Positions 1 to 32,000 of a stretch of 32,000 bases of DNA are shown one piece after another; position 1 is the first letter of the stretch; every line of letters begins with the position of its first letter. The notes below the pieces were generated by a model that saw only the letters and a program-made list of their open reading frames with translations, had not been told where the DNA came from and made no database searches. A program made the position numbers and the translations under genes. The DNA lies in NCBI GenBank assembly GCA_013360945.1, contig JABWAQ010000004.1, positions 2,891 through 34,890 on the forward strand, read 5' to 3'. This DNA is from Candidatus Brocadia sp. Its GTDB lineage: Bacteria > Planctomycetota > Brocadiia > Brocadiales > Brocadiaceae.

Positions 1-177
1 CTAAGGCAGATATGGAAATATCGGATAGAAGATTTGGAGAGTTATTTTATTCTTGATTTTTTGGATAATTACGGTGTTTATCCTATTTGCAACAACAAGA
101 GTGGATTTGGGATTAAAAAACACGACGTACCAGTAACCCTTGAAATAAACTGGAAGTATTTTGAAAAGAGGGCATAG
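1..177 (+). CDS. 3' end of an upstream gene entering from the left edge (partial, function unknown)
   Basis: Frame 1 is open from nt 1 to TAG at 175-177 (...YGVYPICNNKSGFGIKKHDVPVTLEINWKYFEKRA*). It is absent from the ORF track because it has no in-window start. Its stop lies 3 nt before the ATG at 181, which is operon-like packing. No family recognised. Confidence 0.4.
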   Translation, partial: LRQIWKYRIEDLESYFILDFLDNYGVYPICNNKSGFGIKKHDVPVTLEINWKYFEKRA

Positions 178-180
178 AAC

Positions 181-357
181 ATGACTGAACAAATCAAGAG
201 TGGACAGGAAATACTTGATGAGTTCTTTTCTCAAATAACGAACATTAACGGAGTGGATAAAGATGTTGCCGAGGCAGTTCTGAAATTATATAAAGAGGGC
301 AAGCTGACTAATACAAATTTGTCAAATGAGTTGAGCTGCATAAGGGATAAAAAATGA
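181..357 (+). CDS. small 58-aa protein, translationally coupled to the downstream ATPase (function unknown)
   Basis: I translated it by hand: ATG 181, MTEQIKSGQEILDEFFSQITNINGVDKDVAEAVLKLYKEGKLTNTNLSNELSCIRDKK, TGA 355-357. The TGA overlaps the ATG at 354-356 of the next gene (ATGA junction). It falls below the length cutoff of the supplied ORF track. The 77-aa antisense ORF (1..234 -) looks like a shadow of it. Confidence 0.45.
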   Translation: MTEQIKSGQEILDEFFSQITNINGVDKDVAEAVLKLYKEGKLTNTNLSNELSCIRDKK

Positions 358-2783
358 AAGTCAAAAACCTTGAAATAAGCGGTATTAGAGGAATTAGAAA
401 AATTGTTAATCTTGATTTGAGTCCTGGCAAGTCAGTTCTCATTTATGGTGATAACGGCAGTGGAAAAAGCTCTTTCGCAGATGCCCTTGAATGGTTTTAT
501 TACGACAAGGTAAAACATCTTACATCAGAAGAAATTGATACAAAGGGCATTACTGCCCTGAGAAATACTTTTTTATCGGATGACCAAGATGCTTATTTTG
601 ATTTGAAATACTCGAATTCAAAATACGATTCAAAGAAAAGGTTATTTCTCAAAAAATCAAAACTTACCAGCGAGTATTCTAACGCTTCGCAGGATTTCAA
701 AGATTATTTAGGCGCATCGTTAAAAGAAAATCTTATTCTTAGATATAAGGATTTATTGAGGTTTATTTTATCTACTAAGGCGGAGAAACTTGAGGAAATT
801 TCGCAAATAATAGGCTTTTCTGAGGTATCAAAAGTAAAAGGTGTCTTTAAAAAGGCTGTCGGGGATTTAAAGAAAGAGCTTAAGATAAAAGATTATGAAA
901 ACCATAAGGGGATAAAGCAACGTCAAATAATGGACCAGATAGGGCAAAGTCTTTTTGATGATAACCAATATTTCAATGCTATTAATGAATTAGTTGCTCC
1001 GCTGAATCTGTCTGTTGAGATTAGAGACGATGATGCAAGCGTAGATAAGATACTGGAGTTGCTAAAGAAACCGAAAGATCAAGAGGCTGTTGAGCAGCAG
1101 CTTTCATATGAAAAGGTTATTGAGAATTTGAGTAATTTCAAGGCTTCTTTTGATAATATTTGCTCATCCTATAAATCTTTCTATGAGAAGTGTCAGCAGA
1201 TTGCAAAGGATCAAGACAAGCTAAAAAAAATAAGTCTTGAGCCTTTATTATCGCAAGGGTTCTCAATTCTTGAAAAGAGATTATATGAGGAGAATAGATG
1301 CCCTCTTTGTCTGCAAGATAAAAACCGAGAGGAATTAATTGATGAGCTAAGAAAGAGACTTGAAGAATTAACTATTGTCAAAAAAGAAAAACAGTCTGCG
1401 TTAGACGAAAAAAATACAACTCAAAGATTTGTTCAAGAAGCTATAACTGAAATAAACAATGCGTTAAAAGAGAAAAGTTTGCTTCTGGATGAAAATTCTG
1501 ATTTGCGAAAAAAAGTTGAACGGCTTAAAGAGATAATCTCAACTGCTTTAGAGAAACTTCAAAAAACTGATCTTTCCGAAATTGAACAAATCAGTAAGTT
1601 TGAAGATTTTATCAGTTTGGATATGACGTATTTGCAAGACTTGATTTCTTCCCTTGCAGATAAAAAGGCAAAGATAATTACCGGAAAGAAAGATGATCTT
1701 ATCTTTACAATCTATAGCAAGATATTCTCTGTCAGGCAATTTTATGATGAAATCAAATCCATGAAGAAGGCTTCAGAGGTTCTTACCAAGCAACAGCAAT
1801 CTATGGAACTTATTTATAACGAGTTCGTTAAAAAGCAAAGAGAAGGTCTTTGCGCATTCTTGGAGTCAATATCCAGCGACATGAACGACCTCTATTTGTT
1901 TATGAATACTTCTGAAAATGTCAGCGCGATAGAGCTTATTCCGCTGGATGAAGATGATGAGTTTGTAGGAATCACATTGCAATTTAAATTTCACGGCAAA
2001 CCGGAATCGCCGCCCCATAAGTATCTCAGCGAATCTCATTTGAATTGCCTTGGAATATGCTTGTTCTTAGCGTCTGTAAAAGCCTTTAATAAGTTCAATA
2101 AGTTTATTATTCTTGATGACGTAATATCCAGTTTCGATACAAATCATCGCGCTCGATTTGCAAGGCTTTTAGTAGAAAAATTCAATGATTATCAGATATT
2201 TCTCTTTACTCATGAAAAGGACTGGTTTGAAATTGTCTCGAATATGGTAAAAGGAAAAAACTGGTTGATTAAGAAGATATGCTGGGATTATGACAGCGGA
2301 GCTAGTATTGAAGAACCCTTAACCGATCTGAAAGCAAGGATTGAAACGAAGATAAAAAATTCAGATTCATTGGAATTAGGGAATACGATTCGAAAATACC
2401 TTGAACGGCTCTTAAAGGACATCTGCTTTAATCTCGAGGCGAAAGTAAGGTTTCGCTTCAACGAAGATAATGAAAACAGAATGGCCAATGAATTGCTGTC
2501 AGAATTAAAGGGCAAACTTAAAGACAGAAAATGTGAGTTAAAAGATCAGGCTGTCTTTGAAAGGCTTAATGCCTCAATGTTTCTCGGCAACAGGACGTCC
2601 CATGATAGTACATTTACTGAAAGCATTGATGACTTGAAAATGTTTTACGGTGACGTTATGGAGTTGGAAGGGCTTTTCAGGTGTGATCCCTGTAACAATC
2701 TCATTTCCAAAAAATGTTACGACAATATTGAAAGTACAATAAGATGCTCTTGTGGAAAATTGAAGTATAATTGGAAAAAATAA
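354..2783 (+). CDS. Rad50/SMC/RloC-like ABC ATPase with coiled-coil CxxC hook, C-terminal HEPN-like region and zinc ribbon
   Basis: Walker A GDNGSGKS (aa 32-39, nt 447-470). A roughly 400-aa K/E/L-rich coiled-coil-like segment carries CPLC at aa 316-319 (nt 1299-1310). Then come an LSESH signature-like motif, Walker B FIILDDV and an FTHE H-loop (aa ~555-620). The tail has GNTIRKYLERLLKD ... FLGNRTSHDS, then C777xxC780 ... C798xC800. Confidence 0.85.
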   Translation: MKVKNLEISGIRGIRKIVNLDLSPGKSVLIYGDNGSGKSSFADALEWFYYDKVKHLTSEEIDTKGITALRNTFLSDDQDAYFDLKYSNSKYDSKKRLFLKKSKLTSEYSNASQDFKDYLGASLKENLILRYKDLLRFILSTKAEKLEEISQIIGFSEVSKVKGVFKKAVGDLKKELKIKDYENHKGIKQRQIMDQIGQSLFDDNQYFNAINELVAPLNLSVEIRDDDASVDKILELLKKPKDQEAVEQQLSYEKVIENLSNFKASFDNICSSYKSFYEKCQQIAKDQDKLKKISLEPLLSQGFSILEKRLYEENRCPLCLQDKNREELIDELRKRLEELTIVKKEKQSALDEKNTTQRFVQEAITEINNALKEKSLLLDENSDLRKKVERLKEIISTALEKLQKTDLSEIEQISKFEDFISLDMTYLQDLISSLADKKAKIITGKKDDLIFTIYSKIFSVRQFYDEIKSMKKASEVLTKQQQSMELIYNEFVKKQREGLCAFLESISSDMNDLYLFMNTSENVSAIELIPLDEDDEFVGITLQFKFHGKPESPPHKYLSESHLNCLGICLFLASVKAFNKFNKFIILDDVISSFDTNHRARFARLLVEKFNDYQIFLFTHEKDWFEIVSNMVKGKNWLIKKICWDYDSGASIEEPLTDLKARIETKIKNSDSLELGNTIRKYLERLLKDICFNLEAKVRFRFNEDNENRMANELLSELKGKLKDRKCELKDQAVFERLNASMFLGNRTSHDSTFTESIDDLKMFYGDVMELEGLFRCDPCNNLISKKCYDNIESTIRCSCGKLKYNWKK

Positions 2784-3005
2784 AATGCGGATATGAATAC
2801 TTGAAATAGTAATATAATTATGACAGAGGAGATAAAATTATAGCAACCATTAAGAATAAACTGATGGAAAAAATTCAATCTTTGCCGGATATTGAGAAGC
2901 TTGAAATCATCCAATCCGAAAGGGTCGCTTCGGCGGGCGGGAAGGGATGAATCCTGGTCTATTCCTGAGCAATCCTTACGATTGTCAACAATGTTTACAT
3001 TTCTA

Positions 3006-3034
3006 TTGACAAATATATTTACACAGATTAACAT
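3006..3034 (+). promoter_or_regulatory. candidate sigma70-type promoter for the HTH-Panacea/toxin operon
   Basis: TTGACA (3006-3011), a 17-nt spacer, then TAACAT (3029-3034), about 60 nt upstream of the ATG at 3096. Sequence match only. Confidence 0.3.
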
Positions 3035-3095
3035 AATGCAATAAAAAATAATGTTGTGATATCGTAAAATATCAAAGTCTGTTTTGGGGATGTCT

Positions 3096-3890
3096 ATGGC
3101 TAATTATCATGTTTCTAAACATTCGAAATTCATCCAGCAGATGCGCAAAAAGCACAATCTGACGCAGGAGTATCTGGCGTCAAAGATTGGCGTTTCCCGG
3201 CCTACTTATATCCAGATAGAGCAGGGCGAGAGGGATTTAACTGTTTCCGCAGCGAAAATACTTGCAGATATTTTTGGCATTTCTTTTGAAGATTTTTTAG
3301 CCGCTAAAGAGACAAGGCATGAGGTTGTTTTAGAAAAGGTGGGAGCACACAAAAAGGCAGATTCCGGTCTTCAGATCCGGGTAACGCAAAAGAATCTTGA
3401 TAAATTCAAGCAGGTGTTGCTTTATATTCTGGAAAAAGTCGGCAGCAAACCAAATGTCGGCGAAACGGTACTCCACAAACTCCTTTACTTTATTGATTTT
3501 GATTATTATGAGAAGTTTGAAGAAAATTTAGTGGGGGCGACCTACATTAAAAATCATCACGGACCGACATCGGTTGAGTTGGGGACGATTTTAAAAGATA
3601 TGCAGAAAAACGGCGAGATTGAAGCGGTAAAAAGCAAATATTTTAACCATTTGCAGAAAAAATATCTACCGGTCAAGCGAGCCGATCTTAATGCCCTTTC
3701 GGCGCGGGAAATTGGCCATATTGAAGAAGTCCTGGCTCGTCTTTCTGATAAAAATGCCAAAGAAATAGAAAATTACTCTCATGAAGATATTCCGTGGAAA
3801 ACGGCAAAGGAAGGTCAGCCAATTTCTTATGAAAGCGTGTTCTATCGGGACGAACGTTATTCAGTAAGAAACTATGACGATGAACTTTAA
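3096..3890 (+). CDS. HTH (XRE-family) + Panacea/SocA-like (DUF4065) domain antitoxin
   Basis: N-terminus LTQEYLASKIGVSRPTYIQIEQGERDLTVSAAKILADIFGISFEDF is a Cro/C1-type HTH. The C-terminal half, LHKLLYFIDFDYYEKFEENLVGATYIKNHHGPTSVEL, matches the DUF4065 pattern as I remember it. I placed the start at ATG 3096 because GGGGA lies 5 nt upstream; the track starts at TTG 3084. Confidence 0.8.
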   Translation: MANYHVSKHSKFIQQMRKKHNLTQEYLASKIGVSRPTYIQIEQGERDLTVSAAKILADIFGISFEDFLAAKETRHEVVLEKVGAHKKADSGLQIRVTQKNLDKFKQVLLYILEKVGSKPNVGETVLHKLLYFIDFDYYEKFEENLVGATYIKNHHGPTSVELGTILKDMQKNGEIEAVKSKYFNHLQKKYLPVKRADLNALSAREIGHIEEVLARLSDKNAKEIENYSHEDIPWKTAKEGQPISYESVFYRDERYSVRNYDDEL

Positions 3891-4212
3891 TGAACTGCCG
3901 GAATTTGCCAAAGAATTTAAGCGGCTGATCAAAAAATACAAATCATTGTCGGATGACCTGGAAGAGTTTAAACGCGTAATCACCGTTGAGCCTTTGGGTA
4001 ACAGTAAACATTTTAATATCCTAACAAAGAATGACCGGTGCGCTGTCGTAAAGGCACGTCTGTTTTGCCGCTATCTAAAGGGTTCTTCTCTGCGGATTAT
4101 TTACGCTTTCCACTGCAATGATTTGAAGGTTGACTTTATCGAGATATATTTTAAGGGCGACAAGGAAAATGAAAACTGTGAAAGGTTTAAAGCATATCTA
4201 ATCAATTTCTAA
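3874..4212 (+). CDS. RelE/ParE-superfamily (Gp49/HigB-like) toxin
   Basis: About 110 aa, overlapping the antitoxin stop by 17 nt (11 nt if ATG 3880 is used). It shows ELPEFAKEFKRL..., ...KARLFCRYLKGSSLRIIYAF...VDFIEIYFKGDKENEN, the typical RelE-fold C-terminal beta strands and K.D tail. Confidence 0.7.
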   Translation: MTMNFNELPEFAKEFKRLIKKYKSLSDDLEEFKRVITVEPLGNSKHFNILTKNDRCAVVKARLFCRYLKGSSLRIIYAFHCNDLKVDFIEIYFKGDKENENCERFKAYLINF

Positions 4213-4341
4213 CCCCACCCACCGCCAAGTAAAATTCAGTATCGTGAGTTAGGTTGAGTGAAGCGAAAACCAATAACTTACTATAGAATGACAAGAGAAT
4301 GATGCTATATCGCAGATCTGCCTGTGCGGTGCATGCAGACA

Positions 4342-4392
4342 GGTTACAAGCAAAAGGGACGCATTCTTCTTTTTGCCGTAATAACCTGCAAG
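4342..4392 (-). repeat. possible third, partial, inverted copy of the dispersed intergenic repeat (see 29394-29536 and 31816-31934)
   Basis: The reverse complement tgcaggttattacggcaaaaagaagaatgcg resembles tgcagggttatagtattaccatgcaaaaccttt of the 31.8-kb copy. It also keeps the small gcaaaa...ttttgc hairpin. Eye alignment only. Confidence 0.3.
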
Positions 4393-4640
4393 AGAAATGG
4401 CATACAATCCGAAAGAGGTCGTTCCTGTGGGCATAAGGAGCTGGGTAGGAAACTAACATAGGGGTTTAGTTTTGGCATATTTATTGACTTTTTTTGAACA
4501 TTTTGCATCTTACGTCTCAAGAAAGCACAAGGTTACAGGCGGTTGACTTATTTAGTTTGGGTAAATAGACTCAGTAACCTTCTTACAAAAATCATTGCCA
4601 AACTTGATAAAGATATGAAAGCAGTGGAGGGAATTTACCT

Positions 4641-4699
4641 CTTGCGTCAAGAGGCTGAAAGGTGGATTGAAAAGATTATTTCAGAAGTGCGGGGAGAGG
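4641..4699 (+). repeat. copy 1 of a diverged duplicated coding remnant (peptide LLRQEAERWIEKIISEVRGEG*)
   Basis: 47 of 59 positions are identical to 5612-5670 in my ungapped hand alignment. It lies at the 3' end of a start-less open frame (4495-4710) and ends 12 nt before the RhuM start. Confidence 0.6.
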
Positions 4700-4722
4700 G
4701 TAATTTGTAGGAATGGATTTCT

Positions 4723-5563
4723 ATGAAAGACCAAGAATTAAAAAAGGGTGAAATAGTTATTTACAAGACCAGGGATGGGCCTAAATTAGATGTTCGACTT
4801 GAGGAGGATACGGTATGGCTGCCGCAAAAGCAGATGGCTATGCTTTTTGATAAAGGCATACCAACTATTAATGAACACATACAAAACATCTATAAAGAAG
4901 GTGAATTAAAGCAAAACTCAACTATTCGGAAATTCCGAATAGTTCGATCAGAAGGCGGTAGAACAGTAAAAAGAGATATAGATTTTTATAATCTTGATGT
5001 GATAATATCGGTTGGCTATCGTGTAAAATCTCAAAGAGGTACACAATTTAGAATGTGGGCAACAAAAACACTTAAAGACCATCTGATTAAGGGCTACACC
5101 ATTAATGAAAAGAGATTACTGAGTACGCAGGAAAAATTAAAAGAAATGCGGGAAGTCATATCATTTTTGCAGGAAAAATCTAAACATGAACTACTTGCGG
5201 GACAAGAAATTTTAAGTTTGCTTGCCAGCTACTCAAAAACTCTCACACTGTTAGAACAGTATGACAAGGAAAATCTTTCTCTTATCAAAAAAGCAAAAGG
5301 CAAATTTGTTTTGCGATACGATGAAGTGAAAGAAGTAATTGATAAGGTTAGGAAAGATCTCTCCGTTTGTTGACGGTAATAAACGAATCGGTTCCTTCTT
5401 GTTTGTCTATTTTTTAGATAAGAATAGTTATCTCCATAAAAATATCGGGGAAAAGAAAATCAATGACAATGCTTTAACCGCCCTGGCTCTTTTGATAGCA
5501 GTAAGCAACCCAAAAGAAAAGGATAAACTGATAAAAATCATTACAAATCTGTTATCTGTATAA
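4723..5563 (+). pseudogene. RhuM-family / Fic-Doc fusion gene disrupted by internal deletion plus frameshift
   Basis: Frame 1 (4723-5373) encodes a RhuM-type N-terminal domain (IVIYKTRDG..., IISVGYRVKSQRGTQFRMWATKTLKDHLIKGY) and stops at ...VRKDLSVC*. Frame 2 continues as SPFVDGNKRIGSFLFVYFL...LLIAVSNPKEK to TAA 5561-5563. That is the Fic/Doc motif HxFx(D/E)GNKR with the His missing and the roughly 50 aa that normally precede it absent. Confidence 0.75.
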
Positions 5564-5611
5564 AGGATGTGGATTCAGTTGCCAAAAGTTGACGTTAGAA
5601 CCGGTGTGATT

Positions 5612-5670
5612 CTTGTGCCAAGAGGCAGAAAAGCGCATTGAGCGGATTATTGCAGAGGTGTGGGGAGAGG
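5612..5670 (+). repeat. copy 2 of the diverged duplicated coding remnant (peptide LCQEAEKRIERIIAEVWGEE)
   Basis: See 4641-4699. Several differences are synonymous or conservative in the shared frame (gct/gca, gaa/gag, R/K, K/R, S/A). The frame is closed upstream by TGA at 5607-5609. Confidence 0.6.
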
Positions 5671-5719
5671 AAATGGAAAAACAAGCAGTAAAGAATCAAA
5701 TTCACAGAAGGGGGACATT

Positions 5720-6004
5720 GTGATCATCCAGGAAATAGAGGATAAAGTAGTCTCCATATTAACAAAGTACAATGTCAAGACAATAGGCATCTTCGGCTCT
5801 TATGCCAGAGGTGTTCAAAGACCAGACAGCGATCTGGATGTCCTGGTGAATTTCAAGGAGAGAAAGGGCCTGCTTACCCTGGTGAGAATAGAACGGGAGC
5901 TGTCTGAGACCATTGGAGTGAAGGTTGATCTTCTCACAGAACAGTCCATAAGCCCATATCTGATCGACAGGATAAAATCGGAAATGAAGGTGATATATCA
6001 ATGA
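5720..6004 (+). CDS. MNT-type nucleotidyltransferase (antitoxin of HEPN/MNT module)
   Basis: Shows GIFGSYARG...DSDLDVLV (GS-x-n-DxD polymerase-beta NTase signature). I placed the start at GTG 5720, with AGGGGG 5 nt upstream; the track's upstream GTG 5660 would read through the repeat remnant. The stop overlaps the next ATG (ATGA at 6001-6004). Confidence 0.8.
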   Translation: MIIQEIEDKVVSILTKYNVKTIGIFGSYARGVQRPDSDLDVLVNFKERKGLLTLVRIERELSETIGVKVDLLTEQSISPYLIDRIKSEMKVIYQ

Positions 6005-6672
6005 TAAAGGACGACACCGTATTTTTGCGGCACATACTGGATGCAATCAATAAGATTCAGGAATATGCAAAAGGTATGGATTATGAGGGTTTCGGGGCAT
6101 CCAGTCTCGTGCAGGACGGTGTGATTCGACAATTGGAGATTATTGGAGAAGCCACAAAGAACCTTTCGCAGGAAATTCGGGAAAAGCATCCGCATATCCC
6201 GTGGAAAGACATTGCAGGAATGAGAGACAAGCTGCCGAACCTGTACCGGATTATTCATTTGCTGACCGGAGAAATTTCTGCCGGTGCGCAAAAGTCAGGC
6301 AAGCGGGTTTCATTAAAAGGGATATGGAAAGGCAGCTACATCGACGAGTCATTGTTTACGGAGGTCAGGAAGTCGCTTTTCCCATACGAGAAAGGCAGAA
6401 TTACACTTTCTTTTGAAGAAACGTTAACACGGATTGAAGAGAGCGAAAACTTTGAAGCCGCACCATTAAATATCGAGGTATTAAAAATTGCTGATAAAAT
6501 TGATGCCGACCTTGAAATGCACGACAGACTCATAGTTACAACCGCCTTGCATTATGATGCGGCACTGATTACGAAAGATAAAAATATCGCTTTTTCGGGC
6601 ATTCTTTCGACTATTTGGCAAGGAAGTCATTGCAATGAAAACCTCTTGGCAACAACGGATGCCTTTCGATAG
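6001..6672 (+). CDS. chimeric ORF: DUF86/HEPN (HepT-like) N-terminal ~80 aa fused in frame to an antitoxin-tail-like segment and the C-terminal half of a PIN domain; probably degenerate
   Basis: aa 1-78, RHILDAINKIQEY...QDGVIRQLEIIGEATKNL...HPHIPWKDIAGMRDKL, is DUF86. The expected R-N-K-L-I-H-E-Y reads R-D-K-L-P-N-L-Y, so the His is lost. Then follow ...SGKRVSLKGIWKGSYIDESLFTEVRKSLFPYE and ...EMHDRLIVTTALHYDAALITKDKNI (PIN C-terminal motif). Confidence 0.6.
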   Translation: MIKDDTVFLRHILDAINKIQEYAKGMDYEGFGASSLVQDGVIRQLEIIGEATKNLSQEIREKHPHIPWKDIAGMRDKLPNLYRIIHLLTGEISAGAQKSGKRVSLKGIWKGSYIDESLFTEVRKSLFPYEKGRITLSFEETLTRIEESENFEAAPLNIEVLKIADKIDADLEMHDRLIVTTALHYDAALITKDKNIAFSGILSTIWQGSHCNENLLATTDAFR

Positions 6673-6681
6673 GTGTTTACA

Positions 6682-6954
6682 ATGGATACCTGGTTTTTGT
6701 ATGTGATAAGATGCAAACATGGGAATTTATATACAGGCATTACCACGAACGTGGAAAGACGACTTGCAGAACATACCGGTAACCATAACAAAGGGGCAAA
6801 ATATTTACGGGGAAAGACTCCTCTGACACTGGCAATGAAAAAGAAGATGAAAAGCAAGAGTATGGCGTTACAGATTGAAGCAAAGGTAAAAAAACTACCA
6901 AAAATGAAAAAAGAGCTGTTCGTGGAGGGTAAGATTAAAGTAAAAGAACTATAA
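6682..6954 (+). CDS. GIY-YIG nuclease superfamily protein (UPF0213/YhbQ-like)
   Basis: Shows WFLYVIRCKHGNLYTGITTNVERRLAEHTGNHNKGAKYLRGK. ATG 6682 is preferred over the track's GTG 6673 because AGGTG lies 6 nt upstream. Confidence 0.85.
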   Translation: MDTWFLYVIRCKHGNLYTGITTNVERRLAEHTGNHNKGAKYLRGKTPLTLAMKKKMKSKSMALQIEAKVKKLPKMKKELFVEGKIKVKEL

Positions 6955-7171
6955 AAGAGAATATCGATTAATAAACAAGGAATAATAAATGTTGAAGGAT
7001 AATAAAGTTTCACAATTCAAGATTACTTGTTCGATAGTATCTGACCCGAACTTAATCAAATAAAAGATGATATAGCATTGCGAGTGACGATGAGGCATTG
7101 AAACGATATTGGAGTTCATAAAGAGTATTGATAAACTTTACCGACTCGTTCGGGCTAGGTAGATTTGAAAA

Positions 7172-10100
7172 ATGAATTCCATCGCTTTTATTGATACGGA
7201 GATTGAGCCAAAAAGCCGAAGAATCCTTGACATTGGCGGCATTAATGATCACGGAAATTCTTTTCATTCAAACTCGGTTTCAGGTTTCATTGCCTTTTTG
7301 AAGGACACAAAATTCATTTGCGGTCACAATATTATCAACCACGATTTGAAATATATTCAAAAAGCTATCTGTGAAGCTGGAATAAGTCAGTCAAATATCA
7401 TTGACACATTGTTTCTCTCTCCGCTACTTTTTCCCGCCAGACCGTATCATGCCTTATCGAAAGATGATAAACTGCAAACAGAAGATACAAATAACCCACT
7501 CAATGATTCAATAAAAGCAAAAGACCTTTTCTTTGATGAAGTTTCGGCATTTAATCAGAAAGACGAATCTCTAAAACAAATTCTTTATTTGCTATTGTAT
7601 GGCAAAAAGGAGTTTTGCGCTTTTTTTAACTTCATCGCATACAAGAGCAGCGATTCAATGCTTGAACCTCTTATTCAGGAAAAATTTCACACTGAAATTT
7701 GCAATCAGGCAAAACTAAATGAAATTATTGCACAACACCCGGTTGACTTGGCGTATTGTTTGGCATTAATAGAATGCCGGAACCGATATTCAATTACACC
7801 GCCCTGGGTTCTCAAAAGTTTTCCTGATGTTGAACGGATAATGTTTTTGCTCAGGAACAAACCCTGCGTAAGCGGTTGCGTTTATTGCGACCAGGCACTG
7901 GACATACATAAAGGACTTAAAAGATATTTTGGCTTTGAATCCTTTAGAACGTACGTCCGTCAGCCATTACAGGAGAACGCAGTAAAAGCAGCCGTCGACA
8001 ACAAATCCATTCTGGCTGTCTTCCCTACCGGTGGCGGTAAGTCAATAACATTTCAAGTGCCGGCATTGATGAGTGGAGAGAACACAAAAGGGTTGACCGT
8101 AGTAATTTCTCCTTTGCAGTCATTGATGAAAGACCAGGTGGATAACCTGGAAAAGGTTGGAATCACGGATGCGGTAACGATAAATGGTCTGCTCGACCCG
8201 ATTGAAAGAGGAAAATCCTTTGAAAGAGTTGAAGATGGCTCCGCATCCATTCTTTACATATCGCCCGAATCTTTGCGATCAAAAACCATTGAACGGCTTT
8301 TATTGGGGCGAAATATTGTCCGTTTCGTAATTGATGAAGCACACTGTTTTTCATCGTGGGGACAGGATTTCAGGGTTGATTACTTATACATTGGAGATTT
8401 TATCAAATCGCTTCAGGAGAAAAAAAGGTTTGAAGATGTAATCCCTGTTTCTTGTTTTACTGCAACTGCAAAACGAAAAGTTATTGAGGATATCTGTTCT
8501 TATTTTAAAGAAAAATTATCCATCAATTTGGAAATTTTCAGGGCAAGCGCATCAAGGGCAAACCTACACTACAAAGTATTTCAGAAGGGCAACGAAGAAG
8601 AAAAATACAGTGCTACCAGAGACCTTCTGGAACAAAAAAATTGTCCGTCTATTATTTATGTTTCCAGAACACGAAGGGCATATGAACTTGCGAAAAGATT
8701 AAATGAAGATGGTTTTAGCGCTAAACCTTATCACGGCAAAATGGATGTAAAGGAAAAAACAGAAAACCAAAATGCCTTCATATCGGGTGAAATTCAAATA
8801 ATGGTTGCGACATCCGCTTTTGGAATGGGGGTGGATAAAAAAGATGTTGGAATGGTTATTCATTACGATATTTCCGATTCATTAGAGAACTACATTCAGG
8901 AGGCGGGAAGGGCAGGCAGAGATGAAAATATTACTGCCGATTGTTTTATATTATTCAACGAGGAAGACCTTGTCAAACACTTCATCTTGCTCAATCAAAC
9001 AAAACTTAGCATTAAGGAGATTCAGCAGATTTGGAAAGCGATTAAAGACATTACAAGATTTCGTTCAACGGTATCCACTTCTGCATTGGAAATTGCACGA
9101 AAAGCGGGTTGGGATGATAATATTGCAGAAATAGAAACGCGAGTCAAAACGGCAATTGCTGCGCTTGAAGTTGCCGGCTATTTGAAACGGGGGCAAAACA
9201 TGCCGAGGATTTTTGCTAATAGCATTTTGTCTAAGAATGCTCAGGATGCTATTGACAAAATAAAGCAATCATCAAGGTTTGATGAAAAGCAAAAGGTAAA
9301 TGCTGTAAGAATTATTAAAAAATTATTTTCAAGCAAGAATAGAAAACACTCAAATGATGAAGTCGCTGAATCAAGGGTTGACTATATTTCCGACCATCTT
9401 GGAATAGTAAAAGAGGATGTCATACATGTTATCAGTTTGCTCCGTGAAGAAAAAATATTGGCAGATACAAAAGACTTAACTGCCTTTATAAAAAAAGGGG
9501 AGAACAAAAACCGATCTCTGACTATTGCAGAAACATTCAGCCAGATAGAAATATTTCTTCTGTCGATTTTCGAAGAACAGGAAAAAATATTTCATCTGAA
9601 GGAATTGAATGAGCTGGTTGAGGAGAACGGCTGCAAAAAAGCTTCCCCAAACAATATTAAGACTATAATCAATTTTTGGGCAATTAAAAATTGGATTAAA
9701 CGGCAAAACATGGAATATTCCAATAATCATATTTTGGTTGTTTGTATTCAACCAAAAGAGGTATTAGAAAAGAAAATGGAAAAGAGACATGAGTTGGCAA
9801 TATTTATTGTTGACTATCTCTATGGAAAGATAAACGCTAACATCGATAAAGACGGACCCAAAAAAGAAGAAGTATTAGTAGAGTTTTCGGTATATGAACT
9901 TAAAGAAGCATTCGAAAAAGAGCGTAAATTATTTAAAGTGGAAATTACTATCGAAGATATTGAGGACACTCTTTTCTATTTGTCAAGAATTGATGCGATC
10001 AAAATTGAAGGTGGATTTTTAGTGATATATAATCGGCTTACTATTGACAGAATTGAGCAGAATAATAGATATCATTACAAGAATGATGATTACCAAAAAC

Positions 10101-11977
10101 TACATCAATTTTATGAAAACAAGATACAACAAATCCACATTGTTGGTGAGTATGCCATGAAAATGATTGAAGATTACAAAGGTGCTTTGCAGTTTGTTGA
10201 TGATTATTTCCAGTTAAACTACATGTCTTTTTTAAATAAGTATTTTCCGGGAAGCCGCCAGGATGAAATCAAACGAAATATAACCCCTGCCAAATTCCGT
10301 CAATTGTTTGGTTCATTGTCACCAACGCAATTAGAAATTATTAAGGATAATCAATCTAAACATATTGTTGTTGCGGCTGGACCCGGAAGTGGCAAGACAA
10401 GGGTACTGGTTCACAAATTAGCCTCCCTGCTTTTGATGGAAGATGTAAAGCATGAGCAATTATTAATGGTGACTTTTTCAAGGGCGGCGGCAACAGAATT
10501 TAAAAGGAGATTACTCCAACTCATTGGCAATGCCGCCAACTACATTGAAATAAAAACTTTTCATTCTTACTGTTTTGACTTGTTAGGCAAAGTTGGAAGT
10601 CTGGAGAAGTCAGATGCAATTCTACGGAGCACTATTGAAAAAATTAATAACGGCGAAGTCGAAGCGAACCGAATTACAAAAACGGTACTTGTAATTGATG
10701 AGGCGCAGGACATGGACGCTGACGAATATGCCTTAATAAACGCACTTATGGAACAAAACGAAGATATGAGAGTAATTGCCGTTGGTGATGACGACCAAAA
10801 CATTTACGCTTTCAGAGGTGCGGATTCAAAATATTTAGAGCAGTTTATTACAGAAAAAAAGGCTACAAAATATGAACTCATAGAAAACTACAGGAGCAAA
10901 GGCAATTTGGTTGAATTCACAAATCAATTTGTGAAGAAGATTCACCACCGGTTAAAAACCATCCCAATTTCTGCTAAACAGCAGGACAAAGGAAACATAA
11001 AGATGGTGCGTTACACCAGCAATAATCTCATTACTCCTCTGGTGGAGGATATTCTCTCAACAGAACTTGCAGGAACTACTTGTGTGTTGACAAAAACCAA
11101 TGAGGAAGCGCTACAGGTAACAGGACTACTACTCAAAAATAGATTGCAGGCAAAGTTGATTCAAAGTAACGACGGATTTAGTTTGTATAATCTTTTGGAA
11201 GTACGGTTCTTTCTGAACAAATTAAAGCCGGAAGACGATGTGTTCATAATCAGCGACGAAATCTGGGATAATGCAAAAAGGGAATTCCTAAAAAGGTTTC
11301 AACGGAGCTTAAGAATGGAAGTGTGCGAAAATATCATTAAAAAATTTGAAGCTGCCAATCCAAAGAAAAAACACAAATCCGATTTAGAGGTATTTATCAG
11401 GGAATCCAAACTCGAAGACTTTTTCAGTGAAAATGGTGAAACAATTTTTGTTTCAACAATACATAAAGCAAAAGGAAAAGAGTTTGACAATGTGTATTTA
11501 TTACTTGATAATTTTAATCAGCAAACCGATGATGTGAAGCGACAGTTGTATGTTGCAATGACAAGGGCCAAACAAAACCTGACGATTCATTTAAACGGTA
11601 ATTATCTTGACAATATTGTAACAGATAATTTAGCGAGAGCAGAAGATGGAAAAGCCTATCTGCCGCCAAACCAGATGGCAATGCACTTAACATTCAAAGA
11701 CGTTTGGTTAGATTATTTTATTAACAGACAACACATTATCGAGGAATTTATAAGCGGTGACGTGCTAACAATAGATACGGATGGATGTGCTAATGCCAAA
11801 GGGGAATCAGTACTAAAATATTCTAAACAGTTTCTTGCTACAATAGCTTCTGTACGGCAAGAAGGCTATCAATTAAAAGGGGTGAAAGTAAACTTCGTTA
11901 TTTATTGGAAAAGACCTGCTGAAAAAATTGAATGGAAAATTATTTTACCGGAATTGTATTTTGAAAGACAGCAATAA
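7172..11977 (+). CDS. 1601-aa fusion protein: DEDDh 3'-5' exonuclease + RecQ-family helicase core + UvrD/Rep-family helicase
   Basis: Exonuclease: FIDTE (aa 6-10), GHNIINHD (51-58), HALSKD (93-98). RecQ: PTGGGKS (285-291), VIDEAHC with DEAH (388-391), WGQDFR, ATSAFGMGVDKKDV, QEAGRAGRD. UvrD: AAGPGSGKT (GPGSGKT at 1070-1076), VIDEAQD (DEAQD 1176-1180), VGDDDQNIYAFRGA, NYRS, TIHKAKGKEFD, YVAMTRAK. One uninterrupted frame. Confidence 0.9.
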   Translation: MNSIAFIDTEIEPKSRRILDIGGINDHGNSFHSNSVSGFIAFLKDTKFICGHNIINHDLKYIQKAICEAGISQSNIIDTLFLSPLLFPARPYHALSKDDKLQTEDTNNPLNDSIKAKDLFFDEVSAFNQKDESLKQILYLLLYGKKEFCAFFNFIAYKSSDSMLEPLIQEKFHTEICNQAKLNEIIAQHPVDLAYCLALIECRNRYSITPPWVLKSFPDVERIMFLLRNKPCVSGCVYCDQALDIHKGLKRYFGFESFRTYVRQPLQENAVKAAVDNKSILAVFPTGGGKSITFQVPALMSGENTKGLTVVISPLQSLMKDQVDNLEKVGITDAVTINGLLDPIERGKSFERVEDGSASILYISPESLRSKTIERLLLGRNIVRFVIDEAHCFSSWGQDFRVDYLYIGDFIKSLQEKKRFEDVIPVSCFTATAKRKVIEDICSYFKEKLSINLEIFRASASRANLHYKVFQKGNEEEKYSATRDLLEQKNCPSIIYVSRTRRAYELAKRLNEDGFSAKPYHGKMDVKEKTENQNAFISGEIQIMVATSAFGMGVDKKDVGMVIHYDISDSLENYIQEAGRAGRDENITADCFILFNEEDLVKHFILLNQTKLSIKEIQQIWKAIKDITRFRSTVSTSALEIARKAGWDDNIAEIETRVKTAIAALEVAGYLKRGQNMPRIFANSILSKNAQDAIDKIKQSSRFDEKQKVNAVRIIKKLFSSKNRKHSNDEVAESRVDYISDHLGIVKEDVIHVISLLREEKILADTKDLTAFIKKGENKNRSLTIAETFSQIEIFLLSIFEEQEKIFHLKELNELVEENGCKKASPNNIKTIINFWAIKNWIKRQNMEYSNNHILVVCIQPKEVLEKKMEKRHELAIFIVDYLYGKINANIDKDGPKKEEVLVEFSVYELKEAFEKERKLFKVEITIEDIEDTLFYLSRIDAIKIEGGFLVIYNRLTIDRIEQNNRYHYKNDDYQKLHQFYENKIQQIHIVGEYAMKMIEDYKGALQFVDDYFQLNYMSFLNKYFPGSRQDEIKRNITPAKFRQLFGSLSPTQLEIIKDNQSKHIVVAAGPGSGKTRVLVHKLASLLLMEDVKHEQLLMVTFSRAAATEFKRRLLQLIGNAANYIEIKTFHSYCFDLLGKVGSLEKSDAILRSTIEKINNGEVEANRITKTVLVIDEAQDMDADEYALINALMEQNEDMRVIAVGDDDQNIYAFRGADSKYLEQFITEKKATKYELIENYRSKGNLVEFTNQFVKKIHHRLKTIPISAKQQDKGNIKMVRYTSNNLITPLVEDILSTELAGTTCVLTKTNEEALQVTGLLLKNRLQAKLIQSNDGFSLYNLLEVRFFLNKLKPEDDVFIISDEIWDNAKREFLKRFQRSLRMEVCENIIKKFEAANPKKKHKSDLEVFIRESKLEDFFSENGETIFVSTIHKAKGKEFDNVYLLLDNFNQQTDDVKRQLYVAMTRAKQNLTIHLNGNYLDNIVTDNLARAEDGKAYLPPNQMAMHLTFKDVWLDYFINRQHIIEEFISGDVLTIDTDGCANAKGESVLKYSKQFLATIASVRQEGYQLKGVKVNFVIYWKRPAEKIEWKIILPELYFERQQ

Positions 11978-12021
11978 TTTTGGAAGAATATTTGTGCATT
12001 TTAAACATGGAAATAAATATT

Positions 12022-13800
12022 ATGAACAAGGCCAGAGATCAAATAGAAGAGAAATACAAATGGGATTTGTCTGTTGTATATGCATCAAATAATGCCTGGG
12101 AAGAAGATTTTCTCAGGGTGGAAAAGGGACTCTCGCAGATCCTGGAGTTCAAAGGTTCGCTTGGTGATGCCTGTAAGCTTGAGCAGTTCCTACAGGTTTA
12201 CATTGACCATTCCGTAACCAAAGAAAATTTATACGTGTATGCCCATGTGCGATTTTTTGAGGATACCCGGAACGCCACATACGAAGAGATGAAAGGTCGT
12301 ATCGAACTCCTCGTTTCAAAGATTTCTGCTGAAACCGTGTTCATAAAGAAAGAGTTGTCCTCTTTATCGGAGGACGACATCAACGACATGATCCATGAAA
12401 ATGCTCGGTTGGCAGGGTATCGCTTCTTTCTGCAAAGCTATGCCCGATATAATCCTCATATCCTTTCTGAAGAAACGGAAACGGTCTTAGCGGAACTGGA
12501 AATTGCCCTAAAAAAACCCGATGATGTTTTTTCAGCCTTTCATAATAACAATATTTCATTCGGGGAATTTGAACATAAGGGAGAAAAGATCCGCCTCTCC
12601 CACGCAAGATACGCCCAACTCCTGGAAGTACCCGACCGGGCCCTCCGGCAAAAGGCATTTGAACACTATTACCGGCCTTACCGGCAGCACATTGACGTGC
12701 TGGCAAATACCTATGCAGCGAACGTCCTTGCAAACATTAAGCTGGCAAAGATTCGCAACTATGTCTCTATGCTGGAAATGTCTCTGTTTCCGGATTACGT
12801 GCCAACTACGGTGTTCAGTAATCTCATTGAGGTTGCAAAGGAGAATATTGATTTGATTAGTGAGTTCAATGCCCTGAAGCAGGAAGGACTTGGAATTGAA
12901 GAATTACACTTCTATGATAATTATGTCCCCCTGGTTCGTGAGGTTGACAAGAAATATTCCTATGAAGAGGCAATTGATCTGGTGCGTACGGTGCTTGAAC
13001 CCCTCGGTGCAGCATATCTCAGGAAGTTCGACTCTACGGTTAGCGCACGGGTAATTGATGTATTTGAATCTCCCGGCAAAAGAGCGGGGGCATTCTCCTG
13101 GGGGAGTTATGCGAGCCGGGGATTGATTTTCTTAAATTACACGGAAAAATTCTCTGATGTCTCAACATTTGCGCATGAATTCGGCCATTGCCTGCACCGG
13201 GATTACTCCATTGAAAATCGCCCCTATATCTATTATCAAAATCCCATCTTTCTGGCTGAGATAGCCTCGACGTTCAACGAAGTCTTACTTTCTGATCACA
13301 TGTCAAAGATCGCCGAATCAATTGAGGAGAAGAAGTTCTTTCTGTATCACTCCATGAAACGGATCGAGGCAACCTTCTACCGGCAGACCATGTTCGCAAA
13401 TTTTGAAAAGGAGATTCATGAGATGGCAGAATCCGGCAAGGTCTTAATAGCGAAAAGCATCACCGACGTCTACCGGAAGAATCTTGAAACTTTTCTGGGC
13501 AAGGGAATGGTTATTGATGAGCAGTTAAACTACGAGTGGGCGCGGATTCCTCATTTTTACAATGCCTTTTATGTCTACAAGTATGCTACCAGTCTGTCTG
13601 CAGCAATTGCCCTGGCTGAGTGTGTAATTTCCGGAGAAAAAGGCGCCGTCGAAGGCTATCTTACTTTTTTGAAGGCAGGATCACATAAAGAGCCGCTTGA
13701 AATCCTGAAAGACGCCGGGGTCGACCTTACCGGCAAAGGGGCGTATGAAGTGACGGTTCACAAATTCAGGAAATTGCTGAAAGAATACAAAGCATTATAG
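12022..13800 (+). CDS. pepF: oligoendopeptidase F (M3B family zinc metallopeptidase)
   Basis: Shows HEFGHCLH (HExxH) and N-terminal EEKYKWDL, with a length of about 590 aa. Start taken at ATG 12022 (ATG 12007 is also possible); the track's TTG 11980 is probably an over-extension. Confidence 0.88.
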   Translation: MNKARDQIEEKYKWDLSVVYASNNAWEEDFLRVEKGLSQILEFKGSLGDACKLEQFLQVYIDHSVTKENLYVYAHVRFFEDTRNATYEEMKGRIELLVSKISAETVFIKKELSSLSEDDINDMIHENARLAGYRFFLQSYARYNPHILSEETETVLAELEIALKKPDDVFSAFHNNNISFGEFEHKGEKIRLSHARYAQLLEVPDRALRQKAFEHYYRPYRQHIDVLANTYAANVLANIKLAKIRNYVSMLEMSLFPDYVPTTVFSNLIEVAKENIDLISEFNALKQEGLGIEELHFYDNYVPLVREVDKKYSYEEAIDLVRTVLEPLGAAYLRKFDSTVSARVIDVFESPGKRAGAFSWGSYASRGLIFLNYTEKFSDVSTFAHEFGHCLHRDYSIENRPYIYYQNPIFLAEIASTFNEVLLSDHMSKIAESIEEKKFFLYHSMKRIEATFYRQTMFANFEKEIHEMAESGKVLIAKSITDVYRKNLETFLGKGMVIDEQLNYEWARIPHFYNAFYVYKYATSLSAAIALAECVISGEKGAVEGYLTFLKAGSHKEPLEILKDAGVDLTGKGAYEVTVHKFRKLLKEYKAL

Positions 13801-13878
13801 CGGCCTTAATGAGAAAAGCGAGGTTGAAAGTTGATAGCTGGTGATAGTGCTAAATGGTGGTTTGTAAACTGATACATT

Positions 13879-14041
13879 GTAACTATTCAGTGAAAGCCAA
13901 TAAAGAATATATTTTCTGAATAGTTAAGAACAAATAGGGAAAATGGGCATGCCGGAAAATCTCGAAGGGATGGCATAATTATAGAAAAAAGTACGCCCCA
14001 ATATAAAACCTCGTAGGGGTGAAAATACGCTGAATAGTTAC
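13879..14041. repeat. 163-bp unit bounded by perfect 12-bp inverted repeats, with a third internal copy (MITE-like or binding-site cluster)
   Basis: gtaactattcag (13879-13890) and ctgaatagttac (14030-14041) are exact reverse complements. ctgaatagtta occurs again at 13916-13926, which also forms an 11-bp stem with a 25-nt loop together with the first copy. Confidence 0.5.
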
Positions 14042-14127
14042 TAATTTATACAAAAACCGGGAAAATACTTGCTTTTTTCGGGGAAAGAATAAAGTGAATT
14101 GCTCCAGGTTGTCCGGGATTTGGCATT

Positions 14128-15489
14128 TTAGCAAATTGTTGTGTCATGTTCGTCCTGGATTTCCATAAGCATCCTGGCGCTTTTATCGAGTGGGGTAAGC
14201 TCCCCGATTTCCTTTTTGCTTCCAGCACCAAGCACTTCAAACTTTCGCACAGATGGAAGCACACGTCCTTCGAAGGATGCAACAGCGGAGTTGAATGCTT
14301 CCACGGCCTTCCCAAGAGAACCACCGAGCTTCGTTAAGTGTTCGACCATAGTGGCAATGCGCTCGTGAAGTTCCTGCCCAAGTTCACTAATCTTCCTGGT
14401 ATTCTCAGACATCTGCTCCTGCCGCCAGCCATAGTACACGGCACGCAGGAGCGCAATCAGGGTTGTCGGTGTTGCCAGGATGACCTGCTGTTTAGCGCCC
14501 TCCTCAATCAGTGCGGGATCCAGCTCGAGTGCTGCGCCGAAAAATGCCTCACCTGGCAGAAAAAGGACGACAAATTCCGGCGAAGGTTGAAATTGTTCCC
14601 AATAGGATTTTGCGCTCAGTTTTATCATATGAGACCGAATCTGCTGTGCATGCTCCTTGAGTTTCGATAAACGATCGTCATCGTTTGCAGATTCTAAGGC
14701 ATCAAGATACGCCTGAAGGGGTGTCTTCGCGTCAACAACAATATTTTTACCACCGGGCATCCGCACAAGCAAATCAGGCCGCAAACGGCCATCTTCCGTA
14801 GCTACCGTTTGTTGCCGGTGAAAATCGCAGTATTCCAGCATGCCGGCAATCTCAACTACCCGCTTGAGTTGTATTTCTCCCCAGTGACCGCGCACCGCCG
14901 GTGTCCGAAGGGCCCTGACCAGATTGCCGGTCTCGGACTGTAACTTCTCCTGTGTGTAAATGAGCGACTTGACCTGTTCGGTCAGGCTTCCATACGCCTG
15001 CTGACGTGCTTTTTCTAATTCCTGAATCCGGGTATCCACCTTCTCCAGTGACTGCTTGATGGGTGCGACGAGATGTTCTACGGCCTTCTGCCTCTGCTCA
15101 AGGTCTCCCTTTGCCTCGGTTTGATATTTTTCCAGGGTAATTTTTGCCAGCTCCAGGAAGGATTGGTTGTTGCTTTTCAGCGCTTCTGATGAAAGTGCCT
15201 TAAAGGCATCGCCCAGCTTCAGGGTGGCATCGTTAAGAATATTCAGTTTTTCATAAGCCGCCTTACGCTCGTGTTCGAGTGTGGTCTCCAGCCGCACAAT
15301 CAACTGATTATGCTGAGAAATCGTTTCGTTCTTCAGATCAAGATCGGCCCGTGCGTGTGCCAGATCCTGTTGTATGGTGATACATCGTTCGTTGAGCGTT
15401 GCGATGCGTGCCTTACAGAGCAGCCAGGTGATGGCAGTTCCTGCGAAAACCCCGGTAACTATTGCAATGATTAACCAATGAATTTCCAT
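14128..15489 (-). CDS. rmuC: DNA recombination protein RmuC
   Basis: N-terminal TM helix (WLIIAIVTGVFAGTAITWLL), a long coiled coil, and a C-terminal RmuC-type region (VVDAKTPLQAY, EFVVLFLPGEAFF). Confidence 0.88.
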   Translation of the reverse strand: MEIHWLIIAIVTGVFAGTAITWLLCKARIATLNERCITIQQDLAHARADLDLKNETISQHNQLIVRLETTLEHERKAAYEKLNILNDATLKLGDAFKALSSEALKSNNQSFLELAKITLEKYQTEAKGDLEQRQKAVEHLVAPIKQSLEKVDTRIQELEKARQQAYGSLTEQVKSLIYTQEKLQSETGNLVRALRTPAVRGHWGEIQLKRVVEIAGMLEYCDFHRQQTVATEDGRLRPDLLVRMPGGKNIVVDAKTPLQAYLDALESANDDDRLSKLKEHAQQIRSHMIKLSAKSYWEQFQPSPEFVVLFLPGEAFFGAALELDPALIEEGAKQQVILATPTTLIALLRAVYYGWRQEQMSENTRKISELGQELHERIATMVEHLTKLGGSLGKAVEAFNSAVASFEGRVLPSVRKFEVLGAGSKKEIGELTPLDKSARMLMEIQDEHDTTIC

Positions 15490-15528
15490 AGGAAGCCATC
15501 TTTTAAAAGCAAATTATGGAAATAAGAT

Positions 15529-17355
15529 TTATTCAACCGTTACGCTTTTAGCGAGATTCCTGGGTTTATCGACATCACACCCCCGCATGACCGCCATATG
15601 ATAGGCCAGTAATTGGAGGGGAATTACAGAAAGGATCGGTGTGAGGCAGTCGGCGGTCTTGGGTATGTAAAAGACATGATCGACCTTTTCCCGAATCTGA
15701 TCGTCTCCTTCACTTGCAATGGCAATCAACCTTCCGCCCCGTGATCTGACCTCTGCGATATTACTTAAAATCTTCCCGTAGACGCTGTCTCTTGTAGCGA
15801 TAAAGACCACAGGCATATCTTTGTTAATAAGGGCAATGGGGCCGTGCTTCATCTCGGCTGCCGGGTAACCCTCGGCGTGGATATAGGATATCTCTTTGAG
15901 TTTTAATGCGCCCTCAAGCGCTACCGGGTAGTTGTATCCCCGCCCCAGATAGAGGGCGTTTTCACTGCCTTTATATATCCTTGCAAGTTCCACAATCTCC
16001 TTTTCCATGTTAAGGATAGTTTGAACCTTATCCGGGATTGACTGGATGACCTTGACCATATCGGAAGATGTCGTGGTGTGGGAATACTTCAGATTCATCA
16101 TATAAAGGGTAAACAAATACAAAACGGTAATCTGTGCAGTAAACGCCTTGGTGGATGCCACGCCAATCTCAGGGCCGATATGCAAATAAATCCCGCAATC
16201 GGCTTCCCGCGCGATGGTGCTGCCAACGACATTACAGATAGAAAGCAACTTGGCCCCTTTGTGTCTGGCCTCCCGCATTGCCGCCAGGGTGTCTGCTGTT
16301 TCACCGGACTGGCTTATGGCGATCACGACCGTGCCTTCTTCAATCACGGGATTCCGGTATCGAAATTCTGAGGCATATTCTACCTCAACGGGTATACGCG
16401 CCAGCTCTTCCAGCATGTATTCACCCACAAGCCCTGCATGCCAGGATGTGCCGCAGGCAACAATAACGATGCGCCTGGCCTCCCGAAGTTCCCTTTCGCA
16501 GCTTATCAATCCTCCGAGTTTAACCAAACCACGATCACCCTCTACTCTTCCCCGCATAACGTTTCGCAATGCCTGTGGTTGCTCATGGATCTCTTTGAGC
16601 ATAAAATGTTCATAGCCGCCCTTCTCGATCATGTCGATATTCCACAGTACTTCCTCAACTTTTTTATACGTGGGGGTATTTTGCATGGTCTTGGTTTCGT
16701 AATGGTTCATCGTAAGAATGGCCACCTCGTTATCGTCCAGATACACCACGTCCCTCGTATGCTCCAATGAAGCGGAAACATCTGAGGTTATAAAATATTC
16801 CCGGTTTCCGATCCCTATTACCAAAGGCGATCCCCTCCTTGCTGCTACGATCTTTTGGGGGTCCTTCGGGGAAATTACCGCAATGCCATAGGTTCCCTCA
16901 ACCTCTTTCAACGCCTCTATTACGGCCATTTCGAGGTTGTTCTGAAAATATTTTTCGATAAGATGCGCCAATACCTCCGTGTCTGTTTCGCTCTTAAAGA
17001 TATGCCCTTCCCGTTTCAATTTTGCTTTTAAGTAATCATAGTTCTCGATGATCCCATTATGCACTACGGCAATCCCGTTGTTGCAATCGACATGGGGATG
17101 GGCATTCTCCATAGTGGGGGCGCCGTGGGTAGCCCATCGAGTGTGGACGATTCCTATATGCGCGCTGAAATTGTTCCCATCGAGTTTCTTCTCCAGTTCG
17201 GAGATCTTGCCTACAGCCTTTTCGCATCTCAAAAGACCATTTTCAACAAATGCAATCCCGGAGGAATCATATCCGCGATATTCGAGTCTTTTGATACCGT
17301 CTAAGAGCACATTGACAGCCTCATGATGTCCAATATATCCTACTATTCCGCACAT
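15529..17355 (-). CDS. glmS: glutamine--fructose-6-phosphate aminotransferase
   Basis: MCGIVGYIG (Cys2 Ntn nucleophile), two SIS domains, C-terminal KSVTVE. I moved the start from the track's TTG 17370 to ATG 17355 so that Cys follows Met. Confidence 0.95.
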   Translation of the reverse strand: MCGIVGYIGHHEAVNVLLDGIKRLEYRGYDSSGIAFVENGLLRCEKAVGKISELEKKLDGNNFSAHIGIVHTRWATHGAPTMENAHPHVDCNNGIAVVHNGIIENYDYLKAKLKREGHIFKSETDTEVLAHLIEKYFQNNLEMAVIEALKEVEGTYGIAVISPKDPQKIVAARRGSPLVIGIGNREYFITSDVSASLEHTRDVVYLDDNEVAILTMNHYETKTMQNTPTYKKVEEVLWNIDMIEKGGYEHFMLKEIHEQPQALRNVMRGRVEGDRGLVKLGGLISCERELREARRIVIVACGTSWHAGLVGEYMLEELARIPVEVEYASEFRYRNPVIEEGTVVIAISQSGETADTLAAMREARHKGAKLLSICNVVGSTIAREADCGIYLHIGPEIGVASTKAFTAQITVLYLFTLYMMNLKYSHTTTSSDMVKVIQSIPDKVQTILNMEKEIVELARIYKGSENALYLGRGYNYPVALEGALKLKEISYIHAEGYPAAEMKHGPIALINKDMPVVFIATRDSVYGKILSNIAEVRSRGGRLIAIASEGDDQIREKVDHVFYIPKTADCLTPILSVIPLQLLAYHMAVMRGCDVDKPRNLAKSVTVE

Positions 17356-17372
17356 ACGTTTATCCCTCAAAA

Positions 17373-18383
17373 TTATTGTGATGTTCTCACAAGCCGTTTG
17401 ATTGTGTTGTATATTTCCGGTAATTTTTTAATCAATACCTGAATACGTTTTTCTTCAGCAATGGGTTTGGCCGGTGAACCCCATACCGTGGAGCCGGCCT
17501 CTAAGCTCTTATAAACATTGGAACCGCCGCCGATAATGCAGTTATCACCGATAGATATATGATCGGTAATGCCGACATCTTCAGCAATCAGGACATTCTT
17601 CCCGATTCTGGCGCTTCCTGCGATCTTTGCATATGCGATGAGCATGGTGTTGTCTCCTATGGTAACGTTATGGGCGATGTGAGAATGGTTGTCTATCTTT
17701 ACCCCGTTTCCAATAGTAGTCTTATCGAGCGCGGCGCGGCAGATCGTTACCATGGCGCCAATTTCCACATCGTCCCCTATTTCGACGATTCCTGCCTGTG
17801 GTATCTTAACGTGTCTGTTTTCACTTTGAAGATAACCGAATCCATCGTCTCCGAGAACGCTGTTACAATGAATAATAACCCGTTTACCAATGATAACATT
17901 TTCTCTAATGGATACATTGGCATAGATGACGGTGTCATCTCCAATGCAACTATCCCTGCCAATAAACGTGTTTGGATAAATGATAACATGGGTTCCTATC
18001 TTTACGTTATCTTCTATGACAACATTTGCCCCGATTGAAATCTCTCTTCCTATAGTGGCTTCTTTGCTAATGATAGCAGTAGGATGAATGCCTGTTGGTC
18101 GCGCATATCTTTTTTTTACCACGACTTCCATAAGCTTTGTAAAGGCAAGGTACGGGTTTTCTACAACAATGTGTGGTTTTTTGAGCGCTTGTATCTCGCG
18201 GTGTGTAATAATTGCAGAAGCATGAGATATCAAAGCCTGTGGGATCAGTGTGTCATTCTTGATAAAAGTTATATCCCCTTCTTTTGCAACTTCAACGCTG
18301 GCAATATTATTGATGCAGGTATCTCCATTGCCAATGATCCTTCCACCAACGATGGACTGAATTTCATTGAGTGTGAATTTCAT
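17373..18383 (-). CDS. lpxD: UDP-3-O-acylglucosamine N-acyltransferase
   Basis: 336 aa, with an N-terminal LpxD-type domain followed by long left-handed beta-helix hexapeptide repeats (IG.NV.I....I). It ends 2 nt before glmS. Confidence 0.88.
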   Translation of the reverse strand: MKFTLNEIQSIVGGRIIGNGDTCINNIASVEVAKEGDITFIKNDTLIPQALISHASAIITHREIQALKKPHIVVENPYLAFTKLMEVVVKKRYARPTGIHPTAIISKEATIGREISIGANVVIEDNVKIGTHVIIYPNTFIGRDSCIGDDTVIYANVSIRENVIIGKRVIIHCNSVLGDDGFGYLQSENRHVKIPQAGIVEIGDDVEIGAMVTICRAALDKTTIGNGVKIDNHSHIAHNVTIGDNTMLIAYAKIAGSARIGKNVLIAEDVGITDHISIGDNCIIGGGSNVYKSLEAGSTVWGSPAKPIAEEKRIQVLIKKLPEIYNTIKRLVRTSQ

Positions 18384-18484
18384 ATATCTTTTCTGTAAAT
18401 TCTCAATGTAAAGAGGAAAACTGAAACAAAGAAGTTGTCAGGCAGAGAAGATATCGGGTGATGCCGGTGTTTAATTTCCTCTAA

Positions 18485-19729
18485 TTACACCTGTCCAAGG
18501 ATAATGCTGGCATTATGTCCACCAAAACCGAATGAATTGGAAAGCGACTTCTTGACCTTCCTTTCCCGGGCCACATTGGGGACGAAATCCAACCCATCGC
18601 AATCAGGGTCAGGCGTCTCGTAGTTGATAGTAGGGGGGATTGTTCCATTTTTTATTACTAATGCACAGATAATAACTTCGACACTTCCTGAAGCCCCAAG
18701 TTGATGTCCTAACATAGACTTTGTAGAACTGATGGGGATTTTTGGCGCATGGAGTCCAAAAACCTTCTTTACTGCCTTCATTTCGATATTGTCGCCGATA
18801 GGGGTTGAGGTGGCATGGGCATTGATGTAATCTATCTCTTCGGGATTACACTGAGCGTCTTTCAGGGAGCTTCGCATGCACCGTATTGCCCCATCACCGT
18901 CAGGTTCTGGCGCTGCAATGTGATATGCATCTGCATTGAGCCCGTAGCCGAGTATCTCCGCATATATATATGCGCCTCTTTTCCTTGCCATCTCAAAATC
19001 CTCAACTACAACCACTCCTGATCCTTCTGAAATAACGAATCCATCACGGTCTTTATCGAAAGGACGGCTGGCTTTCTGTGGCGCATCATTACGGGTAGAG
19101 AGAGCTTTCATGGAGCTAAAACCACCGAGTCCCAAGGGGGTAATTACTGCCTCAGAACTACCAGTAACCATGATATCTGCATCACCCCTTTGTATAATAC
19201 GGACGGCTTCACCTATGGCATTGACACCGGTGGTACACGCTGTTACCAATGCATAATTGGGGCCTTTCATTCCAAATCGTATTGCCACCTGCGCCGGTGC
19301 CGCGTTGACCATCAATTTAGGAACCATGAAGGGTGATATCCTTGAAGGACCTTTATTTATCAGGATGCTGTGTTGTGCCTCAAGCTCTAACAAACCGCCC
19401 ATCCCGGAACCAATTACAACCCCAATCCTTGTGCGGTCAAAGCCTTCCAATTGCAGCCCGGCATCTTCTATGGCATGTATTGCGGCAACAACAGCGAATT
19501 GGGCAAAGCGATCTAACCGCCGCGCCTCCTTAATCTCAAACCATTTTGCCGGATCAAAATCACTGATCTCCCCACCGAAATGCACATCAAAAGCAGAGGT
19601 ATCGAAAAGGGTAAGAGGCTTTATACCACTTTTTCCCTCACACAATGCCGACCAGATTTGGTTTTTTTCCTGCCCTAATGGCGTTACCGCGCCAACACCG
19701 GTAATAACGACCCTTCGGCGTTTCTGCAT
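18485..19729 (-). CDS. fabF: 3-oxoacyl-ACP synthase II
   Basis: VTACTTG (active-site Cys), NAHATSTPIGD, GHQLGASG, FGFGGHNASIIL. The ATG directly abuts the acpP stop. Confidence 0.95.
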   Translation of the reverse strand: MQKRRRVVITGVGAVTPLGQEKNQIWSALCEGKSGIKPLTLFDTSAFDVHFGGEISDFDPAKWFEIKEARRLDRFAQFAVVAAIHAIEDAGLQLEGFDRTRIGVVIGSGMGGLLELEAQHSILINKGPSRISPFMVPKLMVNAAPAQVAIRFGMKGPNYALVTACTTGVNAIGEAVRIIQRGDADIMVTGSSEAVITPLGLGGFSSMKALSTRNDAPQKASRPFDKDRDGFVISEGSGVVVVEDFEMARKRGAYIYAEILGYGLNADAYHIAAPEPDGDGAIRCMRSSLKDAQCNPEEIDYINAHATSTPIGDNIEMKAVKKVFGLHAPKIPISSTKSMLGHQLGASGSVEVIICALVIKNGTIPPTINYETPDPDCDGLDFVPNVARERKVKKSLSNSFGFGGHNASIILGQV

Positions 19730-19963
19730 TTATTTGTGTTCCTCGATGTATTTGATGGCGTCTCCTACCGTCCTTATCTTCTCTGCATCTTCATCGGGGA
19801 TATTCATATCAAAGGCGTCTTCAAATTCCATGATCAGTTCTACAGTATCCAGAGAATCGGCTCCCAGGTCATTGATAAATGACGTCTCTTTTGTAATCTG
19901 TTCGGATTTTACTCCCATTTGTTTTGTGATAATTTCCTTAACCTTATCTTCAACTGCTGGCAC
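19730..19963 (-). CDS. acpP: acyl carrier protein
   Basis: [17 protein letters not shown] (phosphopantetheine Ser motif). GTG start with AAGGAGG 7 nt upstream. Confidence 0.95.
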
Positions 19964-19985
19964 GGTTTTACCTCCTTGTTAAAAA

Positions 19986-20927
19986 TTAATTCGATTTTAC
20001 TATATTTTCAAAGGCCTCTACGGTGTCAATGTTTTTGATTTTCTGAGCAGGGTCAATCCTTTTCATGAGGCCTGACAGGGTTTTGCCAGGACCGATCTCA
20101 TAAAACTGATTAAATCCGTCTTGTATCAGCAGAGAGATCGACTGATGCCACCGCACGGGACTATTTAATTGTTTTGCCAAGGATGTCTTTATCTCGCAGG
20201 GTTCCCTAACGTATTGTGCATGGATATTTGCCACGACCGGGATCTTTGGTTTCGAGATTGGGGTTGATTCCAGTTCGTTTGAAAGTTTATCACTTGCCGG
20301 GATCATTAAATCCGAGTGAAATGCCCCGTCGACCTTCAGAGGAACAACCGTTCTTGCGCCCCGTTCCTTAGCCAGAACGGACACCTTCTCTAATAAAGCC
20401 TTTTCGCCGGAAATAACAACCTGTCCCGGGCTATTATAATTTGCGGCACAGATAACCCCCAATGGCCTTATCTCCTCACAAATCTGTTCTATCTTTTTGT
20501 CTTCCAGTCCAATAATGGAAACCATTCCGCCGGGATTTGCGTTACATGCTTCTTGCATAAACATTCCGCGTTTATAAACCAATCTTACGGCATCCTGAAA
20601 GGTCATCGAACCGGCGGCTACATGGGCGGTATATTCTCCCAGGCTCAGCCCGGCTGCAGCAAAGCAGGTATCACTCCGGATAGATGAATTTCCTTTCAAG
20701 ACCTCCAGGATTGCCAGACTATTTACGAGAATGGCAGGTTGACAAAGAGATGTCTTGTTCAATTCCTCCTGTTTCCCGTGAAAACACAGTGCGGCTAAAT
20801 CAAATCCCAGAATCTCATTTGCCTGATTGAACCTCTCCCGCGCCTCTTTGAAATGGGTATAATAATCCTTCCCCATTCCCACGTATTGTGTGCCCTGACC
20901 GGGGAAGAGAAATGCCGTCTTTCTCAT
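19986..20927 (-). CDS. fabD: malonyl CoA-ACP transacylase
   Basis: FLFPGQGTQYVGMG and GLSLGEYTA (GxSxG). Start placed at ATG 20927 (MRKTAFLFPGQG); ATG 20939 or the track's 20960 are alternatives. Confidence 0.9.
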   Translation of the reverse strand: MRKTAFLFPGQGTQYVGMGKDYYTHFKEARERFNQANEILGFDLAALCFHGKQEELNKTSLCQPAILVNSLAILEVLKGNSSIRSDTCFAAAGLSLGEYTAHVAAGSMTFQDAVRLVYKRGMFMQEACNANPGGMVSIIGLEDKKIEQICEEIRPLGVICAANYNSPGQVVISGEKALLEKVSVLAKERGARTVVPLKVDGAFHSDLMIPASDKLSNELESTPISKPKIPVVANIHAQYVREPCEIKTSLAKQLNSPVRWHQSISLLIQDGFNQFYEIGPGKTLSGLMKRIDPAQKIKNIDTVEAFENIVKSN

Positions 20928-20932
20928 GCCTT

Positions 20933-21922
20933 CTACCATCGAATGATTGAAGCCCCCCACGTCAATCCACCTCCGAATGCCACCAGCATAACAATGTCTC
21001 CTTTCGAGATGCGCCCTTCCTTTCTGGCCTCATCAATTGCAATGGGAATGGAGGCGGAGGATGTATTTCCATATTTATCGATGTTCACAAACGCCTTTTC
21101 CATGGGCAAGCCCAGTTTTTCCATGGTCGCTTCAATAATTCTGTAATTACTCTGATGGGGAATAATCAGGTCTATATCCTGCAGGCTAATACCATTTTTT
21201 TCTACGGTTTCTAAAATTAAACTTGTTATATTGTTAATCGCCAGTCTGAACACCTCTTTGCCTTTGAACTGGATATAATGTGTCCGCTGTTGAACCGATT
21301 CCAGAGAGGCAGGGTTTCTCGCTCCTCCTCCCGGCATGATAAGAACATCCGACTGCGAACCATCGGCTGCCAGGTTTGTAGCAAGAATTTCGTGTTTTGT
21401 GCGGCTTTTTTGTATAATAACAGCGCCGGCGCCGTCTCCAAATAATACGCAGGTTGTGCGGTCCGTATAATCGGTAATCTTCGATAAACATTCAGCGCCT
21501 ACCACCAGGATGGTTTCCATTGCCCCTGAATTTACGAAGCTTTCTCCAATAGATATTGCGTAAATGAATCCGGCGCATGCAGCCAATATATCAAACGCAC
21601 CGGCCCTGCTCGCGCCGATTTTCTGTTGTATAAAACAGGACGTCGAAGGGAAGATATGGTCGGGCGTAATGGTTGAGGTAATAATCATATCCAGATCTTG
21701 AGGAGAAACTCCGGCATCTTCCATCGCTCTGAGTGATGCCTGGGTGGCAAGATCAGATGTTATTTGACCATTTTCAACGATACGACGCTCTTTAATACCG
21801 GTCCGCTGGATAATCCAATCGTCACTGGTATCAACCATCTTTTCCAAATCGAAGTTTGTCAGGACCTTGCTTGGCAGGTAGGATCCTATACCTGTAATAG
21901 ATGCCCTTTGATTCTGTCGCAT
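20933..21922 (-). CDS. fabH: 3-oxoacyl-ACP synthase III
   Basis: AACAGFIYA (Cys), HQSNYRI (His), GNTSSASIP (Asn). Confidence 0.93.
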   Translation of the reverse strand: MRQNQRASITGIGSYLPSKVLTNFDLEKMVDTSDDWIIQRTGIKERRIVENGQITSDLATQASLRAMEDAGVSPQDLDMIITSTITPDHIFPSTSCFIQQKIGASRAGAFDILAACAGFIYAISIGESFVNSGAMETILVVGAECLSKITDYTDRTTCVLFGDGAGAVIIQKSRTKHEILATNLAADGSQSDVLIMPGGGARNPASLESVQQRTHYIQFKGKEVFRLAINNITSLILETVEKNGISLQDIDLIIPHQSNYRIIEATMEKLGLPMEKAFVNIDKYGNTSSASIPIAIDEARKEGRISKGDIVMLVAFGGGLTWGASIIRW

Positions 21923-21968
21923 GTATAATTCTAAATTATCCAGAGGAGATTAACTGGCGGCTACTTGG

Positions 21969-22985
21969 TTACGTAGCATGTACCGCAGTCACATGGGCCT
22001 TTTCCAGTTCGGAAACAATATGCTCGTTGATTTTGTTTTTTGACAACTGTAATGCAACTCTTACGGCATTTTGAATAGCCTTGGCATCAGACCTGCCATG
22101 ACATATAATACAAACACCGTTGACACCCAATAAAGGAACACCGCCATATTCAGCAAAATCCATTTTAGCCTTCAATGCCCCAAAGACCGGTTTGCACAAC
22201 AAGAGACCCAGCTTTGTCCAGAAGCTCTTCATGGCTTCTGCTTTAATTGTAGACAGAAGGCTCATAGAGAGCCCTTCGCCAAATTTTAACATAACATTTC
22301 CCACAAAACCTTCACAAACAACTATGTCGGCTTTACCATCAAATATTTCACAACCTTCTACGTTTCCCACAAAATTTAAATGCGAATTGGCGAGAAGGGC
22401 GAACGTCTCCTTTGCAAGGTCATTTCCCTTTGCGTCCTCTTCACCGATATTCAGGAGTCCCACCTTTGGATCTTTTATGCCGAAGATGTATTTACAAAAT
22501 ATCGCTGCCATGACACCGTACTGAAAGAGGTGTAATGGCTTACAGGCAATATTTGCTCCTACGTCAATAACCAGGCATGTTCCATGTCGCGTGGGAAATG
22601 GAACTGCAATACCCGGACGTCGTACCCCTTTAAGGGTTCGCAGATGCAGAGTCGATGCGGCAACTGTTGCGCCTGTGTGTCCGGCGCTCACCACCGCAGT
22701 GGCTTCTCCATTTGCAACAAGTTCGACACTTCGTGTAATTGACGAATTAGTCTTTTGGCGTATGGAATACGTTGCAGGGTCATCCATACTAACGACCTGA
22801 GATGCGTGGCGGATGACAATGTTCTTTGCATTCGTTCCTAAAGAGTCTAGTTCATGTCGTATCGCCTTTTCATCGCCGACCAATAAAATTTCATTGTCCG
22901 GAAATTGCCGGGCAGCCAGGACCGACCCCTTAACGATTTCGCGGGGGGCCTTATCCCCTCCCATTGCATCTACCGCAACTCTCAT
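21969..22985 (-). CDS. plsX: phosphate acyltransferase PlsX
   Basis: MRVAVDAMGGD and SAGHTGA. ATG 22985 with GGAAGG 7 nt upstream; the track's TTG 23000 would overlap rpmF. Confidence 0.93.
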   Translation of the reverse strand: MRVAVDAMGGDKAPREIVKGSVLAARQFPDNEILLVGDEKAIRHELDSLGTNAKNIVIRHASQVVSMDDPATYSIRQKTNSSITRSVELVANGEATAVVSAGHTGATVAASTLHLRTLKGVRRPGIAVPFPTRHGTCLVIDVGANIACKPLHLFQYGVMAAIFCKYIFGIKDPKVGLLNIGEEDAKGNDLAKETFALLANSHLNFVGNVEGCEIFDGKADIVVCEGFVGNVMLKFGEGLSMSLLSTIKAEAMKSFWTKLGLLLCKPVFGALKAKMDFAEYGGVPLLGVNGVCIICHGRSDAKAIQNAVRVALQLSKNKINEHIVSELEKAHVTAVHAT

Positions 22986-22989
22986 AGAC

Positions 22990-23217
22990 TTACCTTCCAA
23001 CAGAAATAACCTGTTTTCCTCGGTAATAGCCGCAATTATGACAAACCGTGTGTGGTTGATTTACCTGCTTGCAATGTGAGCAAATATAACGCTTTGAGCG
23101 TATTCCAGCGCCTTTCTCAATGTTTTCGGCAAGTGGAATAATGGGCGGGGTTAATTTGTCGTGCGTACGTCTTTTGCGCGTCCTTGAATTTGAAAACCTT
23201 CTCTTTGGATTAGGCAT
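22990..23217 (-). CDS. rpmF: 50S ribosomal protein L32
   Basis: MPNPKRRFSNSRTRKRRTHDKL, plus a CxxC...CxxC zinc ribbon (CSHCKQ...CHNCGYY). Confidence 0.93.
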   Translation of the reverse strand: MPNPKRRFSNSRTRKRRTHDKLTPPIIPLAENIEKGAGIRSKRYICSHCKQVNQPHTVCHNCGYYRGKQVISVGR

Positions 23218-23304
23218 TTGTCACCTCAATAAAAATTCGAATGTAAATATATCATTTTCTGTTTAAAGCTCTATAATATATTCCATGCATCATTTAAACC
23301 AAAA

Positions 23305-23333
23305 ATCTTATATGTTAATGCCATTATTGTCAA
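23305..23333 (-). promoter_or_regulatory. candidate promoter of the rpmF-plsX-fab operon
   Basis: On the minus strand: TTGACA (23333-23328), a 17-nt spacer, then TAAGAT (23310-23305), about 88 nt upstream of the rpmF ATG. Sequence match only. Confidence 0.3.
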
Positions 23334-23379
23334 GTGAAAATTCAGTGGTAAATTGTAGCAACCTGTTAATTTAATCCGA

Positions 23380-26088
23380 TTATATTTTTGTAGTTTTTCC
23401 ATGATGCTGCTTATTTAAATCCACCGTAGGCAAACGAACGTCATTGAGTATTTTTTTGTTTAATAACTCTGCTGCGAAGCTAAGCGCTTCATCTAACTTT
23501 TCTGTCCACTGTCCTCCAGCCTGTGCCATATCGGGTCTACCACCACCTCCACCGCCAACCACCTTTGCTACTTCCTTTGAGATAACTCCTGCATGCAAAC
23601 CGCGCTTAACTAAACCAGGGCTTACAGCAGCAACGATCGTCACACGCCCATCCTGGGCGGTCCCTAATACAATCGCCAATTCTTTGGTCGATTTCATCAG
23701 CATGTCGACCGTTTTTCTTAAATCATCTATGGTTGCATCCTCTAATTTCTTTGTAATAATTTTTACTCCTGAAACTTCTCTGGCATCCTCAATAAAAGAA
23801 TCGACCTTGCCGCTTATCTCCTTTTGTTTTACCTTATGGATCTCTTTTTGCAGATTCTTCAATCCCATGAGTAATTCCTGTGTTTTTGTGATTAGCTTAT
23901 CCTCGCTGGTGTTCAGGAGGTTACACATCTCCAGGACAAGTTCCTCTTTTTCCCTATCCCTATTTAATGCCGCTATGCCTGTCATCGCTTCAATACGCCT
24001 GACTCCTGCAGCAATGGAGGAGTCACCAATGATTCTGAATAATCCAATTTCTCCTGAATTATGTACATGTGTTCCGCCGCACAGTTCCTTGCTGAAATCA
24101 CCAACCGAGGCCATCCTGACCTCTTCTCCGTATTTTTCTCCAAACAGGGCCATAGCGCCCTCTTTCCTTGCCTCCTGGATAGATAATTCTTTTACCGTTA
24201 CAGGCACATTTTCCAAAATTATCTCATTGACCATATCCTCGATTCGTATTGTTTCTTCTTTGGTTAAACCGGAGAAATGATGAAAATCAAATCGCAGGCG
24301 GTCGGGTGTTACCTGGGAACCTGCCTGCTCTGCATGCTGGCCAATCACTTTTCGCAAGACGTAATGGAGGATATGCGTTGCCGAATGATTTCTTCGGATA
24401 GAGTCTCTCCGCCGGATGTCAATTCTCGCGTTAACCAGACTGCCATTTCTTAGTTCCCCTTTCATTACCTTGCCTATGTGCAAGATAAAATCAGTATTCT
24501 TTTTCGTATCAGTAATGCGTACCTGATTCCCATCCGATTCCAGGACGCCGGTATCGCCAATTTGTCCTCCCGATTCACCGTAAAAGGGCGTCTGATCTAA
24601 AATTACCGTAACTTCACTTCCTGCCGTAGCCGCATCAACGAGTTGATCGCCCTGGATAATGGCAATTACCCTGCCTTCACTTTCGAATTTCTTGTAGCCC
24701 AGAAATTCCGTGCCTTTCGAGATGTCTTTGATTTTACTCAGCGGGCCTGTATCAAAGACCTGGCCCGTCATCTGAGATGATGTTCGTGCCTGTAATCTCT
24801 GCCTTTTGAGTTCGCTCTCAAAGCCATCTTTGTCCACCGTAAACCCTTTCTCGGCGAGAATCGATTCCGTCATATCCAAAGGGAAACCATAGGTATCGTA
24901 TAACCTAAAGGCTTCCTGGCCCGGAAGAACTTTTTGGCTGTTCTTTTGCAAAGCATCCATCGATTCTTTCAGTCGTGCGGTGCCCAGCTCCAGAGTCTCA
25001 TGGAATTTCTCTTCTTCACTTTTCACAATCCGTGCAATGTTTTCTCTGCGCTGCTTAATATCGGGGTAGTACTCCTGCATCACCTTGCTTATAATGGGAA
25101 CCAGTTTATACAAAAAGCAGTCTTTTACACCAAGTTGCGTGCCGTCCCGTATCGCGCGCCGCAACAACCGTCTCTCTATATATCCACGCCCCTCATTGCC
25201 GGGCAGCACCCCGTCAGAAATGCAAAATACACAAGCCTTCACATGGTCTGCAATGCGGCGCATGAGCACGGCGTGCTCCGGTTGTCCGTTATATTTTAAA
25301 CCGGTGATTTCTTCCAAGGATTCGATGATAGGGCTGAAGATGTCAATATCGAAGTTGGTTTTTACCCCTTGCATGACCCGTGCCATCCTTTCCAACCCCA
25401 TGCCCGTATCGACATTTTTGTGGGGTAACGGCAGAAGTTTGCCGCCCTCCGTGCGGTCGTACTGGGTGAACACGAGATTCCATATCTCCACAAATCGGTC
25501 ACAATCACACGCGGGATCACATTCCTTTCGTCCGCAACCAACTTTGTCTCCCTGGTCAAAAAATATCTCGGAACACGGACCGCAAGGTCCGTTTGGTCCT
25601 AAGAGGGGTGCATTTGCCGGCCAGAAGTTGTCTTTTTCATCATACCGGTAAATCTTTGATTTGGGGACACCGACATGTTTTTCCCAGATTTCGTATGATT
25701 CCTGATCATCTTTATAGACGCTTACGCTCAGACGTTCCGCGGGAATTTTTAACTCCTGCACCAGGAATTCCCATGCCCATTCAATGGTCTCTTTCTTAAA
25801 ATAATCCCCAAAGGAAAAATTTCCCAGCATCTCAAAAAAGGTATGATGGGAAGCCGTCTTGCCCACATTATCAATATCCCCGGTACGGAGACATTTCTGG
25901 CAGGTAACGGCCTTTTTAAAATTTAAATTCCCTTTACCCAGAAACATGTCTTTAAACTGATTCATTCCCGCACCGGTAAAGAGGAGCGTAGGATCGTTCT
26001 GGGGAACCAATGAGTCGCTGGGCCAGATTACGTGCGACTTTTTTTCGAAAAATTTCAGGAATTTATTACGAATCTCATTTGTCTTCAT
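23380..26088 (-). CDS. alaS: alanine--tRNA ligase
   Basis: FTGAGMNQFK, WNLVFTQY, HSATHILH (editing domain), C-terminal GGGGGGRPDMAQAGG. Start placed at ATG 26088 (MKTNEIRNKFLKFF); the track's 26109 would overlap recA. Confidence 0.95.
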   Translation of the reverse strand: MKTNEIRNKFLKFFEKKSHVIWPSDSLVPQNDPTLLFTGAGMNQFKDMFLGKGNLNFKKAVTCQKCLRTGDIDNVGKTASHHTFFEMLGNFSFGDYFKKETIEWAWEFLVQELKIPAERLSVSVYKDDQESYEIWEKHVGVPKSKIYRYDEKDNFWPANAPLLGPNGPCGPCSEIFFDQGDKVGCGRKECDPACDCDRFVEIWNLVFTQYDRTEGGKLLPLPHKNVDTGMGLERMARVMQGVKTNFDIDIFSPIIESLEEITGLKYNGQPEHAVLMRRIADHVKACVFCISDGVLPGNEGRGYIERRLLRRAIRDGTQLGVKDCFLYKLVPIISKVMQEYYPDIKQRRENIARIVKSEEEKFHETLELGTARLKESMDALQKNSQKVLPGQEAFRLYDTYGFPLDMTESILAEKGFTVDKDGFESELKRQRLQARTSSQMTGQVFDTGPLSKIKDISKGTEFLGYKKFESEGRVIAIIQGDQLVDAATAGSEVTVILDQTPFYGESGGQIGDTGVLESDGNQVRITDTKKNTDFILHIGKVMKGELRNGSLVNARIDIRRRDSIRRNHSATHILHYVLRKVIGQHAEQAGSQVTPDRLRFDFHHFSGLTKEETIRIEDMVNEIILENVPVTVKELSIQEARKEGAMALFGEKYGEEVRMASVGDFSKELCGGTHVHNSGEIGLFRIIGDSSIAAGVRRIEAMTGIAALNRDREKEELVLEMCNLLNTSEDKLITKTQELLMGLKNLQKEIHKVKQKEISGKVDSFIEDAREVSGVKIITKKLEDATIDDLRKTVDMLMKSTKELAIVLGTAQDGRVTIVAAVSPGLVKRGLHAGVISKEVAKVVGGGGGGRPDMAQAGGQWTEKLDEALSFAAELLNKKILNDVRLPTVDLNKQHHGKTTKI

Positions 26089-26098
26089 AGCAATTAAA

Positions 26099-27190
26099 TT
26101 ATTTTTCACCCTTTTTAGAAACGGATTCTGTCTTCGTTTTTTCGGAAGCCTTCTCCGGGGTTTTTTCTGAGGCCATTTCCGGTTTGATCTTTTTCAGGAT
26201 AGATTGCTCAAGTTCCCTCATTAATTCCGGTTTCCCCTCGATGAACTGCCTGGAATTTTCCCTTCCCTGCCCCAGTCGGATTTCGCCATAAGAAAACCAG
26301 GTGCCGGACTTATCAATGATTTGGTGTTCGACCCCAAGGTCAATGATGTCGCCTCCACGCGATATGCCCGTGTTATACAGGATATCAAACTCCGCCTTCT
26401 TAAAAGGCGCTGCAACCTTATTTTTGGCAATGGTCGCACGGACCCGGTTTCCAATAGTCACTTCACCGTCTTTTATGCTGCCAATCCTCCGGATATCGAT
26501 GCGCACCGAGGCATAGAATTTGAGCGCCCTGCCACCCGGGGTTGTTTCCGGATTTCCTCCATACATTACCCCGATCTTTTCACGAATCTGGTTGATAAAA
26601 ATCACACTGGTCTGGGATTTTGAAATGCAACCCGTTAACTTGCGCAGGGCCTGCGACATCAATCTGGCTTGCAATCCTACATGCGCATCGCCCATTTCGC
26701 CCTCAATCTCTGCGCGAGGAACCAGCGCTGCCACGGAATCGATCGCAATGATATCTACGGCATTGCTCCTTACCAGCAGTTCTGCAATCTCGAGCGCCTG
26801 TTCTCCGGTATCGGGCTGGTTGACCATGAGATTATTTAAATCTACCCCTAATTTTTTAGCATAGTCAGGGTCAAGGGCGTGTTCCGCATCAATAAAGGCT
26901 GCCATACCACCCGCTTTTTGGGCGTTAGCGATAATATGAAGAGTCAACGTGGTTTTACCCGAAGATTCCGGGCCAAATATCTCGATGACTCTTCCGCGGG
27001 GGATGCCCCCTACGCCAAGCGCAAGATCCAGGGACAATGCCCCGGTCGGGATGGTAGGAACGTCTACCTTCGTCTCGCCGCCCAGCTTCATGATCGTTCC
27101 TTTCCCGTACTGTTTCTCGATCTGCGAGATCGCCCTTTCCAGGGCTTGCTGCCGCTTTTCCTTATCTGCCTCCTCTGGTTTGAATACCAT
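26099..27190 (-). CDS. recA: recombinase RecA
   Basis: GPESSGKTT (Walker A), [31 protein letters not shown]. Confidence 0.97.
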
Positions 27191-27217
27191 AATTCACCCA
27201 CACAAAATTGACATCTA

Positions 27218-27781
27218 TTAAACTAAATCAACACCGTGTAATTTCGTATATATGGGGCCCTCCGGTGAAAGGTCGCTCTTCATCAAAGCTACCTGCATTA
27301 CACGTTCTGAACCAAAATCAAACCCATTGTACGAATTCAGATGCTCTATAAGCCTTCTTACATTTCTGCGCGTTTTTATACGCCCTACGGTCAGGTGAGC
27401 TTCGAATTTACGATCCTCATGTTCCACGCCCACTGCCATTAACTGATTGTCCAGCCTTTCATGGATTTTTGCCAGAACTCCGCCGGTATCTATCACATCG
27501 GCAAAAATAACCCGTGGATTTTTCTCCGTTGGGAAAGTACCCACCCCTGCATAACGGAGATCAAACGGTTTTATATGGGTCAAAGCATCTTTTATTATGC
27601 CGGTAACTGTCTCAATTTTTTCTTCGTCAATATGACCAATAAACTTTAAAGTAATATGAAGATTTTCAGGGGCTACCCAACCTACGTCTGCATCCACCTT
27701 TTTAAGCTCATCTTGAAACTCTGCTAATTTTTTTCGAATTTCCCCGGTAATTTCGACAGCAACAAAGATCCTTACGTTCAT
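27218..27781 (-). CDS. thpR: RNA 2',3'-cyclic phosphodiesterase (2H family, LigT/ThpR)
   Basis: Two HxT motifs, HITLKF and HLTVGR. 187 aa, immediately upstream of recA. Confidence 0.85.
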   Translation of the reverse strand: MNVRIFVAVEITGEIRKKLAEFQDELKKVDADVGWVAPENLHITLKFIGHIDEEKIETVTGIIKDALTHIKPFDLRYAGVGTFPTEKNPRVIFADVIDTGGVLAKIHERLDNQLMAVGVEHEDRKFEAHLTVGRIKTRRNVRRLIEHLNSYNGFDFGSERVMQVALMKSDLSPEGPIYTKLHGVDLV

Positions 27782-27892
27782 GATATAAGTAATCCTGGCA
27801 GATCAAAAAGCACGAAACCGCAGACTACACCGATGATACAGATAATAGGATAAAAACCTGAGAAACCTGCAGAATCTATGGTTCTTTTGAAA

Positions 27893-29230
27893 TCAAAACC
27901 TAACTGCCGCTGACGTTTCACACAGATTTTTTATGGTGTAGTCGAGCCTTTTTAGAGTCTTTTCTTTTCCCAAAAGCTCCATAGTTTCAAAAATACCGGC
28001 GCTCACACTCTTTCCCGTAATAGCTACCCTCATGGGCTGTGCAAGTTTGGAAAATCCAACGCCAAGCCTTTCAGTCAAAGTCCGCAGGGAGTCTTCTAAC
28101 GTTTTTTTATCAAAAGTGTCTGCCTGGGAAATAGCAGAATTCACCTCTTTTAATAATTCACAGACCCCTTCCTTTTTGAGGAATTTATTTATAGCAGCCT
28201 GATCGTATTCAATCACATCAACAAAGAAAAATCTTGTCTGGTTAAGCAAATCCTGAAAGGTCTTGAACCGTTCATGATACAGTTTCACGAAATCGAACAA
28301 CCACTGTGGAGTGATTCCTGTCATATCAATACCCGATTTTTCAAAAAAACCCTTAACTTCTGGTGTTAATTGTTCTACGGGGGTATTTTTGATATATTGG
28401 CCGTTCATCCAGTCCAGTTTTATATTGTTGAATTGCGCGCTCGTCTTATTTGCGCGTTTTAAGGTAAACTTCTCAATCATCTCCGGAATCGATATGATCT
28501 CCTGGTCGTTTCCGGGTGACCACCCCAGCAGTGCAAGGAAATTTACCAGGGCATGCGGCAAATAGCCCTTATCCCGATATTCAGTAACAGAAGTTGCCCC
28601 ATGACGTTTGCTTAACCTCGACCCGTCTTCCCCAAGGATCATGGGGATGTGGGCAAATTCCGGCGCTTTAAATCCGAATGCCTTGTAAAGGGCGATCTGT
28701 TTGGGGGTATTCGATATGTGGTCGTCTCCCCGGACAATATGGGTAATCCCCATCCCGGCATCATCCACGACACAGGCAAAATTATAGGTTGGAAAGCCGT
28801 CTGCCTTCAGTAAGACAAAATCTTCGATGAGGGATGTATCAAAGGTAATGGCGCCGTGAATGAGGTCGTTGATCTCCGTCACCCCATCCTGCATCTTAAA
28901 GCGGATTGCCTTACGTCCTTCTGCATCGGTATCATAAAATGCCTTCCCCTGCTCCACCAATTTCTCTGCATACTGCTTATAAACGGGCAAACGCTGGCTT
29001 TGGAAATATGGACCTTCATCCCAGTCTAACCCCAGCCACTTCATGCTGTCGAGGATGGCCTGTGTGGCCTCTTTGGTGGAACGCTGCTGATCGGTATCTT
29101 CTATGCGTAAGAGAAAAACACCCTTATTATGCCGTGCAAAAAGCCAGTTAAAAAGCGCCGTCCGTGCCCCTCCGATATGGAGATAACCCGTAGGACTGGG
29201 CGCAAAACGAACCTTAACGTGAGAGCTCAC
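27893..29230 (-). CDS. gltX: glutamate--tRNA ligase
   Basis: VRFAPSPTGYLHIGGARTALFNW (HIGH) and LSKRHG (KMSKS-type). Start placed at GTG 29230, preceded by AAGGAAGAAGG; the track's TTG 29257 adds 9 aa that are atypical for this family. Confidence 0.92.
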   Translation of the reverse strand: MSSHVKVRFAPSPTGYLHIGGARTALFNWLFARHNKGVFLLRIEDTDQQRSTKEATQAILDSMKWLGLDWDEGPYFQSQRLPVYKQYAEKLVEQGKAFYDTDAEGRKAIRFKMQDGVTEINDLIHGAITFDTSLIEDFVLLKADGFPTYNFACVVDDAGMGITHIVRGDDHISNTPKQIALYKAFGFKAPEFAHIPMILGEDGSRLSKRHGATSVTEYRDKGYLPHALVNFLALLGWSPGNDQEIISIPEMIEKFTLKRANKTSAQFNNIKLDWMNGQYIKNTPVEQLTPEVKGFFEKSGIDMTGITPQWLFDFVKLYHERFKTFQDLLNQTRFFFVDVIEYDQAAINKFLKKEGVCELLKEVNSAISQADTFDKKTLEDSLRTLTERLGVGFSKLAQPMRVAITGKSVSAGIFETMELLGKEKTLKRLDYTIKNLCETSAAVRF

Positions 29231-29393
29231 ACCTTCTTCCTTAATGATAAAATTCAATAAAATTTATAAAACAATATGATAACGAATCCGGAATAAAAGT
29301 GTCAAGCGATTTATTGGCTGGTGACAAACGGTTGGGCAAGAACTGTTTGAAGATTTTGTAAGGTAATACAGCAAATGTATGTTAACGTCTCCA

Positions 29394-29536
29394 TTATAGT
29401 CTTACCGCATAAGATCTTTCTTTTTTTGCAGATTTTTTACAACCCACTTCACCCCTTTTTCGTTCGACTAAGCTCACGACGAAGTCTAAGGGGGATTTGG
29501 TTGCGGTTGTGCTGCATTTTGATTTCTGTAGTTTAT
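29394..29536 (+). repeat. dispersed intergenic repeat, copy B
   Basis: ttatagtcttaccgcataagatctttctttttttgcagattttttacaacccacttcacccctt ... aagggggatttggttgcggttgtgctgc aligns by eye with 31816-31934. Relative to that copy, B carries an insertion of about 25 nt between the cccctt and aagggg arms. Confidence 0.55.
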
Positions 29537-29648
29537 GGGGACAGATTCGTCCCGTATACGCCAGAAGGCAGGAGGGCACACAAAGGCATGTGTTTGTGGT
29601 AATGCTTGCGTACCCGACGTTTCTGTGATGTGCGCCGGACTATTGCAA

Positions 29649-30656
29649 TTACAACAGCTTCTCCGCAATCTGAATGGCATTCAGGGCGGCGCCCTTTCTC
29701 ACATTATCGCTCACGATCCACATATTGATGCCATTATCGATAGATTCGTCTTCGCGGATACGTCCGACAAACACTTCATCTCTCCCCGCTGCCGCGGTGG
29801 CTAGCGGATACAATTGATTGGCAGGGTCATCCACCAATTTAACGCCCGGCGCCGCTGAAAGGAGCTTTTTTACCTCTGCAGCGGTAATCTTTTTCTCTGT
29901 TTCTACGTTTACCGACTCACTATGGCCGCGAATAACGGGTACCCGGACGGTAGTTGCTGTCACCCTGATGTTATGATCACCCATGATTTTCCTGGTTTCG
30001 TTCACCATCTTCACCTCTTCGGATGTGTATCCATTAGGGAGAAATGCATCGTTTTGAGGGATCTGAGGCAATACATTAAACGCAATCTGATGGGGAAACA
30101 AATTTCTTTTGAAATCTCCCTTGCCACCAAGAATACTTGCAGTCTCCCTTTGAAGCTCGTCAACAGCCTTAAGCCCTGCACCGGACACTGCCTGGTATGT
30201 TGACACAACAATTCTTTTTATCCTGGCAACATCATGAATCGGTTTTAAGGCAACCACCATCTGGATCGTGGAACAATTGGGATTGGCTATTACACCATGA
30301 TGCTTAACAATGTCGTGTGGATTTACCTCCGGCACAACAAGGGGCACGTCGTCATCCATCCGAAAGGCGCTGGAATTATCCACACAAATAGCCCCACTCT
30401 CAAGGGCATAAGGCACATACTCCCTGCTGATGCTTGCTCCCGCACTAAAAAGGGCGATCTTTATCCCTTGAAACGAATGCTTCGTTAATTCCTGCACGGT
30501 ATAATCAACTCCACAAAACCGTATCTTTTTCCCGGCAGAACGTTTGGAAGCCAATAATCTCAATTCCTTTAAAGGAAACTTTCTGCTTTCCAGTATTTTC
30601 AGAAATTCCTCACCTACTGCGCCCGTTGCACCCACCACCGCCACATTTACCGCCAT
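29649..30656 (-). CDS. asd: aspartate-semialdehyde dehydrogenase
   Basis: VGATGAVG, NPNCSTIQM (active-site Cys), RVPVIRGHSESV. Confidence 0.95.
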   Translation of the reverse strand: MAVNVAVVGATGAVGEEFLKILESRKFPLKELRLLASKRSAGKKIRFCGVDYTVQELTKHSFQGIKIALFSAGASISREYVPYALESGAICVDNSSAFRMDDDVPLVVPEVNPHDIVKHHGVIANPNCSTIQMVVALKPIHDVARIKRIVVSTYQAVSGAGLKAVDELQRETASILGGKGDFKRNLFPHQIAFNVLPQIPQNDAFLPNGYTSEEVKMVNETRKIMGDHNIRVTATTVRVPVIRGHSESVNVETEKKITAAEVKKLLSAAPGVKLVDDPANQLYPLATAAAGRDEVFVGRIREDESIDNGINMWIVSDNVRKGAALNAIQIAEKLL

Positions 30657-30698
30657 CTCTCTAAAAAACTCCTTTCGTTACTCCTTGGTTTCTCATAT

Positions 30699-31658
30699 TT
30701 ATTTTATACGTATTAAAACATCATCCTGAATTGTCTTTTCTTTTTTAACCAGGGCTATCTGGGCTAAAAAGCGCTGTGCGTCACTATAATAACCTGCCGT
30801 CGGTTTTAAACCAGGTATAGATTGAAGCCAATATTGATTTTCCAACCGCATGAACAACTCGCGAAGATACTTACTAAACATCGATGCAAGGGCCACCGCC
30901 ATGCACATCTCTTCACCTTTTTCAACAAAGGATATCTCCATCTGCTTATTTGCCGCTTTCACTTCATACGTTGAAATCCTGGCAGATTCCTCCAAAACCC
31001 TTATCTCCACAAAAGACAATTGATTCTTCAACAGACCGGCGTAAGTGTTTCTCCCGCCCTGCTTGTCAACGATCAAACGTACATGACCGTTATATAAATT
31101 CCACAACCTGGAGATAAGCGCTGCGCAATTGTTAAATAAGACGACCGATTTATTCCCTGAAAATCTTACCTGTTCATTAAATTCCCGAACATGCACAACA
31201 CAACTGCTTGAATAAGAAAACCGCACACCTTGCTTATTCAGGGTATATTGTAATAAATCTGTGTAATTCAAGATAGCGGCAACGTTCGTGGCCAAGGGCA
31301 ATGGATAATCCTTCCCGGCATACCACGGATACCCTGCAAGGGTCTCTCTGTCATAGCACGACAAGCTGTCCAGGAGTTGACAAAAGGATAAGATGTTTAA
31401 ACCCTTTGACCGTAATAATGAAAGGACACCGTCTTCCAACGGTTTTAAGCCGGTGTGTGCGTTGTATAATTTTTTACTATCACGAACGACGAGTCGCTGT
31501 TTCCTGGTTTTAAACTCAAGGGAAATGGCATCCTTCAATAGCTCCCATAAGGAATGGTGCGCCTTTTCATCCGGCACATCAAAGGCAACAATGGTAACCA
31601 CCATCGGACCAAGCACAGGGCCGTAACCAGCCTCGTCTATACCAGCTATTATTGCCAT
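30699..31658 (-). CDS. divergent type-2 RNase H (RNase HII-like) family protein
   Basis: IAGIDEAGYGPVLGPMVV (RNase HII DEAG motif), VRDSKKL, and late ...AVALASMFSKYLRE...PTAGYYSDA. It is about 120 aa longer than a normal RNase HII. Start taken at ATG 31658; the track uses TTG 31682. Confidence 0.55.
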   Translation of the reverse strand: MAIIAGIDEAGYGPVLGPMVVTIVAFDVPDEKAHHSLWELLKDAISLEFKTRKQRLVVRDSKKLYNAHTGLKPLEDGVLSLLRSKGLNILSFCQLLDSLSCYDRETLAGYPWYAGKDYPLPLATNVAAILNYTDLLQYTLNKQGVRFSYSSSCVVHVREFNEQVRFSGNKSVVLFNNCAALISRLWNLYNGHVRLIVDKQGGRNTYAGLLKNQLSFVEIRVLEESARISTYEVKAANKQMEISFVEKGEEMCMAVALASMFSKYLRELFMRLENQYWLQSIPGLKPTAGYYSDAQRFLAQIALVKKEKTIQDDVLIRIK

Positions 31659-31768
31659 AATACATTGTCTTAAAAGATACAATTATATTGCTTTATAAGC
31701 AAAAGTCAAACGAAACTACCTCGTAACGTTATCGTCCTGCAATGGCGGTAGCAATTGTTTCATTTTCC

Positions 31769-31797
31769 TTGACAATACTTTCAGGAAAAAATATAAT
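31769..31797 (+). promoter_or_regulatory. perfect-consensus sigma70-type promoter facing right
   Basis: TTGACA (31769-31774), exactly 17 nt, then TATAAT (31792-31797). No annotated + strand gene lies downstream within the window. Confidence 0.5.
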
Positions 31798-31815
31798 TTT
31801 CTTCGACGTGCAGGG

Positions 31816-31934
31816 TTATAGTATTACCATGCAAAACCTTTCTTTTTTGCAAGTTTTTTTGCCCCCCCCTTCGCCCCCCTTGATAGGGAGGAATTGGCTG
31901 CGGCGGTAGCCGCGCTAGGGATAGATAGTTTGAT
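31816..31934 (+). repeat. dispersed intergenic repeat, copy C
   Basis: ttatagtattaccatgcaaaacctttcttttttgcaagtttttttgcccccccttcgcccccctt gat agggaggaattggctgcggcggtagccgcgc. See copy B. Confidence 0.55.
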
Positions 31935-31938
31935 TATG

Positions 31939-31964
31939 ACGAGGCCTGGGCCTCGTTAATTTTT
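31939..31964 (+). terminator. intrinsic-terminator-like hairpin (+ strand orientation)
   Basis: acgaggcc tg ggcctcgt (8-bp GC-rich palindromic stem, 31939-31956) followed by taattttt. The minus-strand reading has no T tract. Confidence 0.5.
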
Positions 31965-32000
31965 GGAAATGTGATGATGCGGATACTCAGGACATGGGAA

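Follow-up and report, generated by a model that had tools for sequence, protein, structure and literature searches.

A conserved operon of a hook ATPase, a small acidic protein and a probable GIY-YIG nuclease in a Candidatus Brocadia defence island

We find that a Rad50/RloC-like ATPase gene of Candidatus Brocadia sp. forms a tightly coupled operon with two small upstream genes and that this linkage is conserved. The operon lies at the left edge of the window (the whole stretch of 32,000 nt that was analysed; positions refer to it unless stated otherwise) and encodes, in this order, a probable GIY-YIG nuclease (p153), a small acidic protein (p58) and the ATPase. The trio is widespread but unnamed, and the models of Pfam (2025), PADLOC (2023) and NCBIfam (June 2026) do not cover it. 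We read it as an anti-phage or anti-plasmid module in which the ABC ATPase would control a nuclease, and put the probability of this reading at roughly 55%. The features of the locus are the following.

1..177, forward strand: 3' end of the p153 gene (aa 96-153); the full gene, known from contig extension, is L001 2585-3046
181..357, forward strand: gene of p58, a 58-aa small acidic protein, translationally coupled to both neighbours (ORF reading)
354..2783, forward strand: gene of the 809-aa Rad50/RloC-like zinc-hook ABC ATPase with C-terminal HEPN-like domain and zinc ribbon
447..470, forward strand: Walker A GDNGSGKS, aa 32-39 (G32, G37, K38 and S39 invariant)
777..1904, forward strand: antiparallel helical (coiled-coil) insert, aa 142-517 (secondary structure of the AlphaFold2 model)
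1299..1310, forward strand: CPLC zinc-hook motif, aa 316-319, in loop 308-324 (invariant in 63 + 14 sequences)
2022..2120, forward strand: ABC signature-like YLSESH (aa 557-562) to Walker B FIILDD (aa 584-589) (conservation)
2211..2213, forward strand: H-loop histidine H620 (invariant)
2319..2678, forward strand: HEPN-like helical bundle, aa 656-775 (domain model, Foldseek, conservation)
2682..2753, forward strand: four-Cys zinc ribbon C777, C780, C798 and C800 (conservation and model beta strands 785-806)

All three ORFs are real genes. The first is open in frame 1 from nt 1 and stops with TAG at 175-177, the second runs from an ATG at 181 to a TGA at 355-357, and the third starts with the ATG at 354, such that 354-357 reads ATGA and overlaps the p58 stop, and ends at 2783. 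The motifs AGAGGG and AAGGGA, both Shine-Dalgarno-like, precede the starts of p58 and the ATPase. These coordinates agree throughout with those of an earlier note on this DNA, which had proposed to extend the contig leftward. This extension within the source contig, part of a Ca. Brocadia MAG, recovered the whole first gene, which encodes only 153 aa. Its product is a small GIY-YIG-like protein rather than a large effector of the LmuA type. Conservation of the three ORFs is far beyond chance; the ATPase family comprises at least 549 cluster representatives and the p153 family 1469, none of the latter with a Pfam domain.

Next, we consider the linkage of the genes. Both upstream genes are kept in 15/15 independent loci with upstream DNA, and the loci examined span more than 10 phyla. 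ATPase homologs lacking the two upstream ORFs, which the earlier note had named as evidence against its reading of an ATPase with two partner genes, are thus not found among these loci, and that reading is supported. In 13 loci, p153, p58 and the ATPase follow each other in this order and in the same orientation; these include Planctomycetota, Cloacimonadota, Alphaproteobacteria, Bacteriovoracaceae, Melainabacteria and Bdellovibrionota as well as Bacteroidia, Dehalococcoidia, Endomicrobium, Elusimicrobia, Schekmanbacteria and others. On Aliiroseovarius and Brucella plasmids, the p153 gene is inverted and still adjacent. For 25 ATPase/p153 cluster pairs, the longest contigs are equal in size. 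In the window, and likewise for the genes called in L085, L086 and L088, neighbouring genes overlap at start and stop or lie no more than 3 nt apart, while some distant loci have intergenic gaps of up to about 20-30 nt. A KTSC-like fourth gene is often found upstream of the trio.

The small middle gene is likewise conserved: homologs of p58 occupy the same position in 12 further loci (protein identity 31-71%), with G8, F15, D26 and L36 invariant. The protein has a pI of 4.9, and a net acidic character is shared by 24 of 29 proteins encoded at the equivalent position. No family match was found for p58 in Pfam, PADLOC or NCBIfam. The gene tends to escape gene callers.

With regard to the first gene, p153 is probably a GIY-YIG nuclease. 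Across 32 sequences, the residues G27-L-Y29, Y49-I-G51, R63, H67, E105/E108 and N126/N127 are invariant, i.e., the family carries the whole GIY-YIG-type motif set (GIY, YIG, Arg, His/Tyr, Glu, Asn), and nearly all of the 153 aa make up the GIY-YIG-like core. The Pfam model GIY_YIG_2 matches 30/32 members, all under the cut-off (best E 3.6e-4); p153 itself scores 17.5 bits vs. a cut-off of 22.4, and the match covers its N-terminal third only. A plasmid homolog with 44% identity is labelled 'GIY-YIG nuclease family protein' by PGAP. An hhalign comparison with a YhbQ-like bona fide GIY-YIG family aligned YIG..R..H and was not significant (P=0.24), and the profile search of the PDB with p153 found nothing relevant.

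The 809-aa protein is, according to its AlphaFold2 model (pLDDT 83.7), a Rad50-like split ABC ATPase with a helical insert of about 375 aa whose apical loop contains an invariant CxxC. It matches Pfam SMC_N (E 7e-15, 55.5 bits vs. a cut-off of 40), and the top Foldseek match of the model is Rad50 (7zr1, E 1.8e-14). The motif positions reported earlier (Walker A, LSESH, FIILDD, H-loop, CPLC) were reproduced. The split head with a helical segment was also correctly seen, although the insert spans aa 142-517 and falls short of the 400 aa estimated before. Its helices cover aa 142-307 and 325-517, and the CPLC sits in the loop between these two long arms; from this helix-loop-helix layout of the model we infer the apical position that the earlier note had predicted. 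GDNGSGKS, YLSESH, FIILDD, H620 and CPLC show little or no variation in 63 homologs (48-89% identity) and kept in 14 orthologs down to 28% identity, where K38, C316, C319, D588/D589, H620, E684, K688, N703, N706, R709, S749 and H750 remain invariant. Distant relatives also show CP[LFMV]C at about aa 285-315, and Pfam Rad50_zn_hook matches one homolog only, weakly (E 0.049). An Mre11/SbcD phosphoesterase partner is absent from all 15 loci, in which the ATPase is accompanied by p153 and p58 instead.

The 'extra C-terminal domains' noted before are present and look like an RloC/PrrC-style HEPN-like domain followed by a zinc ribbon; together, the helical bundle and the four-Cys ribbon form the 176-aa C-terminus. 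We modelled this part separately (pLDDT 81.7). Among the Foldseek matches listed, those with rmsd <10 are all HEPN proteins, and weak: the best is 2q00_A (E 0.078, prob 0.96), the others are Csm6', 4nqf, HepT, 1o3u and Las1. One homolog shows a weak DUF4145 match. Within R680-x3-E684-x3-K688, R680 is found in 13/14 orthologs and shifted by one residue in L008; D760 is likewise kept in 13/14. The canonical HEPN motif Rx4-6H is missing from this clade, which has G/A745-N-x-x-S-H750 instead (G/A in 12/14 orthologs, R745 only in L008), while relatives embedded in restriction-modification (RM) loci keep the canonical R-N-x-x-G-x-H. Given this replacement of the arginine, the domain could be catalytically dead. 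The C-terminal domains of the trio clade and the RM relatives align collinearly but weakly (P=0.014). The ribbon cysteines are invariant among close homologs and lost in some distant orthologs.

Among known proteins, RloC, a Rad50-like anticodon nuclease (Davidov & Kaufmann 2008, Klaiman et al. 2012), is closer to the window ATPase than the earlier note had stated; its activity excises the tRNA wobble nucleotide. Each of the two consists of one chain of about 800 aa, with a coiled coil carrying an apical CxxC inserted into the ABC head. A domain of RNase type (HEPN superfamily) follows in RloC and a HEPN-like one here, and the landmarks come in equal order: K38, C316/C319, D588/D589, R680-x3-E684 and H750 here vs. 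Walker A K44, C291, D572, R692/E696 and H737 in GkaRloC (PMC2610378, PMC3458546). The last three are the essential RloC triad, and R680-x3-E684...H750 fits the corresponding R-x3-E...H pattern, essential in both RloC and PrrC (PMC2610378). GkaRloC's RNase is activated by ATP and linear DNA and deregulated by hook mutations (PMC2610378, PMC3458546), and ABC ATPase-HEPN fusions within RM contexts are an established class (PMC3710099). In contrast to RloC, the window protein has an E-to-H spacing of 66 aa instead of 41 and an extra zinc ribbon; furthermore, RloC acts alone, whereas the trio ATPase always comes with the small upstream ORF and, in this clade, with the GIY-YIG partner. At E<=1, neither Pfam AAA_13 nor a PADLOC RloC or PrrC model matches the window ATPase. 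AAA_13 reaches 26-36 bits on homologs (cut-off 36; ATPase part only), and the PADLOC PrrC model matched two distant relatives. As had been suspected, no named system fits cleanly: the set is not matched by any RloC, PrrC, LmuA or LmuC model, nor by one of NCBIfam.

The locus is part of a low-GC defence island. Its GC content is 34-39%, whereas the window's housekeeping part has 43-49%, and besides the trio it contains Kiwa, a type I S remnant, a Panacea toxin-antitoxin pair, RhuM and MNT-HepT. In other loci, the neighbours are integrases, type I/II/III restriction-modification genes, RES, Bro-N, DUF3800 and Tn7-like genes. The patchy distribution points to horizontal transfer, with homologs of Planctomycetota and Nitrospirota being 83% identical. 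A pair of mini-ORF and hook ATPase is embedded in BREX-5 and SNF2/type III-like restriction loci and in conjugative plasmids. Two-gene relatives (L049, L054, L079, L091, L094) have no separate nuclease and keep the same N-x3-H domain, which suggests that this domain may be the effector there.

We propose the following mechanism. The ATPase would dimerise via its heads and zinc hook and sense an infection cue on DNA, for which free or aberrant DNA ends are the likeliest candidate, as for Rad50/SbcC, RloC and Lamassu. ATP hydrolysis would then release the complex from silencing; once active, its 153-aa GIY-YIG protein would cleave DNA, while the HEPN-like domain of the ATPase would probably also cleave RNA, possibly tRNA as RloC does. 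The outcome would be destruction of the invader or abortive infection. p58, presumably kept stoichiometric by translational coupling, would bind the ATPase as an adaptor or safety pin, keeping the nuclease(s) inactive as long as the trigger is absent.

Several other readings have to be weighed against this one. The trio might be a divergent Lamassu in which p153 corresponds to a minimal, effector-only LmuA and p58 to a miniature LmuC, and in which the C-terminus of the ATPase, an LmuB, is the absorbed partner-binding domain, with DNA-end sensing releasing or oligomerising the nuclease. Both are three-gene operons in the order effector, small gene, SMC/Rad50-like ATPase, and Lamassu also senses DNA ends to activate a nuclease. 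Long LmuB forms, of about 800 aa, combine one CxxC with a Walker B of the type hhhhDD (PMC12663957), in line with FIILDD and the one CPLC of the window ATPase. The PADLOC LmuB model PDLC03859 matches at E=7e-23 (query 1-632, model 3-593/611, 97% of the model), PDLC03865 matches at 5e-20, and the LmuB structure 9uxh_F is among the fold matches (5.7e-9). However, relatives in SNF2/Mod/Res operons match the same LmuB models equally (1e-18 to 1e-27), so the match is at the superfamily level only and does not discriminate. Rad50 and SMC rank above LmuB in the fold search, the ATPase profile search of PDB sequences found SMC and Rad50 and no LmuB or DdmC chain, and Pfam DUF3732 does not match the window ATPase. 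As for the partners, p153 and p58 match no PADLOC LmuA or LmuC model at E<=1, such that the LmuB match comes without the known partners. The effector domains listed for LmuA do not include GIY-YIG, and p153 is too short for the conserved C-terminal domain by which LmuA is defined (PMC12663957). Nor is an LmuA chain among the 50 best PDB fold matches listed for the ATPase's C-terminal domain. Moreover, the trio's middle protein has only 58 aa, is acidic and lacks LmuC homology, and its ATPase has a HEPN-like domain and zinc ribbon of its own. We therefore regard a Lamassu assignment as improbable. The analogy to ABC-3C drawn earlier finds no support: p58 and p153 have no MC matches, and the weak MC3 matches (E 0.014-0.078) lie inside the ATPase coiled coil of two homologs only. 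PARIS (AriAB), Septu (PtuAB) and Gabija resemble the trio in that the gene of a small nuclease lies next to that of an ABC ATPase serving as sensor or scaffold, and the window ATPase has weak PADLOC matches to AriA and PtuA. Their ATPases belong to OLD/AAA_15/AAA_21-type clades and their nucleases are Toprim or HNH; unlike the trio, they have no zinc hook, small middle protein or HEPN tail.

A different question is whether the HEPN-like domain acts at all. The GIY-YIG protein could be the sole effector and the domain a dead relic that serves as a docking or regulatory platform for p153 and p58. The lost arginine, retained by the RM-embedded relatives, argues for this, as does the restriction of the GIY-YIG partner to the clade without it; further, the invariant residues fall in low-pLDDT loops (700-708, 747-753 in the AlphaFold2 model), which fits an interface ordered on binding. 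We nevertheless hold it to be rather unlikely, given that E684, K688, N703, N706, R709, S749 and H750 do not vary down to 28% identity and R680 hardly does, that the essential RloC/PrrC pattern is present, and that two-gene relatives without the nuclease retain the domain. Finally, the trio might not be immune at all but a housekeeping or mobile-element complex for DNA repair or maintenance, i.e., SbcCD-like with a GIY-YIG protein in place of SbcD. GIY-YIG nucleases such as UvrC and Slx1 act in repair, Rad50 is the best fold match, PGAP assigns the GO term 'double-strand break repair' to relatives, L088 lies among ordinary housekeeping genes next to a RecN-like gene, and several relatives are found on plasmids near partition or transfer genes. 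Like Rad50-Mre11/SbcCD, the trio has a (predicted) apical zinc hook and a nuclease gene beside the ATPase. On the other hand, its coiled coil is much shorter, its partner is GIY-YIG-like and not an Mre11/SbcD phosphoesterase, and we know of no role of a HEPN-like domain in known repair complexes. The patchy distribution with its 83% identity between phyla, the low-GC island, the recurrence of defence and mobile genes as neighbours, and the relatives embedded in BREX-5 and type III-like loci also speak against repair, which we consider highly improbable.

Within the preferred reading of an immune module, this compact system appears to have one sensor controlling two chemically different nucleases. 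A tentative extension, to which we give clearly less than even odds, is a two-pronged system: on sensing DNA ends, the hook ATPase would act through two nucleases, the GIY-YIG protein as DNase in trans and its RloC-type HEPN domain as RNase in cis, with the acidic protein of about 60 aa as obligatory safety pin, and the pair of mini-ORF and ATPase would be a portable second-line plug-in. By analogy to PrrC in the prr locus, its occurrence in BREX-5 and type III-like loci suggests that the pair may be a general restriction back-up.

The gating of nucleases by ABC/SMC-like ATPases, as in RloC, PrrC, Lamassu, PARIS, Septu and Gabija, is a central theme in bacterial immunity, and how a DNA signal is relayed by zinc hook and coiled coil to the effector is, to our knowledge, still poorly understood. 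The trio family is abundant in uncultured anaerobes, spans at least 10 phyla and also occurs on plasmids. If true, the two-pronged reading with its portable pair would carry the principle of PrrC and RloC far past these two families.

The layout described in the earlier note was reproduced in the window, and its leftward extension, which had been proposed there as a check, recovers the first gene in full. For the latter, we used locus L001, i.e., the Candidatus Brocadia MAG contig JAPKGR010000013.1, which matches the window exactly in sequence and reaches 2869 nt further left. The three genes are:

L001 2585-3046: p153, only 153 aa; seen in the window as a frame-1 ORF open from nt 1 with a TAG stop at 175-177
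Window 181-357: p58, 58 aa; ATG at 181, TGA at 355-357
Window 354-2783 (+): ATPase, 809 aa, from ATG 354; 354-357 reads ATGA

The ATPase motifs are also found where they had been placed (Walker A at aa 32-39, CPLC at 316-319, YLSESH at 557-562, FIILDD at 584-589, and H620). Upstream of p153, L001 encodes a 104-aa ORF, KwaA/KwaB (Kiwa) and a remnant of a type I specificity subunit. The 104-aa ORF was considered as a fourth component and rejected, since it is not conserved: no other locus holds a homolog, and it is unlike the 100-aa ORFs of two compared loci (L085, L009). Promoter and terminator scans gave nothing informative.

We studied whether or not the three genes are linked beyond Brocadia. 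Homologs of the ATPase fall into at least 549 clusters, with 804-813 aa in almost every one, and those of p153 into 1469 clusters, all of about 153-160 aa; for 25 ATPase/p153 cluster pairs, the longest contigs are of equal size. One scan of a one-genome-per-species collection provided nine full-length ATPase orthologs with upstream DNA (34-44% identity), hosted by Cloacimonadota, Alphaproteobacteria, Bacteriovoracaceae, Melainabacteria, Bdellovibrionota, Bacteroidia, Dehalococcoidia and Endomicrobium. Directly upstream, all of them (9/9) encode homologs of p153 (55-66% identity) and p58 (35-54%) with conserved order and strand, and the arrangement is identical in three further loci found via closer homologs. 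On plasmids of Aliiroseovarius crassostreae and Brucella anthropi, the small ORF overlaps the ATPase gene while the p153 homolog (44% identity) is inverted yet adjacent; that is, linkage outlasts rearrangement. Linkage of the three genes, singled out for testing as synteny in the earlier note, is present in 15/15 loci examined. Neighbouring genes overlap at start/stop or are at most 3 nt apart in the window and several loci; in some distant loci, the gaps grow to about 20-30 nt. The evidence says that the three genes are one unit, and p58, conserved in 12 further loci, is a real gene.

In 6/15 loci, a KTSC-like ORF (about 75 aa, with a range of about 71-77) is located just upstream of p153, and it may be an optional fourth component; the Brocadia locus is without it. 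Its copies are:

L088 5147-5362: KTSC-like ORF, matched by Pfam KTSC
L005 4959-5186: KTSC-like ORF
L006 1558-1785: KTSC-like ORF
L007 5116-5343: KTSC-like ORF
L008 (Bacteriovoracaceae) 5109-5342: KTSC-like ORF
L016 (Endomicrobium) 836-973: KTSC-like ORF, short

In L016, the ATPase ortholog is moreover found in two ORFs (1679-3715 and 3724-4110), and both the split and the short KTSC-like ORF could be pseudogenes or assembly errors.

The ATPase itself shows SMC_N above the Pfam cut-off. Its AlphaFold2 model (built from 63 homologs; pLDDT 83.7) is ordered into an N-terminal head lobe, helices 142-307, a loop 308-324, helices 325-517 and a C-terminal head lobe. Within this model, CPLC sits in the loop between the two helical stretches, in accordance with the apical position claimed for it in the earlier note, and it is invariant in 63 close as well as 14 distant homologs. 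Among solved structures, the best match of the model is Rad50 (7zr1, 1.8e-14), followed by SMC heads, with a Lamassu LmuB chain only in 24th place; a profile search of PDB sequences returned SMC and Rad50 heads only. No ATPase homolog was found in the phage collection.

The C-terminal 176 residues match no Pfam, PADLOC or NCBIfam model. When modelled separately (pLDDT 81.7), they form a beta-hairpin, a helical bundle and a four-Cys zinc ribbon. All Foldseek matches in the PDB with sensible rmsd are HEPN proteins, namely SsR10 2q00 (E 0.078, prob 0.96), Csm6', 4nqf, HepT, TM0613 and Las1, which gives a weak but consistent indication of a HEPN-like fold of the modelled tail. One homolog weakly matches DUF4145 (HEPN), and several come near the cut-off of Pfam AAA_13 (RloC/PrrC family), over the ATPase part only. 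Even at identities as low as 28%, E684, K688, N703, N706, R709, S749 and H750 are retained without exception. Of 14 orthologs, 13 have R680, and in the remaining one it is displaced by one position; the arginine of the canonical HEPN Rx4-6H motif is replaced by G/A745, one ortholog excepted. In L008, R745 yields the canonical R-x4-H while the first arginine is displaced by one residue (G680/R681), which hints that the HEPN arginine might be able to occupy either site. The same tail retains only one of four zinc-ribbon cysteines. We also searched 1.84 billion representatives with a profile of the C-terminal domain; none of the best 150 matches shows the domain in another context, as all of them have the ~800-aa architecture or are fragments.

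For p153, we identified the residues invariant among 32 aligned members, i.e., G27-x-Y29, Y49-x-G51, R63, H67, E105/E108 and N126/N127. Judged by sequence, these residues make up the catalytic set of GIY-YIG nucleases, and their spacing is close to that of I-TevI. Pfam GIY_YIG_2 is matched by 30/32 members, always under the cut-off and over the N-terminal third only, and a homolog of 44% identity is annotated by PGAP as 'GIY-YIG nuclease family protein'. On the other side, a PDB profile search with p153 gave no significant GIY-YIG match, and hhalign was not significant against the window's own 93-aa GIY-YIG protein, I-TevI (approximate sequence) or a 25-sequence GIY-YIG family. We consider a GIY-YIG fold of p153 rather likely.

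With regard to genomic context, GC content is 34-39% over window positions 1-12000 vs. 43-49% from about 14 kb on (14000-32000), and beyond ~14 kb housekeeping genes are found (RmuC, GlmS, LpxD, FabF/D/H, PlsX, AlaS, RecA, GltX). Beside Kiwa and the trio, the low-GC island holds RhuM, MNT-HepT and a toxin-antitoxin pair of Panacea type, together with genes for a small GIY-YIG protein and a fusion helicase of 1601 aa:

Window 3084-3890: HTH_3 + SocA_Panacea protein, 268 aa, overlapping the next ORF
Window 3874-4212: 112-aa ORF, no family match, overlapping the preceding gene
Window 4723-5373: RhuM-family ORF
Window 5339-5563: 74-aa ORF with Fic/Doc-like GNKR motif, in a frame different from the RhuM ORF
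Window 5660-6004: nucleotidyltransferase (MNT)
Window 6001-6672: HepT-like ORF, 223 aa, C-terminal half unlike HepT
Window 6673-6954: 93-aa GIY-YIG protein, YhbQ type, unrelated to p153
Window 7172-11977: 1601-aa single ORF, DEAD/RecQ-like helicase fused to UvrD-like helicase, right edge of the island

The first two look like a Panacea-type antitoxin with a toxin of no known family, 4723-5563 is probably a frameshifted RhuM-Fic gene, and the HepT-like ORF may be a fusion or remnant. Other trio loci are neighboured by integrases, restriction-modification genes, RES, Bro-N, DUF3800 and Tn7-like genes, and ATPase homologs at 83% identity occur in different phyla.

Among named systems, RloC is closest to the trio in architecture. 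The essential triad of GkaRloC is R692, E696, H737, and its Walker A, hook and Walker B residues are K44, C291 and D572, respectively (PMC2610378, PMC3458546); compared by these published residues, the window ATPase shows the same landmarks in the same order (K38, C316/C319, D588/D589, R680, E684, H750). The triad residues of EcoPrrC are R320, E324 and H356. Mutation of the hook makes RloC hyperactive. Membership tests nevertheless place the trio outside RloC. The same holds for Lamassu, which is closest in operon logic and from which the trio departs in its partner genes. The LmuB match of the ATPase (7e-23) is a superfamily signal rather than evidence for Lamassu, because PADLOC LmuB models match all distant relatives as well (1e-18 to 1e-27); none of these relatives reaches an NCBIfam cut-off. 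The analogy to ABC-3C drawn in the earlier note found no support in family-model matches of the window proteins and their homologs. MADS mad3 and PDC-S06 were rejected, with weak matches to the ATPase core only and nothing relevant in the literature on them. A literature search found no description of the trio; Krishnan et al. (2020), whose classification of ABC ATPases was outside the reach of this search, may catalogue the family. The initial impression that no named system fits cleanly stands, and sequence comparison supports a conserved three-gene module around a Rad50/RloC-like hook ATPase outside named systems.

Some distant relatives of the ATPase, with 750-826 aa and one CxxC at about residue 285-315, are found in operons of SNF2-like gene, small ORF, ATPase, Mod-like methylase and Res-like helicase, where the ATPase tail carries the textbook HEPN motif R-N-x-x-G-x-H. 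ABC ATPase-HEPN fusions within restriction-modification neighbourhoods are an established class, e.g., PrrC and RloC (PMC3710099). A bare pair of small ORF and ATPase is observed in Bathyarchaeota, Patescibacteria and Anaerolineales, with a tail clearly homologous to that of the window ATPase (hhalign 98%, E 2.4e-13). Further relatives are located on conjugative plasmids, and one between pglX and pglZ in an annotated BREX-5 locus (Halorhabdus pHTIA).

A small, mostly acidic ORF overlapping the start of a 750-826-aa zinc-hook ABC ATPase with HEPN-type tail was observed as a recurrent two-gene unit. On a Rhizobium plasmid, the unit is next to an N6 methylase, and it stands by itself on conjugative plasmids as well as in genomes of archaea and CPR. 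Its matches to Pfam, PADLOC and NCBIfam models all stay under the respective cut-offs. Compared loci with this unit are:

L017, L018, L019, L022, L023, L027, L028, L029, L075: ATPase at about 5.1-8.4 kb of each
L092 (3805-6469), L093, L091, L094, L049, L054, L079: further members

Only the ATPase clade of the window has the GIY-YIG partner. In each of the distant relatives, a small and usually acidic ORF (53-91 aa) overlaps the start of the ATPase gene or lies directly against it. The small ORFs of different clades have only position, size and acidity in common, with no demonstrable homology by hhalign (P 0.06-0.12). p58 is likewise acidic (pI 4.9) and without family match. That p58 is universally coupled to the ATPase speaks for binding between the two, and p58 might serve the ATPase as an adaptor or safety pin.

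Follow-up and report, generated by a model that had tools for sequence, protein, structure and literature searches.

WRN, a eukaryotic member of the RecQ family, carries an exonuclease, a RecQ core and a winged helix in one chain, while DinG of Gram-positive bacteria (S. aureus, B. subtilis) has an exonuclease placed N-terminally to an SF2 ATPase, a motor that is XPD-like with an iron-sulphur cluster and not RecQ-like. RecBCD, AddAB and AdnAB, which also act against phage DNA, unite two helicase-type motors and a nuclease in one DNA-processing machine. Among defence systems, Nhi, Hna and Hhe are large single proteins of defence islands that combine one helicase motor with nucleases of different folds, GajB of Gabija acts with the adjacently encoded OLD-family nuclease GajA, and further helicases are DpdF of the Dpd system (7-deazaguanine DNA modification/restriction) and the RecQ-like toxin PsyrT/RqlH. 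The gene analyzed here, located in a 32,000-nt stretch of a Candidatus Brocadia sp. contig (hereafter the window), represents a large, widespread and uncharacterised nuclease-plus-two-helicase family, on which our literature searches found no paper, and is a plausible candidate for a one-protein defence effector.

The original prediction, made from the DNA sequence, was that one uninterrupted frame fuses a DnaQ-like exonuclease, a RecQ helicase and a UvrD/Rep helicase. The analysis agrees: a complete RecQ-type SF2 core and a complete UvrD-type SF1 core are accompanied by an N-terminal domain modelled with a DnaQ-like fold, and the motifs first listed all occur at their assigned residues (e.g. 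K290/S291, D388-E-A-H391 and K1075/T1076). The order of domains along the 1601 aa is exonuclease, Cys4 connector, RecQ core, four winged-helix modules, UvrD core and C-terminal domain (Table 1). An artefact of assembly or fusion was ruled out: of the best 150 cluster representatives (clusters at 50% identity), 100 have the same layout of about 1600 aa, with identity down to 33%, and it is also encoded in complete chromosomes; hence the architecture is a stable property of the family. In these 100 divergent full-length relatives the RecQ and UvrD motif sets are both at least 90% conserved. The product of the ORF is identical to a protein from a Candidatus Brocadia sp. MAG (P0001).

Table 1. Features of the helicase gene and of the DNA directly upstream (positions in the window)
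Feature	Residues (aa)	Position	Strand	Basis or remark
GIY-YIG protein directly upstream	93 aa in all	6673..6954	+	71% identity in B. sapporoensis
Upstream intergenic region		6955..7171	+	presumed own promoter; not conserved outside Brocadia
Whole ORF	1601 aa in all	7172..11977	+	ATG start; internal stops 0
Compact DnaQ-like 3'-5' exonuclease fold (predicted)	1-130	7172..7561	+	model, Foldseek, conservation
Helical connector with Cys cluster	131-245	7562..7906	+	conservation; helical in model
RecQ-type SF2 helicase core	246-625	7907..9046	+	motif 0, PTGGGKS, DEAHC, SSWGQDFR, QEAGRAGRD
Four tandem winged-helix-like modules (predicted)	633-960	9068..10051	+	model, weak fold and profile matches
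Conserved helical segment leading into UvrD core	971-1045	10082..10306	+	Y981, H989, Y1012-F1013, F1020
UvrD/Rep-type SF1A helicase core	1046-1475	10307..11596	+	Pfam, PADLOC, NCBIfam, conservation
Orphan C-terminal domain	1476-1601	11597..11974	+	family alignment

The first motor belongs to the RecQ family (TIGR00614, recQ_fam of NCBIfam: 282.9 bits vs cut-off 219.8), with Pfam DEAD at aa 265–439 and Helicase_C at aa 478–583, and its F253..FR..Q267, PTGGGKS, DEAHC, aromatic-rich loop SSWGQDFR and QEAGRAGR are conserved in the 100 relatives. Its scores for bacterial RecQ orthologs are much too low (TIGR01389: 323.9 vs 640.2; NF008279: 241.7 vs 1015), and the best PADLOC models are those of DpdF (331 bits) and PsyrT (277 bits). 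In the structural model the core is followed by a cysteine-free helical hairpin and then by a winged-helix-like module; Pfam RecQ_Zn_bind, RQC and HRDC yielded no match at E<=0.01. The second motor exhibits the full set of UvrD-type motifs (Q, AGPGSGKT, TFSRAAA, DEAQD, VGDDDQNIY, NYRS, TIHKAKGKEFD and YVAMTRAK), all of them conserved, and is identified as a member of the UvrD/Rep/PcrA SF1A group by Pfam UvrD-helicase (PF00580, 116.7 bits) and UvrD_C (PF13361, 67.6 bits), which together span aa 1047–1474. It is not an ortholog of UvrD, PcrA, Rep or helicase IV, for which it scores 71–122 bits against cut-offs of 543–1168.

The N-terminal domain was recognized mainly from its predicted structure. 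The AlphaFold model of aa 1–250 (pLDDT 93.2) is matched by Foldseek best to S. aureus DinG (E about 1e-4; DinG entries 8zef_A, with E=9.9e-5, and 9ii8_A), and also to a TREX1 homologue, a CRISPR-associated DnaQ domain and the PolC exonuclease domain; a probability of 1.0 for DinG and for TREX1-like, DnaQ, PolC and PolB exonuclease domains places it in the DnaQ-like, RNase H-type fold. The Pfam and NCBIfam scans of this domain gave no significant match (the sole one being DNA_pol_B_exo1, E=0.006), RNase_T of Pfam matched nowhere in the protein, and phmmer against PDB sequences returned nothing. Invariant among the 100 relatives are D8, E10, G51-H52-N53, D58, D78, H93, K97, P109 and D112. The active site had been assigned to D8/E10, D58 and H93-x4-D98, and the last part of this assignment has to be revised: D98 is kept in 68 of the 100 relatives and D112 in all of them, so the fourth catalytic Asp is probably D112. 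This residue lies in the model at the start of the helix that normally holds the ExoIII motif, and the register is that of a weak local hhalign match between the family profile and E. coli DnaQ (E=0.059). The four invariant acidic residues would then be D8 and E10 (ExoI, D-x-E), D58 (ExoII) and D112 (ExoIII). The DEDDh pattern, with a His placed five residues ahead of the last Asp (H-x4-D), is absent: residue 107, where this His would be expected, is Asn in 84 relatives and Ser or Pro in others; H93 and K97 are invariant, but are situated in a low-confidence loop of the model. The predicted exonuclease thus lacks the canonical His/Tyr of DEDDh/DEDDy enzymes, which counts against a role in defence. 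In the connector, C177, C232, C236 and C239 form a cluster that may bind zinc and is absent in about 10% of the family.

A linker of some 400 aa between the two helicases had been described as non-catalytic; it comprises about 420 aa (aa 625–1045), and the model (pLDDT 83.9) suggests that it is not filler but consists of four tandem winged-helix-like modules (about aa 633–682, 733–776, 805–858 and 900–960), in which a strand-helix-helix-strand-strand pattern is repeated four times. The first module occupies the place of the RQC winged helix of RecQ. All Foldseek matches of the linker are weak (E>=0.011), and all are winged-helix proteins, e.g. RPC62/C82, PadR and MarR; the profile search likewise gave weak MarR/ArsR matches, and phmmer against PDB gave nothing useful. 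For the C-terminal domain, with near-invariant D1510, L1513, G1529, S1551, Y1566, W1579 and L1592, neither the PDB profile search nor the Pfam scan yielded a match. Pfam does not reveal the exonuclease, the winged-helix array or the C-terminal domain, hence members of the family are labelled in RefSeq only as 'RecQ family ATP-dependent DNA helicase'.

As anticipated, no PADLOC model accounts for the whole protein. It matched 65 families of PADLOC-DB v2.0.0, and the 25 of these 65 that were listed are all partial, covering either the RecQ core (DpdF, PsyrT) or the UvrD core (GajB). WRN has, like the architecture found or predicted here, an N-terminal DnaQ-fold 3'-5' exonuclease followed by a RecQ-type core and a winged-helix domain, but has no second motor corresponding to the UvrD-type SF1 core, and possesses a zinc-binding RQC region and HRDC where our protein exhibits the cysteine-free hairpin; three further winged-helix modules and the orphan C-terminal domain also go beyond WRN. 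DinG has the same order of exonuclease and SF2 ATPase, but the identity is just 16–17%, the UvrD module is missing, and DinG is a chromosomal repair gene. With the PADLOC GajB models the UvrD core, which has the full set of SF1A motifs, scores 150 bits over three stretches; this match is partial, no GajA was found among the other window proteins scanned, and the putative exonuclease resides in the same chain, so the protein is not a part of Gabija. Dpd can be dismissed in the same manner, as only the helicase core matches (NF041063, DpdF of NCBIfam: 207.8 bits vs cut-off 550) and the window contains no dpd genes. RecBCD, AddAB and AdnAB are multi-subunit machines with SF1A and SF1B motors of opposite polarity, or with one dead motor, and with PD-(D/E)xK nucleases, whereas here an SF2 and an SF1A core, both from 3'->5' families, are combined with a predicted DEDD-type nuclease; to RecB and AddA the protein is matched weakly and only in part. 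Nhi, Hna and Hhe follow a similar one-protein logic, and their models are absent from the 25 of 65 PADLOC matches listed. ARMADA II, also considered, is unrelated, being a multi-gene system of the YprA/DISARM type.

The family comprises a tight clade (67–87% identity) found in about seven phyla, including Planctomycetota, Bacteroidota, Bacillota, Cyanobacteriota, Fibrobacterota and Desulfobacterota, and at least 240 species genomes encode a close relative. The GC content of the gene remains at 33–40% whatever the host, while that of the flanking DNA ranges from 34% to 56%; in a Syntrophales genome the gene has 35.6% and its flanks 55.7%. DNA similarity between loci begins at the ATG and ends at the stop codon. 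This is an accessory gene that has spread between distant bacteria by horizontal transfer as a bare ORF, a behaviour that agrees with the disruption of the gene in Algoriphagus and on Nostoc plasmid pNPUN02. The window contains no tRNA and no meaningful flanking repeats. A phage origin was ruled out: the 50,697 phage records contain no full-length copy, and the 2.9 million viral contigs, searched for close relatives by the patterns used, contain none. An identity of 70–87% over 1600 aa within the close clade is unusual for a gene engaged in an arms race and speaks against the defence reading.

In the window the gene does lie in the same-strand island of defence and toxin-antitoxin genes that had been noticed, which encodes, all on the + strand, an SMC/LmuB-like ATPase, HTH-SocA/Panacea, RhuM, MntA-HepT and the GIY-YIG protein; the next gene on this strand is the housekeeping pepF. 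The GIY-YIG neighbour is limited to Brocadia and was not found beside the helicase in other lineages, and a scan of the region for promoters and terminators did no better than with shuffled sequence. Orthologs in a conserved core position had been named as evidence against a defence role, and here the answer is divided. Outside the Brocadiaceae neighbours are rarely shared (87 of 3321 locus pairs have any neighbour in common within four genes, 2 of 36 in Flavobacterium), whereas in three Brocadiaceae genomes the gene keeps its place upstream of pepF. A comparison of gene neighbours suggests that the family is preferentially adjacent to defence genes: those within two genes of the helicase match 223 PADLOC families against 74 for distal genes (at least 6.5 kb away, with the controls only 6.5–10 kb off), about a threefold difference in a proxy statistic that counts matched families on crude ORF calls. 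Very strong matches (E 1e-126 to 1e-303), to type I and type IV restriction enzymes, PtuA and several PDC candidates, occur in the near set only. Individual loci show SocA/Panacea and a zeta toxin (Kuenenia), Vsr and an SLFN-type helicase (Ferruginibacter), or a methylase, SNF2 with NOV_C and HEPN (on a 5-Mb contig). The suggestion of a single-gene system holds for most loci, but not for those in which another gene overlaps the start of the helicase by 4 nt, namely a translationally coupled HNH_2 nuclease gene (in 5 of about 85 loci) or a methyltransferase-HIT gene (in 2). Genes that overlap or abut the helicase encode HNH_2, HNH, NOV_C, AAA_21 and YgjP proteins, and no partner gene is conserved across the surveyed loci.

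A mobile bare gene that is often found beside anti-phage genes makes a good candidate for defence, and the best scores of the RecQ core against the defence helicases DpdF and PsyrT and of the UvrD core against GajB were counted on the same side. We give an even chance to the interpretation that the protein is a stand-alone, horizontally mobile nuclease-helicase of the conflict/defence type. Its more specific version is put forward tentatively, at somewhat less than that: a widespread, self-contained immune effector, moving between phyla as a bare ORF without partners, in which motors of two superfamilies, a four-fold winged-helix sensor of DNA structure and a non-canonical DEDD exonuclease would locate and erase the 3' ends of foreign DNA that is being replicated. 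The winged-helix array and the helicase cores might recognize DNA of a structure that is characteristic of invading replicons, e.g. single-stranded 3' tails, forks, or intermediates of rolling-circle replication or of recombination. Motors of the RecQ and UvrD families move 3'->5'; both would unwind the DNA, and the 3' strand thus exposed would be degraded by the N-terminal exonuclease, with loss of the 3'-OH ends needed by phage or plasmid replication and recombination. As the motifs of both motors are conserved, the two ATPases are probably both active, and each might, to speculate, engage one arm of a branched substrate. The HNH_2 or methyltransferase-HIT protein coupled at a minority of loci probably adds cleavage or self-marking. 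Further points weigh against the defence reading: no mechanism of self/non-self discrimination is visible, and each of the three enzymatic modules is a classic one of DNA repair.

The main rival is found among repair functions. Perhaps the protein is a mobile accessory of DNA repair or replication stress, which acts on the host chromosome like WRN or DinG, processing 3' flaps, R-loops or forks that have stalled, and resides in islands because it is dispensable and not for any effect on phages? The exonuclease-RecQ arrangement of WRN agrees with this explanation, and so does the N-terminal domain, which is matched best in structure by S. aureus DinG, where an exonuclease is joined to a helicase-like domain. 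The high sequence conservation, the stable place upstream of pepF and the many loci without defence neighbours, with only housekeeping genes around (in Flavobacterium piscis, for instance, the helicase gene lies between those of DJ-1 and ThuA), point the same way. For B. subtilis DinG, a 3'->5' exo(ribo)nuclease, a role in mitigating replication stress has been described (PMC12525004). We nevertheless regard the repair explanation as rather unlikely in view of the patchy distribution, the lack of synteny, the transfer across phyla with mismatched GC content, the apparent enrichment of restriction and defence genes among neighbours, the HNH_2 nuclease coupled at some loci and scores that fall far short of the equivalog cut-offs for RecQ, UvrD, PcrA and Rep; moreover, a 3'->5' exonuclease would be expected to destroy the 3' tails needed in recombinational repair.

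Another explanation, which we consider improbable, is that the gene serves mobile elements, in the replication or maintenance of plasmids and ICEs or in the exclusion of competitors, and that the chromosomal copies are remnants of integrated elements. Full-length members do occur on plasmids, with the Aliarcobacter pACIB copy directly adjoining parA/parB and rep/dnaB genes and with IS elements beside the copies on Nostoc pNPUN02 and a Sulfitobacter plasmid, and some chromosomal copies lie near Y1 transposases. Yet only nine of 72,556 plasmid records contain a copy that spans 80% or more of the query, few against the number of species whose genomes encode a close relative; genes for integrases, relaxases or replication proteins do not recur within four genes to either side; the conserved DNA stops exactly at the borders of the ORF, so that ends of an element cannot be seen; and the phage records and viral contigs searched contain no copy. 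Least probable of all is a toxin-like RecQ helicase of the PsyrT/RqlH type held in check by a neighbouring antitoxin, with the island being a toxin-antitoxin context and not one of nuclease-based defence. The score with the PsyrT model and the toxin-antitoxin pairs around the gene in the window and in Kuenenia would suit it, but that match is confined to the helicase core (profile positions 10–378 of 689), the PsyrA model found nothing among the eight other + strand ORFs scanned (seven of the island and pepF), and no partner recurs across loci, so the protein cannot be assigned to PsyrTA/RqlHI.

If the protein does act in defence, the known single-protein systems would gain a dual-motor (SF2 and SF1) nuclease-helicase, a bacterial counterpart of the exonuclease-RecQ arrangement of WRN that gives experimental access to the way in which a helicase cooperates with a 3'-5' exonuclease of the same chain; it would also raise the question of how host DNA is spared without a methylase. 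As a repair enzyme it would be an uncharacterised, broadly distributed genome-maintenance factor. Whatever its function, a protein of 1600 aa that retains 70–87% identity in about seven phyla, encoded by a gene of constantly low GC content, is unusual. In Brocadia the helicase and pepF are conserved to a similar degree (87% vs 81%), which likewise speaks against the defence reading. In the window the whole ORF has a GC content of 36.8%, compared to 45.7% for the region of 14–32 kb, and for positions 9301–9360, where a count by eye had given 23%, the value is 23.3%.

The 1601-codon reading frame opens with ATG and runs without interruption; Pfam places DEAD at aa 265–439, Helicase_C at aa 478–583, and UvrD-helicase, AAA_19 and UvrD_C over aa 1047–1474. 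NCBIfam assigns the first motor to the RecQ family (TIGR00614, 282.9 bits, cut-off 219.8), and against the NCBIfam equivalog models of RecQ, UvrD, PcrA, Rep and helicase IV the protein stays far below the cut-offs. With these domains and the exonuclease fold seen in a structural model, the single-frame fusion of a nuclease with two helicases, read originally from the sequence, proves real. All residues named in that reading were found in their places, the low GC content noted for 9301–9360 (23%) was measured as 23.3%, and the observation is confirmed with one residue-level correction. A phmmer search with aa 1–1200 against 1.84 billion cluster representatives (50% identity clusters) returned 100 proteins of 1500–1900 aa among the best 150 matches; the relatives of this length listed there align from about residue 1 to 1200, at identities down to 33%, and both helicase motif sets are kept across the 100 full-length sequences aligned. 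An assembly artefact joining separate genes, the danger acknowledged in the original prediction, is therefore ruled out. The window protein also has an exact match in a Candidatus Brocadia sp. MAG.

The N-terminal domain is recognized by no sequence library, the sole match being a sub-threshold one of the ExoII-like segment GHNIINHD to DNA_pol_B_exo1, and a search of PDB sequences with this domain returned nothing. A model of aa 1–250, built with an alignment of 34 divergent relatives (pLDDT 93.2, pTM 0.89), shows a compact predicted core of the order β1-β2-β3-αA-β4-αB-β5, followed by helices. Its top Foldseek matches in the PDB are all DnaQ-type exonucleases (S. aureus DinG, E=9.9e-5; the TREX1 homologue Plex9.1; the Streptococcus thermophilus DnaQ domain; the exonuclease domains of PolC, Pol II and T7 polymerase), which bears out the proposed DnaQ-like fold. 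The assignment of H93-x4-D98 as ExoIII did not survive: D98 is kept in only 68 of 100 full-length relatives (33–72% identity) and is elsewhere N, E, P or G, while D8, E10, H52, N53, D58, D78, H93, K97, P109 and D112 show little or no variation. The model puts H93 and K97 in its loop of lowest confidence and D112 in the first turn of helix 109–129, the place of ExoIII in the DnaQ fold; a weak hhalign match to E. coli DnaQ (E=0.059) has a register consistent with D112 at this place and counts as a lead only. Residue 107, at the DEDDh His position, is Asn. The domain is accordingly described as a predicted DEDD-type DnaQ fold of unspecified subclass. Between it and the RecQ core sits a cluster of cysteines (C177, C232, C236, C239; about 90% conserved), which may bind zinc.

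Of the linker between the two helicases, described originally as non-catalytic, the model of aa 596–1046 (pLDDT 83.9, pTM 0.55) begins with a Cys-free helical hairpin, ends with a conserved helical segment, and contains four predicted modules of winged-helix topology (approximately aa 633–682, 733–776, 805–858 and 900–960), the first in the place expected for the RQC winged helix of RecQ. The fold matches are weak (E at least 0.011) and nearly all to winged-helix proteins (RPC62/C82, PadR, MarR, LmrR), RPC62/C82 too being built with four extended winged helices. Weak MarR/ArsR matches at the same place came from a profile search against PDB sequences. For the C-terminal 126 aa, no relative was detected by the profile search against PDB sequences or the Pfam scan. 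In the proposed mechanism, the winged-helix array and the motors would bind DNA with branches or 3' tails, as is typical of foreign elements in replication, the motors would unwind it, and the exonuclease would remove the freed 3' strand. RecQ-type and UvrD-type motors are both 3'→5' families, and motors that share a polarity cannot both travel inward from a single DNA end; a division of work over the two arms of a fork or bubble, or the gating of one motor by the other, is a more likely if speculative arrangement.

With each GTDB species represented by a single genome, a scan revealed a close relative in 240 genomes. The best 80 of these (67–87% identity) are mainly Bacteroidota, accompanied by Brocadiaceae, Syntrophomonas, Bacillales, Lutispora, Pseudanabaena, Fibrobacteres, Chitinispirillaceae and delta-proteobacterial lineages; full-length relatives of 75–87% identity occur in Brocadia, Kuenenia, Syntrophales and many Bacteroidota. 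Flavobacterium copies are 72–89% identical among themselves, no closer than Brocadia is to Flavobacterium, and nucleotide similarity across phyla is confined to the stretch from start codon to stop codon. The helicase is a horizontally transferred accessory gene. Its GC content stays at 33–40% in each host examined, with flanks of 34% to 56% (the latter at the Syntrophales locus L010; L001, L005 and L008 also illustrate the constancy). A recent transfer from donors of low GC content, probably Bacteroidota, is indicated. This is a real, large and uncharacterised family, whose conservation is unusual for a gene that moves so freely.

In the window the helicase is, as predicted, the last gene of a low-GC same-strand island (helicase gene 36.8%, upstream island 37.3%, pepF 44.2%, core region at 14–32 kb 45.7%), followed by the housekeeping genes pepF, RmuC, GlmS, LpxD, FabF/D/H, PlsX, AlaS, RecA and GltX. 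No LmuA-like effector is visible near the ATPase that opens the island; the window begins just 353 nt upstream of it and may have cut off a partner. The HepT-PIN protein combines, by its domain matches, two RNase-type toxin domains in a single chain. Since the SocA/Panacea gene and the 112-aa ORF recur at the Kuenenia locus L008 (87% and 80% identity, ~0.6 kb downstream of the helicase), two anammox genera share island cargo. The order GIY-YIG, helicase, pepF is retained in B. sapporoensis, where the remaining genes differ; identities between the two Brocadia are 87% for the helicase, 81% for pepF and 71% for GIY-YIG, and a further Brocadiaceae MAG has pepF 6 kb downstream of the helicase, so that inheritance inside this lineage looks vertical. 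Because the B. sapporoensis pepF orthologue aligns from MNK, the real pepF start is probably the ATG near 12022, which leaves a gap of ~45 nt after the helicase, the same as in B. sapporoensis. RmuC, a DNA recombination protein, and RecA lie 12 kb apart in the core region beside the island, a nearness that is probably coincidence.

Coordinates of the helicase, its island and family copies or neighbours at other loci (L-handles)
Feature	Location	Strand	Remark
SMC/RecF-type ATPase, 809 aa	window 354-2783	+	PADLOC LmuB (7e-23), mad3, PDC-S06
HTH-SocA/Panacea antitoxin-like gene	window 3084-3890	+	overlaps 112-aa ORF
112-aa ORF	window 3874-4212	+	no family match; overlaps SocA/Panacea gene
RhuM-family gene	window 4723-5373	+	PADLOC PDC-S23 (E=2e-74), PDC-S05 (E=2e-72)
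MntA	window 5660-6004	+	MntA/HepT toxin-antitoxin pair
HepT-PIN fusion, 223 aa	window 6001-6672	+	extra C-terminal PIN-like domain, aa 135-196, E=4.6e-5
GIY-YIG gene	island, upstream of helicase	+	
Helicase	window 7172..11977	+	
pepF, mechanical ORF	window 11980-13800	+	TTG start, 2 nt past helicase stop
RmuC	window 14128-15489	-	
RecA	window 26099-27190	-	
SocA/Panacea and 112-aa pair, Kuenenia	L008 10181-11288		
Helicase, Syntrophales	L010 1387-6186		low GC
HNH_2 genes overlapping helicase start	L015 341-1303; L028 9042-10004; L039 1538-2503; L053 803-1756; L072 9015-10004		
Methyltransferase-HIT fusions	L041 9144-9998; L066 9129-10004		L066: NOV_C protein 29 nt downstream
Algoriphagus antarcticus copy	L035 9926-14863		split into two ORFs
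Nostoc punctiforme pNPUN02 copy	L091 7773-12791		three CDS: RecQ family; UvrD-helicase domain; 3'-5' exonuclease
Aliarcobacter cibarius plasmid pACIB copy	L094 7001-11800		full length, 36% identity; directly adjoins parA/parB

The survey of four clustered neighbours per side, on ORFs called in 82 loci, revealed no conserved partner gene: only 87 of 3321 locus pairs have any neighbour in common, so the conserved core-genome position considered originally as a refutation is held upstream of pepF inside Brocadiaceae and not outside. The largest neighbour family is an HNH_2 nuclease of 320–330 aa (8 loci). In five loci a gene of this kind (317–329 aa, HNH_2 at the C-terminus) lies directly upstream, its stop overlapping the helicase start by 4 nt, an arrangement suggestive of a two-gene form of the system in which the nuclease is optional; class I methyltransferase-HIT fusions overlap by the same 4 nt in two loci. 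Other genes abutting the helicase encode HNH, NOV_C, SWIM, AAA_21/AAA_15, YgjP and RecD2 products.

The candidate defence system proposed at the outset remains plausible. Neighbours include two SocA/Panacea genes and a zeta-like toxin in Kuenenia, Vsr and an SLFN-type helicase in Ferruginibacter, a DNA methylase, SNF2 with NOV_C and HEPN on a 5-Mb contig, an AAA_15/21 gene on a Syntrophales contig, and an N6-methylase and helicase on a Nostoc plasmid. Of two sets of 145 proteins compared with PADLOC, those within two genes of the helicase (48 loci) match 223 families and those at least 6.5 kb away (59 loci) 74, a proxy based on crude ORF calls that counts families rather than genes and whose distal controls may sit inside islands. 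The near set is led by one restriction enzyme each of type I (8e-303) and type IV (1e-224), PDC-M01A (2e-189) and PtuA (8e-182), and also holds PDC-S18, PDC-S13 and four HNH proteins; the best distal E-value is 3e-68. The direction of the proxy is clear, and the helicase tends to sit beside defence genes. This excess and the horizontal spread speak for anti-phage defence, whereas many loci have ordinary neighbours only; a defence role is partly supported, and we find the case for it about evenly balanced. Its main rival, a mobile enzyme of repair or replication stress, appears rather unlikely.

PADLOC-DB v2, consulted as the original prediction had suggested, contains no named system model for the full protein: matches are confined to the RecQ core for DpdF (331 bits) and PsyrT (277 bits) and to the UvrD core for GajB (150 bits), and the defining companions (dpd cluster genes, PsyrA, GajA) are absent from the window proteins scanned and from the neighbour survey. 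Nearest in their logic are WRN, which likewise combines an exonuclease, RecQ and a winged helix, Gram-positive DinG (the best structural match of the N-terminal domain), with a DEDD exonuclease and an SF2 ATPase, and RecBCD/AddAB, with two motors and a nuclease; in none of them are motors of both SF2 and SF1 combined with a DEDD exonuclease. The full-text literature searched, with incomplete coverage, yielded no account of such an architecture; ARMADA II, which surfaced in that search, is an unrelated system.

No family member was found in the phage records and viral contigs searched. Nine plasmid records carry more divergent full-length members (Bacteroides, Phocaeicola, Aliarcobacter, Nostoc/Scytonema and a Sulfitobacter plasmid, the last confirmed as full length in the annotation), and partial-coverage matches (76–79% of the query) occur on other proteobacterial plasmids (Paracoccus, Croceicoccus, Allochromatium, Thiothrix). 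Two copies are disrupted, those of Algoriphagus and Nostoc pNPUN02, the latter adjoining an N6-methylase, a helicase and an ISNCY transposase. The pACIB member has the rep and dnaB-like genes of the plasmid at a distance of ~4 kb; such a placement, with parA/parB directly adjoining, is odd for a defence gene.
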